From an uncultured delta proteobacterium (lineage in GTDB: Bacteria; Myxococcota_A; Polyangia; Fen-1088): 64,000 nt of DNA. Each line of letters begins with the position of its first letter. Within the stretch, counting starts at the first letter, position 1. The notes beneath the pieces were generated by a model that searched no databases, was not told where the DNA came from, and saw only the letters and a list, made by a program, of their open reading frames with translations. Of this stretch, positions 1 to 64,000 are shown piece after piece. The DNA is taken from positions 160,001 through 224,000 of the forward strand of contig CAWCMR010000005.1 in NCBI GenBank assembly GCA_963796685.1, given 5' to 3'. A program made the position numbers and the translations under genes.

Positions 1-2121
1 CGCGCTTCGCGCAGCCGATTCGAGCTCGACTTGTCGCGCTTCGACGGCATGGTGCCCATCGAAATGCTCGGCTACGTCGAGTTTCCTCAGATTCGCAAGA
101 CGCCCTATCCTCTGACCCTGGGTCCCTACGGGCATCTATGGTTCGAGCTGCAACCCGCGTACGTCCCCAACGTGCTGAGCGTGGCGCCGATCATCGAGGG
201 CGACCAGGAACTGACGTTCACCGGGTGGGGAGACGTCATGACTGGCCCCGAGCGAGCCGAGCTCGACCGCAAGATCCCTGCCTTCTTGGCGCGCCAGCGC
301 TGGTTCGGTGGCAAGGCACGCACCATCGACACGGCGGCTGTTCGCGCGTGGGCGGAGATCGGCGATCTGGATGCGGCGCTCATCCTGGTCGACGTGCACT
401 ACACGGACGGCGCCTCGGACATCTACTCGATGCCACTCGTGCGGTTGGACGCCGAGCGCATTCAGGCGATCACCGAGAAGCACCCGGAAGTCGTGTTCGC
501 GCGCTGTCGGAACGGTCATGGGTCCATTTGCGATGCCACGTTCGACGACCGATTTTGCCAATGGCTGCTGACCGCGATCGAGCGCGAAGAGCGTCTCGAT
601 TTTTCGGCGGGCTTCATGCGGGCAACCGCCGGTCAGTTCTATTCCGACCTGCGCGGGGATAGGGCCACGCCGCTCACCGCACAACGAAGCAGCGCCGAGC
701 AAAGCAACACGTCGATCCGATACGGCGGCAACCTGATCTTGAAGCTCTTCCGCCACATCGAGGTTGGCCCCAATCCCGACTGTGAGATCACGAGGTACCT
801 GGCGGAGCAGCGCGGCCTCAGGAACATCCCCAAGTTCGGGGGCATGATCTTCCTTCAGTCGGACGGCGGGGAAGTCTCCACCCTGGGCATGCTGCAAGAG
901 CTGATCGACAACCAGGGTGACGGGTGGGCCTGGACGCTGGAAGAATTGTCGCGCTACTTCGAGAACTGCACCACCTCGCAGGTGCCCCCGGATCTCTTCG
1001 CGAGCAGTCAGCTTTCGATCGTCGCCCTGGCCGACCAGGGACTCTCCGCCGAGGCGTCCGATGCCATCGGAATCTACCTCGATGCCGCCGCCCATCTCGC
1101 CCGTCGTACCGCGGAAATGCACGTGGCGCTGGCCAGCGAGACCGACGACGAGAGCTTCGCGCCCAAGCCGCTCTCCAGCGCCGATCTGGTGAATCTTGCC
1201 CATGGGCTTCGAGAACGCGCGGGCCAAGCGATCCGAGAGCTCAAATCGGGGCTTGGGCGCTTGCCCGACGACATCGCCGACCTGGCGGGCTCGCTGCTCG
1301 CGCACCGGCGCTCGCTCTTGACCCATCTGGACGGGCTCGAAACGCTGGCGGTCAAGCTGCTCAAGTCCCGCGTTCACGGCGACTTCCACCTGGGCCAGGT
1401 GCTGCGGGTCAAGAACGACTTCGTGCTGCTCGATTTCGAGGGTGAGCCCGCTCGGCCGCTCGCCGAACGGCGAGGGATGCACTCGCCGCTCAAGGATGTC
1501 GCCGGCATGTTGCGCTCCTTCAGTTACGCCGCACACACGGCCTTCATGGCGCACGCCACGCGACGCCCCCAGTCCCCGGCCTCGCTCGAACCTTGGGCCA
1601 TCCTGTGGGAGAGGTGCGTGTCGGCCGTCTTTCTCAATGCCTATCGCGCCGCCACCAAGGGAACGCAGATCCTGCCCGAGGACTCGGCCACCCTGGAGCG
1701 ACTGCTCGACGCTTTCCTCATGGACAAGGCGCTTTACGAGCTCTCCTACCAGCTCGGCAATCGGCCGACCTGGGTGCGCATCCCCTTGCTGGGGATTCTC
1801 TCGCTGGCGCAAAACTGGCAGCTCGGATTCGCCGCGCGTTTCCGGCTAGAGAAACGATGGCCATGGCCGACGAGCCCACGCTTCTGCCTTCTGTCCTGGA
1901 GCGGATCGCCTCGCTCCATTCGGCCGATATCGCCGTCGGCATCGCCACGTACAACAACGCCGATACCGTCGGACCTGTGGTCGAAGCGACGCGGGCCGCC
2001 TTTCGCGAGCCGCTGGCCAACTGTCGAGGCGTCATCATCCATGCCGACGCGGGCTCGACCGACGACACGGGCGAGAAGCTCGCGAGCAAGGATCCGGCCG
2101 ACACGCCGGTCGTCGAGTTGA
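1..2121 (+). CDS. treS: Trehalose synthase-maltokinase fusion (TreS C-terminus + Mak/Pep2), 5' end outside window
   Basis: ELDLSRFDGMVPIEMLG..YPLTLGPYG.WF (TreS C-terminus), QRWFGGK, AEQSNTS, RVHGDFHLGQVL, DFEGEP, DVAGMLRSF maltokinase motifs. Recognisable sequence ends near 1805; the ORF reads on into the next gene. Apparent 1-nt insertion near base 19. Confidence 0.88.
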   Translation, partial: RASRSRFELDLSRFDGMVPIEMLGYVEFPQIRKTPYPLTLGPYGHLWFELQPAYVPNVLSVAPIIEGDQELTFTGWGDVMTGPERAELDRKIPAFLARQRWFGGKARTIDTAAVRAWAEIGDLDAALILVDVHYTDGASDIYSMPLVRLDAERIQAITEKHPEVVFARCRNGHGSICDATFDDRFCQWLLTAIEREERLDFSAGFMRATAGQFYSDLRGDRATPLTAQRSSAEQSNTSIRYGGNLILKLFRHIEVGPNPDCEITRYLAEQRGLRNIPKFGGMIFLQSDGGEVSTLGMLQELIDNQGDGWAWTLEELSRYFENCTTSQVPPDLFASSQLSIVALADQGLSAEASDAIGIYLDAAAHLARRTAEMHVALASETDDESFAPKPLSSADLVNLAHGLRERAGQAIRELKSGLGRLPDDIADLAGSLLAHRRSLLTHLDGLETLAVKLLKSRVHGDFHLGQVLRVKNDFVLLDFEGEPARPLAERRGMHSPLKDVAGMLRSFSYAAHTAFMAHATRRPQSPASLEPWAILWERCVSAVFLNAYRAATKGTQILPEDSATLERLLDAFLMDKALYELSYQLGNRPTWVRIPLLGILSLAQNWQLGFAARFRLEKRWPWPTSPRFCLLSWSGSPRSIRPISPSASPRTTTPIPSDLWSKRRGPPFASRWPTVEASSSMPTRARPTTRARSSRARIRPTRRSSS

Positions 2122-3146
2122 CCTATTCGCTGCTTCCCGGACAGAAGTTGGTCGCGCCCGATCACGATGTGCCGGACAAGGGCCGGGCCGTGAGGGCTAT
2201 TCTGCGCGCGGCCCAGCAGCTGCAGGCCAAGGTATGCGTGATCATGGCTCCCAACCTGCGCGGTGTCACCCCCGCCTCCATCGTGTCCCTGGCGCGCCCG
2301 ATCCTGGACGACAAGTTCGATTTCGTGGCGTCGTACTGCACCCGCCACAAGTTCGACGGCTTGGTGACGAGCGGTCTCGTCTATCCCGTGATTCGCGCGC
2401 TCTACGGCAAGCGTATTCGCCAGCCCATGGGAGGCGATTTCGCGGTATCCGCGCCGCTTGCGACGCACTATCTCGCGCAATACACGGGGGACGCGGACAA
2501 GGGCCGCATTGGCGTCGATCTCTGGATGCTGACGGAGGCCATCACCCGCGGTTTCAAATTGTGCCAGGCGCGGGTGGGGGCCGTGGCGCGCGTGTTTCGC
2601 GAGCCCTCCCCCGACCTCAGCTCGACCCTCGCCCAGGTCCTGACCGAGCTCTTCGATCTCGCCATTCGCGATATCTCGATCTGGCAGCGCCTGCGTGGCT
2701 CGGAGAACGTGCCTTTGCTGGGGTTGGCGCCGGAGTCTGCGGTAGGCGAGGTCGTCTTGGATCCGCAGCGGCTGATCGAATCGTTCGGCCTCGGCCACAA
2801 GAACCTGCAACCGGTGTGGGGTGCGATCCTGCCGCCGGCCACGATGCTCGTTCTCAAGCGAATGGCGGCGGGAACCCATGGCAGGTTCGTCTTTCCCGAC
2901 CAGACCTGGGTGCGCACGGTCTTCGACTTTGCGCTCGGCTACCGCCTGCGCATCATGAATCGAGACCATCTCTTGCGCGCCTTCACGCCGCTTTACCTGG
3001 CGTGGGTGGCCTCGTTCGCCAGTGAGATGCGTGACGCCGGGCCCGAGCAAGTGGAGCAGCGCTTCGAAGCTCTTTGTCTGGCCTTCGAGTCCGAGAAGCC
3101 GTATCTCATCTCCAGGTGGCGCTGGCCGGACCGATTCAATCCCTGA
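1857..3146 (+). CDS. GT2-like glycosyltransferase (glucosylglycerate/mannosylglycerate synthase-like)
   Basis: GIATYNNADT, DAGSTD, KGRA, RQPMGGDF and GVDLW motifs; trehalose-cluster context. Confidence 0.7.
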   Translation: MAMADEPTLLPSVLERIASLHSADIAVGIATYNNADTVGPVVEATRAAFREPLANCRGVIIHADAGSTDDTGEKLASKDPADTPVVELTYSLLPGQKLVAPDHDVPDKGRAVRAILRAAQQLQAKVCVIMAPNLRGVTPASIVSLARPILDDKFDFVASYCTRHKFDGLVTSGLVYPVIRALYGKRIRQPMGGDFAVSAPLATHYLAQYTGDADKGRIGVDLWMLTEAITRGFKLCQARVGAVARVFREPSPDLSSTLAQVLTELFDLAIRDISIWQRLRGSENVPLLGLAPESAVGEVVLDPQRLIESFGLGHKNLQPVWGAILPPATMLVLKRMAAGTHGRFVFPDQTWVRTVFDFALGYRLRIMNRDHLLRAFTPLYLAWVASFASEMRDAGPEQVEQRFEALCLAFESEKPYLISRWRWPDRFNP

Positions 3147-3172
3147 ACCAACCAGCGAGAAAGGGCACTTCC

Positions 3173-3874
3173 ATGTGGGAACACATCAACAAGGCACTGG
3201 GGGACGGCGTGCGCCGGGTTTTGCTAGGGGTAGCCAGTTTCCTTCCGGGGCTGGTGATTCTCATCTTGGCGCTCCTCGTCGCCAGCATCGTGGCCTGGGT
3301 CGTGAGTCGCATCACCCGCGGGCTACTGCGCTGGATCAAATTCGACAAACGCATGGAAGAGATCGGGTTCTCGGGCCTCGCCGATTGGTCGCCCAGCCGA
3401 AGTCCCACGCTCTTCGTCGCCAAGGTCGTCTGGTGGCTGATCATCGCGTTCGGGTTGCTGGTCGGCTTGGCGGGATTCGCCACGGATCTGGCATCGAAGA
3501 TCGTCGTGCAAACCATCGCCTACTTGCCCAATGTCCTGGTCGGGCTGGCCCTGCTGGCCATCGGCAACCTGCTGGCGCGATTTCTGGCGCGTGGGGCGCT
3601 CATCGGCGCCGTGAACCTTCAGATACGGTCCGCGCAGTTCGTCAGCCTGGTGGTCAAATGGTTGGTGCTGGTGATCACGGCCGCCATGGTCCTCGACCAC
3701 CTGCACATCGGTGGCGACATCGTGAAGCTCACGTTCGCCATCTTGTTCGGCGGGGTGGTGCTGGCGCTGGCGCTGGTGGTCGGTTTGGGCTGGCGGGAAC
3801 TCATCGAGCGCATCGGCGCGAAACCGACCAAGGAACATCCCGAAGACGAATCGAGTACCCTGCATCACCTGTAG
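3173..3874 (+). CDS. Membrane protein with TM-helix repeats (MscS/CmpX-like)
   Basis: FLPGL and YLPNV repeats, about six hydrophobic helices, ALALVVGLG. Confidence 0.65.
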   Translation: MWEHINKALGDGVRRVLLGVASFLPGLVILILALLVASIVAWVVSRITRGLLRWIKFDKRMEEIGFSGLADWSPSRSPTLFVAKVVWWLIIAFGLLVGLAGFATDLASKIVVQTIAYLPNVLVGLALLAIGNLLARFLARGALIGAVNLQIRSAQFVSLVVKWLVLVITAAMVLDHLHIGGDIVKLTFAILFGGVVLALALVVGLGWRELIERIGAKPTKEHPEDESSTLHHL

Positions 3875-4003
3875 AAGTGCCGAGTCGGACTGGCCGGGGC
3901 TAAGAGCGTGTCTGAAAAGCGATTGCAAGAGGACAGAGACGCGACAGCCGGACCGCCCACCTCCGCATTCAAGACTGGCGATCCAGCACTTTTCAGACAT
4001 CCG

Positions 4004-6220
4004 CTAAGGCTTCGTCGGCTTGCCGGGTGCGATCCAGGAATCGTCTTCGAAGGGGTCCTTGCCCTCTGCCACGGGAGTGTCGGCTTGCGGCGATGCGCCT
4101 TCGCCCCCTCCGGAAGTCTCGGAAAGCTTCTTCCGCGCGCTCGAAAGGTGCGTGCGAGCACGCGCGCGCGGTAAGGTCGGCGGGGCCACACGCGCAGGGA
4201 CCCGCAAAATATCCGCGTGTAGGGCGACGATGCGCCCCGGTGGCTGCACGAGCTCCTGCGCCCAGGATTGGTAGCCGGGATTGCCTTTGAGCTCGAGGAC
4301 ATGCGGGCCCGGCGCGATGCGCGTGGCGCGCAGGTTGGTGGTCGCCTGTTCGCCGTCCTGGTCGAGGAAAAGCGGTTGGCCGTCGAGCCATACCAGGAGG
4401 TTCGGAGGCGTGCTGGTCAGCGCAAACCCGGTATCCGGAGAAGGCTGGAGAACGACGTCCATTTCGCCCCGCTGGCCGGCACGGATCGAGATGTTCCGAT
4501 CGAAGGCGATGTAGCCGGGGCGGGAAACCGTGAGCCGGTAAATCCCTTCGCGCTTTTCGAGCCGGAAGGGCGGCCCCGGCCTAACCGGCCGGCCATCGAG
4601 CGCCAAGTGCGCGTCCACGGGCTTCACCGAGATCTGCACCATTCCCGATCGGGGAACGAGCAGATAGGTGCCTACGCCCCCGACGAGAAGGAACAGCACG
4701 AACAGCAGGAAGTACCTTGGTTGCAGGTTTCGAACCCGGTCGAAGGCGGAGGCGAGGTTTGGGGCGGTTGGAGGGGCGCCTCGCCGCACAGGCGACAGGA
4801 TCGGGGTCCCGGGAAGGGGGGTCCAAGAACCAGCAGCAGGCGGACCGGAGCGCGGCGGCGGCGCGCCCTGAGGCGCTTGCGCTGCGGTTTCCCCGTCCGG
4901 GGACGATGCCGCGAAGCTCGGCACCGGCAGAGACATGAGGTCCGCGGGGCGCCCCGTCCTCCTCGACGTCCGCACCACCTTGGCAACGGCTACGGCGTCG
5001 TCGATCCTTGGCACGGGCCGGTCCGGTGGCGTCCGTGAATGCGGCGTCGGGGATGCTTCACCGGTCTCGGCGAGCAAATCCGGGTCGGGCTCGGTGACCA
5101 TCGTCTCGGCATCCTTGTCGGCAAGAAAGCTGTTGGTGTTCGACGGCGGTAGCCGCAGGGCGGGCCGATGCTCGAAGACCTCGGTTTCGAGCTCTTCCTC
5201 GTCCCAATCGAGGCCTTCGCTCTGGTTGGCCTGGTTGGCGAAGGTGTGCTTCATCCAATCGGCAAGACCCTTGCGCGAAGGGAGCCGTCCCAGCGCAAGG
5301 AGGAACTCCTCGATGGCCAGCCGGAAATCGCGCACATCCTGGTAGCGATCCCCCACGTCCTTCGCCAGCGCCTTGAGTAAGATGCCCTCGAGCGCCGCGG
5401 GCATGCGCGGGTCGAGCGAGGTGGGTAAGACGACTCGGCCGTCGCGTATCTTCTCCAGCGACGAGAAGTCGTCTTTCCCCGCGAACAGCTTTTCGCCTGC
5501 CAGCATTTCGAAGAGCAGAATGCCGAGGATGAAGATGTCGCTGCGATGGTCGACGGGTGAACCATGGACCTGCTCGGGCGACAGGTAACCCGACGCCGGC
5601 TTACGGATGCCCGGATGCGTTGCGGAGGTGCGAGCGCTCGTTCGCGCGACGCCCACGTCGATGAGCTTGACCTCGCCCTCGAAGCCCACCATCACGTCTT
5701 GCGGACACAGCGCGCGACGCACGAGGCTGAGCTGCCGACCCGCCTCGTCCCGCTGGCTGTGGACATAGTCGAGGCACTCGCAGAGTTGCATGATGACGTA
5801 GCAGGCCCAGGGCACCGGCATGACTTGCGCGCGAGCACGGAGGGTGTCGAAGATCGTGCGCAGATCGCGACCGTCGATGAATTCGAGCGCGACGAAATAG
5901 CTGTCTTCGAGCCTGCCCAGGTCGAGGACCTTGGCGATGTTTTCGTGGTGCATTTGGGCCGCGGTCTTCGCCTCTTCGATGAAGGTCCTGACCAGCTCCT
6001 GATCTTGCGCCAGGCTCGGCAGGATGCGCTTGAGCGCGACCGTACGCTCGAAGCCTTCGATCCCGAGGACGTTCGCCTTGAACACCTCCGCATGGTCGCC
6101 CACGCTCAGACGCTCGAGCAGCCTGTATTGGTGGGTCACCTTTTGCTGCGACGACGGCCCCGTTGTGACAGGGCTCGACAGCGTGCGACGGTCGACATTG
6201 CCGGATCCAGCTTTCGGCAT
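4004..6220 (-). CDS. Membrane Ser/Thr kinase-like protein with PEGA domain; probable pseudokinase
   Basis: VALKRI, YLSPE, DHRSDIF kinase motifs; Pro-rich linker, TM helix, PEGA-like C-terminus. HRD reads RRA and DFG reads DVG. Start uncertain (6220 or 6277). Confidence 0.85.
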   Translation of the reverse strand: MPKAGSGNVDRRTLSSPVTTGPSSQQKVTHQYRLLERLSVGDHAEVFKANVLGIEGFERTVALKRILPSLAQDQELVRTFIEEAKTAAQMHHENIAKVLDLGRLEDSYFVALEFIDGRDLRTIFDTLRARAQVMPVPWACYVIMQLCECLDYVHSQRDEAGRQLSLVRRALCPQDVMVGFEGEVKLIDVGVARTSARTSATHPGIRKPASGYLSPEQVHGSPVDHRSDIFILGILLFEMLAGEKLFAGKDDFSSLEKIRDGRVVLPTSLDPRMPAALEGILLKALAKDVGDRYQDVRDFRLAIEEFLLALGRLPSRKGLADWMKHTFANQANQSEGLDWDEEELETEVFEHRPALRLPPSNTNSFLADKDAETMVTEPDPDLLAETGEASPTPHSRTPPDRPVPRIDDAVAVAKVVRTSRRTGRPADLMSLPVPSFAASSPDGETAAQAPQGAPPPRSGPPAAGSWTPLPGTPILSPVRRGAPPTAPNLASAFDRVRNLQPRYFLLFVLFLLVGGVGTYLLVPRSGMVQISVKPVDAHLALDGRPVRPGPPFRLEKREGIYRLTVSRPGYIAFDRNISIRAGQRGEMDVVLQPSPDTGFALTSTPPNLLVWLDGQPLFLDQDGEQATTNLRATRIAPGPHVLELKGNPGYQSWAQELVQPPGRIVALHADILRVPARVAPPTLPRARARTHLSSARKKLSETSGGGEGASPQADTPVAEGKDPFEDDSWIAPGKPTKP

Positions 6221-6553
6221 CGCGGCCAACGAGATGCATGCACGATGCCACCAATATCCTTTGAAAATCTCGGACAAATCGGCGAAAGCTGAATAGAGAG
6301 CCTCGAGGGGACAGGTGGCAGAAAGTCACACGAGTCAAAATGCCACGGGGACTACTGCAGAACCATAATCCCCGCGACAGCCGCAGAAAGTCGTGGCCGG
6401 GGCGGCTTGTCACGTGGGGCAGCTCGCCACGCCTCCTTTGGAACCCATTGCACGTGGCTGGTGGCTCGATATTCGCGTTCGCGATTTGGCATTTCACGAA
6501 GGCATCTTCCAGGCTTGGGGAGATTGGAACGCGAGATCCATGCGGACGAGTGC

Positions 6554-8434
6554 ATGACCACAATCGTCAATTCGGAGCCATCGACCTCGACTGGGCACAC
6601 CAACGCCTGGTCCGCCCGCCTCGGTGCGACTCGCGCTGGCGGCGGCGTACGATTTCGGGTTTGGGCGCCGGTCGCTCGTGCGGTGGAGCTCGTGCTCGAA
6701 GACGGCTCGGATCGTGTGCTGGCCTTACGTCCAGACAGTGAGGGTTTCTACGAGACCACACTCGAAGGCGTGGTTTCCGGAACCCGCTATCGCTATCGCG
6801 TGGACGGACAGGGCCCATTTCCGGACCCGGCCTCGCGCCGGCAACCTCTAGGCGTGCATGGCCCGTCCGAGGTCGTCGATGCCGCCCGTTTCGCCTGGAC
6901 CGACCAGGGCTGGCCAGGAATCGAGATGGCGGACTTGGTGATTTACGAGCTGCACGTGGGGACGTTCTCCCCGTCGGGCACGTTCGCCGGCGTTCGCGAG
7001 AAGCTTTCCACCCTGCTCGAGCTGGGCATCACCGCCATCGAGCTGATGCCGGTGGCCGATTTCCCTGGGCAACACAACTGGGGTTACGACGGCGTTTGTC
7101 CGTTTGCCCCGGCCCGTTGCTATGGCGACAACGATGACCTGCGCGCGCTCGTCGACGCCGCCCACGGCATGGGTTTGGCGGTTCTGCTCGACGTGGTCTA
7201 CAACCACCTCGGCCCGGACGGCAACTACCTGGGCGTGTTCAGCCCCTTCATCAATAGCGAGAGCCACCACACGCCCTGGGGACAGGCCATCAATCTGGAC
7301 GGCCCGAGCTGCGGCCCCGTCCGCGCCTACTTCATCGAGAACGCCCTGCACTGGCTGTGCGAGTACCACTTCGACGGCCTTCGCTTGGACGCCACGCACG
7401 CCCTCGTCGACGAAAGCCCGCGTCACTTCCTCGCCGAATTGGCAGAGCAGGCACATGCACTGTCTGGTCCGCGCCGCCTCGTCATCGCCGAGGACGAGCG
7501 CAACCTGGCCGCGATCGTCCGACCCGGACACGAAGGCGGGATGTCACTCGACGGCGTGTGGGCCGACGATTTTCACCATCAGCTTCGCCGTCGCCTGGCC
7601 GGCGACAGCGACGGCTACTTCGCCGATTTCTCGGGTTCGGCGGACGATGTGGCCAAGACCATCGCCCGCGGCTTCTTCTTCCGTGGTCAGACGGTGCCTC
7701 GCCTCGGGCGCTCGCGCGGCAGCGATCCTTCCGGCATTCCCGCCGAGCGCTTCGTCTTCTGCATCCAAAACCACGACCAGGTCGGCAATCGCGCCCTGGG
7801 CGAACGCCTGCACCATCAAATCGATGCCGCTGCCTACCGGGCCGCGCTCGCGCTGCTCCTGCTTTCGCCCGAGACGCCGCTTTTGTTCATGGGCCAGGAA
7901 TGGGCGGCCAGCAGCCCCTTTCTTTACTTCACGGACCACAACCAAGAGCTTGGTCGACTGGTCACCGAGGGACGCCGTTCCGAGTTCAAGAGCTTTGCCG
8001 CGTTTTCGTCGCCCGACGCCCGCGCACGCATTCCGGATCCACAAGACGAGGCCACCTTCGCACGCAGCCGCCTCATCTGGGAAGAACGCGGACGCGAGCC
8101 GCACGCCCAGGTGCTGCAACTTCACCGGGCGCTGCTCGATGTGCGGCGACGGGCCGTCTCGAGAGCGCAGTGGCAAAGCACCGCCGTCGGCCCATCCGCC
8201 GTGTTGTTGCACTACGCCGAATACCAGGTGGTCACCTGGCTCGAAGGGTCGGGCCACATCGAGATCTCGTCGCGCACGAATCCGGCGGCTTGGACCGTGG
8301 TGCTGGACACGGAAGCTCCCGCCTTCTGCGGACGACCCCGGCCACCGCGGATCGAGCCCGCGGGCAACCGACTGCGCATCGCTTTCCAACGCCCGGGAGC
8401 CGTGGTCCTGCAAAGCTCCGGCCCGAGACTCTGA
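6554..8434 (+). CDS. treZ: Malto-oligosyltrehalose trehalohydrolase
   Basis: FRVWAP, YELHVGTF, NWGYDG, DVVYNHLGP, GLRLDATHAL, QNHDQVGNRA. Confidence 0.95.
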   Translation: MTTIVNSEPSTSTGHTNAWSARLGATRAGGGVRFRVWAPVARAVELVLEDGSDRVLALRPDSEGFYETTLEGVVSGTRYRYRVDGQGPFPDPASRRQPLGVHGPSEVVDAARFAWTDQGWPGIEMADLVIYELHVGTFSPSGTFAGVREKLSTLLELGITAIELMPVADFPGQHNWGYDGVCPFAPARCYGDNDDLRALVDAAHGMGLAVLLDVVYNHLGPDGNYLGVFSPFINSESHHTPWGQAINLDGPSCGPVRAYFIENALHWLCEYHFDGLRLDATHALVDESPRHFLAELAEQAHALSGPRRLVIAEDERNLAAIVRPGHEGGMSLDGVWADDFHHQLRRRLAGDSDGYFADFSGSADDVAKTIARGFFFRGQTVPRLGRSRGSDPSGIPAERFVFCIQNHDQVGNRALGERLHHQIDAAAYRAALALLLLSPETPLLFMGQEWAASSPFLYFTDHNQELGRLVTEGRRSEFKSFAAFSSPDARARIPDPQDEATFARSRLIWEERGREPHAQVLQLHRALLDVRRRAVSRAQWQSTAVGPSAVLLHYAEYQVVTWLEGSGHIEISSRTNPAAWTVVLDTEAPAFCGRPRPPRIEPAGNRLRIAFQRPGAVVLQSSGPRL

Positions 8435-8436
8435 CC

Positions 8437-11361
8437 ATGAAACAGACGACACGTCCCCATACCACCCAGTTGCTGCGCGTTCCGGTCTCGACCTACCGGC
8501 TACAGCTCAACGCCGGGCTGACGTTCGCCCAGGCCGCCGACGTGTCCGCGTATTTGCACCGCCTGGGGATCACCGACCTCTATGTTTCACCCTCGTTCAA
8601 GGCAGCGCCCGGCAGCCCACACGGCTACGACATCTGCGATCACACCCAGCTCAATCCCGAGCTGGGGGGCGACGAGGGCTTCGCGACCCTCGCCGCGGCT
8701 CTGCACAAGCTCGACATGGGGTTGGTGCTCGATTTCGTCCCCAACCACATGGGCGCCGATCCGGCGGCCAACCCCTGGTGGCGCGACGTCTTGGAGAATG
8801 GTCCTTCTTCACCCTACGCGCGCTTCTTCGACATCGACTGGCGTCCGCTCAAGGCCGAGCTCTTCGACAAGGTCCTGCTGCCCGTGCTCGGAGACCAGTA
8901 TGGCCGGGTGCTCGAGCGGGGCGAATTGCGGGTGAAGTTCGACAACGGGGCCTTCACCCTGGCGTACTTCGAGCACTGCCTCCCGCTCAATCCCCGCCAA
9001 ATGGCCCCCATCTTGAGTCGCGATCTGGACACGCTCAAGGCCGAGATGCCGAACGAGGCCCCCGAGCTGCTCGAATTCCAGAGCATCCTCACGGCGCTGC
9101 ACAACCTGCCCTCCTACACCGAAACCGATCCTGCGCGCATCGAAGAGCGCCATCGGGAAAAGGAGATCGCCCGCGAGCGCCTGACGCGTTTGACCGCTGC
9201 CTGCGAAACCGTCAGGGCCTACATCGAACGCGTCGTGGATCGTCTGAACGGTGTCGCAGGTGAGCCCGCGACCTTCGACCTGCTTCACGGCCTTCTCGAG
9301 GCCCAGGCCTATCGATTGGCTTACTGGCGAACCGCGCAGCACGAGATCAATTACCGACGCTTCTTCGACATCAACGGTCTCATCGGCGTGCGCGTGGAAG
9401 ATCCCGTGGTGTTCCGTGAGGTACACCAAGGCGTCTTGCGCCTGGTGCGCGACGGCGCGGTCACCGGGTTGCGCCTCGACCACCTCGACGGTCTGCTCGA
9501 TCCCAAGACCTACCTGCAGCAACTGGACGAGGCGCTACGCGAGAGCCAGGGCAAGTCCCTCTACGTCGTGGCCGAGAAGATCCTGTCGGCGGGCGAAGTG
9601 CTTGCCGAGGACTTCCGCCTCGAGGGAACCTCGGGCTACGATTTTCTCAACGACGTCAATGGACTGTTCGTCGATGGCAAGGGTGCGCGGCCTCTCAAAC
9701 ATCTGCACGCGCGCTTCACCGGCCGTGCCACCTCCTTCGCCGACCTCGTGTATCACACCAAGGCACTCATCGCGGACAGCTCGCTCGCCAGCGAGCTTGC
9801 GGTGCTTGCCCACGCCCTCAATCGACTGTCCGAGAAGGATCGCCGATCGCGCGACTTCACCTTGGTCAGTTTGCACGCGTGCCTGCGCGAAATCGCCGCC
9901 TGCTTTCCCGTGTATCGCACCTATCTGGGGTTCAGTGGCACTTCCGGCGCCGAGACGGCCGTCATCGAGACGGCCATCGCGCAAGCCCGCAGACGCAATC
10001 CCGCCATGGAGAGCAGCGTGTTCGACTTCCTGCGAGGCATTCTGCTGTCGCGGGATCAGGACGCCCCGTCGCCGGAGCGGGCCGGCGAGCAACGCGCCTT
10101 TGCCCTCAAGTTGCAGCAATACACCGGTCCCTTGCAGGCCAAGGGCCTGGAGGACACCGCGTTCTACAGACACAACGTGCTCGTGTCCCTGAACGAGGTG
10201 GGCGGCGATCCCCAACGCTTCGGAGTGTCGGTGCGCGCCTTTCACGCAAGCAACCAGCACCGCAGACAGGATTGGCCATTCACCATGCTGGCCACCTCGA
10301 CCCACGACACCAAGCGCGGCGAGGATGCCCGCTGTCGTATCGATGTCTTGTCGGAGATCCCCGGCGACTGGGGACGCAAGGTGGCGACCTGGAGCCACAT
10401 CAATGCGTCCGCCCGGACCAACGTCGACGGCGAACCCGCGCCGGATCGAGGCGACGAGTATCTCTTCTACCAGGCCCTGCTCGGCGCATGGCCGGCGGAG
10501 CAAACCGCCCCCATCGTATCCACCGCGCTGCTCGATCGGATACAGTCCTTCATGCTGAAGGCCATCCGCGAGGCCAAGCTACACACGAGCTGGGTCAACC
10601 ACAACGAGGCCTACGAGAACGCCACCCGACGGTTCGTAGAGACCGTTCTCGACCGCAAAAGGGGGCGCGAATTTCTCGCCAGTTTCGTCCCGTTCAGCGC
10701 GCAGGCCGCGTTTTCCGGCATGCTCAACTCGCTCTCCCAACTCGTGCTCAAGCTGGCCTCGCCTGGCGTGCCGGACTTCTACCAGGGCTGCGAGACCTGG
10801 AATCTCAGCCTTGCCGATCCGGACAACCGGCGCCCCGTGGACTTCCAGGGACTCCGCAACAGCCTTGCGCGCATGGAGCCCCACCTGGGTGACCGAACCA
10901 CGACCCTCCGGCGACGGGCATTCGTCACGGGCCTCCTCGAAAATTGGCGGGACGGCCGCATCAAGCACTTCCTGACTGCCGCGGGTTTGCATCTGCGCAG
11001 AAGGTACAGCCCGGTCTTTCTCGAGGGTGAGTATCTTCCACTCGCCGCCGAAGGTGCGAAAGCGAATCATGTCGTGGCGCTGGCGCGACGGCTCGGTGAC
11101 GTCACCATCGTCGCCGCGGCTCCCCGTCTTTGCCACGATCTGAGCGACGCCCATGGCAGGTCGCCGCTGGGGGCCCGCGTGTGGCGGGACACGCGCGTGT
11201 GGCTACCCGGCGAGGGAGGCGGTGAACCGTTCCGTGATGCGTTCACCGGCGCCATGCTGACTCCGACGAGGGAGGCCCACCGCCACGGCCTGTACCTCGC
11301 GGACGTGCTGACGGTTCTTCCGGTGGCGCTGTTGGTTCGCCCGTGGACACCCTCGCCCTAG
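8437..11361 (+). CDS. treY: Malto-oligosyltrehalose synthase
   Basis: STYRLQ, GSPHGYD, DFVPNHM, INYRRFFDIN, GLRLDHLDGL, STHDTKRGED, PDNRRPVD; directly after treZ. Confidence 0.95.
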   Translation: MKQTTRPHTTQLLRVPVSTYRLQLNAGLTFAQAADVSAYLHRLGITDLYVSPSFKAAPGSPHGYDICDHTQLNPELGGDEGFATLAAALHKLDMGLVLDFVPNHMGADPAANPWWRDVLENGPSSPYARFFDIDWRPLKAELFDKVLLPVLGDQYGRVLERGELRVKFDNGAFTLAYFEHCLPLNPRQMAPILSRDLDTLKAEMPNEAPELLEFQSILTALHNLPSYTETDPARIEERHREKEIARERLTRLTAACETVRAYIERVVDRLNGVAGEPATFDLLHGLLEAQAYRLAYWRTAQHEINYRRFFDINGLIGVRVEDPVVFREVHQGVLRLVRDGAVTGLRLDHLDGLLDPKTYLQQLDEALRESQGKSLYVVAEKILSAGEVLAEDFRLEGTSGYDFLNDVNGLFVDGKGARPLKHLHARFTGRATSFADLVYHTKALIADSSLASELAVLAHALNRLSEKDRRSRDFTLVSLHACLREIAACFPVYRTYLGFSGTSGAETAVIETAIAQARRRNPAMESSVFDFLRGILLSRDQDAPSPERAGEQRAFALKLQQYTGPLQAKGLEDTAFYRHNVLVSLNEVGGDPQRFGVSVRAFHASNQHRRQDWPFTMLATSTHDTKRGEDARCRIDVLSEIPGDWGRKVATWSHINASARTNVDGEPAPDRGDEYLFYQALLGAWPAEQTAPIVSTALLDRIQSFMLKAIREAKLHTSWVNHNEAYENATRRFVETVLDRKRGREFLASFVPFSAQAAFSGMLNSLSQLVLKLASPGVPDFYQGCETWNLSLADPDNRRPVDFQGLRNSLARMEPHLGDRTTTLRRRAFVTGLLENWRDGRIKHFLTAAGLHLRRRYSPVFLEGEYLPLAAEGAKANHVVALARRLGDVTIVAAAPRLCHDLSDAHGRSPLGARVWRDTRVWLPGEGGGEPFRDAFTGAMLTPTREAHRHGLYLADVLTVLPVALLVRPWTPSP

Positions 11362-11371
11362 ACCGAAGCCG

Positions 11372-13069
11372 TCACTCGTCTTCGTCCTCGTCCGGCATCG
11401 ACTCCTGGCCGCTCTTTCCCCCGAACGCCAACTGCCCGGAGAGCGTGCTCTCGAAGACCGCGCCCCAAGACGGCAACCCGCTCAGGGCCCGCCCGTTCCA
11501 TGCGATGGCGAAATGACGTGAGAGATTCCACGTGATGCCGACGCTGGCGCCGAAGAGAACCACGCCGACCGGCCTGGTGTCGGTCTTCTCGATGCTCTTG
11601 TCCCAGTTCACGTCAGTCATGTCGGTATTGCTGTTGTAGCTCACGCTGGCCGACGGCTTGACCGGGAAGCGGATGAAACCACCCCCGAGATCACCCGAGT
11701 ACGAGAACCTCAGATTGCCATTGTCGGAGAGATCGAGGTACCCGATGGCACGCGCGAACAGCGCCGGCGCCAACGTGCTGGGGGCGCCTGAAGGCCCGCC
11801 GGTAAGCAGGGTCTGCGCGCCGGTGGCCGGATCCATATACGAGGCTTGCTCCTGCTTGATGAATTCGATCCTGCCCTGCAGCGCAAGCCCGAAGTTGTCG
11901 GACAACATGGTACCGATTTCGGGGGCCAAATGAAAAGAACCCGTGGTCGTCGTCACGGCACTGATCCGTACCCTGTTCTCCCATTCCAGACTCCCCGCCG
12001 GCACGTAACCCCAGCCCAACCCGGCCCCCATGCCCAGCCAGAACGAGCCTGCGCGCCGACGGTGCAGACCGGCCTCGTATTTCTCGGATCTTGCTTGCTC
12101 CCTGGCGCGTCTCAACGGATCCTCTTCGGTGCCACCTCCTCCGATGGAGCTGCGCTCGCGAACCGCGATGACGGACGGGCTGCTGAACTGGCCGATGCGG
12201 GCCACCTGCTTGTCCGAATCGTCGCGGGCGTCGAAGTACACGTGCAAGCTGCCTTCTTGCATCACCTCCCGCGGCAGAGTCACGATGTACCAGCCCGCTG
12301 GGGTTCGCCCCATGCTTTGCGCCTGGAACTGCTCGAAGCCCCGAGGCCGGTAGTGAATCTGCACCACGCTGGCCTCGAGCCCAGGCCTCAGCGCACAGCG
12401 AATGGTCAGCGCCCTGTCTGGCAATGCAACGGTTGGGAGCGTGCACATGAGCGGCGCCGACATGCTCGACGGCAGCGCCGGCTCGCCATCGCCGCTGCCC
12501 ACTGCAACCTGGGAGCTGTGGGTCGGCTCGGGCTCGCGTTCGACCTCCCCAGGGGCGGCCTGGGAGCTTCTGGCCGGTCCTCGAGTGGCCGGCTGGGGCG
12601 TGGCGGGCTCGACGGGCAATTGAGTCTCGACTTTGTTGGGCGCCGAGTCGAACACGGCTTTCAGGTCGGCGGTCTCGATCAACGGCGTGAGCTGAATATC
12701 GGGCCTGATCTGCTTCGACATGGAGAAATTCTGAATGGCCGCATCACGATCGTGGAAGCCGACCCACTCGACGGCGCCCAGGTGCAAATAGGTGCGGGCG
12801 GTCATGTTGTTGTTCTGCAGCCCCGCAGCCTCGGCAATATCCAGTGCCTCATTCAGCGATTCCTTGGCGTCTTCCCAGTTCTTGGCCTGGTAGAAGAACA
12901 ATGCCTGCTTGTTGAGCTCGACCATTTTCTCGCGTGACTTCTTCTGGTCGGAAGCCTCGGCGCTGCCAAGCGAAACCGCCACCACCGAGGCGCAAGTCAC
13001 CAGCACGCGTACAAAAGACCGAGCCACGGAATGTCTTGCGGCCGGCGACCTGACTCCTCGTCTGTTCAT
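11372..13069 (-). CDS. Exported TPR-containing protein of myxobacterial type
   Basis: Signal peptide, N-terminal TPR-like helices (ARTYLHLGAV), beta-rich C-terminus. Confidence 0.6.
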   Translation of the reverse strand: MNRRGVRSPAARHSVARSFVRVLVTCASVVAVSLGSAEASDQKKSREKMVELNKQALFFYQAKNWEDAKESLNEALDIAEAAGLQNNNMTARTYLHLGAVEWVGFHDRDAAIQNFSMSKQIRPDIQLTPLIETADLKAVFDSAPNKVETQLPVEPATPQPATRGPARSSQAAPGEVEREPEPTHSSQVAVGSGDGEPALPSSMSAPLMCTLPTVALPDRALTIRCALRPGLEASVVQIHYRPRGFEQFQAQSMGRTPAGWYIVTLPREVMQEGSLHVYFDARDDSDKQVARIGQFSSPSVIAVRERSSIGGGGTEEDPLRRAREQARSEKYEAGLHRRRAGSFWLGMGAGLGWGYVPAGSLEWENRVRISAVTTTTGSFHLAPEIGTMLSDNFGLALQGRIEFIKQEQASYMDPATGAQTLLTGGPSGAPSTLAPALFARAIGYLDLSDNGNLRFSYSGDLGGGFIRFPVKPSASVSYNSNTDMTDVNWDKSIEKTDTRPVGVVLFGASVGITWNLSRHFAIAWNGRALSGLPSWGAVFESTLSGQLAFGGKSGQESMPDEDEDE

Positions 13070-13265
13070 GGTGTCCACTCCTGGTTATCGTCGCCTGTTT
13101 TTCCGAAAGCAAGCATCATCCAAAGCTCGCCCCCTGACTTCCTGATTGGCTGGCTGCAATGCGTGTTCCGGCCAAGTAATTTGACCGTGCATGGCGTTGC
13201 GCCCAGATTCCCCGGCTCCCATTGCGTGGCATTTCGTCTCACGTGGCAAGGTGCCACGCTGTGGT

Positions 13266-15158
13266 TCAAGTGGCCCTGGCGACGTCGCGCGACGGAGCTG
13301 CCTGCGGGCATGCCCGCCAGCCGCTGGCTTCCAGCCGGGCGCGGGCCTCGGCTATCCGCTCCGTGGCCATGGCCACCCACACCTCGTCGCGAGAATGTGG
13401 TGTCCAGCGATCGTCCACGACGAATCGCCTGCGGGACCGGTCGACCAGGAGGGGCAAGAGGAGCGGTGAACCATTCGACTCCCCTCCGTCGCGAATATCG
13501 CGCATCGTCTTGTCTCTCTTGCGTTGCCGGAGCTGCCAACGCTCGACCGTCAGCAGCCCGCGCTCGCACAACCCTATCCAGCTGCGCAGATCCCAGGGCG
13601 CGCCGAAGAGCATGCGAGCGCCCGCCTCGCCCACGGCATCGGTGCTGAGCCCGGCCCGTCTGCAGTCCACGCCCACGTAGGCACGCCGAACGCGGAAGTC
13701 CTCTATTGCCTTGCGCGCGCAGACCAGATTGATGCCCTCGTTGCTGGTCACGGCGATGATGACCTTGGCGCCGTCGATGCCGGCCCGGCGCAAGGTGCGT
13801 TCTTCGACCGCGTTCCCCAACACGACTCGCAGTCCGGCTTCCTCGGCTGCGCGGCACATATCCGGATCGATATCAATCAGCGTGGCCTTGTTGCCGGCCT
13901 CGCCAAGCAAACGAGCAAGCAATCTTCCAAGAGCGTTCGCTCCCACGACCAAGGACGCGGGACGGGCGCTCTGGCGCACGCGCAACAGCCGGGCGACAAG
14001 TCCGGCGGGCAGTCCTTGGACGACCACGGTCGAGACGATGACCAGGAACACCATGGCGCGCAAGCCCGGTCCGCCAGGCATTCCGGCTTCGTCCAGGGTC
14101 TGGGCAAAGAGCGCCGCAATCGCCGCTGCCACGATCCCGCGCGGCGCCAGCCAGGCCAGGAACATCTTCTCGCGCCAGCCGAGTCCGGTGCCGCGCGAGC
14201 AAAGCCAGATCGAGAGGGGACGAACCACCAGCATCAGCGCCGCCACCACCGCCACACCGCCCCATCCCAAAGAGCGCAAATCGGACACCCTCAGGTTGGC
14301 CGAAAGCAGGATGAACAGCATGCCGATGAACATGGCGGTCAGCTGTTCCTTGAATTCGAGCAATTCGCGCAAGACCCGGGTGCGCACGTTCCCCACCAAC
14401 AAGCCCGCGACGATGGCGGCCACGAGCCCGCTCTCGGACATGAGCGCGTTGCTGACCTGAAACGTCGCCACTGCCATGGCAAGCGCGAAGACATTCCCCA
14501 AGCGCTCGGGAACGATGCGGTCGACGCGCAGAAGGAAGGCAATGACCGCGCCACCGACCAATCCCACGGCAAGGCCAACGCCCATGCGCAGGGGCAGGCC
14601 CGCGAGCCCCAGAGCGATGGAATGCCTGGTCGGATGGAGGACGACTTCGAGGGTGACGACAGCGACGATGGCCCCCACCGCATCGATGATCACGCCTTCC
14701 GCTTCGAGCACGGTTTGCAACACCGGGAGCACGTGAATCCGGCGCAGAAGCGGCGTGACCACGGTCGGCCCGGTCACCATCACCAGCGTGCCGAAGAGCA
14801 ACGACGTGGGAATATCCCAGCGCAGGAACAGCAAAGCGGCCGACGCCCCACCCACCGCGGTGATGAGGCCTCCCCAGGTCACGAGGCGACGGATGATCAC
14901 TTGCTCTCGTCGCACGCGAGAGAGCTTCAGATTCATTCCCCCCTCGAAGAGAATGACCGCGACCGCGAAGCCCACCAAGGTCAGCAGACCCGTGTCCAGC
15001 GAGGCCGGCCTGACCACGTCGGCGAATTCGGGTCCAAGGAGAAAGCCGGTTCCGAGCAAGAGCACGATGCCCGGGATACGCAAGTGGAAGGCCACCGCCT
15101 GGACGATGACGCCAGAGGCAAGGGCGATGGCTATGGTCAGAGCCGGCGTGTGCTGCAC
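13266..15158 (-). CDS. CPA1 cation/H+ antiporter with TrkA-N (RCK) domain
   Basis: TGPTVV, EGVIID, APRGIVAA motifs; C-terminal Rossmann VVGANALG. Confidence 0.88.
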   Translation of the reverse strand: MQHTPALTIAIALASGVIVQAVAFHLRIPGIVLLLGTGFLLGPEFADVVRPASLDTGLLTLVGFAVAVILFEGGMNLKLSRVRREQVIIRRLVTWGGLITAVGGASAALLFLRWDIPTSLLFGTLVMVTGPTVVTPLLRRIHVLPVLQTVLEAEGVIIDAVGAIVAVVTLEVVLHPTRHSIALGLAGLPLRMGVGLAVGLVGGAVIAFLLRVDRIVPERLGNVFALAMAVATFQVSNALMSESGLVAAIVAGLLVGNVRTRVLRELLEFKEQLTAMFIGMLFILLSANLRVSDLRSLGWGGVAVVAALMLVVRPLSIWLCSRGTGLGWREKMFLAWLAPRGIVAAAIAALFAQTLDEAGMPGGPGLRAMVFLVIVSTVVVQGLPAGLVARLLRVRQSARPASLVVGANALGRLLARLLGEAGNKATLIDIDPDMCRAAEEAGLRVVLGNAVEERTLRRAGIDGAKVIIAVTSNEGINLVCARKAIEDFRVRRAYVGVDCRRAGLSTDAVGEAGARMLFGAPWDLRSWIGLCERGLLTVERWQLRQRKRDKTMRDIRDGGESNGSPLLLPLLVDRSRRRFVVDDRWTPHSRDEVWVAMATERIAEARARLEASGWRACPQAAPSRDVARAT

Positions 15159-15323
15159 GGGGAATGTTTCACTTCTAGCCGATGTCGACGGTCGGAGCTT
15201 CTGTTCGAGGCTATATCAATTCCTGATCCCGCGCCAAGGCGCGAGATCAGGGGCTAGCCGTCGGTTAGCCGGCCGTGGTGCTTGGCCTTTGGTGCGACAA
15301 ATTCGTCACCCGTTGGGTGAAGA

Positions 15324-15560
15324 CGGTGGCCGTGGCCGTGGCCGTGAAACTTCTCCGCTGTGATGCCGAAACTCAGGACCTCGACTTCGATGCAACCGAT
15401 GCAACCGACGAGGATGGGTCAGCAACAACTTCACCCTGGATAGGGCTGCCCTCATAAGGCGGCACCAGCCGCCGGCCGCTGGCTGATTTCCAATGGCTCG
15501 AGCGTCCAAGATGTCCGGCCACGGCCATGGCCACGGCGACGTCTACGGCCACGACCACCT
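15324..15560. repeat. Intergenic element bounded by inverted (GTGGCC)n/(CACGGC)n hexamer runs
   Basis: GGTGGCCGTGGCCGTGGCCGTG at ~15325 and CCACGGCCATGGCCACGGCGACGTCTACGGCCACG at ~15518; similar hexamers at 29770, 34908 and 47870. Confidence 0.5.
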
Positions 15561-15772
15561 TTCGTCGACCTGCCAGGCGAGAGGCTTGGCCTTGGAATGG
15601 GACCTTTAGCCCGGCGCTCGCGAGGTCGCTGAGCTTGTCGCGGAATTACGGGTTTGCCGCCATGGTGGAAATGCGAGCCGTTTTCACCTACATTCTGAGC
15701 GTCGCACCGTAGTATCGCATCGCTTCCCAGCAGCACCGGCGAAAGCGCTGGCGAATGATCGAAGGAGATCCC

Positions 15773-18700
15773 ATGCACCCATTGCCTGAAATCCTGCTCG
15801 AACGCCTCAAGAATCGTCAGGCGGTTCTGGTGACGGGCTTTGGCTGCTCCTCGCTGGCCGGACTTCCCGCCTGGAGCACGCTTTGCGAGCGCTGGGCCGA
15901 TTGGATCCCCGACGAGGCGAACAAGCAGGCGGTGCTCGATCTGCTGCGCGCGGGCCAGCTGGATGCGGCCTCGGCGCTGTGCCGTGACCTGGTTCCCGAG
16001 GAGGCAACCCTCGAGGTCCTGCGCGACGCCTACCCCGTGGCCACGCCGGTGCCGCCGATCCTGCAGGCCATGGCCAGGGCCCCATGGCGCGGCATCATCA
16101 CCACCGCGCAGGACGCCCTGTGGACCTCCGCGCTGGCCGACGTCGCCGAGTCGGCGGGGCGCATGGTCTTCGCCGCCAATGCGTCCACTCTGGAAAAGGG
16201 GCGCGGACGATTCCTGATTCAGATTTTCGGGCGCTCGGACGTGCCGGCATCGCTGTGCCTGGCGCCTTTCGAAATCGCGACCAAGATCGTCGCCACGGGC
16301 GCGGCCAGCTACCTCGAAGGCCTACACAAGAAATGGTCCTTCGTGTTCGTGGGGTTCGGTCCCGGCGACCCCGACCTGGCCATGCTCGCCGGACGGCTCC
16401 TTGGCGCAAGCCCATCCACGCTGGAACATTTCTTCGTGGCGCCAGGGCTGTCGCCCCTCGACGCCTGCCGGGTCAAGGCGGGGCTCGGCCTCGTGCCGGT
16501 CTCCGTCGAAGGCAGCCTGGAGGATGCGTGCACGGCCCTGACCCAGGGCTGCGAGCTTGCCGGCGACAAGCCTGCCGTGGACGAGGTCGAGGCCTGGCTC
16601 GACCGGCTGACCGCCGATCCCGAGGACAGCGAGGCCCAGGACATGCTGGATCGCGGTCTCGCCAAGCTGTGCGAGAACAAGGAGTGGGAGCGCGTCGTGG
16701 GCGCCCTGGTCGGCCGGGTCGAGCTCGAACCCGACGTCAGCCAGCAAGCCGCCGATCTGTACGAGGCAGGCATGGTGCTGGACAAGGAGCTGTCCGCCGC
16801 CGATCGGGCCTATCCCGTGCTGATGATGGCGTTGCGCCTGACCCCGAAGAACACCAGCCTGCTCGCCGACACCAAGCGCGTGGCCGAAAAGGCCGGGCAA
16901 TCGGACGAGTTCTTGAAAGAGCTGCGCGAGCTCGAGCGCGAGTCTGCGGAAGCCGACGAATCGAAGCCCATGGCTCTCGGCGTGGGTCGCCTGCTGGCCG
17001 AGGATCCCGCCCAGCGCGACGAGGCCATCACGTCCTTCCAGAAGGTCCTGGATCGCGATCCGCGCAACCCGGAGGCCCTCGACACCTTGGACGCCCTGCT
17101 GCGCGCGGCCGAGCGCTGGGACGACCTGTGCAAGCTCTACGAAAAGGCCGTCGAGCACGATGCCGCGAACACCGTGGCGGTCGGCAAGTTGGTCGAGATG
17201 TACGAGCGCACCGGGCAGACGCCGCAGCTCGTCGAGCTCTTGCAGGCGCGTCTGGCGCGCGATCCCGACGACGACAGCGCCTACGGCAAGCTCGAAGCCC
17301 TGTACCAGCAAGGTCAGCGCTGGCAGCCGCTCGGCGCCCTGTACGAGCGCATGCTCGGCAAGACCCCGGACAACGCCGACGTCCAAAACAAGCTCGAAGC
17401 CCTGTACCAAAAGACCCAGCAGTGGCAGCCGCTCGGCGCCCTGTACGAACGCATGGTCGGCAAGAGCCCCGAAGATACGGACATCCTCGACAAGGTCGAG
17501 AGCCTCTACCGGCGCAGCGAGCAGTGGCGACCGCTGGCGGATCTGCTCGAACGCCGGGCGACCAAGAAGGATTCGGCCGACGCACGAGCGACCCGCCTCG
17601 AGCGCGCCTCGATCCTCATCGACAAGGTCAAGGACATGGAGGCCGCGCTGGCCGTGGCGCGCGCGTTCCTCCCCGCCGATCCCGCGGCCGCCGAGGAGAT
17701 CTTCGCCAAGTGCGTGGAGCGGGATCCCAGCAATCCGGCCGCACTCGCGGCCCTGGCCGATCTGGCACGCGACCGCGGCGACTACCTGCGCGCGGCCAAG
17801 TTCCTCCTCGACGCCGCCGAGCGCGTGCAGAATCCCATGGAGCTTGGTCGCCTCTACGCCGAGGCCGGCACCATCCACCTCGAGCACCTGGAGGACGAGG
17901 CCAAGGCCGTCGAACACTTCGAACGCGCGCTGGCCGCGGATCCGGAGCAAGAGATCGCCGCGCAACGATTGCTCGCCTTACGCGAGAAGCACGAGGATTG
18001 GCCCGGAGCCGAGCCTCTGCTCGACCTGCTCGTGCGCAAGACCGACGACGGCGACAAGACCGCCAAGTTGGACCTCTTCGCGCGCCAGGCCCACGTGGCG
18101 CGCAAGCTCGGCAAGCCCGACAAGGCGGCCGCGGCGCTCGCGGCGGCGACCAAGCTGGACAGCGAATCCCCTGCGCTGGCGCGCGAGCTCGGCGACTTGC
18201 ACGTCGAGCGCGAAGCCTGGGCCGAGGCGCGCGTGGAATTCGAGCGCGCCCGCACCCTGCTCGGGGACGAGGCGCCTCCCGCCGTGCGCGCCGCGCTTTG
18301 CGAGAAACTGGCCACGTGCGCCGTCCGGTCCGACGACCTCGAGGCCGCCCTGCGCTTTTTCGAGGAGGCGCTGGCCCTCGAGCCCGAAAAGCGCAGCGCC
18401 TTGGAGACGGTCATCGAGCTGCGCACCTCCCGCGGCGACTGGACAGAGCTCTTGGCCCTCAAACGCCGGCTGCTACCCCTGCTCGGCACCGATGACGACA
18501 CGGTGAAGATCCTGGAAGAGATCGGCGATATCCAGCAGGAGAGATTCGGCGACTGGACCGGCGCCATGGAGTCCTACCTCCAGGCGCTTGGGGTGCAGCC
18601 CGAACGGCGCTCGATCCTTTACAAGACGCTGGACTACTACACGCTGGAAAAGCAGTGGCCCCTGGCCATCGCGACGCTCGAGAAGCTGGCCAACCTGGAA

Positions 18701-20206
18701 GAGGACCGGCCGGCACGCGCCAAGCTCAACTACGCCGCGGCGGCCATCTACCGCGACGAGGTGAAGGACCACGCCAAGGCCGTCGAGCAATTCGGCAAGG
18801 TTCTCGACGACCATCCTCTTTACCCCAAGGCCTTCGAAGCCATCGAGAAGTTGCTCGGCGAAGCCAAGGAGCTCAAGGAGCTGGAGCGCGCCTACCGCAA
18901 GCAGATCAAGCGCCTGCCGCAAGACGCGCCCGCGGAGATGAAGCTGCGCCTGTGGGACGCCCTGGCCGACGTCGCGCTCAAGCAGCACGACAAGGAAAGC
19001 GCGGCCCTGACCATGGAGGTCGCGGTCTCCTTCGATCGCGACAACTTCGCCCGGCAAGAGCGGCTGGCCAAGATGTACTTCAACATGGGCCCTTCGGCGG
19101 CGGACAAGGCCATCGCGCAACACCAATACCTGCTCAGCAAGAAGCCCGATCGGTTGGAGTCGTACAAGGCCCTCGCCGCGCTGTTCTTCCAGGCCGGCGC
19201 CCACGACAAGATGTGGTGCGTGGCCGGCGCCATGACCTGTCTCGGCACGGCCGATCCGCCGCTGCGCGCGCTGTACGAGAATTTCCGTCCCTCGCAGGCA
19301 CCCAGCACCGCGGGTAAGCTCAACGAGGAGCTGTGGCGCAAGATCCTGCACCCGAGCGAAAACAATTACCTCGGCTCGCTCTTCGCCCTGCTCTCGCCGG
19401 CCATTGCCATGACCACCGCGCAGCCCCACAAGGTGATGGGGCTGGATCGCCACGCGCGCGTGGATGTGGCAGGCAACAACTGGTCGTACGCCGCGGCCCT
19501 GCGCTACGTGGCCAATACCATCGAGGCGGCACTGCCGGATGTGTTCATCAAGCGGGATGTTCCCGGCACGGTCAACCTGGTCAACCTGAAGGAAAAGAAC
19601 GCGCTCGCGCCGGCCCTGGTGATCGGCATCGGATTCGATCAACTGACGTCGCAAAGCCAGGTCATCTTCGACCTGGCCAAGCGCATGGTGCTGTTGCGAC
19701 CCGAGCGCTTTCCGCGCTTTGCTCTCGGCACCATGTCCGCCCTCGACATCGCCGTGCGCGCGGGTCTGCAGCTCGGAGGCTCGCCCATCGGCCCCGGCGA
19801 TCACGGGGACGCAGTGGACAAGATGGCCAAGCAACTCGATGGGCTGCTGGCCGCACCCCTCGAAACCGAGCTCAAGGGGCTGGCCAAGCGCTACGTCGAG
19901 GCTTGCGGGGACAAGGTCGACCTTGCCGCGTGGATCGTGGCCTCGGATCTGACCGCCTCGCGCGCGGCCTTGGTCCTTTGTGGCGACATCGTCGCCGCCG
20001 CCCAGGTGCTGGCCATCGAGCCCTCGGGGCAGAGCCCGCTCACGGTGCAGGATCGAATCAAGGACCTGCTGGCCTTCTTCGTCAGCGAGGACCACTTCGC
20101 CGTGCGCGCGGCCCTCGGCATGCAAGTCAATCTGACGCCGCCGAGCGATCCCTCGGCAGCGCAGCCGAAGCGGCGCGCGAGCCACATGCAGATCAAGACC
20201 CCGTGA
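15773..20206 (+). CDS. Degenerate SIR2-like domain fused to a long TPR array
   Basis: VLVTGFGCS..AGLPAW, IITTAQD, FVFVGFGPGDPD (SIR2_2-like), then more than 1000 aa of TPR repeats. Confidence 0.75.
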   Translation: MHPLPEILLERLKNRQAVLVTGFGCSSLAGLPAWSTLCERWADWIPDEANKQAVLDLLRAGQLDAASALCRDLVPEEATLEVLRDAYPVATPVPPILQAMARAPWRGIITTAQDALWTSALADVAESAGRMVFAANASTLEKGRGRFLIQIFGRSDVPASLCLAPFEIATKIVATGAASYLEGLHKKWSFVFVGFGPGDPDLAMLAGRLLGASPSTLEHFFVAPGLSPLDACRVKAGLGLVPVSVEGSLEDACTALTQGCELAGDKPAVDEVEAWLDRLTADPEDSEAQDMLDRGLAKLCENKEWERVVGALVGRVELEPDVSQQAADLYEAGMVLDKELSAADRAYPVLMMALRLTPKNTSLLADTKRVAEKAGQSDEFLKELRELERESAEADESKPMALGVGRLLAEDPAQRDEAITSFQKVLDRDPRNPEALDTLDALLRAAERWDDLCKLYEKAVEHDAANTVAVGKLVEMYERTGQTPQLVELLQARLARDPDDDSAYGKLEALYQQGQRWQPLGALYERMLGKTPDNADVQNKLEALYQKTQQWQPLGALYERMVGKSPEDTDILDKVESLYRRSEQWRPLADLLERRATKKDSADARATRLERASILIDKVKDMEAALAVARAFLPADPAAAEEIFAKCVERDPSNPAALAALADLARDRGDYLRAAKFLLDAAERVQNPMELGRLYAEAGTIHLEHLEDEAKAVEHFERALAADPEQEIAAQRLLALREKHEDWPGAEPLLDLLVRKTDDGDKTAKLDLFARQAHVARKLGKPDKAAAALAAATKLDSESPALARELGDLHVEREAWAEARVEFERARTLLGDEAPPAVRAALCEKLATCAVRSDDLEAALRFFEEALALEPEKRSALETVIELRTSRGDWTELLALKRRLLPLLGTDDDTVKILEEIGDIQQERFGDWTGAMESYLQALGVQPERRSILYKTLDYYTLEKQWPLAIATLEKLANLEEDRPARAKLNYAAAAIYRDEVKDHAKAVEQFGKVLDDHPLYPKAFEAIEKLLGEAKELKELERAYRKQIKRLPQDAPAEMKLRLWDALADVALKQHDKESAALTMEVAVSFDRDNFARQERLAKMYFNMGPSAADKAIAQHQYLLSKKPDRLESYKALAALFFQAGAHDKMWCVAGAMTCLGTADPPLRALYENFRPSQAPSTAGKLNEELWRKILHPSENNYLGSLFALLSPAIAMTTAQPHKVMGLDRHARVDVAGNNWSYAAALRYVANTIEAALPDVFIKRDVPGTVNLVNLKEKNALAPALVIGIGFDQLTSQSQVIFDLAKRMVLLRPERFPRFALGTMSALDIAVRAGLQLGGSPIGPGDHGDAVDKMAKQLDGLLAAPLETELKGLAKRYVEACGDKVDLAAWIVASDLTASRAALVLCGDIVAAAQVLAIEPSGQSPLTVQDRIKDLLAFFVSEDHFAVRAALGMQVNLTPPSDPSAAQPKRRASHMQIKTP

Positions 20207-20408
20207 CGCCGATACCGGCAAGTCGGACCCTCATCTGCCCATTGTAATGGGCGGGGCGCGCAAGGAATCGCCACGAAGTACACGGCGTTTCTAGCGTGTA
20301 TCGACGATGGAAAAGCGTCGAAAACTCTCACCAACCCCCATTGCAGTCGACGTCGCAACTTGCTTCTCTACGCATACACGTCGTTTTCTTTCAGAGAGGA
20401 GAAGCTCA

Positions 20409-21683
20409 ATGCGATTGTTGTCCACGGTATTTGCGCTTTGCACAGTCTTCCCCATGGTGGCGAATGCTCAAACCCCAGCCGAGGCCGCTCCGGCACCGGC
20501 GGCTGCACCCGCAACTGAACCCATGCCGGCGCCCGCACCCGCCGTGGCGGCGCCAGTCGCCACACCCATGGTGGCCGCGCCTGCCGCCGCACCCGCCCCG
20601 GCCACCCCTGCGCCACCGCCCATCGTCTTCGGCTGGGAGGCGCTTGTCGACGCGTACTACATGTACAACTTCACGGGCGATCCGAAGACGCAAGGACCTG
20701 TCGGCCGTCAATTCGACACCATGGCCAATAGCTTCACGCTCAACTACGCCAAGCTGGGGGTTCACGCAGACACCGATTGGGTGACCCTGCGTATGGATCT
20801 CGGAGCAGGGCATACCGCGGCCATCATCAACGCGGCCAACTCGGGGCTCGCTGCGACGGCTACGCCGGGAGTGAGTGCGGAAGGAACTGCCCTCTATGGC
20901 AACAGCTTTCTGGTTCAGCAAGCCTATGCCGAGGTGAAACCCGAGTCTCACATCTCCATCGATGCCGGTAGATTCGTGACTTCCGCCAGCGCCGAGGTCA
21001 TCGAGTCCAACAAGAACTGGCTCTACAGCCGCTCACTGCTATTTGCCGGCGTTCCCCTGCTGCACACAGGGCTTCGTGTCAATGGCGCCCTTCTTGGGAC
21101 GATCGCCGCACCCGAGCTGGTGCTGTCGCTCCAGCTCGTCAACGGTTGGAACAACGACCCGGACAACAACTCGGACAAGACCTTTGGTCTCAATTTGACC
21201 TACACGCCCCTCAATCAGGGTCTGACCGCGGCCGCGACGACCTACATCGGCAAGGAAGGCGTAGCGACCGACGGTGCGACCCCCACTACCGCCACACGCG
21301 TGCTGGTCGATGCCGTGATCACAAAGGACATCGGTAATCTCTCCGTCGGGGGCAACCTGGACTACCTCAAGAGCGATACCTCGTACTGGTTCGGCATCGC
21401 CGGCATGGGTCGATACACCATCAACGATTCGTTCACCGTGGCCGCGCGGGCCGAGTACATCTACAGCAAGAACGGCGGCTACGCAGGTGTGATGCCCACG
21501 GACAAGGTTTCGTTCTACGAATTCACCGGCATGGGTGCGTGGACGGTCAACAAGCACTACGAGCTACGCGCGGAAGTTCGCAGCGACATGTCGAACAAGG
21601 ACGTATTCCTCAAGGGCACCGCCCCCGCCCCCAACCGCAAGAACCAGGTTACCGGCCTCCTTGCGGCCCTCGCCTACTTCTAG
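20409..21683 (+). CDS. Outer-membrane beta-barrel porin (DUF1597/OmpL-like)
   Basis: Signal peptide, VDAYYMYNF, QQAY, EVIES..NWLYSRS, NGWNN, terminal aromatic residue; next to P-II gene. Confidence 0.8.
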   Translation: MRLLSTVFALCTVFPMVANAQTPAEAAPAPAAAPATEPMPAPAPAVAAPVATPMVAAPAAAPAPATPAPPPIVFGWEALVDAYYMYNFTGDPKTQGPVGRQFDTMANSFTLNYAKLGVHADTDWVTLRMDLGAGHTAAIINAANSGLAATATPGVSAEGTALYGNSFLVQQAYAEVKPESHISIDAGRFVTSASAEVIESNKNWLYSRSLLFAGVPLLHTGLRVNGALLGTIAAPELVLSLQLVNGWNNDPDNNSDKTFGLNLTYTPLNQGLTAAATTYIGKEGVATDGATPTTATRVLVDAVITKDIGNLSVGGNLDYLKSDTSYWFGIAGMGRYTINDSFTVAARAEYIYSKNGGYAGVMPTDKVSFYEFTGMGAWTVNKHYELRAEVRSDMSNKDVFLKGTAPAPNRKNQVTGLLAALAYF

Positions 21684-22091
<408 letters not shown>

Positions 22092-22109
22092 CAGGCACCG
22101 GAACGACCC

Positions 22110-22484
22110 ATGCCTGGCCAAAATCAACTGGTCGAGAATCAAGTACCAGGAACGTCGGAACGAGCCATGCGGCGCCATGACGACACCGCACGCTTCATAG
22201 AACGCTTCGAGGTACTGACCGGGTTTCGCGTGCACTCCACGAGCCTCGAAGGACTGCCGCGCGAGTTTCTCGCCCGCCCGGTCCCTTCACCCGACCTGTT
22301 GGTCGAACAGTACGGCTACGAGCTGGAACCGCGCACCCACAATGCCCTGTGCCGCTTCGAGCCCGGCCGGCAACCGGACCGCTGGACCATCGGCCGCCTG
22401 CTCGAGATCCGCGGCTTCGGCGTGTTCTCGCTGCTCGACCTGCTGGAAGTCCTGGCCAAGCACGGCATCGGCAGCAAGGGCTGA
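22110..22484 (+). CDS. Small protein resembling RNA polymerase alpha C-terminal domain
   Basis: ELEPRTHNAL...LLEIRGFGVFSLLDLLEVL resembles the alpha-CTD helix-hairpin-helix. Confidence 0.5.
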   Translation: MPGQNQLVENQVPGTSERAMRRHDDTARFIERFEVLTGFRVHSTSLEGLPREFLARPVPSPDLLVEQYGYELEPRTHNALCRFEPGRQPDRWTIGRLLEIRGFGVFSLLDLLEVLAKHGIGSKG

Positions 22485-22531
22485 TCCTTCCCCTTGACGT
22501 AGCCCCTGCCCCGCCGGAGGCTGGGGCGCGT

Positions 22532-24751
22532 ATGGATCTTTTCGAGCGCTCTGCCGGCAAGCGTCCGAAAAATGCGACGGACGAGACCCTCGAGGGCACC
22601 CTCGAGCGCATCGTGTTTGCCGGAGCGAGCGGCGAGTTCACCGTGGTGCGGCTCAAGGTCGCCGGGCAGGCAGAGCCGGTCACCGCGGTGGGAAGCTTGC
22701 TGGGCCTTCCCGTGGGCGCCCACCTGCGCACCACCGGCTACTTCGAGAACAATCCGCGCTTCGGTCGGCAGTTCCGCATCGTCTCGTACACCGAGCTGTC
22801 GCCGCAAACCCTCGACGGCATCAAACGCTACCTCGGGGCAGGGCTCATCAAGGGCATCGGTCCCGAATTCGCCAGCCGCATCGTGGCCCGATTCGGGGTC
22901 AGGACCCTGGAGATTCTCGACAGACAGCCGGAGCGCATTCGCGACGTGCCCGGCATCGGACACGCGCGGGCCGAGGCCGTCAAGAAGGCCTGGGTCGCCC
23001 AGCGTGGGCAACGCGAGGTGATGGTGTTTCTGCAAGGCTACGGCGTGTCCCCTGCCCTCGCCGCGCGCATCTACAAGCGCTACGGCGCCGCCGCGGTCGA
23101 ACGCGTGCGCGAAAATCCCTACCGGCTGGCCTTCGATGTCTGGGGCATCGGCTTTCTCTCCGCGGACCGGCTGGCATCGTCGCTTGGCATCGGCAAGGAA
23201 ACCGACATGCGCATCGAGGCCGGAGTGCGCCACGTGCTCGACGAGGCCGGAAGCCAGGGCCACGTCTACCTGCCGCGCGAAAAGCTGACCCAGGATGCGA
23301 GCTTGCGCCTGGAAGTCGACGCAACCTTGGTCGAACCGGCCATCGACAGGCTCGCGCGCCGAGGTGAGATCGCCATCGAGCATGCTGGCGACCAAGTGGC
23401 GGTGTACGAGACCGGCCTGCTGCGCGCCGAGCGCGCCGCCGCCGAGGGCCTGGGCCGCATCCTGCGGGCGCGGTGCGCGGTGCTGCCCGTCGAGCCTGAC
23501 CAAGCCGTCGCCCGCTACGAAAAGGAGGCCAACATTTCCCTCGCGCCTCGCCAGGCCGAAGCCATCCGCCGCGCGCTCGTCGAGCCGCTGCTGGTCATCA
23601 CCGGCGGTCCGGGCGTGGGCAAGACCACCATCGTGCGCGGCATCGTGTCGACGTTTCTGCGTTGCCATCTGCGCGTGGCCCTGGCCGCTCCCACCGGGCG
23701 CGCGGCCAAGCGCCTGCAAGACGCCACGGGCCAGCCCGCCGCCACGCTACACCGCTTGCTCGAATGGCGCCCCAGCGAGGGCATGTTCGGCCGCAATCGC
23801 GACCGGCCCCTGGAGGCGGATCTGTTGGTGGTCGACGAGGCGTCCATGATCGACATCCGCCTGTGCGCGGATCTGGTGGCGGCCCTGGCCGACGGGACGC
23901 GTCTGCTGCTGGTCGGCGACCAGGACCAACTTCCTTCCGTGGGCCCCGGCATGGTTCTGCGCGACACCATCGCCTCCGGCGCGGTCCCGGTGGTTCGCCT
24001 GGACGAGATCTTTCGCCAGGCCGCGCAGAGCCTGATCGTCACCAACGCCCACCGCATTCACAAGGGCGAGCTGCCCGAGATCGGCGGCGCCCCCCCGACG
24101 GGGCCGGACAAGGACACACGCGACTTCTTCTTCCTCGAAAAGGAAGACCCCGCCCTGGCCGCGCAGACCATCCGCGATCTGGTGGCCACCCGCCTGCCCG
24201 GCTACTACGGGTTGTCGCCCTTCGACATCCAGGTGCTGACCCCCATGCACAAGGGCGACCTCGGCGCCATGAACCTCAACCGACTGCTGCAGGAGGCCCT
24301 CTCCGTCGCGGGCGAGCAACTGCAAAGCGGCAGCCGCGTCTTTCGCACCGGCGATCGGGTCATGCAGCTGCGCAACAACTACGACAAGGACGTGTTCAAC
24401 GGCGACGTGGGGCGGGTGCTCCGCGTGGCGCGCGAGGCGGGCGAGCTGGTGGTCACGTTCGACGAGCGCGAGGTGCCCTACGCCAGCGACGAGCTCGACG
24501 AGCTGGCCCTGGCCTACGCCGCCACGGTGCACAAGTCGCAGGGCTCGGAGTACGCCGCGGTGGTGATCCCCATTCATACCCAACACTTCGTCATGCTCCA
24601 GCGTAGCTTGCTCTACACGGCGGTCACGCGCGGCAAGAAGCTGGTGGTGCTGGTGGGCACGCGCAAGGCGCTGGCCATCGCCGTGCGCAACGCCGAGGTG
24701 GCCGAGCGCTGCTCGCGACTGCGGGACAGACTTGCCAGACCGTTGCGTTGA
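22532..24751 (+). CDS. recD2: RecD2 family helicase
   Basis: IKGIGP Hh[61 protein letters not shown]. Confidence 0.93.
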
Positions 24752-24832
24752 AGCCACGGATGACATGTCCATGAATTGGACAGGTCGCAGCCGAAAGCAA
24801 AACCGCATCCACCCGATGGTAGAGTCGGGCGC

Positions 24833-25897
24833 ATGGACCCCACGCGACTTCGGACCATCGCTTTGCTGGCGGCGACGCTGCTTTGGCTCGTGCCGGGGAG
24901 CGCCCGGGCGGACGCGATTGCCATCCAGCTCGCCACCTCGGTTCACCTCGGCCAGCAGCCGCGCCTCACCATCACGGCCAATCAGACCATCGACCAGGTC
25001 GAGGTTTCCCTCGACCGTGACGACGGCAAGCACGTCGAGGAGACCTTCGGCCCGCTTGCGGTCGGTGCCAGCCACGACGTGCTCTTCGATGCGACACCCG
25101 GCAAGCGACACTACCGCGGGCGCATCGTGTGCGCCGCGGGCAAGCGCAGCTGGACGTCGCAGGTGTCGTTCGACACCGTGGTGGCCGATGAGCTGCGCGT
25201 GTCGCTCGACAGATCCCACGTGGATTTGGCCCACGGCCATCTCGACCTGATGGTGTCGATCCCGGCCGGCAAGATCGAGCTGAAGATCGTGTCGGCCGCC
25301 GATGGCGCCACCCTGCTCGAGCGCACGCAGACGTTTGCCGATCACGACAGCAACGCGCCCTTGTCGGTGCAATGGGAGCCACCCTCCAAGGACGGGTCCG
25401 GGAAGGCTGTCGAAATCGGCCGCATCGACGTGCGCGTGGTCGATCCCGCCGGCGCCTTTCACCTGACCTCGCTCTATCCGTGGTCCATCACCATCCCTCA
25501 CCAGGAGGTCCATTTTGCGACCGACTCGGCGGCCATCGCACCCGGCGAGGCCCCCAAGCTGCGGGCGAGCCTGGCCAAGATCGACGAGGTGCTCGCCAAG
25601 CACCTGGATTTCGGGCCCATCAAGCTCTTCATCGTCGGTCACACCGACACGGTGGGTTCGGCCAAGCACAACCTCGAGCTTTCGCTCCGGCGCGCGCAGG
25701 CCATCGCGGGCTGGTTCCGCAAAGGCGGGCTCACGCTGCCCATCCTGTACGAAGGCTTCGGCGAGCAGGCCCTCCTCGTCGCCACGCCCGACAACACCGA
25801 TGAACCGCTCAATCGCCGCGTCGACTACATCCTGTCCGTCGAGGATCCGGTGTTGCCCGCCAGCGACTTCCGGCCGAGCTGGAAGTCGCTCGAATAA
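24833..25897 (+). CDS. Exported OmpA-family peptidoglycan-binding protein
   Basis: Signal peptide; GHTDTVG..NLELSLRRA..GFGE..NRRV. Confidence 0.85.
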   Translation: MDPTRLRTIALLAATLLWLVPGSARADAIAIQLATSVHLGQQPRLTITANQTIDQVEVSLDRDDGKHVEETFGPLAVGASHDVLFDATPGKRHYRGRIVCAAGKRSWTSQVSFDTVVADELRVSLDRSHVDLAHGHLDLMVSIPAGKIELKIVSAADGATLLERTQTFADHDSNAPLSVQWEPPSKDGSGKAVEIGRIDVRVVDPAGAFHLTSLYPWSITIPHQEVHFATDSAAIAPGEAPKLRASLAKIDEVLAKHLDFGPIKLFIVGHTDTVGSAKHNLELSLRRAQAIAGWFRKGGLTLPILYEGFGEQALLVATPDNTDEPLNRRVDYILSVEDPVLPASDFRPSWKSLE

Positions 25898-26169
25898 CGC
25901 CATGAGCTTGGCATGAATGGTTCCCCGGATCTCGATCCGAACCCCTCATTCCTCATCCGTCTCAGTGTTCTCTGTGTCCTCTGTGGTTGGAATCCGGAAA
26001 TTGCTCGGGTTTCAAACCGTTCGGTGCTCGAGGGAAAGGGGCCGACGTCGACGGTGAAGCGACGCCCCCTCTCCCGCCGCGCTACGCGCGTCGGCCTCTC
26101 CCCGCTCGCGCGGGGCGAGGCGGAAGATCTTGGCACTCGACCCGACATCATCCTTGGCGCCGACGCCTC

Positions 26170-28557
26170 TTATCGCTCTGCGCCTGCGCTCCTGGCCGCC
26201 GGTTTGCCCGCGCCGCCCGCAAGCCAGAACAGGCCGAGCAAGAGCAGCGATGCCAAACTGACGAACGCACCCGCGCCGAGCCCGGGCGTGCGAAATGCGA
26301 GGACGATGCGATGCGAGCCCGCCTCGATGGGCAGGGCGCGCATGATGAGGTTGGCGCGTAAGAGCCGCGCCGGCCGGCCGTCGACGGTGGCCTGCCAGCC
26401 GGGGTCGTATTGCTCGACGAAAACGGCCAGACTGCGCTCCTTGGCGGAACACAGCGCGACCAGCCTATTGTTGCCGTACGATTCGAGCGTGCATGTGCCC
26501 CCGCGGCCGGGTGGCGCGGGGAATTCGGGCGCGGCGGCGACGGGCGCCAACCACACGCTCTTGCCCGCCACGATGTCGGGTTCGTAGATGCGGCGCAGAG
26601 CCTCGTCGTCGGACACGACTTGCGCATGGCGAGCCAGGAACACGCGTGGCAGCGCGCCCGGCACGTGATACAGGCGCGCGCCTGGCAAGGGATCCATGAG
26701 CGGCTCCAATCCCGGCCGATCGTTCTTGGCCGCGCCTGGATCGCGCACGGGCAGAATCGTGTAGTCGGCGCCGAGCAATCTCAGGGCGCTCTGTCCGACG
26801 GGAAGACCGGCTTCCCACACCCTGTCGGCCAGCGCGGGAATGGCCGCATCGTAGCCGGGCAGCGTGGCGATGCCCCACGCGTTCGCGGTGTTGGTCACCA
26901 GGGTGGTGGTCAGGCGGTATTCGCCCTCGGCATTCGAATTCGCCGGCACCCACGTCTTGACGGTCTCGTCGATCTGGTTCGAGCGATAGAGGCGCGGGGG
27001 AGCCGTCGGTTCGGAACGACGGTCGAGCGCGAGGCGCGCGGCGGGCGGAACGTGACTGGCGATCCGGCGAGGACCGAATCCCTGCAAGGGCCACGCGGCC
27101 GAAGCAAGGTCGAGGGCGACAATCACCACCAGCAGCACGGGCGCCAGCGAGGAGGCGCGATGGGCGAGCACGTGCACGGCGAGCACGCCGAGGGTGGCCA
27201 GGCCTCCGAGCAGGGCGCCGTGAACCGCGAAGACCACCCACACCGGCGGAAACGTCAGGGCCGAGACCACGCCAAAGGCGACGATGAGCAGGAGCAGCAC
27301 GCAGGTGCGACGCCACGGCTGCCGCTCGTCCGAGAGAATACGCCGCGCGCCCAGGCTGGCCAGGAGTGCCAGGAGGACCACGACGAGGACCATGTACTTT
27401 TCGGGATAGCGCATGTAGGCCAGCGGAAACACCACGCGCCGGAACACCGCGTGCGCGGGCGTGTACTTGCCGAACGCCAGCACCAACGCGACGGTCGCGA
27501 GACCGCCGAGGGCCAGCGCCAGCCTGCGCCGGCGGCCAAACGCCGCCAACGCGAGGGCGAGCACGCTCGCCCCCATGTACATGCTGTACGAGAGGGGCAG
27601 CCCGTCCAGACGCCGCTCACCGACGATGGACGCTGCGGGGAAGACTCCGTAGGCATCGCCCATGGACTGGGGAAGCGCGAGCTCGAGCAAGCGCAGCGGG
27701 TGCAGCGAACAGGATTCCGCGATGGCGCGCGCGAGCGGTGCGGCCCGCTCGGTACTGCCGAGGAGCATGCGGGCCGGCAGGATCACGACGGCGCCCACGC
27801 CGAAGGCGAGCACCACCGCGGCAGCGGCGGCGGCAAGCCAGCGCGGGCGTGCGCCGGGCCGTGACGGATCCGCGCGACGCTCGACCGTGTGGAGAACCAG
27901 GGCGAACAGGACGCCGAAACCGGCGCCGATCATGGCCAGGAAGACCTCGCCGAGAAGCACGGCCAAGACGCTGGGCAGAGCGGCTTTCACCAGACCTCGG
28001 CGCCAGGCTGTCCCACCCGCGCGCAGGCTGTCGAGCAAGGCGACCTGTCCGACCGCGGCCCAGGGGATCCATGCGTCGGCGAAGAGCAGCAGGCCCGACG
28101 TCCACTGGGCCGTGGTGTAACCCGAAAGCCCCCAGGCCAGGCCGGCGATGACGATGGCCTTCGTGGAACCGCCCAAGCGCCGTGCCAGCCAGCACACGCC
28201 GGCCGCCCCCCACGCCATGTGCGCAAAGCACTGCCAGTTGAGCATGCTCGCTCCCCAGCCCGGCCCGACGAGAAGAAACAGCCAGTTGGGCGGATAGAAG
28301 ACGCCGTAGAGCGGATCGCCGAACACCGGAAAACCCAGCCCCTGGTAGGGATTCCAGCCTGGAAACTCGCCGTGCAAGAGCGTCGCGCGCAAGAAGGCAC
28401 GCGCGGGAAAATTCCAGTGTGCGATGTCGCGAAAAAACAGGATCTTGCCGAAAAAGAGCGGCAGGTAAGCCACGCACAGGATCCCCAGAACCCACAAGAA
28501 CGGCCGCCACGGCCACCGCCGCGGGGCTTCGTCGGTATGGGGGGCTGGCGCGGCCAC
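26170..28557 (-). CDS. YfhO-like membrane glycosyltransferase (GT-C)
   Basis: PGWNPYQGLGFP, FYPPN, many TM helices, YDPGWQATVDG..RANLIMRA. Confidence 0.8.
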   Translation of the reverse strand: MAAPAPHTDEAPRRWPWRPFLWVLGILCVAYLPLFFGKILFFRDIAHWNFPARAFLRATLLHGEFPGWNPYQGLGFPVFGDPLYGVFYPPNWLFLLVGPGWGASMLNWQCFAHMAWGAAGVCWLARRLGGSTKAIVIAGLAWGLSGYTTAQWTSGLLLFADAWIPWAAVGQVALLDSLRAGGTAWRRGLVKAALPSVLAVLLGEVFLAMIGAGFGVLFALVLHTVERRADPSRPGARPRWLAAAAAAVVLAFGVGAVVILPARMLLGSTERAAPLARAIAESCSLHPLRLLELALPQSMGDAYGVFPAASIVGERRLDGLPLSYSMYMGASVLALALAAFGRRRRLALALGGLATVALVLAFGKYTPAHAVFRRVVFPLAYMRYPEKYMVLVVVLLALLASLGARRILSDERQPWRRTCVLLLLIVAFGVVSALTFPPVWVVFAVHGALLGGLATLGVLAVHVLAHRASSLAPVLLVVIVALDLASAAWPLQGFGPRRIASHVPPAARLALDRRSEPTAPPRLYRSNQIDETVKTWVPANSNAEGEYRLTTTLVTNTANAWGIATLPGYDAAIPALADRVWEAGLPVGQSALRLLGADYTILPVRDPGAAKNDRPGLEPLMDPLPGARLYHVPGALPRVFLARHAQVVSDDEALRRIYEPDIVAGKSVWLAPVAAAPEFPAPPGRGGTCTLESYGNNRLVALCSAKERSLAVFVEQYDPGWQATVDGRPARLLRANLIMRALPIEAGSHRIVLAFRTPGLGAGAFVSLASLLLLGLFWLAGGAGKPAARSAGAER

Positions 28558-28622
28558 GCGAGACGATTAGAACATAACTACGGAGTCGCAGACGACCTTC
28601 TGCGGCCATCGCGGGAGCGCGG

Positions 28623-29739
28623 TTAGATCACCTGGCCGCCCGCGCGCGTGGCGGCAAGGGTGCCGCAGGCCGCACCGATGTCGCTGCCGCCGGCATAGCG
28701 GCGGACCATTGGGATGGAGAAACGGGACAGCTCGTCGCGGAAGTCGCGCACCTCGGACTCGCTGGGCGGCTCGAAGCGACCGCTCGAATCGTTGACCGCG
28801 ATGAGGTTCACCTTCACCCGCACGCCGGCAAAAAGCTGGGCCAGGTCGCGCGCAGCCTGCCGGCCCATGTTCACGCCTGCCACGCCCACGTAGGCCAGGG
28901 TCACGCGCGCCTTGCTGACCGCCGCGTGCTCGCGCACCGCCTTGGCCAGCTCGTCGAGCGGCCAGCGCTCCTCGATGGGCATGAGCGGCAAGCGCACCGC
29001 GCGCGTGGGCGCGGCCAGCGAAACGATGAGGCGAAAGCGCTCTTTCTCGGCGGTGAAACGCCGGATGGCCGGCACGATGCCCGCGGTGGAAATGGAAATG
29101 GCGTCGGCCGAGATGGCCGGGCCGGCGGGGTGGCAAAGCACCCGCGCCGTGGCCATGACGTGGTCGTAGTTGAGCAGCGGCTCGCCCATGCCCAGGAAAA
29201 GAACGCCGCGAACGGGATGGTCGGCTTCGCGCGCAATGGCCTGCACCTGGGCCAGCATTTCCCAGGTCGCGAGGTTGCGCGAGAACCCCAGCTTGCCGGT
29301 GGCGCAGAAGGCGCAGGCCAGGGCGCAGCCGACTTGCGAGCTGATGCACACGGTGTACTTGGCAGTGGGCAGCGCGACCAGGCCCTCGGCCTCGCCGCGC
29401 CGACGCTTTTCCTTGAGCGCGCGTGCGTCCACCGGATCGGGCAACGGGATGCGCACGGCCTCGATTTGTCCGCCATCAGAAAGGCGGAATAGGTATTTGA
29501 CGAAGCCGTCCTCCGCGCGCCGCCGTTCGACGATCTCGAGCTTCCGGGTAGCATGTTTCGCCCGCCAGCGCTCGACGCACGTCCGCCGGCAGCTGCTCGA
29601 CGTCGTCGAGGCTCGTCGCCCACTGGGCGTGCACGCGCGCGAACACCTTGCGCGCCACGCGCTCGCCCACGCCGTAGCCCGCGAGCGCTTGGCGCATCGC
29701 CGGCCAGTCCAGATCGCGCAAAATCAACGGGCCGGCCAA
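28623..29739 (-). pseudogene. rlmN: RlmN-like radical SAM methyltransferase, split by a frameshift near 29545
   Basis: CISSQVGCALACAFCATG, LGMGEP, ISTAG, AACGTL. N-terminus is in another frame and joins KLEIVERRRAEDGFVKYLF after removing one base. May be an assembly error. Confidence 0.75.
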
Positions 29740-29829
29740 GCCCTACCCCCTCGACAACCGCAAGTCGTGCCCGTGCCCGTGGCCGTGCCCGACCAAGATC
29801 ACGACGTCCGCAGCCATGGTCATCACCTC

Positions 29830-31134
29830 TCAGCGACCGTTGCCGTCGCGCGAGTGCAGCAGGTCGAGCGGCGGTGCTTCGCTCTCGACTACGTAGCCAA
29901 ACTCGCGTTTGAACTCTTCGGCCGATTTCTTGGGATTGCACACCGAACCGAACAGGGTCAGCACGGCCGGCTCATCGAAGTCGTCACGGCGCAAACGGAT
30001 CATGTAACGGCGGGCGATGGCGTAGCGGGTGGACTTGATGTCCACCATGCGCACGCGCGTGCGGCCGGTCTGCGGGTCGAGTAGATCGGCGAAGGGGATG
30101 GGCACGAAGTTCCCGGCTTGCAGCGAAACCATGGCGGCATTGCCGCCCGAGAACAGGAACTTGGCCGCGCAGTAGCCGAGATCGCGCGTGTATTCCATGT
30201 CGTAGGGCACGGGGTCGGCGCAGCGCAGCTCGTAGCCGATGTCCTTGGAGATGACGGTGACCTTGGCCACGCCGAGGTCGCGTAGCCTGATGTTCACGGC
30301 CTTCTTGAGGCCGTCGCCGAGGTTGAGCTCGGACACGCGAATGTGGCCGTGCTCGTCGCGCTCGATGTTGCCCAGGCGTTTGATGTCGTCCTCGGGCAAG
30401 GCCTCGGCCAGGCCCTCGGCCAACACCGCCACGCCGTAGCGCCGCCCCTCGGCCAGGCGCTTGATGATCGCGCCGGCCAGGATGTCGACCAGGATGCGCA
30501 GGGTCGGCTTGTGGCGCGGGAATTCCTCCGGGATCACGGTCAGGGTCGCGCCCGCGGCCTTGCCGATGCCGAGCGCCAGGTGGCCGGCCTTGCGCCCCAT
30601 GGCCACCACGAAGTACCAGCGCGAGGTGGTCTTGGCGTCGACCATCAGGTTCTTGACCAGCTCGACGCCGAGGTGGCGGGCGGTGTTGTAGCCGAAAGAA
30701 TCCACCGACGGGTCGAGGTCGAGATCGTTGTCGATGGTCTTGGGCACGTGCACGATGCGCAGCTTGCCCGCCGCCTTCTCGGACACCTTCATCGCCGAGT
30801 AGGCGGTGTCGTCGCCGCCGATGGTGATGAGCTGGGTAATCCCCAGACGCTGCAGCGAATCCACCACCATGACGAGATCCTCGTCCTTGGTGGTCGGGTT
30901 GGCGCGCGAGCTGCCCAGAAACGAGCCGCCGCTGAAGTGGATGCGGCTGACATCGCCGAGCAGCAAGGGGCGGATGTCCTCCAGGCGACCTTTCATGAGG
31001 CGATCGAACCCGTCGCGAATGCCGAGCACCTCCACGCCTTGCAAAAGGGCGCGGATGGTGGCGGCGCTGATCACGCTGTTGATGCCGGGCGCGGGACCAC
31101 CCCCGACCAGAATGCCGAGTTTCGTTTTGGGCAC
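29830..31134 (-). CDS. pfp: Pyrophosphate-dependent phosphofructokinase
   Basis: GGGPAPGIN, IGGDDT (Asp indicates PPi use), PKTIDND, MGRKAGHLA, GYELRC. Confidence 0.9.
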   Translation of the reverse strand: MPKTKLGILVGGGPAPGINSVISAATIRALLQGVEVLGIRDGFDRLMKGRLEDIRPLLLGDVSRIHFSGGSFLGSSRANPTTKDEDLVMVVDSLQRLGITQLITIGGDDTAYSAMKVSEKAAGKLRIVHVPKTIDNDLDLDPSVDSFGYNTARHLGVELVKNLMVDAKTTSRWYFVVAMGRKAGHLALGIGKAAGATLTVIPEEFPRHKPTLRILVDILAGAIIKRLAEGRRYGVAVLAEGLAEALPEDDIKRLGNIERDEHGHIRVSELNLGDGLKKAVNIRLRDLGVAKVTVISKDIGYELRCADPVPYDMEYTRDLGYCAAKFLFSGGNAAMVSLQAGNFVPIPFADLLDPQTGRTRVRMVDIKSTRYAIARRYMIRLRRDDFDEPAVLTLFGSVCNPKKSAEEFKREFGYVVESEAPPLDLLHSRDGNGR

Positions 31135-31249
31135 CTCTTCTCCTCCTTCGCCGTTGCCGGCTGTCTATCGGACCTGAAGCCGGGCAGGCCTGTATCCGGG
31201 GTCTGAATCGCGGCCGGAACCTAGCACAAGCAGCCTCGCGTGGTGTGGG

Positions 31250-31888
31250 TCACCAACCGCTTCGCATCGGTTCTTTCCTCACCGGAGGGCTGTGCGCCTG
31301 GTCAGGCTCCGGCGCAGGCTCACCCAAGGTGCGCAGTTGGCGTTCGATCTGATTGCGAACCCGCGGCGCGGTCTCCACGGCGAGCTGCCGGCGCAGCACC
31401 GTCGCCGCGTTCTCTGCGCGGGTGAGGCCGATGCCGATGGCCGCGTCGAGGCGGACTTCAGCGTCCTCGTTCTCGAAGAGCTGGGCCAACTTTTGTGCCG
31501 TGGCGTCCCCGCCCATCCATCCCAACCAGCCGAGCGCGACGGCGGCCCGGCGAACGATCAGGCGATCGGTGGCATCGCTGGCTTTGGCTTTGCCCTCGAC
31601 GAGCTTGCTCAGAAAGACATACACGCCGTGCGAAGGCACCAGGCGCAACGCAGCCACCGCCCGCGCTCGAATGAGCCCCTGGGCGCGCGTGTCCGAGGCG
31701 ATGTCCATCAGGGCGTCCTCGGGCGCCTTGGCCAGCGCACGCAGCTCGGCGGCCACGGCCACGTCGTGGGTAGCGAGATAGGCTTCGCACCGCACGCGGC
31801 CGTCGCCGGCCTTGCCCCCGTCGGGGGCCGATGCGGCTGGCACAGCGACCAGGGTGGAAAGCACGATGGCAAGGCACGTCAGAGGCAC
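31250..31888 (-). CDS. Exported HEAT-repeat protein
   Basis: Signal peptide; IRARAVAAL, VRRAAVALG, VRLDAAIGIG repeats. Confidence 0.65.
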   Translation of the reverse strand: MPLTCLAIVLSTLVAVPAASAPDGGKAGDGRVRCEAYLATHDVAVAAELRALAKAPEDALMDIASDTRAQGLIRARAVAALRLVPSHGVYVFLSKLVEGKAKASDATDRLIVRRAAVALGWLGWMGGDATAQKLAQLFENEDAEVRLDAAIGIGLTRAENAATVLRRQLAVETAPRVRNQIERQLRTLGEPAPEPDQAHSPPVRKEPMRSGW

Positions 31889-31946
31889 GGTGAGACGCTA
31901 GCACAGACCTTAAGGTATAGTGCGCCTCAACTCGATGGAGGCCTCC

Positions 31947-32870
31947 ATGCATCGTTGCACGCGCATGTTCCAGTTGATTTTCGTCACCAGCTTCGCTTTT
32001 GCACCCGCCTTGTTCGCCCAGGAAAGCTCCCCCATGCCCGCGCCCGAGGCGGCCGGCCCGGCACCAGAAGCCACGGCGCCCGCCGAGCCCGGCGTCACGC
32101 CGGCCACGGATGAGACCCCGGCCGCCGCCAGCGTGGCGGTGCCCGCCACCGCCGCGGTCAACGAGGCGAAGTATGGCCTTGCATTCCGCTTTCGCTGGAT
32201 CTCGGTCCCAAGCTGGTTCCTAGGACTGTTCACGCAGAAGAACGTGCCGCTTTCAACCTACGGTTTCGCCCTGGAGGGCTTTCGCCGCAAGCACGACCGG
32301 GACGACCCCAACCGCACCTGGGAGCTTTCCGTGGCCATCGGCTATCAAAACATGAGCCCACCCGATGGCTACTGGCTCGGCAAGGGCAAGCAGCCCATCT
32401 ACAATGGAGACCCCAAGCAGGGGGACACGGACCTGGTCCAGTTCCGGAATTTCTCGCTCATCACCATGGACGCCGCGTTCATCTCTCGCCAGTACTTCAG
32501 TCCCTACTTCGGTATCCACTACGGCGCCGGTTTGGGCCTGGCTGTCGTGCGGGGCAAGATCCTGCGCACGTCGGCAACCTACAACCAGGCAACGGGTCAA
32601 TACACCGTCCAATCGGGCGGAAACCAGCTCTGCGACCCCTCTGCGAAATGCAATGAAGCCGCACTCGCCGCAACCTCGACTGGCCCCGACAACGGACCCG
32701 GCGATCCGCACCGCTTCCAGGAGACCTCCGTCCCCGGTGCCATCCCCATCATCAACCTGCTCTTCGGGCTCGACTTTCCCATCCCCGATGCCAAAGGGCT
32801 CGAGTTCCGCGTCGAGGGCGGCTTCTACGACGCCTTCTTCCTCGGCGGCACGGCTGGCTACGTCTTCTAG
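31947..32870 (+). CDS. Exported hypothetical protein, probable outer-membrane barrel
   Basis: GGAGG RBS, signal peptide, amphipathic beta strands, C-terminal GYVF. Confidence 0.6.
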   Translation: MHRCTRMFQLIFVTSFAFAPALFAQESSPMPAPEAAGPAPEATAPAEPGVTPATDETPAAASVAVPATAAVNEAKYGLAFRFRWISVPSWFLGLFTQKNVPLSTYGFALEGFRRKHDRDDPNRTWELSVAIGYQNMSPPDGYWLGKGKQPIYNGDPKQGDTDLVQFRNFSLITMDAAFISRQYFSPYFGIHYGAGLGLAVVRGKILRTSATYNQATGQYTVQSGGNQLCDPSAKCNEAALAATSTGPDNGPGDPHRFQETSVPGAIPIINLLFGLDFPIPDAKGLEFRVEGGFYDAFFLGGTAGYVF

Positions 32871-34730
32871 TTTTTCGCTTTGGCCGTCGGCGCCTGGCGC
32901 ACCACCGGGCGCACGACCACGTGGCTGGTTCCCCGCAGCACCTCGATCGCTATCGGCACATCCACCGCGGACGAAGCGATGAAGGGACGCAGCTCTTGCG
33001 CATGGGACAGGGGGCGGCCGGGCGGCCCGAGCACGATGTCGCCTGCGCGAAGACCGGCCTCCGCCGCCGGAGAGCGGGGGAACACCGAGGTGATTCTGCG
33101 CGGCACCGTCGGAAAGGCGCAGACTCTTGCGCCGGCCGTAGCTGATGGGAACGAAGGCGATACCCAGCCAACCCGGCCGGACCGCGGCCGCGCGCCGCCG
33201 ATCCTCGTCGAGCGACGGTAGCCTCGGCGCTTCCGGCGCCTCTGCCATGCGCGGCGGGGCCGGAACCGGCAGGGCCAGATCCTCGCACTGGTCCAGGGCC
33301 TCGACGGCCTGCGCCTGGCGCGGGTCCTTCTTGCTCCACAGGCGCCCGGCCACCGAGGTCAGGACGAAACGCATGCGCAGAAGGGCTGCCACGCGGATCT
33401 CGCCGCGGTAGCTGACCTCGTCGGTGGTCGTCATTCCGTCGACCAACCGGTTGGCCTCGGCCAGGCGCAAGGGATCGGACATCACGAATGGCTCGAGGGC
33501 GGCCAGCAGCTCCCGCGCGAGATCGCGCCGGGCCGCGGTGTCGAGCCCGCGCACGGCCCGATCCGCGAGACGCGCTCGCCAGCGCGGATGGGCGGTCAGG
33601 AAGGCGTCCAGGTTGGCCTGATTGAAATCGCCGAGCGCGCGCTCCCAGGTCTTGCCGTCGAGATCGAGCTGGTCGAGAAAGGCAAACAGGGTATGCGCGC
33701 GCCCGTCCAGCTCGGCCAACGAGAGGGGGCGAGCAAGGGCGTAGACCGCGGCGATGCGATCGAGCAGGCGGCTTTCCTCGGAAGACTCGCCGCTGGCGAA
33801 GGCCCGACGAATCAAGGGATCGGCGAAGGCGCCCTCGCGCTCGGGCGCCCCGGCAGCGTTGGCGACGAGCTCGGCCAGGTACACATCCGAGCTGCGCAGG
33901 GGAATGTCCGGTGTCTCGTCGCTGACCAGGATATCGGCTTGGGCGGCCAAAAAGCGCCCGCGGCGGGCAAGGGCCGACAGAAACTCGAAGGAATGCCCGA
34001 TGGCCTTCTGGCCGCGCACCTCGGGATAGCACCCGTAGGCGGGGCGATCCGGGGTGGACGAAAAGTACCCGCAGGTCTTTCCGCTCGGCAGGCGCTTGTG
34101 CTCGCGCGTCTCGTGCAGATAGGCGAACCCGCCGGAAAAGCACTGGGACATGAGCGACAGCACGCGCACCGAGGGGGGCAGCCGTGCGAGCAAGGCGCCG
34201 AGCTTGCGCACCGAGATCGATTCATGCGGCCCCCATAGCGTGATGCGGTTGTCGAGGGGATCGCGCAAGCTCTGGGTTCCGTGGTCGGTCACGTAGAGGA
34301 GAAGGGTGTCGCCGGGGCGCAGGCGCCCGCCCAGCTCGCCGAGCGTGCGCGACAGGCTGGCCAGCGTCGCCGGGCGCAGATCGATGCCGGGCAAGGACGA
34401 GTTCTCGTACGTGGTGAGATCGCGCAGCAGGGTGTCCACCCGCGTGCCTTGCAAGAGCCAGCTGTTCTCGGGCTCGGGCTCGCGCGTGGCCAGATCGGGC
34501 GCCGGGTTGCTTCCGTCGCTGGCCAGCACGGCGATGTGGTCGCGAGGAATGCCGGAGGCGGCCAGCAGTTGGGTAAGCTGGCGCAGATGCGCCAGGTGCG
34601 AGGCGAAGTTGTCCTGCTTGTCGCCACCGCCATTGATGGCCAGGACGTAAAGCCCTCCCTTCTCCGCCGCCCGTGCCGCGGGAGCGAGCGTCGACAAGAC
34701 CGCCGCAAGGACCATGGAGGCGCGCGACAT
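32867..34730 (-). CDS. Secreted clan CD (C13/caspase-like) peptidase with C-terminal PDZ; frameshift near 33095
   Basis: YVTDHG and SQCFSGGF His/Cys dyad; GWLGI...SPAAEAGLRAGDIV PDZ split over two frames by one extra A. Confidence 0.7.
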
Positions 34731-34798
34731 GGGGCAAACATGCCCGAAATCCGCCCCGATGGCACTAGCCGAAGTGGGACCAGAACCCGCAATCCCGC

Positions 34799-34988
34799 GA
34801 CAAGAAGAGTGACAGCGCGGAAGGTACCAGAAAGAGACACCTTTCCACGACAGATGCACGCACCCAATCGGAGCGATGACGGGTGGTCGTAGACGTAGAC
34901 GGCTTACCGTGGCCGTGGCCGTGGCCGTGGCCGACGGCAATTACAACCGACCACGGCCGACCTTCTGCGGCTATCGCGGGATTATGGA
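34799..34988 (-). repeat. ~190 bp dispersed intergenic element
   Basis: Reverse complement is near-identical to 47870-48003 and 46950-46980; partial copies at 6363-6400 and 28592-28616. Confidence 0.85.
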
Positions 34989-35041
34989 CGGTCGTTGGGC
35001 CTTGGCGTTCGCTGTAGGTCAGGTAGAGACTGCTGCTTACC

Positions 35042-36991
35042 GTGTCCGCCGTCGAGTTGCTCGCCCCCGCCAAGGATCTGGAAACCGGCATCGCTGCCAT
35101 CAACTGCGGTGCCGACGCGGTGTACGTGGGTGCCGCGCGCTTCGGGGCGCGCGAGGCGGCGGCGAATGCGTTGTCCGACATCGAAGAGCTGGCCAGGTAC
35201 GCGCATCGCTATTGGGGCAAGGTCTACGCCGCGGTCAACACCATCTTGCGCGACGACGAGATCGAAGCGGCCGTCGGGCTCTGCCGCGACCTGCACCGCG
35301 CCGGCGTGGACGGGCTGATCATCCAAGACGTCGGCCTCCTCGAGTGCGACCTGCCGCCGCTACCGCTCATCGCCAGCACGCAGATGCACAACCACACGCC
35401 CGAGCGCGTGCGCTTCTTGGAGAAGGTCGGTTTCGCGCGCACCATCCTGGCCCGCGAGCTCGATCTCGATCGAATCCGCGAGATCCGCGCCACCACCGCC
35501 ATCGAGCTCGAGGTGTTCATCCACGGCGCCTTGTGCGTGTGCATGAGCGGCCAGTGCACGCTCAGCTACGCCATGGGCGGCCGCAGCGGCAACCGCGGCC
35601 AGTGCGCGCAACCCTGCCGGCGCGGGTATTCGCTGGTGGACGCGCGAGGGAAAACCATCGTCGCGGACCGCCACCTGCTTTCACTGCGCGATCTCAATCT
35701 GACCCCGCACCTGGGCGAGCTGCTGGGCGCCGGGGTGTCGTCGTTCAAGATCGAGGGGCGGCTCAAGAACAAGGCCTACGTCATGAACGTCGTGGGGCAC
35801 TACCGCCAGGTGCTCGATGGCCTGCTGGCGGCACGAGGCGAGCGCAGGACCTCGTCGGGAACGGTGACGCTGGGATTTTCGCCCAATCCCGACAAGACCT
35901 TCAACCGCGGCTACACCCGCTATTTTCTCCATGGCCGAGGCGCCGAGGTGGCGTCGCCCGATTCGCCCAAGCACGTGGGCGAGCCCCTCGGGCGCGTAAC
36001 GGCGCTCGGGCGAGATTCCTTTACCCTGGATGCACCCGCGCCCTTGCAGAACGGCGATGGCATCACCTTCTACGACGACCATCACCAGCTCTCGGGCTCG
36101 GCCGTGAACCGCGTGCAGGGCAAGGTCGTGTTTCCGCAAAAGCTCGATGGCCTGGCCGCGGGCGCCCGCGTGTTCCGCAACCACGACCACGCCTTTGCCA
36201 AGCAGATCGCGCAGAGCCGGCCGGCGCGTACGATCGCGATCGCGCTCAGGCTCGAAGAAACACCCGATGGAATTGCCCTGGAAGCGACGGATGAAGACGG
36301 GATCCGCGCCGTCGTCGCCTTGGCTTGCGACAAGATCCCGGCCGAGAAAACCACCCGAGCCGCGGCCTATGTCGAGCAGCAACTCGCCAAGCTGGGCGAC
36401 ACCGAGTTTGGCGCCAGCAGCATCGTCCTCGCATGGCAGACGCCACTTCACCTGCCGCCAGCCCAGGTGAATTCACTGCGCCGACAACTGGCCGAAGCGC
36501 TGAGGGCGGCGCGGGCCTCGGCCCGGCCCAAGCAAGAAAGACCCTTCGTCCCAAACGCGGTGTCTTTTCCCACCACCAGCCTTTCCTACCAAGCCAACGT
36601 GCTCAACCGAAAGGCCGTCGCATTCTACCGCCGCCACGGCGTGGTCGACCTCGAGCCCGCCGCCGAAAGTGGTCTCGACCTCGCCGGCCGGGTCGTCATG
36701 ACCACGCGCTACTGCCTCAAATACGAGCTTGGGCTTTGCCCGCGGAGAAAGGATTTCACCACAGAGAGCACGGAGAGCGCAGAGGGAACGAGAGAAAAGG
36801 GGGTTCGACTCCAGACTCCGGAAATTCCTTTTCCTTCCGCCTCTGCGCGCGCTGTGCTCTCTGTGGTGAAGAATCGGATCCCCGCGCACCCCGAGCCGTG
36901 GTCTTTGGTCGACGACGAGGGCCGACGCTTGCGCTTGCGCTTCCGCTGCGCCGATCGGTATTGCGTGATGGAGGTCGCCTACCTGGGCTAG
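35042..36991 (+). CDS. rlhA: U32 family protein, 23S rRNA hydroxylase RlhA-like
   Basis: ELLAPA, GADAVYVG, ASTQM, EVFIHGALC..SGQC, RSGNRGQCAQPCR, KIEGR, C-terminal DUF3656-like region. Confidence 0.85.
   Translation: MSAVELLAPAKDLETGIAAINCGADAVYVGAARFGAREAAANALSDIEELARYAHRYWGKVYAAVNTILRDDEIEAAVGLCRDLHRAGVDGLIIQDVGLLECDLPPLPLIASTQMHNHTPERVRFLEKVGFARTILARELDLDRIREIRATTAIELEVFIHGALCVCMSGQCTLSYAMGGRSGNRGQCAQPCRRGYSLVDARGKTIVADRHLLSLRDLNLTPHLGELLGAGVSSFKIEGRLKNKAYVMNVVGHYRQVLDGLLAARGERRTSSGTVTLGFSPNPDKTFNRGYTRYFLHGRGAEVASPDSPKHVGEPLGRVTALGRDSFTLDAPAPLQNGDGITFYDDHHQLSGSAVNRVQGKVVFPQKLDGLAAGARVFRNHDHAFAKQIAQSRPARTIAIALRLEETPDGIALEATDEDGIRAVVALACDKIPAEKTTRAAAYVEQQLAKLGDTEFGASSIVLAWQTPLHLPPAQVNSLRRQLAEALRAARASARPKQERPFVPNAVSFPTTSLSYQANVLNRKAVAFYRRHGVVDLEPAAESGLDLAGRVVMTTRYCLKYELGLCPRRKDFTTESTESAEGTREKGVRLQTPEIPFPSASARAVLSVVKNRIPAHPEPWSLVDDEGRRLRLRFRCADRYCVMEVAYLG
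36755..36870. repeat. Palindromic repeat inserted in frame in rlhA
   Basis: TTCACCACAGAGAGCAC (36755) and GTGCTCTCTGTGGTGAA (36854) form a perfect 17-bp inverted repeat. Confidence 0.85.
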
Positions 36992-37226
36992 AGCACCGAA
37001 CGGGTTGATTTTCTCGAAGAATCCGACTGCTGAGTCTCTCTCGGTGCTCTCCACGCGAAGAGCACAACGCATAGGATTTTCACCACAGAGAGCACAGAGA
37101 CCGGAAGAGAAGGGATTCGGATCTCAGATCCGGATCCTCTTCCATTCTTTCATCTCTGTGTTCTCTGCGCCCTCTGTGGTGAAAAATCCGGAAAACACTC
37201 GGTTTTCAAACCGTTCGGTGCTCTAG
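36988..37226. mobile_element. MITE-like element with 16-bp terminal inverted repeats
   Basis: CTAGAGCACCGAACGG ... CCGTTCGGTGCTCTAG; internal CACCACAGAG palindrome; partial second copy at ~25960-26030. Confidence 0.75.
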
Positions 37227-37229
37227 GTG

Positions 37230-38570
37230 TCAATCGCCTTTGGCTTGTCGCTCGGCTTGCCGCGCCTTCCAGCGCGCGCGGCGCTCTTTCGCCAGGCGGT
37301 GCTTCTTGCTTGCCAGCGCGATGTCGTGGGCCACCGTTTCTTGCGGCGGAATGACAAAGTCGGGACCGAGGATGGGCGCCGGGTCGAGGGCGTCGCCATC
37401 GCGATGGATTTCGAGGTGCAGGTGGGTGCCCGAAACCTTGACACCCGAATGCCCCACGTTGGCGATGATCTGGCCGGCGCGCACGCGCTCGTTGATGGCC
37501 ACGCGATAGCTCTGCAGGTGCATGTAGCACGAGAAGATGTGCGGGACGTGTCGGATACAGACAAAGAGGCCGCCCGGTCCCAGCTCGGGCCGCTTGGTGG
37601 TGGCAAGCGTATCCGGCGGCACCACCTGCGGCCGCACCCGACCGGGCAGATCGAACCCGGTGAACCACACCACGCCGTCGGCGATGCTGGCGATGGGCTC
37701 GCCCCCGGTGGCATCGATGTCGAGGCCGCGGTGGGCCCGCGCGCCGTCTTCGCGATCCTCGCCCGGCCCGCTGGGGGCCACGCGCGGGATGCCTTCCAGC
37801 GGCGAGACCACGTCGAAACCGAGCTCGGTCCTGCGCGGGATCGCCTTCTTGTCGAGGTAGCGGTCGATCAGGCGCCGCCGCGCGATGAGCGCCCGATCCT
37901 CGCCGCCCGTGCCGCGCACGACATCGCCCCACCCGAAGTGCGCGACCGCGCTGCGATGGGGAACCGAACCGGGAAAAGCGTCATCGATGGCGGGGTGCTG
38001 GTCCTGCCACATGGCCAGCATGGCTGCGCCCAAGCGCAGGTTGATCGACGAATTCTGGAGGCGTTGGAGTGCGCCGCGCGGAATGGGCCGCGTGCGCTCC
38101 TTCCAAACCTCGCCGTCCCGCACCTGGTAGCGTAGAGAATCGCCGTGCACGTTGCCCTGGATCATGCGCGCTTGAATCTGCAGAAGACCGACCCCGAAAG
38201 GCGTGACCAGAGTGGGCACGCACCGGCTCTCGCGGTAGACCAGGGCGGCCAGCAAGAACACGTCTACCTTGGCCTCGTCGGCGGCCTGAAGGATCTCGTC
38301 GGAGAGGCGGCCGAGCATGCGCGGCGAGGCCATGCCTTCGCACATGCCGGAAAACGCGGCGCGAAGCTTCGCCTCGTCGATGGGTGCAGGCGGCGAATCG
38401 GGCTCGGCGGGCCAGCGCTTGGGATCCTTGAGCTCGTGGACCCCCGGTCGCAGCAGCCCCTCCTCGGTGCGCCGCTTGCGCGCGGGCCACGGAGGTTTCG
38501 CTTCGCCGGCCGACACGTCCAGCGCAAGAATGGAAATCACGAACCAAAGCAGAGCCCCAAGGCGCGCCAC
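37230..38570 (-). CDS. Exported SLT transglycosylase-like + M23 peptidase fusion
   Basis: LAALVYRES, GLLQI, NLRLGA (SLT); HRGLDI, YMHL, HLHLE (M23). Confidence 0.8.
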   Translation of the reverse strand: MARLGALLWFVISILALDVSAGEAKPPWPARKRRTEEGLLRPGVHELKDPKRWPAEPDSPPAPIDEAKLRAAFSGMCEGMASPRMLGRLSDEILQAADEAKVDVFLLAALVYRESRCVPTLVTPFGVGLLQIQARMIQGNVHGDSLRYQVRDGEVWKERTRPIPRGALQRLQNSSINLRLGAAMLAMWQDQHPAIDDAFPGSVPHRSAVAHFGWGDVVRGTGGEDRALIARRRLIDRYLDKKAIPRRTELGFDVVSPLEGIPRVAPSGPGEDREDGARAHRGLDIDATGGEPIASIADGVVWFTGFDLPGRVRPQVVPPDTLATTKRPELGPGGLFVCIRHVPHIFSCYMHLQSYRVAINERVRAGQIIANVGHSGVKVSGTHLHLEIHRDGDALDPAPILGPDFVIPPQETVAHDIALASKKHRLAKERRARWKARQAERQAKGD

Positions 38571-38691
38571 GTCCCCAGTGTGCCTGACCGTCGAGGGATT
38601 TGCCTACTTCCACGGTGGGCCGCTCGGTGGGCCGCATTGTCGACTGGTTGACTCCGCTTTTCGCCATTCGTCGCAACCCTCGAATTACGCC

Positions 38692-38744
38692 TTGACACGC
38701 GACAATTCACATAGTACGTTTATCCTATCGTTTTTATAGGAATT
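38692..38744 (+). promoter_or_regulatory. Sigma70-type promoter and palindromic operator upstream of cysK
   Basis: TTGACA-17nt-TACGTT (38692-38720), then TCCTAT-N7-ATAGGA (38723-38741) overlapping the RBS. Confidence 0.6.
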
Positions 38745-38748
38745 CATC

Positions 38749-39696
38749 ATGCTCTACAACGACAATTCCCTGTCCATCGGTGGAACTCCTCTCATCAAGC
38801 TCGGGCGCATCGCCGCCGGAGCCAAGGCAACCGTCCTGGCCAAGATCGAAGGGCGCAACCCGGCCTACTCGGTCAAGTGCCGCATCGGCGCGTCCATGAT
38901 TCAGGACGCGGAATCGCGCGGCGTGCTGCGCCCCGGAATCGAGGTCGTGGAACCGACCAGCGGCAACACGGGCATCGCGCTCGCGTTCGTATGCGCTGCC
39001 CGCGGCTACAAGCTGACGCTGACCATGCCGGAGACCATGAGCATGGAGCGCCGTCGGGTGCTGGCCGCGTTCGGCGCCAACCTGGTGCTCACCCCAGGCC
39101 CAGAAGGCATGCCCGGTGCCATCCGGCGTGCGGAAGCTCTGGCCGCCAGCGAACCCGATCACTACTTCCTGCCCCAGCAATTCAAGAACCCGGCCAACCC
39201 GCGCATCCACGAGCAGACTACCGGGCCGGAGATCTGGAACGACACCAGCGGCAAGGTCGACGTGCTGGTTTCAGGCGTGGGCACGGGCGGCACCATCACG
39301 GGGATTTCACGCTACTTCGAGAAGGTGAAGAAGCAGCCGCTGCTGTCGGTCGCGGTCGAGCCGGTCAAGAGCCCGGTCATCACCCAGCAGCTCAAGGGAG
39401 AGCCGCTCAAGCCCGGGCCCCACAAAATTCAAGGTCTGGGCGCCGGGTTCATTCCCGAGACCCTGGACCTTTCCATCGTGGATCGGGTGGAACTGGTCAC
39501 CGACGAGGAGTCCATCGAGACCGCGCGCCGGTTGGCTCGCGAGGAAGGCATCATCTCGGGAATCTCGTGCGGTGCCGCTGCGGTCGCGGCGATCCGGCTG
39601 GCCAAGCTCGACGAGTTTGCCGGCAAGACGATCGTCGTCATCCTGCCCGACTCGGGCGAGCGTTACCTTTCGACCATCTTGTTCGAAGGTATCTAG
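38749..39696 (+). CDS. cysK: Cysteine synthase A
   Basis: NPAYSVKCR (PLP Lys), [31 protein letters not shown]. Confidence 0.96.
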
Positions 39697-39929
39697 GCCC
39701 TTCATAGGCCCACTCCAAAGAAGGTGAGACAAGTTCTCGCTACACTTCGGCGAGGCCCAAATTGCGATGTCGCTTAGCATCCGGCCGACAAGCCGGGCCG
39801 AGGGCAAGGAGGGCCGAGAACCGGACCGGAATGTACTGATGTACTTGAGGACCGGAAGCGCAGGCCCGACGCCGCCATCGGCCCGGATCGTCGGCCGTCG
39901 TCGCCTCGACGAGTTGAGGCATCACTTCG

Positions 39930-41153
39930 CTAGGACTCGGACGCGAGCTGGACGCAGACCGCGACCACCTCCATGGCCTTCTTGACCTGGTCGAGCGGTG
40001 GTCGCGTGGGCGAGATGCGGATGTTGCGGTCGTTCGGATCCTTGCCGAAGGGATAGGTGGCGCCCGCGGGCGTGAGCGCGACGCCTGCCTGCTTGGCCAA
40101 TTGCACGACCTTGCTCGCCACCGGCTTCTCGGTGTCCAGGCTGACGAAGTAGCCGCCCTTGGGTTTCGTCCAGCACGCCAATCCCTTGCCGCCCAGCTCC
40201 CTCGACAGGACGTCCTCGACCGCCGCGAACTTGGGCGCGAGCAGCTTGGCGTGCGCCTTCATCACGCCGGCGATGCCGCCGGGATAGCGGCCGAGGAAGA
40301 GCACGTGCCGGTACTGCTCGACCTTGTTGGGGGTGATCATCTGCGTGGCCATCAGCCCGCCGATCCACGCGATGGTTTCCTTGCTGCCGGCAAGGAAGCT
40401 GACGCCTGCGCCGGCGAAGGTGATCTTCGAGGTCGAGCCGAACAGGATCACGCGCGTCAGGTTGCCGGCTTTCTTGGCGGCCCCGAGCAGATCCGGGTGC
40501 GCGGGTGGCGAATCGTCGAGGTGGTGCACGGCATAGGCGTCGTCGGCGAAGATGGTGAAGTCGGGCGCCGCGGTCTTCATGGCGCCCAGGCGATCGGCCA
40601 CCGCCTGCGAGGTGGTGTCGCCGGTTGGGTTGCTGTAGGTCGGGACGTAGAGCAGGCCCTTGATGCTGGCGTCGGAGGCCACCAGCTTCTCGATGGCCGC
40701 GAGGTCCGGCCCGTCCGCGTTCATGCCCACGGTGACCATGGAGATGCCCAGCCGCTCCAGCATCAGGAAGTGCCGGTCGTACCCGGGCACGGTCACGATG
40801 AACTTCACATCGCCCTTGCACCAGGGCGCCGGGCTGCGCGGCACGCCCCTCAGCATGGCCCACATGAGCACGTTGCCTTCCAGGGCCAGGCTGGCGTTGT
40901 TGCCCACGATGACTTCGTCGGGCTCCACACCCAGCATGGGCGCGAAGAGCTCGCGGGCCTCCTTGATGCCGGCGATGCCGCCGGGGTAGTTGCGCAGGGC
41001 CACGCCACTCGGCGTGACCAGCGATTTGTCGTCCACGATGGTCAGCATGGGGTTCGAGATATCGAAGTCGTCGTCCCCCGGCTGCCCGCGGGTCAGATCG
41101 AGCTTGAGACCGAGGGCGCGCAGGGAATCGTAGCGTTCGCGTGTTGTGCTCAT
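39930..41153 (-). CDS. Class I/II PLP aminotransferase (aspartate aminotransferase-like)
   Basis: LDLTRG, VPGYDRHF, YSNPTG, DDAY, STSKITF, PKGGYF. Confidence 0.85.
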   Translation of the reverse strand: MSTTRERYDSLRALGLKLDLTRGQPGDDDFDISNPMLTIVDDKSLVTPSGVALRNYPGGIAGIKEARELFAPMLGVEPDEVIVGNNASLALEGNVLMWAMLRGVPRSPAPWCKGDVKFIVTVPGYDRHFLMLERLGISMVTVGMNADGPDLAAIEKLVASDASIKGLLYVPTYSNPTGDTTSQAVADRLGAMKTAAPDFTIFADDAYAVHHLDDSPPAHPDLLGAAKKAGNLTRVILFGSTSKITFAGAGVSFLAGSKETIAWIGGLMATQMITPNKVEQYRHVLFLGRYPGGIAGVMKAHAKLLAPKFAAVEDVLSRELGGKGLACWTKPKGGYFVSLDTEKPVASKVVQLAKQAGVALTPAGATYPFGKDPNDRNIRISPTRPPLDQVKKAMEVVAVCVQLASES

Positions 41154-41377
41154 GGCTGACTTCATCTGCCCCATCGCGCGGGAAAAATCCAGCACAGTCG
41201 CACAGCCGTTCCGCCTCGCTGCGCTCGGCGACCTCTCCCCGCTACGCGGGGCGAGGTGGTTTCGGATAAGACCACATGTCCTTGAACCGCGCGGTGAGCC
41301 CGCGTAGCATGCACGCTGCTCGGTAACGCGTGTGCTCCGCCGCCCTCCAAGGGCCTGGCGTACATGTGGAGACTACG

Positions 41378-43621
41378 ATGAGACGGGTCGCACGCTTTGT
41401 GATTGCTCTGCTGGCTTCCGGGGCCTTGCTGGCCTGGGTGGCTGCTGCCGTGGTCGAGCGCACGACGCGACGATGGTTCGAGGAAGACATCGTCTCGCGT
41501 GCCAGCGCGGTGGGAAACAGCGCGCGCCATGAGCTGCTTTCGCACTGGTCGCCCGCGCAGAGCGACGCCCTGACCCATATCCTGGACAACATCGCCGGCG
41601 AGGAACGCATCATGGCCGCGGCAGCGTGTTCGGTCGGCATGGAAATGCTCGCGCACTCGCCCCTCATGCCACCCAAGATCTCCTGCCCGGCCATCGGCAA
41701 GCGCATGGCCGAAAGCCGCGCCCGGGTCGAGCCTTCCGCCGAGCCCAGCCCGGTCTGGGGAGCCGTGTGGGGCCTGCCCGGCGGCGACGTTCATGTCAGC
41801 GCGGTCCCCCTGGTGCGCGAGGACCAGCTGCAGGGGTATTTGATTCTCGTGCACGACCTCTCGTTCGTCGAGCGCCGCGAGGCCAAGACCAAGAGCTTCC
41901 TGTTCCTGACCTTCGGGCTCCTCGTCCTCGGCGCTTCGGTCATCACCATCGTGGCGGCGCGCCTGTCGTGGCGCGGGTTCCGCAAGGAGCTCCGCCGCTT
42001 CATTCAGGGCGAATCGCAGCGCAAGGAATTCCTGCCCATCATTCACGACGTGCGCGAGCTGGTCGAACGCCTGGCCGCCGAACGCGAGCTCGACGGACAG
42101 AGCGGCGCCTGGAGCCCGCAACGTCTCAAGCAGACCCTGGTGCGCCACTTCCCGGGCGAAAAGGTCATCGTGCTCGCCAACCGCGAGCCCTACATTCACG
42201 ATCGCCAGAAAGACGGCACCATCCAGGTTCGGCACCCGGCCAGCGGTCTGGTCACCGCGGTCGAGCCCGTGCTGCGCGCTTGCTCGGGGGTGTGGGTTGC
42301 CCACGGCAGCGGCACCGCCGACCACGACGTCGTGGATCGCAAGGATCACGTGCGCGTGCCCCCGGACGAGAAATCCTATTCCCTGCGCAGGGTGTGGCTC
42401 ACCGAGGAAGAGAACCGCGGCTACTACTACGGCCTGGCCAACGAAGGCCTGTGGCCGCTGTGCCACCTGGCCCACATGCGCCCGCTCTTTCGCGGCAACG
42501 ACTGGGCCGCCTACACCGCGGTCAATCGCAAGTTCGCCGAGGCGGTGTGCAAGGAGGCCGAGTCGGACGATCCGGTGGTGCTGGTGCAAGACTACCACTA
42601 CGCCCTGGCGCCGCGCCTCATCCGCGAGCGCCTACCGCGCGCCACCATCATCACCTTCTGGCACATCCCCTGGCCGAACTCCGAGCGCCTCGGCATTTGT
42701 CCCTGGCCCACCGAGCTTCTGGAAGGCCTGCTCGGCAGCAGCATCCTGGGCTTCCAGACGCAGCTCTACTGCAACAACTTCTTCGATTCCGTGGACCGCT
42801 ATCTCGAGGCGCGCATCGATCGCGAACAGAGCGCCGTCGTCCAGCGCGGGCAATCGACCCTCATCCGGCCCTACCCCATTTCCATCGCCTGGCCCAGCGA
42901 TTGGGCACAAAGCGCGCCCGCCGTCGAGGAATGCCGGCGCGCCGTGTTCGCCGAGCTGGGCTTGGGCCCGGACGCCCTGCTCGGCGTCGGCGTGGATCGC
43001 CTCGACTACACCAAGGGCATCGAAGAGCGCTTCTTCGCCGTCGAGCGTCTGCTCGAGCGCTTCCCCGCCTACATCGGCCGCTTCACCTTCGTGCAGTTGG
43101 CAGCCCCCAGCCGCACCCTCATCGAAAACTATCGGCAGCTCGACGAGACGGTCGAGAAGACCGCGAAGCGTATCAACACCCGCTTCGGCAGAGCGGGCTA
43201 CGAGCCCATCCGGCTCTTGCGCACCCACCACGAGCCCCCGACGGTGTTCCGATTCTACCGCGCCGCCGACGTGTGCTACGTCAGCAGCTTGCACGACGGC
43301 ATGAACCTGGTGGCCAAGGAATTCGTGGCCGCGCGCGACGACGAGCGCGGCGTGCTGGTGTTGAGCCAGTTTACCGGCGCGGCCCGCGAGCTGGCCGAGG
43401 CCCTGGTGGTCAACCCCTACGACCTCGAGGAAGCCAGCTCGGCCCTGGCGTCGGCGCTGACCATGCCGGCCGAGGAGCAGCGCGACCGCATGCACGCCAT
43501 GCGCGCCTTCCTGGCCGAGTTCAACGTGTACCGCTGGGCGGGCGGCATGTTGATGGACGCCGCGCGCTTGCGCAAGAAGGAAGACGTCCGTGGGCGCGTC
43601 GGCGAGAAATTGTCCCGGTGA
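41378..43621 (+). CDS. otsA: Trehalose-6-phosphate synthase with N-terminal membrane/periplasmic domain
   Basis: [41 protein letters not shown]; two TM helices in the first ~200 aa. Confidence 0.9.
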
Positions 43622-44454
43622 AGAACATCCTGGCAAAAGAGCAGCAGTCCATCCTCGGCGGCTTTGCCCAAGAGCACGTCTTGCTGGCCTTCGACTTCGA
43701 CGGCACGCTGGCCCCGATCGTCCGCGATCCAAAGGCCGCGGCCATGCGGGCGCGCACCGGGGCGCTGCTGGCCAAGGTGGCCAAGCTCTACCCGTGCGCG
43801 GTCATCTCCGGCCGCGCGCGCGCTGACGTCCTGAAGAAGGTCCACGCCATTCCCCTGCGCGCCGTGTTCGGCAACCACGGCATGGAGCCGTCGCCCAAGC
43901 TGCGCGTGTGGCGGCGGCTGGCCACCCGATGGCAGGCCCGGCTCACGTCCGAGCTGCCGCCCATCGCCGGGTTGGTCATCGAGAACAAAGGGGTCAGTCT
44001 CGCCGTCCACTACCGCAAGGCGCGTGCGCGCGCCGAGGTCCGACGCCTGGTTCTCGACGCCGCGGCCGAGTTGCGCGGTACGCGCATCATCGAGGGCAAG
44101 ATGGTGGTGAACGTCCTGCCCGCCGGCGCCCCGGACAAAGGCACCGCCCTCATGAGCCTGCGCAAGCGCCTGCGCTGCGAATCCGCCATCTACGTCGGCG
44201 ACGACGACAACGACGAAGACGTCTTCGCCCTGGCCCGGCAAATTCGCCTGCTTGGCATTCGCGTCGGCCGCTCGCCCCGCTCGCAGGCGGCCTGCTTCGT
44301 GCCCGGCCAACGGGCCATCGACCAACTGCTCGCCAAGTTGGCCCAAGCCCGCCGGCCGCCAGGCGCACCGCGGGCTATTGAAATTCCTGCCCGGTCAGCT
44401 GTTCCAGCGTCTGCCGGAGGTCGCGCAGATCGAAGGGCTTGGGTAGCAGGGTGA
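43618..44454 (+). CDS. otsB: Trehalose-6-phosphate phosphatase
   Basis: DFDGTLAPI, ISGR, GNHG, YVGDDDNDED; GTGA overlap with otsA. Confidence 0.92.
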   Translation: MKNILAKEQQSILGGFAQEHVLLAFDFDGTLAPIVRDPKAAAMRARTGALLAKVAKLYPCAVISGRARADVLKKVHAIPLRAVFGNHGMEPSPKLRVWRRLATRWQARLTSELPPIAGLVIENKGVSLAVHYRKARARAEVRRLVLDAAAELRGTRIIEGKMVVNVLPAGAPDKGTALMSLRKRLRCESAIYVGDDDNDEDVFALARQIRLLGIRVGRSPRSQAACFVPGQRAIDQLLAKLAQARRPPGAPRAIEIPARSAVPASAGGRADRRAWVAG

Positions 44455-46855
44455 CGTGGGCATGGGCCTCGACCAGGTCGATGGCCGCCTGGTCGGCGCG
44501 GCCCGTGGCCAGCAGCACGGGCACGCGGGGCAGCAAGGAGCGGATGCGTGGCAGGGTGGCGGCGCCGTCCATGCCCGGCATGTTCATGTCGAGAATGACC
44601 AGGTCCGGTGCAAAACCGTCGGCGATCATGGCCAGGGCGCCTTCGCCTCCGGTCACGGAGGTGGCGTCGTGGCCAAGGTTCTTCAGCAACCGGCGGATGG
44701 CGTGTTGAAGAAGCTCGTCGTCGTCGACGACGAGAATTCGTAGCGCCTTCTGCTCCTGCCTGGGCTGCGCTTCGACCGTCGCCTTGGACTCCTCGACGCC
44801 GGGATTGCAGACCGGGAAGTACATTCTGACCTGGGTTCCCTTGCCCACCTCGCTGAGGAGCTCCATGTTTCCCTGGTGGGCCTTCACGGTGCCGAAGACG
44901 ATGGGCAGGCCGAGACCGGTTCCCTTGCCCTGGGGCTTGGTGGTGAAGAAGGGATCCAGCGCCTTGTCCAGCACCTCTTTGGGCATGCCGCTTCCGGTAT
45001 CCGCCACCTCCAGAACGATGGTGTCGTCGGCCTGGTTGCGGGTCCGCACGGATAGGGTGCCACCGTCGGGCATCGCATCCACCGCGTTCACGCACAGATT
45101 CATGAGCGCGTGGCCGAGGGCCGCCGAGTCGCCGCGCAGATGAAGGAGATCCTTGCAGAGATCCGTCTCGAGGTGAATCCGCTGCAGGGTCGTTCGCTCG
45201 AGCAGGGCCACCGCTTCCCGTACCACCACGTTCAAATCCAGCTCACGCTCCTCGGGCAAGCTATCGCGGGCAAAGCCCAAGAGTCCCCGCACCATGGAGC
45301 CGCCCCGCTCGCACGCCTTGACGATGGTCTCCATGTCCTTGCGCAGGACCGAGCCTTGCGGGGCATCGACGAGGTGAATGCTGGCCAGCCCGAGAACGGC
45401 TCCGAGCACGTTGTTCATGTCGTGCGCGACGCCGCCCGCCAGCGCCCCCAAGCTCTCCATCTTTTCATTGTGCCGCGCCTGGGCCTCGTAGCGCAGACGC
45501 TCCTTTTCGAGTCGGGTGCGTTCGCTGAGATCGCGAAGGCTGGCCACGGTGTGCAGACCTCCCCCGCGCTCGTAGGTCGAAAGGTGGATCTCCATGGGGA
45601 ATTTGGTCCCGTCCCTGCGCAGGCCGGTCGCCTCGTACCGCGTGGGGACGTCCGCTCCCTGCGCGCGGGCTTCCATGTTGGCGAGCACCGCGTACCGACT
45701 CTCGGGGGCGATGAGGTCGAGCAACGAAACCCCGACCAAGTCTTCGGCCCGCTGGTAACCGAACATGGAAAGAAACGCCGGATTGACCATCTCGTGTAGG
45801 CCGTGTTGCACGACCCCGATGGCGTCCTGCGAGCTTTCGAAGATGGCGCGCAATTCCGCCTCGCGCTCGGCCAGCGCCCTGTCCGCCTTCTTGCGCTCGG
45901 CGATGTTGCGCGCGATCCCGAAGATGCCCACGATGCGCCCGTCCTCGCCGCGGATGCCCGTGGCCGTGACCTCGGTCCAGATCGTCGAGCCATTCTTGCA
46001 CCGCTCTTCGAGCTCGCGTCTGAACTCGGGGAACGGATCGTTTCGGGCCGCGGCCTCGACGACGAGGCGAAGCTCCTCGCGCGCCAGGGCCGCCGAAGCC
46101 GGGATGAAGGCCTCTTCCAGCGTCATGCCCATCAACTCGGCCGGCGTGTAGCCGCGGACCTTCTGCACGGACGGGCTGACGAAGGCGAAGCGGCCCTGGA
46201 AATCCAGGGTCCAGATCTCGTCCACCGCGTTCTCGATGAGCAGGCGGTAGCGCTCCTCGCTGGCCTGCAAGGCTTGCAAGGTTCCCCGAACCCGCTGGCG
46301 CTCGCGGTTGAACCCGCCTTGAACCACCCAGAGGATCAACGCCGACAAGGACATGCTGATCAGATAACCGCTGGACACGTCCAGCAACCGATCGACAGGC
46401 GACTGGAAGGCCCGAGGAATCGCCGGCCAGGTGAACTCGATGAGGTGCAGGGCGATGATGTTCGCTACCAGCGCCATCATGCCGACGATGCGAAAGCCCC
46501 GCTTGAAGAAGAGGACCAGGAACAGCCCGGCCGTGAAGAAATAGAGACCGATGCTGCCTTGAGAACCACCGTTGGGAAACCAGATGAGGTCGAGCAGGAC
46601 GACCAGGCAGATGAGATAGGCCTTCTTGTAGTAGCGCCCCCTGCGAGCCGCCCAGGCAGATGCCAGGGAGACGAAGGCGAAAGCGATGATCCCACGGTCT
46701 ATCCACGGACTAAGGTTCTGGAGGTAGTTCAGCGGAAGGATGACGAAGAGGCAGATGACCCCGCCGAGCAGGCACAGGGTCTGGAAGAGCTGGTCCTCCA
46801 GGGGCAGGCTGGAATCCGAGACCAACCGCCGCTTCCAATCTTTCAAGTCAGGCAT
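44375..46855 (-). CDS. Membrane hybrid histidine kinase (2 PAS, HisKA, HATPase, receiver)
   Basis: [42 protein letters not shown]. Confidence 0.92.
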   Translation of the reverse strand: MPDLKDWKRRLVSDSSLPLEDQLFQTLCLLGGVICLFVILPLNYLQNLSPWIDRGIIAFAFVSLASAWAARRGRYYKKAYLICLVVLLDLIWFPNGGSQGSIGLYFFTAGLFLVLFFKRGFRIVGMMALVANIIALHLIEFTWPAIPRAFQSPVDRLLDVSSGYLISMSLSALILWVVQGGFNRERQRVRGTLQALQASEERYRLLIENAVDEIWTLDFQGRFAFVSPSVQKVRGYTPAELMGMTLEEAFIPASAALAREELRLVVEAAARNDPFPEFRRELEERCKNGSTIWTEVTATGIRGEDGRIVGIFGIARNIAERKKADRALAEREAELRAIFESSQDAIGVVQHGLHEMVNPAFLSMFGYQRAEDLVGVSLLDLIAPESRYAVLANMEARAQGADVPTRYEATGLRRDGTKFPMEIHLSTYERGGGLHTVASLRDLSERTRLEKERLRYEAQARHNEKMESLGALAGGVAHDMNNVLGAVLGLASIHLVDAPQGSVLRKDMETIVKACERGGSMVRGLLGFARDSLPEERELDLNVVVREAVALLERTTLQRIHLETDLCKDLLHLRGDSAALGHALMNLCVNAVDAMPDGGTLSVRTRNQADDTIVLEVADTGSGMPKEVLDKALDPFFTTKPQGKGTGLGLPIVFGTVKAHQGNMELLSEVGKGTQVRMYFPVCNPGVEESKATVEAQPRQEQKALRILVVDDDELLQHAIRRLLKNLGHDATSVTGGEGALAMIADGFAPDLVILDMNMPGMDGAATLPRIRSLLPRVPVLLATGRADQAAIDLVEAHAHVTLLPKPFDLRDLRQTLEQLTGQEFQ

Positions 46856-46980
46856 CGACCATCACTCCAAGACACCGGGCCTGCCTCGAGCGGCGACGCC
46901 GGAGAGTCCATGGTAGACCGGAAATGGGGAGACCACCACCCGAGGCCCACAATTCCGCGATAGCCGCAGAAGGTCGTGGC

Positions 46981-47860
46981 CCTCCGCGCCGCTCCGAGGG
47001 TACTTCTTTCCGCGCCGCTCCGAGGGTACTTCGGGCACGCGCCACTCCGAGGGTACTTCTCCGTGCCGTGTGCCGTGGCCGTGGCCGGTTGAACCGCGGG
47101 TTCTCCGCTCCGAGGGTACTTCTCACGGGTTCTCCGCTCCGAGGGTACTTCTCAGAAGGTCGCCTAGCCCCGCTCCCCTAGCCCCGCTCCGAGGGTACTT
47201 CTCAGAAGGTCGTGGCCGGGCACGCGCCACTCCGAGGGTACTTCTCCGTGCCGTGTGCCGTGGCCGTGGCCGGTTGAACCGCGGGTTCTCCGCTCCGAGG
47301 GTACTTCTCACGGGTTCTCCGCTCCGAGGGGGCACGCGCCGCTCCGAGGGTACTTCTCAGAAGGTCGTGGCCGTTGGGGGGAACGCGCCGCTCCGAGGGT
47401 ACTTCTCCGGGGCACGCGCCGCTCCGAGGGTACTTCTCAGAAGGTCGTGGCCGTTGGTCGTGGTCGTGGCCGGTTGTAATTACCCTCGGTCGGCTGTAAT
47501 GCTGTAATTACCCTCGGCCACGCCCACGGCCACGGTAAGCGTCTACGTCCACGACCACCGTCATCGCTCCCTCCGCGCCGCTCCGAGGGTACTTCTTCCG
47601 CGCCGCTCCGAGGGTACTTCGGGCACGCGCCGCTCCGAGGGTACTTCTCCGTGCCGTGTGCCGTGGTCGTGGCCGTGCGCGGGTTCTCCGCTCCGAGGGT
47701 ACTTCTCACGGGTTCTCCGCTCCGAGGGTACTTCTCAGAAGGTCGCCTAGCCCCGCTCCCCTAGCCCCGCTCCGAGGGTACTTCTCAGAAGGTCGTGGCC
47801 GTGGTCGTGGTCGTGGCCGGTTGTAATTACCCTCGGTCGGCTGTAGTTACCCCTCGGTCG
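46981..47860 (+). repeat. Mosaic tandem cluster of REP-like CTCCGAGGGTACTT (~17 copies)
   Basis: About 17 direct copies counted by eye with short reused linkers, plus inverted TTACCCTCGG copies. Confidence 0.92.
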
Positions 47861-48095
47861 GCTGTAGTTACCCACGGCCACGGCCAAGGCCACGGTAAGC
47901 CGGTTACGTCCACGACCACCCGTCATCGCTCCGATTGGGTGCGTGCATCCGTCGTGGAAAGGTGTCTCTTTCTGGTACCTTCCGCGCCGTCGCTCTTCTT
48001 GTCGAAGTGACAGCCACTCGACCCGTGGGCGGCATTCTGGTAGGTTGTGCGGGCCGTGGGTACCATGTCCTACCCCTCCCGCGGACGCGATCCTC

Positions 48096-48845
48096 ATGAG
48101 CAGGAGAATGCCGGTGACAAACGATCCAAGAAACCGCCTCCGTGGAATGGCCCTCGTTGCGGGTCTGTGCATCGGACTTCCGCTGGCGGCTTGTCACCCC
48201 AAACCTCCGCAGGCCCAGCCCTCCGATCAGCTCACCGGGAACGACGCGAAGTTCATCGAGCGCATGGAAAAGATGCGCGCGCGCGCGAAGAACGCCCCGG
48301 GCGGCGCCACCGAAGCCTCGGACTTTGCCGCCTATGTGACCATGCTGTACACGCAGGGCGTTGCCAAGCGCCGCTCGATTTCACCAGAGCTCGTCGATGA
48401 GGCCGTCCAGTGCCTCGACCGCGCCAGCGAAGCCAAGCCGGACGACGCTCCCGATTTGCTGATACGCAAGGGTGAGCTGCTCCTGGCCGCGGACAAGGGC
48501 CAACTCGGCGTGAAGGCCTTGCGCGAGTCGGTCGCGCTTCGGCCATCGCTGCGGGCTTTCAATCCGCTGGCCAAGGTCTACGCGGCGGAGAAGCAATCGA
48601 CCGAGCTGGTCGCCCTGTGCAAGAAGACCTTGCCGGCGATGAAGTCCGACGAGAGCCGCTACGCCTTGCTCGACGATTGCCTCAAGTACAGCGGCGCGAC
48701 CGCACCCGAGGTAGGCCTCGGCTGGGCCCCGCCCAAAGAGCTGGCCTTTTACAAAACCCGCCGCCGCGAGCTGGAAGCCCGCCTGGAAGCGGCGAGCAAA
48801 CAACGGGCCAAGGAAGAGCGAAAGGAAGCCAAGGAAAAGCGCTAG
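48096..48845 (+). CDS. TPR-like lipoprotein
   Basis: Lipobox LAAC; helical repeats; start uncertain. Confidence 0.65.
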   Translation: MSRRMPVTNDPRNRLRGMALVAGLCIGLPLAACHPKPPQAQPSDQLTGNDAKFIERMEKMRARAKNAPGGATEASDFAAYVTMLYTQGVAKRRSISPELVDEAVQCLDRASEAKPDDAPDLLIRKGELLLAADKGQLGVKALRESVALRPSLRAFNPLAKVYAAEKQSTELVALCKKTLPAMKSDESRYALLDDCLKYSGATAPEVGLGWAPPKELAFYKTRRRELEARLEAASKQRAKEERKEAKEKR

Positions 48846-48995
48846 CCCCTCCGAGGGTACTCCTCGTCGGCTCGTGCTAGCCCCTCCTAGGGTACTCGCT
48901 AGCCCTCCGTGCTAGCCCCTCCGAGGGTACTCGCTAGCCCATCCGTGCTAGCCCCTCCGAGGCTACTCCTCCCGCTAGCCCCTCGTCGCTAGCCC
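48841..48995 (+). repeat. Second REP-like cluster (GCTAGCCCCTCCGAGGGTACT variants)
   Basis: About 8 GCTAGCCC units, 4 with a GAGGGTACT-like core. Confidence 0.85.
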
Positions 48996-49066
48996 CGGCG
49001 GTCCCCGCCCCCGCGGATTGGATTTGGTCTCGGGTGCAGGTCCCCTCGATGAGGCCCCCAGGAAGT

Positions 49067-49369
49067 TCAGAGGCGGCGTCCCCAGTAGGCTGGGCGGCGG
49101 CTGTGGTGAGCGATTGCGACGATTTGGATCCGTTCGTCGACCACGCGATAGACGACCGAGAAGGGAAATCGCCGGACGATGTGGCGCCGAGCGCAGGCGA
49201 AAGCGGGCCATCGCTGTGGGGCCGCGACGATCGTGGCGATTGTGTCGTCTACGGCGAGGACGAATTTCGCACCGAGACCACGCTGCCGCCGCTCGTACCA
49301 GCGAGCCGCTAGGCGCAAGTCCAGCGTCGCCTCGGCGTGAATGCTGTATGGCTTCTTAGGGTCGGGCAC
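49067..49369 (-). CDS. RelE/ParE family toxin
   Basis: AARWYERRQRGLG..F, RRFPFSVVY, IVAIAHHSRRPAYW. Confidence 0.85.
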   Translation of the reverse strand: MPDPKKPYSIHAEATLDLRLAARWYERRQRGLGAKFVLAVDDTIATIVAAPQRWPAFACARRHIVRRFPFSVVYRVVDERIQIVAIAHHSRRPAYWGRRL

Positions 49370-49374
49370 GGAGG

Positions 49375-49596
49375 TCAGCAAGGATTCTCGTCTCGGACCT
49401 CGTCCCAGTCGCGAAGGACAGCACGGCCAGCGTCGACATCGGCGCAACGTCGTTCGATCTCGGCGGCCCACGCCTGCTCGATTTCCGCTGAGGCAAAGCC
49501 GCCATGCAAGCTCGCGGCCAGTTTGTCCACTAGCATCTCCCGATCTTTCTCAGGAAGCTCAAGCGCAGCTTCCAGGATTTCCTGCGACTGCCGCAT
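49375..49596 (-). CDS. Addiction module antitoxin (TIGR02574-like)
   Basis: ILEAALELP..RE.LVDKL, WAAEIERR; upstream of the ParE gene. Confidence 0.85.
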   Translation of the reverse strand: MRQSQEILEAALELPEKDREMLVDKLAASLHGGFASAEIEQAWAAEIERRCADVDAGRAVLRDWDEVRDENPC

Positions 49597-49769
49597 GGTT
49601 TGAGTTTAGCGCGTCCACGAGCAGGAGGGAGCATCATTCTGCAGGGTCTCCGTCTCCTATCCCTCGGCTCCTATCCGAGGGTACTTGCTCCGGCTCCTAT
49701 CCGCGGGTACTTCTGCACGAGGGTAATTCTGCGCGCAACTTTCCTGGCAGCGCTTCCGAGAACCCACGC

Positions 49770-50720
49770 ATGACCCTCCCTCGCCAAGTCGTGCCCGGTC
49801 GTGACTACATGATAACCCGCCGCTGTTCCGAGCGGCGTTTCTTCCTGCGCCCGGACGAGGACACCAACAACGCCTTCATCTATTGCCTCGGTTTGGCCGC
49901 CCAACGTGCCAAGGTTCAGGTCACCTTCTCGGTCGCCATGTCGAACCATCACCACACAGGCATCCACGACCCCGACGGCAATTTCCCTATCTTCACCGAG
50001 CACTTCCACGGACTTCTCGCCCGCTGCCAAAACGCGCACCTCGGCCGCTTCGAGAACTTCTGGTCCTCCGAAGCGACCTCGATCGTCAGACTCGTCGAAG
50101 CCAACGACATCATCGAAAAGATGACCTACGCCTTTGCCAATCCCTCCGCCGCTGATTTGGTCGACACCATCGAGGAATGGCCAGGCGTCGCCACGTTCGA
50201 CGCTACCCTCTCCGGTGGTTGCGTCACCGCCACGCGCCCCAAGCACTTCTTCCGCGACGACGGTGGCATGCCCGACGTCATCAACCTGCGCATGGCCAGG
50301 CCCCATGGCTTCGAGAAGCTCGAGCCAAGCGAGTGGTCCAAGCTCATCACCGAGCGTCTCCGGGCCAAGGAGGCCGACCACCGACAAAGACGAGCAGCCC
50401 AAGGCATCACCGTGCTTGGCCGCGAGCGCATCCTCCGACAGAAGCCGTCTGATTGTCCGGATGGCCATGCCCCTCGCTTTCAGATGAGCCCTCAAGTCGC
50501 CGCCAAGAACAAATGGGCGCGGATTGAGGCCTTGCTTCGCAATCGCGGTTTCATCGAAAGGTACCGGGCGGCGTTCTTGGCCCACGTCTCTGGACTGGCC
50601 GACGTACTGTTTCCATTTGGAACCTACTGGATGCGGAAGGTCGCCAAAGTTGCATGTGAAGCTGCGGAGGTGGTCGAGGCAGCAACCCGAGACCCGGCGG
50701 CCAGTCCTGCGCCCGCATAG
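49770..50720 (+). mobile_element. REP-associated tyrosine (HUH/Y1) transposase, RAYT-like
   Basis: PR...PG..Y.ITRRC, MSNHHH (HUH), GRFENFW, YAFANP..A.LV...EWP; flanked by inverted GAGGGTAC repeats. Confidence 0.85.
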
Positions 50721-50920
50721 CCGGCACTCTCTACTCCCGTCAAAGGCGACCAGAGACGCCAACGCGCCCTGGCACGGGCCTACCTGAATGCTGGGGCCAC
50801 GAGACTGCCGCACATCGGATGCGCACACCAGACGGCAGAAAGGCTGCCATTCCACGCACGGATGTCCCCGCACGACGCTATTCCCCCTTACCGTCGGTGC
50901 GGGCTCCACGCGGTGCGGGA

Positions 50921-51220
50921 TCCCCAGATTTACCCTCGGTACGGACTCCCCTGCGGGCTCCACCGGGCTCCCCAGATTTACCCTCGTACGGACTCCGCCA
51001 TGAGATCACAATCTGTGATCTCAAGTTGGGGCGGCCGTCGCACGCCGCCCAGCTCTCCTTGGACGGGTCGTCAGTTGTCAGAACCTGGCCCAACCTGATG
51101 CCTTTCCTGAGAGTTGCGGGACTTGGATCTAGTCTCGGATGCTTGTGGAAGAAAGTTGCTTCAAAAGTACCCTCGGAGAGGAGGAACCTGGAGAAAAGTA
51201 CCCTCGGAGAGGAACCTGGG
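50921..51220 (-). repeat. REP-like repeats downstream of RAYT, inverted orientation
   Basis: CCCCAGATTTACCCTCG(G)TACGGACTCC x2; AAAAGTACCCTCGGAGAGG x2. Confidence 0.8.
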
Positions 51221-51375
51221 ATCACCAGCGACGGCTTCTTGTCATCGTGGAAAGGACACAGCCCGATCAAGTCCGCCCCGTGCCGCTTCAGCTCCACGCC
51301 CCGCGCCTCCGCCAGCCTCTGGATGGAGACCTGGCTTTTCAGCCGCTCGAGCTCGACGTCAGGGACACGTGCCAT
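51221..51375 (-). pseudogene. N-terminal remnant of element primase
   Basis: MARVPDVELERLKS...GLCPFHDDKKPSLVI matches the N-terminus of 57592-60660, then breaks at REP repeats. Confidence 0.9.
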
Positions 51376-51552
51376 CGGAGATCCTCCGGAAAGCTGTCAA
51401 GGGCAAAACGTGGTTTTCACGCCCTCGAAAAGTATCATTGCACCCTGGACATGGAATAGTCCATAGTGGAATATAGTTTCATATGGAATATGCCGTCAGC
51501 CCACGGGGCCGGGCAGATCTGGGCTTACGATCTCGACAGCAAGGAGATCGCT

Positions 51553-51969
51553 GTGAAGAAAGGTCAGGCCACTTTGCTCAAGGACGTAGCCGACACCGGA
51601 CAGCCTGCCAATCGGCTGGCCACTGTCCGCAAAGCTCGCGGGGTGACTCAGGTCGACCTATCTGCCCGTCTCGGCATCACCCAGTCCATGTTGTCGAAGT
51701 ACGAGCGAGGTGATCTTCGCCTCCACGGCAACATGCTGGCGCAGCTCGCCGAGATTCTGTCGGTTTCCACCGACGAGCTTCTCGGCGTCCACGTCACGCC
51801 CCTGGCGACGCCGCCAGCGCTCAAGGACAAGCGACTGCGCCACCGCATTCACCAGATTGACCGTCTGTCCAAGCGCGATCGCGAGGCTCTCATCAGGACC
51901 ATCGATGCCTTCATCGGACGCGCTGAAATCGCCAACAATGATTCGGACTCACGGCGCAAGGCCGGATGA
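51553..51969 (+). CDS. XRE-family HTH repressor
   Basis: RKARGVTQVDLSARLGITQSMLSKYERG; AAGGAG RBS; divergent from primase remnant. Confidence 0.9.
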   Translation: MKKGQATLLKDVADTGQPANRLATVRKARGVTQVDLSARLGITQSMLSKYERGDLRLHGNMLAQLAEILSVSTDELLGVHVTPLATPPALKDKRLRHRIHQIDRLSKRDREALIRTIDAFIGRAEIANNDSDSRRKAG

Positions 51970-52004
51970 GGCACCATCAGCTAAAATCACCACCGGAGAT
52001 CGTC

Positions 52005-52208
52005 ATGGCCGCACCTGCACCTCAGCAGCTCTTCGAGAAGATCGCTCGTCTACCTCCTGCCCGTGTCGCAGAGGTCGAGGACTTCGTGGACTTCCTCGCC
52101 CTACGGAATACCGATCGTCAGCTCGCCCATGCCGCCGCCGCAGCTTCCGTGCCGGCCTTTGCCAAGGTCTGGGACAATCCCGAAGACGACGTCTACGACC
52201 AGACATAA
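52005..52208 (+). CDS. DUF2281-like antitoxin
   Basis: LPPARVAEVEDFVDFL...WDNPEDDVY; paralog of 61233-61436. Confidence 0.8.
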   Translation: MAAPAPQQLFEKIARLPPARVAEVEDFVDFLALRNTDRQLAHAAAAASVPAFAKVWDNPEDDVYDQT

Positions 52209-52217
52209 GGGTCCACC

Positions 52218-52445
52218 ATGCCCTACCATCTCATCTTGATGGCCATCACCAGCCAGATCCGCCCGTCACCAACCGTGGGAGAGATCGCCGTCGTGCACTG
52301 GCAAGCCGCCGGGCTGCTCAAGCCGTCTGTCATCAAGCCCCTACTCACTACCATCGAGGCCAGCCTGGTCATCCGTCAGCTCGGCAAGCTTCACGCCGAC
52401 GACCAAGACAGCCTACGCAAGGTTCTCGCTGCGGTCATCGGCTGA
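52218..52445 (+). pseudogene. PemK/MazF toxin with 36-codon in-frame deletion
   Basis: Aligns to 61451-61786 but lacks GDVIVVPFPFTD..KKRPAVV. Confidence 0.85.
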
Positions 52446-52480
52446 CGGCCGTGCTGGTTAGACAGAAAACTGCCTTGAAG

Positions 52481-52801
52481 TCACTTCCTAGGGGATTTCT
52501 CGGGAAATTCTAGCAGCTCCAAGGGGGGCAGGCCCGCGTCGGCTCGTCGCGCTCGCATCTCTCTTGCCCGCTTCTCCAAAACCCCCTCGCCGGTCTGCGC
52601 CTGACGGGGAAGAATGTTGGGCGTTCGTCTGTCCACACGAGGACACGGAGGAGGTACTGTACCGACGCTGTCCCACGGTAGCGGCCGAACAGACCCGTCC
52701 GGCTCGATCTCCATCCGAAGCACGCCATCTCCGATGAAACCATCTACGTATACTTCATACTCGCCTGGGAGTCCCAACATAGATTTCGGTGTCCGCGACA
52801 T
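52481..52801 (-). CDS. Hypothetical protein, candidate immunity gene of the orphan cassette
   Basis: Lower-GC ORF overlapping the 3' end of the orphan CT; start uncertain. Confidence 0.35.
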   Translation of the reverse strand: MSRTPKSMLGLPGEYEVYVDGFIGDGVLRMEIEPDGSVRPLPWDSVGTVPPPCPRVDRRTPNILPRQAQTGEGVLEKRAREMRARRADAGLPPLELLEFPEKSPRK

Positions 52802-53033
52802 TGTAGTCGACGCCGTACGAATCGAGTATCGGTTGTACTTTTCTAACGACCCAATCCTGAAATTCTGCCTTCGGTAACCCCTCGTATTTGCCTGTCCCGA
52901 TTTCTCCGGTTTCTTCAATGTAGTCCCAGCCCGTCAAGTTCTTGGCAAGTGGATTTCCCCCGAGCGCCTTGTCTATAGCGGCCTTACATTGCCCATTGCA
53001 GTTGGGCGCATCATAAGGTCCACCCCCCTGCTG
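52755..53033 (-). pseudogene. Start-less orphan toxin-CT-like cassette beginning QQGG
   Basis: 92-aa open frame QQGGGPYDAPNCNGQCKAAIDK...GTPRRV begins right after the preceding TAA, at the 12-bp junction. Confidence 0.6.
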
Positions 53034-53636
53034 TTACTTTACACCTCCATCTCGGCGAGTGTTCGAAGTAGGGCCGCTCGACGTACCGACAGATGTCGGC
53101 CTTGCGACAGATGAACTCTTGGCTCCACCAGCAGGCATCTCTAGCTTCAGGTTTCCGAGTTGGGAATCGAAGATTGATTCCGTGAAGCCAAAGATGTCGT
53201 CGTGCAAGGCCTCGACGACCCGCTCGTTGACGTCGAACTCCGCCACGCACCCTTCCGTCCTCCAGCAGTTGCCCCCCGGGACCTCCACACTGTGGTTAAT
53301 CGGAATCACCCATCCTGTGTAGCGCTTGGGAGAAATGATCCGGCACGTCGTCGCAGACCATGTGCGCTCGCCTTCACGGTCCAGAGCAAAGCGAGATCCC
53401 CCGAACTGCCGGAAACCGTTGTAGACAGCTTTGAGTCTTACGCGGGGCCCGGCGGCAATCCGTCGTCGTAGCTCAACCAAGTAATCGCGCGATCCTGGCG
53501 GGCTCGGCATCCCCTTCATCCATTCCAACTCCGACGCCGTCGTTCGACCGGCTCCCGCGCTCTCTGCGAATGCCTCCGAGAACATCAGAACGAATCCCAA
53601 GGCGATGGCGACAGACAACCGTGGTGAGAAGTTCAT
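53034..53636 (-). CDS. Exported putative immunity protein
   Basis: GAGGAGG RBS, signal peptide ending AFA, directly downstream of the HExxH ORF. Confidence 0.6.
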   Translation of the reverse strand: MNFSPRLSVAIALGFVLMFSEAFAESAGAGRTTASELEWMKGMPSPPGSRDYLVELRRRIAAGPRVRLKAVYNGFRQFGGSRFALDREGERTWSATTCRIISPKRYTGWVIPINHSVEVPGGNCWRTEGCVAEFDVNERVVEALHDDIFGFTESIFDSQLGNLKLEMPAGGAKSSSVARPTSVGTSSGPTSNTRRDGGVK

Positions 53637-53647
53637 GGTCAGCCTCC

Positions 53648-54454
53648 TCAATAGATCTGTGTAATGCTTGTCGGCGCAATCTGCCGATTGGTCAGGTTGC
53701 AGAGACTTCCAGACGCTGCCATTTGCGCGTTCAAGAATGACTCTATGCCCTGGTAGTTGATCTGCCCGCTACTGATCATACTCGGCAAGGGACCCAATGT
53801 AGCCTGAACGCCGCCAAAGGGCTGCAGCTTCATCGCAACATCGACGGTCGTCGCCCATGCCTCATACTCGGTCCCACCAAGCAGGTGAGTGTACTCGTGC
53901 ATGAATCCAATTACTGTACTTTCGGTCGATGCATTCTGGTTGATGTAGATGGCCGTGCGGTTTTCGCCGCCGTAGCGCGTCCAGGCAATGGCCTGATCCT
54001 TCACTATTACGGTCTTTCCGTCAGGTGTCTGAGCCACAACGTCACCTGGGTCGTATAGGTACACCTTGACGTTCTCATCCTGGAGAACTCCAATTGTACC
54101 GTCCGCACCAATCAGCCCAAGTCCCTTTCTGAGACTATCGCCCGTGACACTGTGCCTAAGAACATTCGGGGAGTTGTTGTCTACAGTGGTGCCTTTCGAA
54201 TCGAACGGTAGGTCGCCCCCCTGCTGTGTTTGGTCGCCCCACCGCGTCTCCACCGTAAACCAAGGCATTTCCCTGATGCCTTCCGCAGGCTTACGCCGCT
54301 TCGGCCGGGGTGCGACCTGCCGAAAATTTGTCGCGAGGCCCAGACGTGCGTTTTCGGATCTGCAACACCTCGGCCGAGGGCGCGTGCTGGCGCACCGACG
54401 GGTGTTCCCCGTCGAGACTTCTTTTTTAGCTGCCTGCTGCTGAGCCAGGACCAT
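53648..54454 (-). CDS. Constant leader + variable zincin-like toxin domain (allele 1)
   Basis: About 80 aa shared with 62510-63331 up to GDQTQQGG, then unrelated lower-GC domain with MHEYTH..EYEAW; true start uncertain. Confidence 0.65.
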   Translation of the reverse strand: MVLAQQQAAKKEVSTGNTRRCASTRPRPRCCRSENARLGLATNFRQVAPRPKRRKPAEGIREMPWFTVETRWGDQTQQGGDLPFDSKGTTVDNNSPNVLRHSVTGDSLRKGLGLIGADGTIGVLQDENVKVYLYDPGDVVAQTPDGKTVIVKDQAIAWTRYGGENRTAIYINQNASTESTVIGFMHEYTHLLGGTEYEAWATTVDVAMKLQPFGGVQATLGPLPSMISSGQINYQGIESFLNAQMAASGSLCNLTNRQIAPTSITQIY

Positions 54455-54590
54455 CGTGGTGCTGCCGATTCTACCGGGAAGGGCGATTAAGGGAAGGAAG
54501 TCGCCAAGACCGACGGTGGCGCCGGCGAGACGCGCGGCGAGCCCGTCGCCAGCGAGCCAGCGGCGAGCCGGCCCCAGATGGTCGGGCCTC
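54216..54590 (-). repeat. Conserved unit-end segment, copy 1
   Basis: Direct repeat of 63090-63470; hairpins AAGGCAT-7-ATGCCTT, CCGAAAA..TTTTCGG, CCTCGGCCGAGG. Confidence 0.9.
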
Positions 54591-54669
54591 CGACGGTCGT
54601 GTAGAGTTCAAGGCCCAATACTTCTCCCAACGACGGGCAGCTTCCGGTAGAAATGAAGGCACGGCGACC

Positions 54670-54894
54670 ATGCCACCGCTTCCCATCATCTCCGGCGCTG
54701 ACTGCATTCAGGCTCTGCGAAAATTTGGATACGAGTTCGCCCGGCAGAATGGCAGCCACGTGCGCTTGGTGTGTCCCGGACGGATGCCCGTGACCGTACC
54801 GATGCACAAGCCGATCAAGCGCGGGACCCTGCGATCGATTCTCCGCACTGCCGAGATCGAGGTCGAGGTATTCGTGACCGCGTTACGTCGCTAG
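54670..54894 (+). CDS. hicA: HicA toxin
   Basis: ALRKFGY..RQNGSH, VTVPMH..IKRGTLRSIL. Confidence 0.9.
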   Translation: MPPLPIISGADCIQALRKFGYEFARQNGSHVRLVCPGRMPVTVPMHKPIKRGTLRSILRTAEIEVEVFVTALRR

Positions 54895-55109
54895 ACCGCG
54901 ACCTTCGTGATCTCGATTTGGCCCGGCAGCGTCCAGCCTTCGGCTGCCTGATTTTCAAGGCACAGCTCGATGGCTTCGCGGATGTTGGCCAGGGCCTCGT
55001 CCCGGGTGTCGCCCTGGCTGATGCAGCCTGGGATCACAGGACACTCGACGACAAAACCGCCATCTTCGTCGGGCGTCAAAATCACGGGCAGTTCATGCGC
55101 GGTGGCCAT
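54891..55109 (-). CDS. hicB: Short HicB antitoxin without DNA-binding domain
   Basis: DEDGGFVVECPVIPGCISQGDTRDEALANIREAI. Confidence 0.9.
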   Translation of the reverse strand: MATAHELPVILTPDEDGGFVVECPVIPGCISQGDTRDEALANIREAIELCLENQAAEGWTLPGQIEITKVAV

Positions 55110-56187
55110 GGGCCTAGTCTACCAGATTCTGGGACCAGGTCTTGGAGGGGAGCGGACCGACGATTGCCGGCGGCGAGCGCAGCGAGCCGCCTGTGCAATC
55201 GGCGGGACGCGAGCCGGGCGAGATGATGACCCTGTTCATGCTGATCGTCGAGGCGGAGGGCGCAAGCGGGAGCGGCAGAGGCGCCGTGGCCGGCGCCGGA
55301 GCCGCGGTGCCCAAAGAGCGCGCCGTCGGCCGAGGCACGATGCCTGCCCCTCGCCAGCCGGGCCCCGCACACGCGTGCAATGCACGCTGCAGGACGGCTC
55401 GGCCGCCGGACCGGGGCCCGTGGTCCGGCGCCGTTTCCCCCTAGGCGGAGCGGGCGGCGCCGTCCGCGGCGCTCAGATCGCCCGCGTAGCCAGAGCGCCC
55501 CTCCCCTTTGGGGATTCCTTAAAAAAAGGGGGTGCCAGGGGAGGGGTGTCCAGAGGGGAGGGGCGCGGCGGGGGAAACGGCGGCCAAAGCGTGCTTGCAC
55601 GCGTGTGCGTAAGGGGCCCGGCGTCGACCGTGGCGCGATGTCGGCGCCAGGCGCGCGCCGTGGTTTTGTGCACGATCGCCGCGCTGGCGAGCGAGAGCTG
55701 TCGTCGCCGCTTTCCCGGATGCAGCGACCATGCCGAGGCGTCCGATGCGAGCACAAGTTGACCGCCGCTGCGTCCCCGATGGCACTTGCGAGCGAGGCGC
55801 CGCGGCATGGGAGCGTCTACCGTGTGCCGCCGCTTTCTCCGATGGAGTCGCGCGCGCGTGCGCCCGGCAGGGGGCACGCGCGCACGACGGGGCTCGGGCG
55901 AAGATCGCGGCGCTGAGCGCCTGCACGATGGAGTGGACTGGGCCTTGCCAGCGCGAGCGCGGCGCTGGCCGGCGCTCATGTCCCGCGCACCCGCGCGCGA
56001 GCGCGTGCAAGGACCAGGACGCGGTGACCTCGGCACGGATCGCGGCGCTGCGAGCCTCGCACCACCCCGATGGAGCGGGCGCCCGTGCGGTCGCAGCTTG
56101 AGGAAATGCTGTGGCCCAGCTGAAGGTGGAGCGACGGCACGGGCGCCCGCGGGGCCGCAGGCACGGAGCGCGGCTCCCAGCCGCGGC

Positions 56188-56541
56188 TCAAGCGTGGCCA
56201 GATTGCCGCCGCTGGATCACGGTCTCGGTCTCGGCAAGCCACGCCTCGATGGCATCACCACCACCTTGTCCCGCCGCGATCATCAGCTTGCCCAGCATCA
56301 CCAAGCTCGTGCCGTCCAAGTTGTAAAAGACCTCGCCCACGGTCACGTGGCTGCAAGCGGTCCACAACGACCACGCCACCAGCAGCAGCAAGCGCTCGCC
56401 ACTCGACAATGGCCCGCCGCCGTGTTCTGCCAGATCCCTGGCCAGCACCGTCGGTCCCGCGTCGGTCCACAGCTCGGTCAGCCGAGCTCGAGCACAGAAT
56501 GCCCGGCACACCCGCGAAAGTTGCGACTCTGAGCTAAACAC
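56188..56541 (-). CDS. Hypothetical protein coupled to the recombinase gene
   Basis: GAGGAGG RBS; 8-nt overlap with the recombinase stop. Confidence 0.6.
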   Translation of the reverse strand: MFSSESQLSRVCRAFCARARLTELWTDAGPTVLARDLAEHGGGPLSSGERLLLLVAWSLWTACSHVTVGEVFYNLDGTSLVMLGKLMIAAGQGGGDAIEAWLAETETVIQRRQSGHA

Positions 56542-57592
56542 GATCGTCCTCCTCCTCGCCGGACTCGGCGGCTAAAGTAGAAAGCAATTCCTCGGCGTCC
56601 TTCTCGCTGACCGCCGGCTTCTGGCCAGATTCCCGTCGACCGAGATGCGCCCCGGGGTGGGTCAGCTCGTGCACTTCCTTCAGCTTCTTGATCGATACCA
56701 GGGTGTAGATGCTCGTCGTCTCCAGGCTCGCGTGCCCTAGCATCGCCTGGATGAAGCGGATGTCCGCCCCGCTTTCCAGCATCAAGGTGGCCATCGTGTG
56801 ACGGAAAAGATGGCAACTCCCCACCTTGCCGATTTTCGCCTGCTCGATGTAGCCCCGCACGATGTCCGTCAGCGTGTGCGGCATGAAGCCGTTCCCGAGG
56901 TGCGAGATAAACAGCACGCCCTCGTCCGGCTCCACCACGTCCTTGGGCCGTACCTCGACGAGGTACTTTTCGATCCAGGAAAGCGCACGCTCGCCGATGG
57001 GCACCACACGATCTTTCCGGCCCTTCCCGAGCCGCACCATCAGCGTGCCGGCCTCTGGCTGCACGTCGTAGATCCCAAGCCTGACCAGCTCGCTCCGCCG
57101 GATCCCTGTCGAATACAGCGTCTCCAGCATCGCCCGGTCTCGGATCCCGCTTGGTTTCGTCACGTCCGGCAAGCTCAGGACGTGTTCCACCTCGGCGATG
57201 GTCAGCACGTCCCGCGGCAGCCGCCGATCCAGCCGAGGCAGATCGATCTCAGAAGCCGGATTGAAAAGGATCATGTTCGACTTCGCCATCCACTTGAAGA
57301 AGGCCAGCACCGCCGCCAGCCGCTTGTGTTGCGAGGCGATGGTCAGCGGCTTACCGAGCTTCGTCCGGTAGTAGAAGAGCCAGCGCTGGTAGCGCTCCAA
57401 GATCGGCCGCGTGACCTCCGTCGGGTTGCGCAGGCTGCGCTCTTCGCACCAATTGAAGAAAGCCCGCAGGTTGCCCTCGTTCCACTCGATGGTTCCCGGC
57501 GAAAAGTGCTTCGCCCGCCGCATGTCCAGAAACTCGGCAGCTCGTGCCCCGAGCGTCCCGTAGCTTGCAAGCTCGCGCAGTTTCCTGGCCAT
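56534..57592 (-). CDS. XerC/XerD-like tyrosine recombinase
   Basis: RDRAMLETLYSTGIRRSE, GKGRKDR, HLFRH, LGHASLETTSIYT; 1-nt overlap with primase stop. Confidence 0.95.
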   Translation of the reverse strand: MARKLRELASYGTLGARAAEFLDMRRAKHFSPGTIEWNEGNLRAFFNWCEERSLRNPTEVTRPILERYQRWLFYYRTKLGKPLTIASQHKRLAAVLAFFKWMAKSNMILFNPASEIDLPRLDRRLPRDVLTIAEVEHVLSLPDVTKPSGIRDRAMLETLYSTGIRRSELVRLGIYDVQPEAGTLMVRLGKGRKDRVVPIGERALSWIEKYLVEVRPKDVVEPDEGVLFISHLGNGFMPHTLTDIVRGYIEQAKIGKVGSCHLFRHTMATLMLESGADIRFIQAMLGHASLETTSIYTLVSIKKLKEVHELTHPGAHLGRRESGQKPAVSEKDAEELLSTLAAESGEEEDDRV

Positions 57593-60500
57593 CAGTTCAC
57601 CTTGGCCGCGGCTGCGAGTACGACGGGCACATCAGGGTACGATGCGATTTTGGGCTCTACCCCCCTATGTGCTGTTTTCGGGTCAAAACGCCCGTTTTCA
57701 CCATTTCCATCGGGAATTGCAGCCGAAAGCTCACCCCGACCACCCCCCGACACCCCCCCGACTTCGGCCCGACTTGGCCCCGACTTCTTTGCCTCCAGCC
57801 CCGACCACCCGGCCAATACCCCCGACTTCTTTTCGTCGTACCCCAAGCTTCCAGGCTCGATCAGCCCAGACAGAAACGGCGTCCCGTCCTTGCCCTTGCC
57901 ATCATAGGCCAGCTCGTAGACAAAGCCCTGGCCCCGACTCCCGCGGTGCACCGCCAGGTATTCCAGATCTTCCAGGCGCCCAAGGTGGATCTTGAGCTGC
58001 GTGTTCCCCCAGCCGGTCGCGTCCCGCACCTCCCGCCGGCTGAAACGAAAATCCTTCCGCTCCATGCCCAGCCGCTGGCACTCCGCCGTCACGTACGCAT
58101 CTACCAGCAGCAAAAGCCGCCGCGTCTGCGGTGGCAGCTCGTCGAGCGATCGCCCAAGCACCTGGTCGGCCAGGCGGTTTGCCACCGAAATATCATCGAG
58201 AGTGACCTCGATGTACTCGATGGCCTGCACGTCCTGCTGTGCGGTCTTCACCGGCCGTTGATGCTGGTGGAGCAGTGCCACCGTCTCGATCAGCGTCAGG
58301 TATTTCATGTGGTCCCGTCGCGTTCGCGTCTGCCGATCTACAAACGTGAGGTCACGGGCATAGGGGTTCACCACCATCAGCGGACGCAGCAGGCGCTGCG
58401 CGTTCCGGTGGACCTTCAGCACGTCCTTCTTCCCCGCCCGTGCCAGCCGTCCCTCCAGCGTGTGTGCTTCGCGCTGGATCTTGTGAATGGCCTGCGTCTG
58501 CTCCCGGTCTTCGTCGACGGTCAGCACCAGGCACCGATTCAAAAGCTCCTCGTCGATCTCGATCGCCGTCGTGGTCAGAAAGATCATCACCGGTCCCTCG
58601 ACCCGGTATTCGTGCGTGATCAGCTTGCCGCTCTCTGGATCTTTGCCAGTGGATGCGATGGTCAGCTCGCCTTCGCTCTGCAAGACCTTCAGTGCGTACG
58701 AGGCCCGCGAGGCGCCTTCTTCCTCGACGATGGCGAGGATCTTGTGTTTCAGATTCGTCTCGCCCATGTAGAAGAGCGACTGTCCAGTCATCGCCGCGTA
58801 CTTCACCCGCTCTTCCTCGGGCACGAAGGCCAAGACCGCTTCCATCAGCGACGATTTCCCCGCTGCCGACGACGACTGGATCACCACCGCCAGGGGATCT
58901 TCCAGCTTGCGCGACACCGCCGCCAGGTAGCCGACGAGCTTGTTGGTTTCCTCGCCCACCACCCCGCAGCGACGGAAATCTTCGAGGATCCGATCGAGCA
59001 GCCGAGGATCTTTCAGCAGTGCCAGCGCCGCCGCCGTCTCCTCGTCGCTGAGCCGCACCGTCGTGTCTTTCGGCGCCAGTGCAGCCCGAATCTGCTGGTC
59101 TTGTAGTTGTTCCAGCTTCAGCAGCACCTTGCCCAGATCGGCCTTGATCACATCCTCAGTCACGCCAATCTCAAGCGCAGCCTGTTTCACGTAGATCGCG
59201 CGCTGTCGGGCGCCGTACACGTCCAAGGTGTCGACGTGGAAATGCTCGCCGCGACCGACGTGCAGGTTCACCTTCAGTGAGTCGAAGGCCGTGTTCTTCG
59301 CCAGGCCACGCACCCGATAACGACGGTCGCCGAAGCAAAAAATCACGTCTTCGCCCTGATGTTCGCACGGCACGTCTGCCACCGACACAGCCTCGGGCGC
59401 CGTCGTTTCTAAGATCGTCACCGGTGGTGGCTCCAGCGTGGCCTCCGTAGTAGGCGGGGGCTCAGCGTTGGCGGCTAAAGGAAGAGGGGCCGCCACGACT
59501 TCCGACTGCGGCGCTGGCGCCGCCGTGTCCACGGTGAGTTCGCGTTTTTCGCCCTTGCCCATGAAGACCGCGCTTTTCAGCGCCAGTTCCAGCGACTTCG
59601 CGGCCGGCGTCACCTTGCATGCGTATTCGTTCGCGTCCATGTCGCGAGGAAATTGCACGCGGTAGCACGAGATGCCCGCAGCCATCATCTGTGCGGCCAC
59701 CTTCTCCGCGCCACGCTCGCCGGCTTCGTCACGGTCAAACGCGATCAGCACCTGCGTGGTCCCGTAGCGCTTGAAGGCTGCCAGATGCTCGGCAATCGGG
59801 CTTTCCACCCCATAGATCGAGGTGACGTTGCGGAAGCCGTGGCACCAGAAGGTCAGGGCATCGATCAGCGCCTCGCACAGGATGATCGACTTCGACACCC
59901 GCAAGGCTTCCCAGTTGAAGATCCCTCGGTGCGGGCCGGGCAGATACATATGCAGGGGCGTTCCCTCGCGCAGCCCTGCTGTGATCTTCCGCCCGTACAT
60001 CCCCGCCACGTTTCCTTCTTCGTCGAAGATCGGGATCACCACCGAGCCGGTCATGTGCTCGTGCCCGCTCTCCCGCAAAATTCCCAGCTTCTGTAGCCGC
60101 CCCCGGATCTCGCTGCCGGCCTTCCACGCCCGCATCGGCAAGCGCAGCCCCAGCGTCCGGTTGGCGAAGCCCAGCTTAAAGCGGTCGATCATCTCCGACG
60201 ATTGCAGCCCCCGCCCTTCCAGGTACTTCACCGCCTCCGGGCTCTGCTTCAGCGTCTCGTGGTAGTAGCCCACCACCTGCGCCATGATCTCCCGGTCATC
60301 CGCATCCGCCTGCACAGGCGCCGCCAGTTTCCGGATCGTCGCCGTCTTCACCACGTTCGTCGACGGCGACGTCAAAGGCAGATCGGCCCGCAGCAGTTCC
60401 ACCGCGTGCCGAAAGGAAACGCCCTCGGCCTTCATCACCCAGTCGATCACCGACCCGCCCACCTGGCAGGCACCGAGGCAGTGCCAAAGGTTCTTCCGAG

Positions 60501-60660
60501 AGCTGATCACCAGCGACGGCTTCTTGTCGTCGTGAAACGGACACAGGCCAATCAAGTCCGCCCCCTGCCGCTTCAGTACCACGCCCCGTGCCTCCGCCAG
60601 CCGCTGCACCGACACCTCGGACTTCAGCTTCTCGATCTCGGACTCCGGGATTCGGGCCAC
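57592..60660 (-). CDS. Primase-like replication protein: CHC2 zinc finger + TOPRIM + P-loop NTPase
   Basis: CPFHDD..WHCLGAC, CEALIDAL, FDRDEAG, DANE, Walker A SSSAAGKS. Confidence 0.9.
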   Translation of the reverse strand: MARIPESEIEKLKSEVSVQRLAEARGVVLKRQGADLIGLCPFHDDKKPSLVISSRKNLWHCLGACQVGGSVIDWVMKAEGVSFRHAVELLRADLPLTSPSTNVVKTATIRKLAAPVQADADDREIMAQVVGYYHETLKQSPEAVKYLEGRGLQSSEMIDRFKLGFANRTLGLRLPMRAWKAGSEIRGRLQKLGILRESGHEHMTGSVVIPIFDEEGNVAGMYGRKITAGLREGTPLHMYLPGPHRGIFNWEALRVSKSIILCEALIDALTFWCHGFRNVTSIYGVESPIAEHLAAFKRYGTTQVLIAFDRDEAGERGAEKVAAQMMAAGISCYRVQFPRDMDANEYACKVTPAAKSLELALKSAVFMGKGEKRELTVDTAAPAPQSEVVAAPLPLAANAEPPPTTEATLEPPPVTILETTAPEAVSVADVPCEHQGEDVIFCFGDRRYRVRGLAKNTAFDSLKVNLHVGRGEHFHVDTLDVYGARQRAIYVKQAALEIGVTEDVIKADLGKVLLKLEQLQDQQIRAALAPKDTTVRLSDEETAAALALLKDPRLLDRILEDFRRCGVVGEETNKLVGYLAAVSRKLEDPLAVVIQSSSAAGKSSLMEAVLAFVPEEERVKYAAMTGQSLFYMGETNLKHKILAIVEEEGASRASYALKVLQSEGELTIASTGKDPESGKLITHEYRVEGPVMIFLTTTAIEIDEELLNRCLVLTVDEDREQTQAIHKIQREAHTLEGRLARAGKKDVLKVHRNAQRLLRPLMVVNPYARDLTFVDRQTRTRRDHMKYLTLIETVALLHQHQRPVKTAQQDVQAIEYIEVTLDDISVANRLADQVLGRSLDELPPQTRRLLLLVDAYVTAECQRLGMERKDFRFSRREVRDATGWGNTQLKIHLGRLEDLEYLAVHRGSRGQGFVYELAYDGKGKDGTPFLSGLIEPGSLGYDEKKSGVLAGWSGLEAKKSGPSRAEVGGVSGGGRGELSAAIPDGNGENGRFDPKTAHRGVEPKIASYPDVPVVLAAAAKVN

Positions 60661-60813
60661 AGCGCGCCTCCCTTCAAAATCCTGTCAAGTGGAAGATACT
60701 TGTTTTTACCAGTTCCATCGACTCGCCTAGATGGTACTAGTATAATGGTATTTATGCAAGCGCTAATTTCACCATCGGGGCCTGGTCCCGAAATTCGGCC
60801 TTACGATCTGGGC

Positions 60814-61179
60814 ATGCCACAGAGAGCCCCGAAGACCCGGCCAGCCGAGGGCGAGCGCTTGGCCGACCTACGTCGCGCCGCCGGCCTAACCCAAGTCGAG
60901 TTCGCCAAGCTCGTCGGCGAAACCCAGCAAAACATCACCTTCTGGGAGCACAGCGACAAGCCACCACGCTCCGACGTCCTGCCCAAGATGGCCAAGGTCC
61001 TCGGCTGCTCCGTTGAGCAGCTCCTCGGCATCTCACCGCTCGCCGATCGTCGCCCAGGCCCCGTTGGGAAGACCCAACGGGCGTTCGAGGAGGTCGCACG
61101 CCTCCCGCGTTCTCAGCAGGACAAGATCGTCGAAATCGTCGAGGCCCTCGTCGACCAGTACAGACGCAAGGCTAGCTGA
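60814..61179 (+). CDS. XRE-family HTH repressor
   Basis: LRRAAGLTQVEFAKLVGETQQNITFWE; C-terminal RPGP..RLPRSQQ; divergent from primase. Confidence 0.88.
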   Translation: MPQRAPKTRPAEGERLADLRRAAGLTQVEFAKLVGETQQNITFWEHSDKPPRSDVLPKMAKVLGCSVEQLLGISPLADRRPGPVGKTQRAFEEVARLPRSQQDKIVEIVEALVDQYRRKAS

Positions 61180-61232
61180 TGTTGGCGTGCAGCCCGATCC
61201 TTCCTCGGACATCATAAGATCAGGAGACCATC

Positions 61233-61436
61233 ATGCCTGCTACCGCACGTGACCTGCTGTTTGAAAAGATCGATAGACTTCCACCGGCCCGCGTGGCCGA
61301 GATCGAGGATTTCGTCGACTTCCTCGCCTCGCGAGACACCGATCGCGAGCTGGCCCACGCTGCCACCGCAGCGGCCGTGCCTGCCTTTGCCAAGGTCTGG
61401 GACAATCCCGAGGACGACGTCTACAACGACATCTGA
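61233..61436 (+). CDS. DUF2281-like antitoxin
   Basis: AGGAG RBS; LPPARVAEIEDFVDFL; upstream of PemK. Confidence 0.82.
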   Translation: MPATARDLLFEKIDRLPPARVAEIEDFVDFLASRDTDRELAHAATAAAVPAFAKVWDNPEDDVYNDI

Positions 61437-61450
61437 AAGTCGATAGCACC

Positions 61451-61786
61451 ATGCCCTACCGCTTCGGAGACGTCATCGTCGTTCCCTTTCCCTTCACCGA
61501 CCAGTCCGCCACCAAGAAGCGCCCCGCCGTCGTCGTCAGCTCCGAGGCGTATCACCGCGAGCGGCCCGACCTGATCCTGATGGCCATCACCAGCCAGGTG
61601 CGGCCTGCGCCCACGGTTGGCGAGGTCGCTGTCCTGCACTGGCAAGAGGCCGGCTTGCTCAAGCCTTCGGTCATCAAACCCCTGCTCACAACTATCGAAA
61701 CAAGCCTCGTCCTCCGCCAACTCGGCACCCTTCACGCCGATGACCAAGCCAGCCTACGCAAAGTCATTGCCGAAATTCTCGGATGA
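61451..61786 (+). CDS. PemK/MazF family toxin
   Basis: GDVIVVPFPFTD...KKRPAVVVS, AITSQ, GLLKPS. Confidence 0.9.
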   Translation: MPYRFGDVIVVPFPFTDQSATKKRPAVVVSSEAYHRERPDLILMAITSQVRPAPTVGEVAVLHWQEAGLLKPSVIKPLLTTIETSLVLRQLGTLHADDQASLRKVIAEILG

Positions 61787-61895
61787 CAGTGGCCTTCAGG
61801 CCACGCCATCCAGTAGTGCCCATCATCGCCCGCTCCGAGCTCCAGGCCCTTGCAGTCAAGCAGGCCCAGAGCACCCAGCAGAAGACGAAATAGTA

Positions 61896-62513
61896 CTATT
61901 TGTTCGGTGGTGTCGTGTCCTTCCAGCCCTGGGGGACGACGATCTTCTGCCAGCCTGACCAAACAGGCTTCTTGGGAAGGTAGGCTCCCTCTTCGGCACC
62001 GGGCCAGTTGTCTCGCGACATGTATGACATGCCCATCGTCAACGCCTCACCTGGTACGAGGCTGTAGCAATATGGGTAGAATCTATACTTGAACTCGATC
62101 TTCTCGCCCGGCCGAAGGCTTCGAAAATCGGATATCTCCTTGCCTTTGCTAAAGGGCTCGGAACACAACCAGTGAACGGTCCTATGGTGTTCATCTGAAA
62201 TAGCAATCTCGACTTCGTATGAACGCGAGCCCAGGCCTGCACTCCCCTCGCCAACACTCGGCTTCGAATCTATCCAGAAGGTGCGGTCCGACGTTGGGTT
62301 TGCCAGTGTCATGTTCACAATGACCTCAGTGGCTGACGAAACTTGGTTGAAGGTAAAAGACAACCCCTCCACCCGTGCTTCAGACTCTGCCAGAGCACCT
62401 GGCGTGCTCTTCTCGCTCTGGGTATTCGTCGGCATAGACGAAGGCTTTACACCGACACCTGCATGACAGCCAACCATCACGGAGATGGCAGCAGCAATCG
62501 CGGCAATCCTCAC
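61896..62513 (-). CDS. Putative immunity lipoprotein
   Basis: GTGA coupling to the toxin stop; signal RIAAIAAAISVMVGC; lower GC. Confidence 0.65.
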   Translation of the reverse strand: MRIAAIAAAISVMVGCHAGVGVKPSSMPTNTQSEKSTPGALAESEARVEGLSFTFNQVSSATEVIVNMTLANPTSDRTFWIDSKPSVGEGSAGLGSRSYEVEIAISDEHHRTVHWLCSEPFSKGKEISDFRSLRPGEKIEFKYRFYPYCYSLVPGEALTMGMSYMSRDNWPGAEEGAYLPKKPVWSGWQKIVVPQGWKDTTPPNK

Positions 62514-63331
62514 TTGATGTAGCACGATGTAGCGGGGCATTGGTCTCCATTCCCTAATTGATAATTGTACGGCCAGTTTGCCACTCGGCTGGAATAGGGC
62601 GAGTTCCTGAGAACGTCAGTCAGTTCCGCAATCTTGTCAACCTCAACGCCCCATTCACTCTCCAGACCGGGGTTGCCCGCGAATGAGTACTGATTCGTGA
62701 CATCAAGTCCCCTTCGGTACCCTTCAAGTTCGTTTAGGGCGCGGGCGTACTTGTAGTTCTGGGAACTCGGATTAGCAAAATTCGCAGACATGACCTGTCC
62801 TACGTGAACTCCCTCGTGCTCGACTACGACGTTGAGAAGCGCATCGCCTTGAAACGCATCTGGCGAAATCTTGACCCGTCCGTACATGTCCGTTACGCCA
62901 AGCTTCTCCGTTCCCGCAAGTGTCTGGTCGATAGTTGCTCGGCCTTCCAAAGACGTCCCTTTGGTGTACGTATCTAATGTCGCCTGATCTACTGACAACC
63001 CCGCTCCATCACCGCCCATCGGTGTTCCCTCCATCATTGCCTTTGTGGTCACCAGGTTCTGCACCTTGTCCGCGCCGCTGCCTCCCCCACCCCCCTGCTG
63101 TGTTTGGTCGCCCCACCGCGATTCCACCGTAAACGAAGGCATTTCCCTGATGCCTTCCGCAGGCTTACGCCGCTTCGGCCGGGGCGCGACCTGCCGAAAA
63201 TTTGTCGCGAGGCCCAGACGTGCGTTTTCGGATCGGCAACACCTCGGCCGAGGGCGGGAGCTTGCACACCGACGGGCGCCCCACCTGGAGGCTTTTTCTT
63301 TAGCCGCTTCGTCGATGCCGAGGACCATCAC
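62510..63331 (-). CDS. Constant leader + variable zincin-like toxin domain (allele 2)
   Basis: Same leader to GDQTQQGG, then a different domain with EHEGVH...NELEGY. Confidence 0.65.
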   Translation of the reverse strand: MMVLGIDEAAKEKASRWGARRCASSRPRPRCCRSENARLGLATNFRQVAPRPKRRKPAEGIREMPSFTVESRWGDQTQQGGGGGSGADKVQNLVTTKAMMEGTPMGGDGAGLSVDQATLDTYTKGTSLEGRATIDQTLAGTEKLGVTDMYGRVKISPDAFQGDALLNVVVEHEGVHVGQVMSANFANPSSQNYKYARALNELEGYRRGLDVTNQYSFAGNPGLESEWGVEVDKIAELTDVLRNSPYSSRVANWPYNYQLGNGDQCPATSCYIK

Positions 63332-63470
63332 CTGGCCCCGATTCTACCGGGAAGAGCAGCTAAGGGAAGGAAGTTGGCAAGGCCAGCGGTGGCGCCGGCG
63401 AGCGGTGAAGCGAGCCCATCGCCAGCGAGCGAGCCGCGAGGCCGGCCCCGGATGCGCGGGGCTGCCGCGA
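63090..63470 (-). repeat. Conserved unit-end segment, copy 2
   Basis: Direct repeat of 54216-54590. Confidence 0.9.
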
Positions 63471-63480
63471 CGGCCAAGGA

Positions 63481-63777
63481 CTACCGTTGTGTCCAGTAGC
63501 CTTGCCGACGCTTGAGATGAGCGACGGCCACGATTCCGATCTCGTCGTCGGATATCTCACGATAGATGATGGCGTAGGGATAGGGTCCAAGGAGGACGCG
63601 ACGGACGCCGCCTATCAAGGGCCATCGGCGTGGTGACTCGACGATTTCACCGACACGATGGCGAATGGCGGCAATGAAGCGAGCACCCAAGCCAGCCAGA
63701 CGCTCCTCGTACCAAGAGGCAGCATCCTGCAGCTCTGCCTCGGCGAGAGGATTGAAGCGAAGGCGTCTACTTGCCAC
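63481..63777 (-). CDS. RelE/ParE family toxin
   Basis: AEAELQDAASWYEERLAGLG, YPYAIIY, VAVAHLKRRQGYW. Confidence 0.88.
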   Translation of the reverse strand: MASRRLRFNPLAEAELQDAASWYEERLAGLGARFIAAIRHRVGEIVESPRRWPLIGGVRRVLLGPYPYAIIYREISDDEIGIVAVAHLKRRQGYWTQR

Positions 63778-63991
63778 CGAAGCGTTGCTCGAGACGAGCG
63801 AAGACCTCGTCGGCCGGGATGGTCGCGACTCTGCCGGCATCGACGTCTTCGATGCGGCGTTGGATTTCGGCTTCCCAGTACTCCCCGAGATCTCCAAGCT
63901 CCAGGCTTGCCGCGAGCTTGTCGACCAGGACCTCACGCTGCTCTTGCGGCAGCTGAAGTGCGGCTTCCAGAATTTCCTGCGACTGCAGCAT
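63767..63991 (-). CDS. Addiction module antitoxin (TIGR02574-like)
   Basis: Paralog of 49375-49596 (QSQEILEAAL.LP..RE.LVDKLAASL). Confidence 0.88.
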   Translation of the reverse strand: MLQSQEILEAALQLPQEQREVLVDKLAASLELGDLGEYWEAEIQRRIEDVDAGRVATIPADEVFARLEQRFGGK

Positions 63992-64000
63992 GCTCCAAGT

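Follow-up and report, generated by a model that had tools for sequence, protein, structure and literature searches.

How do several different toxin tips come to stand behind one short coding site, each read in frame from it, and do the primase and recombinase genes between them account for the exchange? We addressed this in a 64,000-nucleotide stretch of DNA from an uncultured delta proteobacterium (GCA_963796685.1 CAWCMR010000005.1:160001-224000), referred to as the window. The genome under study is called G000, and positions past the right edge are given as window-equivalents (C5:231855 = 71855).

A Short Core Marks the Junctions of Variable Toxin Tips

A search of the window found CCCCCCTGCTGT, read as QQGG on the minus strand, in exact copies at 53023, 54216 and 63090. 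An earlier note on this DNA had reported these positions and had read each copy in frame with a different C-terminal domain (CT) of lower GC content; both readings were confirmed, with three different C-terminal ORFs on the minus strand. Allowing up to one mismatch added no further 12-mer in the window (0.38 expected; three were reached in 1 of 100 shuffles). The genome-wide scan that the note had proposed gave six copies, four of them within 19 kb on C5 and all four in the same orientation. The fourth C5 copy (C5:231855, window-equivalent 71855) lies 8765 bp onward, beyond the window edge, and coincides exactly with the QQGG junction of an intact SpvB/FG-GAP/RHS gene. A full-length Rhs gene with QQGG at its tip junction had been predicted past the right edge.

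53023..53034, minus: core J3 (12-mer), from sequence search and junction comparison
54216..54227, minus: core J2 (12-mer), from sequence search, alignment with the congener G002 and junction comparison
63090..63101, minus: core J1 (12-mer), from sequence search and junction comparison
71296-80343 (window-equivalent), minus: SpvB/FG-GAP/RHS toxin gene of 3015 aa, intact, beyond the right window edge

The main gene matches RHS_repeat (7e-18), SpvB and FG-GAP in Pfam. It is full-length and contains RHS/YD repeats; its conserved core end reads ...YDPTVGRFLSPDP...RYTDPTGF in translation.

In the G000 lineage the core is (C)ACAGCAGGGGGG, coding for the QQGG linker after a glycine-rich transmembrane module. 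All seven junctions of G000 and G002 have only ACAGCAGGG-GG in common, and the homology between elements as well as that between G000 and G002 ends exactly there. No second recombinase half-site is evident at the CT side of the core in the seven-junction comparison, because that side is not conserved. Outside the lineage, 1.56 Mb of other loci contained only two matches to the 12-mer, each with one mismatch. Judged from these searches, the 12-mer is lineage-specific and other lineages have different cores inside the toxin gene.

Each Unit Carries a Recombinase, a Primase and Its Own Tip

J2 and J1 (54216-63090) are spaced 8874 bp apart. The XRE regulator, primase, recombinase and two toxin-antitoxin (TA) systems read there previously were all recovered with Pfam. 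On the minus strand the unit runs core, CT, immunity, cargo, XRE, primase/NTPase, XerC-like recombinase, p117, GC-rich DNA, TA slot, ~360-nt leader, core. We call this unit E2; the body of E1 lies beyond the window.

54228..54589, minus: leader 2, the E2 end beside the core, 85% identical to 63102-63463
54670-54894, plus: HicA in the TA slot of E2 (Pfam HicA_toxin, 6e-18)
54891-55109, minus: HicB-like gene in the TA slot of E2 (Pfam HicB_lk_antitox, 7e-12)
55135..56190, no strand: GC-rich (0.70-0.76) conserved stretch, part of the 87% identical backbone
56191..56541, minus: p117, a small conserved protein with strong codon periodicity
56534..57592, minus: XerC-like tyrosine recombinase of E2 (Phage_integrase, 4e-38)
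57592..60660, minus: primase (CHC2 zinc finger, DnaG_N, Toprim) with a C-terminal P-loop NTPase region (Pfam)
60808..61179, plus: XRE-family regulator, divergent from the primase (HTH_3, 1.4e-12)
61233..61786, plus: cargo TA pair, DUF2281 antitoxin and PemK/MazF toxin (Pfam)
63102..63463, minus: leader 1, the E1 end, repeated as leader 2
63481..64000, minus: TA slot of E1, ParE toxin and Unstab_antitox antitoxin (Pfam), running off the window

E1 and E2 share a backbone with 87% identity along 6.1 kb, while CT, immunity and cargo differ, and the recombinase and primase ORFs are intact in both. The E2 recombinase scores 427.9 bits with NF002331 (cut-off 371). Among nine recombinase homologues, R165/R166, K190, H261, R264, H287 and Y296 are invariant; after the pattern of XerD we take them to be the R-K-H-R-H-Y catalytic set, which by this alignment is complete. 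The primase has a dnaG domain in NCBIfam (5e-50). Its C-terminal half matches only DUF5906, below the cut-off (E = 0.0086), and a Walker-A-like SSAAGKS can be read from the translation of this region. p117 is conserved in E1 and G002 and has no Pfam or NCBIfam match. The GC-rich stretch has no codon periodicity and is open in all six frames; it is probably non-coding and a possible candidate for an origin or arm region. The TA slot of E2 spans 54670..55109. No transfer genes were found, and neither tRNA nor tmRNA in positions 44000-64000 of the window or in L001.

The leader repeat is 374-376 bp long at 85% identity. The ~190 nt beside the core are almost invariant, with a conserved ATG 16 codons before QQGG, and substitutions among four aligned copies fall on the codon positions 18/11/19, with no third-position bias. 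Outside the core, leader and main Rhs gene have no homology, so that they share only 12-15 nt. The displaced tips thus keep no rhs core fragment as a substrate for homologous recombination; the 360 nt upstream of them are element leader.

Toxin Tips and Putative Immunity Genes

The stretches behind the cores have a GC content of 0.53-0.58, compared to 0.62-0.65 in the backbone.

62513..63100, minus: CT1, putative toxin tip with HEGVH motif, in frame with QQGG
61896..62540, minus: putative immunity 1 (ORF), lipoprotein-like N-terminus with a lipobox recognized by eye
53651..54226, minus: CT2, putative toxin tip with HEYTH motif, in frame with QQGG
53037..53651, minus: putative immunity 2 (ORF), signal-peptide-like N-terminal segment recognized by eye
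52758..53033, minus: CT3, 92-codon orphan toxin tip lacking a start codon, in frame with QQGG
52481..52801, minus: possible CT3 immunity gene (uncertain), ORF in another frame overlapping the CT3 end

CT0, the tip of the main gene, and CT1 to CT3 are mutually different, lower in GC and each accompanied by a downstream ORF, as in arrays of variable tips. A coupled downstream gene, claimed for every window copy, was found for CT1 and CT2 and is uncertain for CT3. The labels "toxin" and "immunity" were given by position and context, because none of the CT and immunity ORFs, CT1 and CT2 included, has a Pfam or NCBIfam family match; we infer that they are toxins and antidotes. Among the atlas leads, that of CT1 is a cluster with Tox-MPTase4 in 15% of its members (score 0.90). 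Those of CT2 are only metallopeptidase-toxin clusters, all below 0.9 for clusters with a family name.

CT2 and its immunity gene stand between two cores as a cassette of 1193 bp that lacks a backbone, an arrangement that a simple integration model leaves unexplained. CT3 has no leader, and its QQGG directly follows the TAA stop of the preceding gene. It is 50-60% identical (aa) to CTc of G002, and 52649-52768 is 65% identical over 40 aa to the DNA downstream of CTc.

Decayed Copies and Related Genomes

Parts of the gene order had been said to recur on both sides of E2, and the order does: as a full copy beyond the window on the right and as a decayed copy (49067-52446) on the left. The latter is the oldest element, E3.

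49067..49596, minus: ParE-like toxin and antitoxin remnant at the far (left) end of E3 (ParE_toxin, Pfam)
50878..51375, minus: truncated E3 primase N-terminus; 51220-51374 is 82% identical to 60505-60659
51466..52446, plus: E3 XRE-like regulator and MazE/MazF remnant (MazF truncated), similar to the E2 cargo region

Further matches connect 49507-49646 with 63902-64041 (74% identity) and 51995-52446 with 61223-61787 (77-81%). The truncated primase keeps its CHC2 motif and is then broken at REP-like repeats (51165-51213). The XRE-like HTH of E3 was assigned by reading the translation only.

The alignment of G000 54216-60627 with G002 291709-298133 begins precisely at the 12-mer. Breakpoints scattered over the ~370 bp repeat, which the earlier note had named as evidence against its reading, are therefore not what is found. 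Short direct repeats bound the element on both sides, and the cross-genome alignment gives its exact boundary. The backbones of G000 and G002 are 88-91% identical, compared to 92-93% in the flanking chromosome, and their CT sets differ in all tips. Because the backbones have diverged about as far as the flanking chromosome while every tip differs, cassette exchange independent of whole-element movement appears possible. In G411, from another genus, the layout and the linker it occupies are the same, the core is a 15-nt variant, GAGCCAGGGGGGCGG, and the element has lost primase and Xer. The elements in G002 and G411 are both decayed.

Near-Identical Arrays Point to Integration Inside the Toxin Gene

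We examined four independent arrays (L122, L130, L059 and L087), three of them from cultured strains. Each holds two copies of a 6.4-7.8 kb unit that are 99.6-100% identical, the mismatches in L122 being confined to the last 185-bp core segment. In each array three cores delimit the units; they measure 24, 14, 13 and 11 nt, respectively. On the left side of the cores, toxin gene and leader have different sequences; on the right side, copies 1 and 2 agree and copy 3 is distinct. Therefore, the three cores correspond to attL, an attP-like site and attR; the toxin gene carries the new tip, and the old one closes the array. All four arrays display this pattern, whereas the copies in G000 are only 87% identical. 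It supports the claim that tips are replaced by integration at the core, which attaches the incoming CT to the toxin gene already present, and adds to the unit anatomy and sharp core-bounded junctions observed in G000.

We consider it likely that the locus consists of tandem integrative mobile elements inside the 3' end of an Rhs gene, each plugged in by a recombinase with its own tip. The recombinase would cross the element core (attP, between leader and CT) with its identical counterpart inside the toxin gene (attB). Integration would bring the incoming CT in frame with the resident delivery scaffold and move the previous CT-immunity pair behind the element, with the leader now in front. Successive integrations would give Rhs-CT0 (E1) leader-CT1 (E2) leader-CT2-imm2, CT3 (E3, decayed), and excision from one core to another would return an older tip to the toxin gene. 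The exchange would be catalysed by the Xer-like enzyme through a circle that presumably exists and replicates; what suggests self-replication is the primase together with the weak DUF5906/P-loop region. Displaced immunity genes may be expressed from the leader.

Alternative Explanations

Could RecA-dependent homologous recombination have produced the array, with the primase-Xer elements as passengers between orphan tips? Identity of 11-15 nt is below what RecA recombination requires. The shared sequence is 12-15 nt in G000 and 11-14 nt in L087, L059 and L130, the breakpoints coincide exactly, and elements and toxin genes co-occur across phyla, always on the same strand. On the other side, G296 has, next to its elements, element-free orphan tips that share 400-600 bp of homology with the rhs core, core copies reach up to ~700 bp in some relatives, and a RecA displacement model is in print (Jackson 2009, as far as its accessible text goes). 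Overall we regard this explanation as quite unlikely. Unlikely, too, is an array built up for the most part through tandem duplication or unequal crossing-over, combined with cassette exchange at the core; whole elements, domesticated or dead, would then move rarely or not at all today. The G000-G002 divergence with its wholly different tips, the CT2-imm2 cassette lacking a backbone and the decay of E3 and of the G002 and G411 elements all fit this origin; against it stand the intact recombinase and primase ORFs of E1 and E2, five unit-length contigs that assemble as circles or tandems, and the 50-61% identity that the recombinase keeps between phyla, implying that it spread horizontally.

The element could also be delimited as XRE-primase-Xer-leader-core-CT-immunity and inserted downstream of a resident immunity gene, so that the Rhs-attached tip would be the original one. 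Gene order would then be identical, N elements accompanying N+1 tips, and G000 alone does not distinguish the two readings, but this one requires an attB within the hypervariable sequence that follows unrelated immunity genes and predicts the reverse of what 4 of 4 arrays contain, where tip 1 equals tip 2 and the last differs; we hold it to be very unlikely. That the 12-mer merely reflects coinciding codon choice in a conserved QQGG linker, rather than a DNA site, has a negligible chance of being right. Homologous Rhs C-termini in the family do end in a (Q)QGGG linker, yet at J3 the 12-mer is kept without change immediately behind a stop codon, with nothing upstream co-translated, leaders not derived from Rhs carry it, and the other loci hold just the two one-mismatch matches.

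Primase-Xer Elements Occur across Phyla

Within the class, the primase was found at E<=1e-60 in 17 of 401 genomes. Primase-Xer pairs with 50-61% identity are spread over many phyla, often in tandem; primase matches accompany Xer in most of 78 loci from many phyla, 16 of which hold 2-3 copies. These relatives sit just downstream of Rhs genes (once a CdiA-like gene), always on the same strand. With an Rhs-end HMM made iteratively from these same loci, an Rhs core end was detected <=5 kb upstream in 24 of 37 copies (those with >=4 kb upstream) and <=3.5 kb downstream in 27 of 56 (those with >=2.5 kb downstream). All 111 Rhs-end matches lie on the Xer strand, and about half of the sampled copies have no detectable Rhs end nearby. 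The target is an Rhs gene with a YwqJ deaminase CT in L130 and a CdiA-like gene in L110. Among 158 loci, five consist of an entire contig whose ends overlap exactly; these may be circles or collapsed tandems. In sequencing runs holding the G000 DNA, the joints in short assembled contigs were variants of related elements, with no circular junction or empty site among them. We lean slightly towards a cross-phylum integrase-primase family specialised on polymorphic-toxin genes (Rhs and at least one CdiA-like), carrying tip and antidote behind a short in-frame core.

Relation to Known Systems and Implications

We found no paper describing integrase-primase elements that swap toxin tips. Shufflons and invertases exchange a protein's C-terminal segment by site-specific recombination at short repeats, inverting resident segments between inverted repeats. 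The present elements likewise exchange C-terminal segments at short repeats, but the four C5 cores are direct repeats in one orientation, and a mobile element brings in the new segment. As in integrons, CT2-imm2 is a promoterless cassette between two short sites with a tyrosine recombinase adjoining; unlike there, the other cassettes move with a replication and recombination backbone, and the enzyme stays below the cut-offs for IntI-type integrases (TIGR02249, 112.3 bits, cut-off 265; NF011946, 84, cut-off 435). Compared with P4-like primase-helicases, the primase domains are clear, while the helicase side offers only the sub-cut-off DUF5906 match (E = 0.0086).

A study of Bacteroidales orphan-immunity arrays reportedly linked a tyrosine recombinase to the accumulation of toxin-immunity genes. 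Zhang et al. 2012 (PMC3482391) likewise noted XerC/D-type recombinases beside polyimmunity loci. This link is shared by our elements, but polyimmunity loci are immunity-gene arrays without tips fused to a delivery gene, and the available portions of those reports describe neither a primase nor an in-frame core inside a toxin ORF. Tycheposons, according to the available parts of their description (bioRxiv 10.1101/2020.12.28.424599), are small, have an Xer-like tyrosine recombinase and often primase/helicase genes plus cargo, and integrate successively at one site, neighbours being separated by partial target copies. Recombinase, primase, cargo and side-by-side arrangement are alike; tycheposons, as described there, target tRNA genes, whereas the target here is a polymorphic-toxin coding sequence whose protein C-terminus is rewritten. 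The closest likeness in layout is to the arrays of Jackson et al. 2009 (PMC2935791), where, in the accessible text, a full-length rhs gene precedes displaced tip/immunity pairs, new tips arise beside the core, old ones are shunted downstream and a circular intermediate is postulated. In contrast to the arrays presented there, displaced tips here have an element-derived leader and only 12-15 nt of identity, and each unit has its own tyrosine recombinase and primase.

If our reading is true, the circular intermediate postulated in 2009 for C-terminal displacement would be supplied, made by an integrase. It would also allow a possible drive, in which carriers kill element-free siblings and retained old immunity genes protect the carrier from its kin. 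Rhs C-terminal displacement, long known, would thereby gain an enzyme.

A 12-nt core precedes different putative toxin tips in a Rhs gene and its downstream array

The 12-mer CCCCCCTGCTGT occurs exactly at window positions 53023, 54216 and 63090, with no further copy in the window at up to one mismatch; 0.38 copies are expected by chance, and a count of three was reached in 1 of 100 shuffles. Across the assembly (7.3 Mb in 26 contigs, the window being C5:160001-224000) six copies were found, four of them on C5 within 19 kb and in one shared orientation. Read on the minus strand, each of these four encodes QQGG, and the ORF that continues from it in frame differs from copy to copy. The QQGG-linked ORFs and the genes behind them have a GC content of 0.53-0.58, compared to 0.62-0.65 in the surroundings. 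The three sites in the window, each leading into a different low-GC C-terminus (CT, the toxin tip), were all found as the earlier note had described them. A direct repeat of 374-376 bp (85% identity) is present at 54216 and 63090.

The genome scan and the full-length Rhs gene with a QQGG junction that the note had anticipated past the right edge converged on one place. The fourth C5 copy lies outside the window at C5:231855, 8765 bp to the right of the third, at the QQGG junction of an unbroken 3015-codon ORF with SpvB, FG-GAP and RHS_repeat domains (L001, the C5 locus extending beyond the window, 9296-18343, minus strand; window-equivalent 71296-80343). The end of its Rhs core (...RYTDPTGF) is followed by about 150 Gly/Ala-rich hydrophobic residues, then ...NPVDQATQQGG and finally CT0, a tail of 189 residues. 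The Gly/Ala-rich transmembrane-like module between core end and linker (L001 9866-10300, Rhs residues ~2680-2826) is kept at 42-63% identity across the family, where at least 12 genomes have it in their Rhs genes. Because this module precedes the QQGG linker, the exchange point lies inside the released C-terminal fragment, behind a possible translocation module.

At J3, the 12-mer copy at 53023, the exact 12-mer is kept immediately after a TAA stop, which points to a site read at the level of DNA. Judged from the Rhs C-termini across the family, which have (Q)QGGG in common, the core also coincides with a conserved linker. When seven junctions were aligned (two Rhs|CT, four leader|CT and one immunity|CT), only ACAGCAGGG-GG was invariant, with a single mismatch in one copy of the congener G002. 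The 12-mer had only two matches in 1.56 Mb of related loci at up to one mismatch, both out of context. By eye, neither an inverted repeat around the core nor a core consensus across lineages could be established; CCAAACA is present in the cores of the source genome and of L059, a relative's array, and approximately in that of a second relative (L130), and G-runs occur in several cores.

Organization of the array

The array reads from right to left on the minus strand, (+) marking genes on the plus strand:

Rhs gene: Rhs-QQGG-CT0, then a 94-aa membrane-like ORF, then an SseB-like gene (+)
Element E1: XRE (+), 1033-aa primase, 352-aa recombinase, 116-aa ORF, GC-rich DNA, antitoxin and ParE, leader 1
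After leader 1: QQGG-CT1, immunity 1, DUF2281/PemK (+)
Element E2: XRE (+), 1022-aa primase, recombinase, p117, GC-rich DNA, HicA and HicB-like gene, leader 2
After leader 2: QQGG-CT2, immunity 2, TAA stop, directly followed by QQGG-CT3 (92 codons)
Element E3, decayed: possible immunity gene, MazEF remnant, XRE-like gene, primase N-terminus cut at REP-like repeats
Element E3, continued: 459-aa ORF without an assigned role, ParE pair

The backbones of E1 and E2 are 87.3% identical over 6090 bp, and the slot between GC-rich DNA and leader holds different toxin-antitoxin (TA) pairs in the two. The segment 55135-56190 is without codon periodicity and probably non-coding. The recombinase scored 427.9 bits against NF002331 (‘XerC’ subfamily; cut-off 371) and far under the cut-offs for integron integrases, and its catalytic residues are invariant across nine homologues. 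CT1 and CT2 carry HExxH motifs, and atlas look-ups gave no more for these two tips than leads pointing to metallopeptidase-toxin clusters. None of the CT or immunity ORFs matched a family, whether in NCBIfam or in Pfam with E values up to 5. A search of window 44000-64000 and of L001 found neither tRNA nor tmRNA, and an Rfam scan of 44000-64000 gave four matches, every one far under its gathering score.

HicA (+) and the 72-aa HicB-like ORF (-) at window 54670-55109 are convergent with a 4-nt overlap, which is unusual in TA pairs, and only half of the Pfam model is spanned by the HicB-like ORF. The REP-like word CTCCGAGGGTACTT forms dense clusters at window 46954-47810, 48838-48976, 49661-49713 and 51165-51213; of its 21 copies in the genome, C5 has 20, with 17 of these in 46992-47770, and inverted copies lie exactly at the truncation point of the E3 primase. 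REP-like clusters also flank the 459-aa ORF (49341-50720), which has no Pfam match and shares its 3' part (50190-50752) with G002 at 92% identity.

The leader, the ~360-nt element end next to the core, showed no similarity to the Rhs gene outside the core. About 190 nt beside the core are nearly invariant in the four leader copies. An 80-codon ORF upstream of QQGG is open in all four, one with an in-frame 18-nt insertion. It was ruled out as a gene, since the substitutions fall on the three codon positions as 18/11/19, without third-position bias. A conserved ATG in the leader would open MP(S/W)FTV...QQGG. About 45 nt ahead of the core, this ATG is spanned by a perfect inverted repeat, AAGGCAT-CAGGGAA-ATGCCTT, whose 7-nt arms stand 7 nt apart (window 54255-54275 and 63129-63149, minus strand); it is shaped like a recombinase core site, or like an RNA hairpin covering the start codon. 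Promoter and terminator scans of 52400-64000 gave the same counts as shuffles, and nothing in the leaders.

Near-identical arrays in relatives show an attL, attP-like and attR pattern

Four arrays were examined in detail, three of them from strains named in the records.

Arrays of near-identical units in relatives
L122, Polyangiaceae MAG: unit 7792 bp, common core 24 nt
L130, Fluviicoccus keumensis DSM 105135: unit 7128 bp, common core 14 nt
L059, Allorhodopirellula solitaria CA85: unit 7101 bp, common core 13 nt
L087, Sphingobium scionense DSM 19371: unit 6360 bp, common core 11 nt

Each array holds two copies of the unit with 99.6-100% identity and three copies of the core; in L122, all 28 mismatches are confined to the last 185-bp core segment. 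To the left of the core stands a toxin gene unlike the leader at the first copy, and an identical leader at copies 2 and 3. To the right, copies 1 and 2 are the same and copy 3 is not (in L122 with 85% identity, then another tip). This is the attL, attP-like and attR pattern that two tandem integrations would leave. The cores of 11-24 nt are in line with the 12-15 nt in the source genome.

The order of the flanks also bears on the layout of the element. If the element carried its tip at its far end, the opposite order would be predicted, the reverse of what all four arrays have. With the first two copies alike and the third different, two tandem integrations would instead leave the toxin gene carrying the new tip and the old one at the far end.

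Tips differ between related genomes

The orthologous locus of G002 has a like array with three other tips. Positions 54216-60627 of the source genome align with G002 291709-298133 at 91% identity, and the alignment begins exactly at the 12-mer. The two backbones are not more diverged than the chromosome, while all tips differ; tip cassettes may have been exchanged without movement of the whole element. Comparison of the variable regions by tblastx gave mostly noise; we retained only a similarity between CT3 and the G002 tip CTc and a short matching start, GGGGSGADKVQ. The orthologous Rhs gene of G002 (L015-L017, G002:C16:300330-308892) is broken into six or more ORFs, and over its 3' ~6.5 kb there is no DNA match to the source genome; it may represent a pseudogene, a segment that was replaced, or indels from assembly.

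In G411, a genome of another genus of the family, the Rhs protein has the same transmembrane module and ends ...AESQGGGGSG. About 3 kb downstream, a 79%-identical leader with the same 15 nt, GAGCCAGGGGGGCGG, precedes another tip; ParE adjoins this leader, and primase and recombinase are deleted. The G411 Rhs tip (L241, G411:C458, 9513 and upstream) ends ...HITGRALDL...EPWHISYNVGR and by eye resembles a LAS/VanY-type peptidoglycan peptidase.

The element family is widespread and probably targets toxin genes

Among the 401 genomes of the class, 17 have primase homologues (E<=1e-60), often two of them and often at contig ends. In G296, G300, G368, G390 and G163, Rhs C-termini are directly followed downstream by XRE-primase-Xer units, and at the element end in G296 a 53-bp FGARDYDPxVGRWT copy stands in front of a new tip.

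A recombinase-alignment scan with one genome per species returned more than 571 relatives, and metagenomes gave more than 586 recombinase homologues. Myxococcota, Acidobacteriota, Planctomycetota, Verrucomicrobiota, Pseudomonadota and Actinomycetota are among the phyla behind the best 78 loci (50-61% identity); most of these loci have a primase match alongside Xer, and 16 of the 78 hold two or three copies. With a Rhs core-end profile built iteratively on this sample, so that its counts are not independent of it, a Rhs end was matched within 5 kb upstream in 24 of the 37 copies having at least 4 kb upstream, and within 3.5 kb downstream in 27 of the 56 having at least 2.5 kb downstream. All 111 matches were on the recombinase strand, none on the opposite one. 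For the remaining copies the target was not recognised; the source genome would score likewise, its core being too short for the profile. In L130, a Rhs gene with a YwqJ-like deaminase tip is the target. Targets are not confined to Rhs, because the element in L110 (Atopomonas hussainii JCM 19513, 3-4793) lies downstream of a CdiA-like haemagglutinin-repeat protein (Fil_haemagg, DUF637). With just two partial recombinase matches in catalogued viral contigs, the elements are unlike catalogued viruses; no transfer functions were seen in them.

Mobility of the element

Of 23 listed runs, from peat and permafrost metagenomes, 20 contained no more than 35% of the sampled words, and comparisons used assembled contigs. 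In the contigs of four of these runs, we saw no CT1-to-leader 2 joint, core-to-core skip, circle or excision joint; bins 52401-53603 were without cover, a gap that carries no weight as evidence. The joints that did occur (63448->55135 with 18 extra letters; 54433->63319; 52096/52204->61493/61553) can be explained by variants of related elements, mapped at 90% likeness. Among 158 loci retrieved, five (L065, L066, L159, L166, L194) each consist of one whole contig, 7.6-10.4 kb long, with a primase-recombinase pair and exact terminal overlaps of 42-141 nt, and may be episomal circles or collapsed tandems. The primase and a weak DUF5906/P-loop region suggest that an excised circle might replicate.

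We conclude that the feature is real and probably a site-specific integrative element, unusual in its target and consequence. That it exchanges toxin tips at the core is, in our judgement, a well-favoured mechanism. The proposal of an integrative element with its att core at the CT boundary is supported by the core-bounded junctions and by attL/attP/attR in relatives; such an element would be mobile and might replicate itself. The CT2-immunity 2 cassette, which has no backbone, does not fit the simple form of this model.

Relation to known systems and significance

C-terminal displacement was described by Jackson et al. 2009 (PMC2935791), who proposed a hypothetical homologous-recombination circle and remarked that an integrase accompanying rhs was not known. 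For Rhs and other polymorphic toxins, this circle is so far the only explanation of how tips are gained without loss of the old ones. Zhang et al. 2012 (PMC3482391) place XerC/D genes next to polyimmunity loci, and a 2026 preprint mentions Xer-dependent systems beside poly-immunity loci in Xenorhabdus and Photorhabdus. The nearest mobile-element analogue is the tycheposons, whose target is tRNA genes (bioRxiv 10.1101/2020.12.28.424599), whereas a tRNA is absent at the present locus. Our full-text search, which covered the main texts of papers, turned up no account of primase-recombinase elements that integrate within toxin genes.

If true, a dedicated, widespread element with a defined core of 11-24 nt would make tip acquisition directly testable. 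It would also account for assembly breaks at such loci, for some orphan tips without core fragments, and for the movement of toxin repertoires between phyla.

Follow-up and report, generated by a model that had tools for sequence, protein, structure and literature searches.

A start-less remnant of an Rhs toxin tip at a 12-nt in-frame core, in a toxin-immunity array with primase-integrase elements of an uncultured delta proteobacterium

The locus and its elements

The DNA analysed here, referred to below as the window, is a stretch of 64,000 nucleotides from contig C5 of an uncultured delta proteobacterium, and the features of interest within it are listed in Table 1. They belong to an array of toxin tips and immunity genes that trails a full-length rhs gene, the carrier, which lies 7.3 kb past the window end (C5:231299-240343, minus strand) and is an ORF for a 3015-aa SpvB/FG-GAP/RHS lipoprotein. 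The tip of the carrier begins at a short in-frame core (QQGG), which forms the linker before the toxin domain and after a ~130-aa hydrophobic post-DPxG segment; a hidden tip without a start of its own, the main subject of this report, opens at the same core downstream of the carrier and on the same strand. Also downstream of the carrier are two 8.8-kb elements (E1 and E2), both of which contain an HTH gene, a primase, an Xer-type integrase and a 370-nt leader and are arranged as tip-immunity-(TA genes)-HTH-primase-Xer-type integrase-leader. Each of them terminates at the core, behind which a displaced tip/immunity pair follows, and direct repeats of the core bound both elements exactly. The two have a 6.1-kb backbone that is 87% identical and a leader that is 85% identical, and they differ in their cargo. 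The integrase of E2 is predicted to be an Xer-type tyrosine recombinase, scoring 427.9 bits against the Xer-type family NF002331 (cut-off 371), and tip A (CT_A) would be the cargo tip of E2, displaced by the arrival of E1. Behind the hidden tip lie the remains of an older element, consisting of MazEF-like DNA (51995-52446) that is 77-81% identical to 61223-61787, an HTH gene (51466-51969, plus strand) and a primase reduced to its first ~52 codons (51375 downward). An ORF at 49749-50717 that had been suspected of encoding a transposase had no Pfam match.

The leader occurs in only two copies in the genome. Among four copies from two genomes, leader identity ends precisely at the core, and the E2 copy contains a TAGAAT box and a AGGGAAATG site that opens the reading frame MPWFTV..QQGG. 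Searched by blastn, the leader has no similarity to the Rhs gene and no match in 71 distant integrase loci. RNA folding of 225 nt of leader gave z = -1.59, and 17 of 200 shuffles fold as well, so that a structured RNA is not indicated; Rfam yielded no matches at gathering threshold in the whole window and only chance-level ones for 52400-54700 in E-value mode. No tRNA target was found near the elements, the lone tRNA-Gly of the scan lying far away at 8283, and the three terminator-like sites of the interval 52300-54700 (1.9 expected) are not informative.

Table 1. Features of the array, in window positions
Feature	Position	Strand	Remarks
Older element remains behind the relic	51220..52446		Truncated third element
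Cognate immunity gene, putative 3' remnant (PGEYEVYV... to stop)	52481..52768	-	From alignments with relatives
Out-of-frame PRRV, four codons probably from immunity-gene DNA, plus TGA	52755..52769	-	From alignment arithmetic
CT_C, toxin-tip remnant, 88 codons (QQGG...EIYVGT), without start codon	52770..53033	-	N-terminal half of an HExxH (zincin-like) Rhs tip family
Core at the hidden junction, A+CAGCAGGGGGG, 12 nt, reads Q-Q-G-G	53023..53034	-	First A is the last base of the ImmB TAA
ImmB, 205-aa putative secreted immunity protein of tip B	53034..53651	-	From position and an N-terminal hydrophobic segment seen by eye
CT_B, displaced 192-aa toxin tip, HEYTH motif	53648..54226	-	Opens at core 54216-54226
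E2 leader	54227..54600	-	Last ~170 nt nearly invariant in 4 copies
Element backbone ORF, 117 aa	56188..56541	-	No family found
E2 predicted Xer-type tyrosine recombinase, 352 aa	56534..57592	-	Phage_integrase 4e-38; NF002331
E2 primase, 1022 aa	57592..60660	-	CHC2 zinc finger, Toprim, long C-terminal part
E2 HTH (Cro/C1-type) regulator	60793..61179	+	Divergent from primase
MazF/PemK-like toxin gene	61451..61786	+	E2 cargo
ImmA, 214-aa lipoprotein-like putative immunity protein of tip A	61896..62540	-	
CT_A, 196-aa toxin tip (HEGVH)	62510..63100	-	Opens at core 63090-63100
E1 leader	63101..63463	-	Rest of E1 and Rhs gene beyond the window, C5:224001-240343
ParE-like toxin gene	63481..63936	-	Within E1

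The hidden junction

The gene of ImmB, a protein without a family match, shares its first 4 nt with the end of CT_B, stop codon included, and tip B and ImmB together form a 1.2-kb unit without backbone and with the core at both ends; that this backbone-less cassette sits between two cores would be why the relic behind it has a core and no leader. The 3' end of the 205-aa ORF reads ...GTA AAG TAA, and its stop (53034-53036, minus strand) is followed directly by CAGCAGGGGGG (CAG CAG GGG GGT GGA in codons) and a 92-codon frame without a start codon. In translation, 52755-53036(-) reads stop-QQGGGPYDAPNCNGQCK...EIYVGTPRRV-stop, i.e., 92 codons enclosed by two stops, with the first ATG, GTG or TTG not before codon 33. 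The preliminary description had seen in this frame a start-less third toxin cassette right behind the stop of an immunity gene, on which sequence and homology agree, and had remarked that the ORF track holds only the last 60 aa of the 92; the sole listing is indeed 52755-52937(-), with a TTG start. It had also been right that the hidden junction has only the 12 nt A+CAGCAGGGGGG, and not the leader, in common with the two leader junctions (54216-54226 and 63090-63100), the identity extending to 15 nt in the comparison with junction A alone. The homology of the frame to toxin tips rules out a GC-rich ORF formed by chance.

Relatives of the frame and its missing half

The preliminary description had suggested that relatives of the frame be sought as C-termini of Rhs or other large proteins, and such relatives were found. 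Over residues 2-87, identity is 67% (E 4e-35) with positions 4-89 of a 180-aa C-terminus, that of an Rhs ORF of at least 2843 aa in a metagenome contig (L095), and 44% (E 1e-20) with positions 1-93 of an orphan tip of 184 aa from a sister genome (G002). A phmmer search of 1.84e9 representatives gave nine matches at E<=1e-3, eight of which were retrieved: four (P0002, P0003, P0005 and P0009) have an Rhs tail upstream, two (P0001 and P0004) have the leader, and two are short gene calls. In P0003, a 2862-aa Rhs protein, the match falls at 2685-2775, and in the other three with Rhs tails the matched tip is preceded by ...NPLRY.DPTGY.

The relatives also reveal what the window copy lacks. In an alignment of the family (A2), six of eight rows run ~90 aa beyond IYVG through TPG...SF.RTG..HExGHQ...EW.AD.F, and the window copy, which ends after EIYVG, and P0001 are without this continuation. 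The HExxH motif is present in 6/6 full-length relatives of the alignment and absent from the 92-aa frame, and all seven intact tips compared have 180-196 aa. In an AlphaFold model of the G002 homologue (pLDDT 83.7) the HExxH helix comprises residues 116-138, past the portion kept in the window. A second truncated copy (P0001, 101 aa, 75% identical) has a start that is encoded by a leader.

A comparable loss is evident in the ORF that follows (52484-52780, 99 aa). Its match to the ORF downstream of the L095 tip is limited to residues 163-227 of 243 (60%, 3e-25), and of the corresponding ORF in G002 residues 236-295 of 325 alone are covered; what is missing is ~160 residues at the N-terminus, among them the lipoprotein-like signal of the relatives. 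The genes downstream of the intact homologues are presumed, from their position, to confer immunity. A contig from a relative's RNA library (X5) matches 52401-52768 and then diverges from the window, and its continuation past 52768, translated by hand, reads as an intact immunity protein. Since the HExxH half is absent and the immunity ORF amounts to only a C-terminal third, we regard the cassette and the ORF at 52481-52801 as an internally deleted relic. A deletion of ~0.7 kb, as judged by comparison with relatives that are 44-67% identical rather than with an ancestor, would have taken away the tip's catalytic half along with the initial two thirds of the immunity gene and joined the stumps, probably at about 52769/52768. 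To judge by what is left of the tip, adding an ATG to the 92-aa frame should give no toxicity.

Pfam and NCBIfam hold no family for any of the tips or immunity proteins. The tips look like an uncatalogued HExxH, zincin-like family, and their cognate immunity proteins like periplasmic lipoproteins. A structure search with the model of a full-length tip returned zinc metallopeptidases in most of the top 50 rows, and with Foldseek no PDB entry reached E<=0.001. In structure the full-length family comes closest to the C-terminal metallopeptidase effector VgrG2b of Pseudomonas aeruginosa (PDB 6h56), a weak match at Z 6.9, below the secure level, with an rmsd of 4.1 A over 118 aligned residues. The two are alike in having an HExxH motif and a toxin tip on a secreted carrier; however, their identity is 14%, and the catalytic part that is matched is absent from the window relic.

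The core as a proposed recombination site

It had been proposed that the 12-bp core marks the crossover. As a word CAGCAGGGGGG is not rare, with 8 copies on both strands of the 7.3-Mb assembly as against ~18 expected from base composition (the exact 12-mer of the preliminary description, CAGCAGGGGGGT, has two), but its clustering and its frame are non-random. Half of the eight copies lie on one strand of contig C5 within 19 kb, each with QQGG in frame and each opening a toxin-tip-like frame, and the remaining four are in unrelated contexts; by our own arithmetic the probability of three further copies in one such 19-kb same-strand stretch is ~1e-7. The core is common to 7-9 junctions in two genomes, with unrelated sequences on either side, the left flanks alone being of three kinds (Rhs, leader and the 3' end of ImmB). 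Metagenome contigs of relatives, from four runs, break at the same places, their loose ends gathering at 54210-54228 and at 53026, and in one of them an ImmB-like stop and core are followed by a different start-less tip. Both the junctions and these breaks bear out the core as the mark of the crossover. The 20 sequencing runs that contain the stretch all share <=0.20, so that they represent relatives and not the source, and parts of the stretch that they leave uncovered mean nothing.

Other observations count against exchange at the core: a full Xer-type site would be expected to extend over more than 12 nt of identity, and inverted-repeat arms were not found at the core. Within two mismatches, no further core occurs inside E1 or E2 except at one site inside the primase gene, so that nothing in the elements accounts for a backbone-less cassette.

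Related elements elsewhere

The sister genome G002, which was assembled independently, has the same Rhs-element-element-orphan order. Among 71 loci with an integrase that is 49-63% identical, 63 also have the primase and 17 have an Rhs tail within the locus, and similar primase-integrase pairs with Rhs-tail repeats are present in other phyla. A clean picture of flanking repeats was obtained for only two of nine distant loci inspected (L053 and L018), which read Rhs-core...primase-integrase...non-Rhs sequence-core-orphan, with a second orphan in L053 that lies 23 nt behind an immunity stop. Elsewhere there were no flanking repeats of >=11 nt (L013, L044) or matches of 11 nt only (L049, L051). 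The repeat of L032 proved to be a longer Rhs-Rhs duplication, that of L076 has a second copy that is not in an open frame, and L017 was dropped, as its two search windows overlapped.

Comparison with known systems

Jackson 2009 reportedly dealt with orphan rhs-CT/immunity modules and the displacement of C-termini. For orphan arrays of rhs and cdiA, displacement of the C-terminus by homologous recombination is, in the parts of the sources drawn on here, the accepted model (PMC5727410, PMC3482391). As those parts describe them, such arrays resemble ours in that start-less tips, each with an immunity gene, lie behind a full-length carrier and on its strand, and in that older tips decay into pseudogenes. 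They differ in that no part of the Rhs core is attached to our orphans, which have the 12-nt linker core in common and are kept apart by primase-integrase elements of 8.8 kb whose leader is conserved.

The rAID clusters of Bacteroidales are recombinase-associated acquired-defence arrays. XerC/D is reported to adjoin polyimmunity loci (PMC3482391), and Xer systems have been described in Xenorhabdus/Photorhabdus (10.64898/2026.07.13.738213), as far as the portions consulted go. Poly-immunity and acquired-defence arrays thus resemble our locus in the linkage of an Xer-type tyrosine recombinase to toxin-immunity arrays and in a suspected cassette-like gain; they are described, however, in those portions, as immunity genes without toxin cassettes, whereas here an active carrier appears to exchange complete pairs of tip and immunity gene in frame, and a primase accompanies the recombinase. 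Integrase-like genes also recur beside the Rhs loci of the bee-gut bacteria Snodgrassella and Gilliamella, where a role in capturing Rhs sequences has been proposed (PMC5727410). The part of that account considered here defines no site, element boundary or in-frame core. In the open literature that was covered, recombinases beside Rhs and immunity arrays have been noted, and no such element or site was found defined; one may be in print.

Islands such as SGI1 (in trmE) and those of dusA insert themselves into a gene's 3' end, which is thereby replaced. Like the elements described here, they combine a tyrosine recombinase, a short core in coding sequence, tandem integration and the supply of a new 3' end, but they restore the same protein end, whereas here that end gives way to another toxin domain, which brings along an immunity gene for itself. 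Integron cassettes and Xer-dependent pdif modules are promoter-less units bounded by short sites, as is the unit of tip B and ImmB, with its two copies of a short site and an adjoining leader with a promoter-like box. In contrast to them, the integron-integrase models score only 112 and 84 bits (cut-offs 265 and 435), and no attC-like hairpin, for which there was no dedicated search, or 28-bp dif-like site was identified.

Interpretation and alternatives

We consider it quite probable that the 92-codon frame is the dead 5' half of a displaced Rhs tip, in an array of tips that are exchanged site-specifically. The 8.8-kb elements would recombine at the 12-nt core, by which the element's own tip would become fused onto the Rhs body and the former tip, with its immunity gene, would be parked behind the element's leader, which would provide it with a promoter-like box and a start codon. 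Swapping of tips at the core in this manner is suggested by the arrangement of the junctions. Contigs of relatives in the sequencing runs showed no excision, circular form or secure empty site; one joint that skips tip B and ImmB (53025->54216, run X3) has a short side of 25 nt, is of an unreliable class and serves as a hint only.

That the frame is instead an intact reserve cassette, silent until recombination brings it onto the carrier and toxic thereafter, with 52481-52801 as its immunity gene, was the proposal of the preliminary description. It would fit with the start at the in-frame core, which also opens the active tip and the two other orphans, and with the occurrence of the family as Rhs C-termini, but it is scarcely credible for a frame that keeps ~88 of ~180 residues, half the length of all seven intact tips, without the HExxH half, and whose supposed immunity gene aligns to the last third of its relatives only and is without their N-terminal signal region. 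Nor do we think much of the idea that the truncated frame is still useful, either by donating sequence to related tips in recombination or by yielding a small protein through reinitiation behind ImmB. The leader-encoded start of the other truncated copy would speak for such a use, yet the break point in that copy differs, as independent decay predicts; a promoter scan of 52300-54700 found a sigma-70-like match across the junction (53037-53010, minus strand), but this single site, against 0.6 expected, is not informative, and there is no possible start ahead of codon 33. This use of a remnant is very doubtful.

The array as a whole could have been built by classical C-terminal displacement, through RecA-type homologous recombination, with the primase-integrase elements as bystanders, or as arrivals that had inserted at another place and were swept up with the rest. 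The precedent of the rhs and cdiA arrays favors this model, as does a linker after the core that is partly common to some tips (e.g., QQGGGG.SGAD.VQ in CT_A and CT1 of G002). Against it, orphans A and B have no Rhs-derived DNA upstream of them, as the comparison of leader and Rhs gene indicates, the identity across left flanks of three kinds and unrelated right flanks is just 12 nt, and the end of each element falls exactly at the core, so that we judge it unlikely. The source assembly is a MAG (88.6% complete, 6.5% contamination), in which the tandem array could in principle be mis-assembled, and repeats at 85-91% identity are prone to mis-joins; but that tandem elements and abutting cassettes are a chimera of strain variants is exceedingly improbable, given that E1 and E2 are 13% apart with different cargo, that the order recurs in the separately assembled G002 and that the junction of ImmB stop and core recurs in contigs from other runs.

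Beyond site-specific exchange at this one locus, a wider reading can be entertained tentatively, at somewhat less than an even chance: that a family of primase and Xer-type-integrase elements, found in several phyla, is a dedicated shuttle of toxin tips, which would integrate at a short in-frame core between the constant body and the variable tip of an Rhs gene and arm the host with its own tip and immunity gene, the leader keeping the displaced pair transcribed and translated and single core-tip-immunity units being gained and lost in the manner of integron cassettes.

Implications

By itself the hidden frame is ordinary, a decayed orphan toxin tip, and it is the surroundings that matter more. 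The acquisition of new tips by polymorphic toxins is usually ascribed to homologous recombination, and the locus offers a testable alternative, with an in-frame site defined to 12 nt, element boundaries and a candidate recombinase; a sister genome as well as soil and peat metagenomes supply natural variants. If the elements are indeed shuttles of toxin tips, the "C-terminal displacement" of Rhs proteins, at least in these lineages, would be site-specific and driven by elements rather than by homologous recombination. If confirmed, this would link the biology of mobile elements to bacterial kin discrimination and would account for the recurrence of Xer-type recombinases beside arrays of toxin and immunity genes.

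The start-less frame and its homologues

Translation of the minus strand confirmed that a start-less frame lies directly behind the stop codon of ImmB, the putative immunity protein of the displaced tip CT_B: CAG CAG GGG GGT GGA follows the TAA immediately, and the frame reads as a stop, 92 sense codons (QQGGGPYDAPNCNGQCK...EIYVGTPRRV) and a further stop, of which the mechanical ORF list holds just the final 60, from a TTG, as the preliminary description had stated. The 11-mer CAGCAGGGGGG recurs at the two junctions where a common leader of ~370 nt runs into two unrelated HExxH-bearing frames, and A+CAGCAGGGGGG (the core) proved, as had also been noted, to be the sole sequence common to the hidden junction and these two.

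Among 1.84 billion representatives, phmmer identified nine proteins at E<=1e-3, eight of which were fetched. The expectation that homologues of the frame form toxin C-termini was borne out: Rhs tail sequence lies upstream of the match in four proteins (P0003, 2862 aa with the match at 2685-2775, and the fragments P0002, P0005 and P0009), and in the one locus found by a metagenome scan, L095, the domain makes up the final 180 aa of an Rhs ORF of at least 2843 aa (67% identity between hidden residues 2-87 and tip residues 4-89, E 4e-35). Two fetched proteins, P0004 and P0001, start with a leader-encoded MP.F.V...WGDQTQQGG, the former being the orphan tip of the sister genome G002; the other two are short gene calls starting inside the domain. 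The hidden frame is 44% identical to the 184-aa G002 orphan across residues 1-93. In six of the eight rows of the tip alignment the sequence extends ~90 residues past IYVG(G) via TPG...SF.RTG..HExGHQ...EW.AD.F, an extension that the window frame and P0001 do not have. This, together with the length of seven intact tips (180-196 aa, against 92), indicates that the hidden frame is half a domain, without its HExxH motif. The 101-aa P0001 of the representative library is a second truncated copy of this tip family, 75% identical; it begins with leader-encoded MPSFMVESRWGDQTQQGGG, its similarity ends after FQDWV, and its truncation may have arisen in another genome through independent decay or through a frameshift.

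The ORF that follows aligns solely with residues 163-227 of the 243-codon post-tip frame of L095 (60%, E 3e-25) and with residues 236-295 of a 325-codon frame of G002 (55%), both of which start with a lipoprotein-like signal that is, judged by eye, missing from the window ORF. Four nucleotides of the window stand in place of ~692 nt in L095 and ~670 nt in G002 (alignment ends converted to bases arithmetically), and an RNA-library contig of a relative (run X5) matches 52401-52768 and then diverges, the diverging part, hand-read as ...FELLGCDPLT+PGEYE, matching FNTGVCEPLSPGEYE of G002. These alignments point to a single ~0.7-kb deletion that took the tip's catalytic half together with the leading two thirds of the cognate immunity gene; PRRV, the last four codons of the supposed 92-aa ORF, would be out-of-frame immunity-gene DNA, and the hidden object is best read as a deletion relic. 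The suggestion that it is a silent reserve cassette, expressed only after recombination, was wrong, an intact cassette being contradicted by a half domain without HExxH and an immunity gene without its front two thirds.

No Pfam or NCBIfam model matched any tip or immunity protein. The G002 homologue, modelled with AlphaFold (eight-row alignment; pLDDT 83.7, pTM 0.80), consists of a small sheet and helix, then a long helix (residues 116-138) bearing HELGH. Foldseek with this model gave no match at E<=0.001; an exhaustive structural aligner gave the top rank to the metallopeptidase effector domain of VgrG2b (6h56), with 118 residues aligned at an rmsd of 4.1 A and a Z of 6.9 that is not secure, being below 8; zinc metallopeptidase entries make up most of the rows after it. 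The HExxH motif and the structural ranking together lead us, with moderate confidence, to regard the family as zincin-like, and because the immunity proteins bear signals, the toxins may act in the periplasm.

The array, its elements and the Rhs carrier

Features of the array and carrier (window positions unless contig C5, a fetched locus L or the sister genome G002 is named)
Feature	Position	Strand	Content
Rhs carrier	C5:231299-240343	minus	3015-aa ORF; Pfam RHS_repeat, SpvB, FG-GAP
Hydrophobic carrier segment	L001:7866-8260 (= C5:231866-232260)	minus	DPTGF to QQGG
Fourth core copy	C5:231855		within carrier ORF, 7.9 kb beyond window end
E1		minus	order from Rhs gene: active tip 189 aa, 94-aa membrane ORF, SseB-family ORF (+), HTH gene (+), primase 1033 aa, integrase, 116-aa ORF, GC-rich stretch, ParE-like genes, leader, core
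E2			order: CT_A, ImmA, MazEF-like genes, HTH gene, primase 1022 aa, integrase 352 aa, 117-aa ORF, GC-rich stretch, leader, core
After E2			CT_B, ImmB, core
Array end			relic, MazEF-like DNA, HTH gene, first ~52 primase codons, then unrelated DNA
Primases	57592-60660; L001:2494-5595
Integrases	56534-57592; L001:1436-2494
GC-rich stretch	55000-56100; L001:425-1100
Near-invariant leader ends	54227-54400, 63101-63275	minus
Near-invariant leader ends, G002	L011:1720-1890; L010:12883-13055
11-mer at leader junctions	54216-54226; 63090-63100
Cargo with SseB-family ORF	L001:6155-6979	plus
MazF/PemK-like cargo gene	61451-61786	plus
ParE-like cargo gene	63481-63936	minus
Third ParE-like gene	49067-49471	minus	just past truncated element
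ImmB	53034-53651	minus	205-aa ORF; ends GTA AAG TAA
Hidden frame (relic)	52755-53036	minus
ORF with immunity-gene remnant	52484-52780
Four nucleotides at deletion	52772-52769
G002 Rhs carrier	G002:C16:300300-309100 (L010-L012)

The elements E1 and E2 are 87% identical over 6.1 kb and 85% identical over the leader, and their cargo ends are unrelated. Their integrases are 97% identical and their primases only 82%, which suggests that the backbones are mosaics. The integrase scores 427.9 bits against the Xer-type family NF002331 (curated cut-off 371) and lies far below the cut-offs of integron-integrase models. The G000 genome, to which the window belongs, has no element copies beyond these two and no leader beyond theirs. 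The very GC-rich stretch of ~1.1 kb, from the 117-aa ORF to the leader, is kept in both elements and holds no convincing gene, merely overlapping Arg/Pro-rich frames on both strands.

The carrier has a lipoprotein-like N-terminus. Its Rhs core ends in ...NPLRYTDPTGF, followed by a Gly/Ala-rich hydrophobic segment of ~130 aa, by ...NPVDQAT joined to QQGGGGGGG, and by the 189-aa tip. From this position between body and tip, QQGG is the linker between the constant Rhs body and the variable toxin domain, and Rhs genes of two further genomes of the genus have the same constant-part ending (NPVDQATQQ before DGG, and ...WQEQQGGG). Two other genomes of the genus share the hydrophobic segment at 43-55%; it may serve the released tip as a membrane-entry module. 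The G002 carrier is split across at least seven frames, with the orphan array still intact, and is either a decaying gene or the product of an assembly error.

Proposed exchange at the core

The 11-mer has eight copies genome-wide, where base composition alone would predict ~18, and is thus not a rare word in itself; but four of the eight copies lie on the same strand within 19 kb of C5, each as an in-frame QQGG heading a tip-like frame. At nine junctions compared, Rhs sequence, leader or the 3' end of ImmB stands on the left, the right flanks are unrelated, and only A-CAGCAGG(G/A)(G/C)GG is common to them, so that the crossover at the core proposed in the preliminary description is well supported.

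Four leaders from two genomes are near-invariant over their last ~170 nt, and the identity stops exactly at the core. The DNA adjoining this stretch differs by 9-15%; within it are short palindromes (CCTCGG/CCGAGG, and AAGGCAT..ATGCCTT around AGGGAA-ATG). It matched nothing in Rfam and gave no significant signal in RNA folding; it possibly holds arm sites for the recombinase or a promoter/translation-start module. The array layout recurs with different tips in G002, an independent assembly, which includes an intact homologue of the relic behind a normal leader. In relatives' contigs from four soil and peat runs, similarity ends at 54210-54228, with different tips following the leader and a different upstream sequence preceding tip B; such contigs also break at 53026, where an ImmB-like stop and the core precede a different start-less tip (hand-read QQGGDEDFLRSA). 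One contig of run X3 apparently joins 53025 to 54216, giving leader, core and relic without tip B and ImmB, with only 25 nt on one side. Neither a circle nor a secure empty site was seen in the relatives' contigs.

Classical C-terminal displacement, in which tips are replaced by homologous recombination, requires homology upstream of the displaced tip, and this the orphans lack, since the leader and the Rhs gene show no resemblance. From this dissimilarity, the end of leader identity at the core, the nine junctions, the G002 layout and the breaks in relatives' contigs, we infer a site-specific exchange at the core. Binding-arm symmetry was not found at the core, nor was a second core inside the elements that would explain the 1.2-kb tip B/ImmB unit between two cores. 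In the simplest reading of such site-specific exchange, an element circle with leader, core and tip would recombine with Rhs, core and tip; the element's tip would become active and the old tip would be left behind the leader, whose TAGAAT box and AGGGAAATG start site would maintain expression of the displaced pair. The overlap between immunity genes and tip stops is 4 nt, and RNA-library contigs, in which DNA carry-over is possible, span the leader and core into other tips.

Relatives beyond the genus

Scanning one genome per species gave 71 loci (L013-L083) with an integrase 49-63% identical, in many phyla (by record title Proteobacteria, Acidobacteriota, Planctomycetota and others); the primase is present in 63 of the 71, mostly directly upstream of the Xer-type integrase. 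With the G000 Rhs tail as query, 17 of the 71 loci match; the match lies upstream of the primase, at a distance of 3-7 kb, or is a short segment on the downstream side of the integrase. Flanking repeats were clear in two of nine loci inspected (L053 and L018) and unclear or negative in seven. In L053, a 38-nt repeat encoding WNRYSYVLNNPV, from the end of the Rhs core, is found within the Rhs gene and at two further places downstream of the integrase. Of these two copies, the first is preceded by non-Rhs sequence and the second by an immunity stop 23 nt away, an arrangement also seen at the window relic. The repeat of L018 is 15 nt long, at DYMHA.

PMC3482391 describes toxin cassettes that have no start of their own and come with immunity genes, as well as XerC/D genes next to polyimmunity loci; three other texts treat integrases associated with Rhs loci, for which a role in capture is suggested (PMC5727410), Xer systems beside poly-immunity arrays (10.64898/2026.07.13.738213) and orphan tips as pseudogene arrays (PMC13183296). 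A search of the openly accessible literature found no description of a primase-integrase element that inserts at an in-frame Rhs core. The hidden frame itself is ordinary; the proposed element-borne, core-defined exchange of tips around it is the interesting and testable part.
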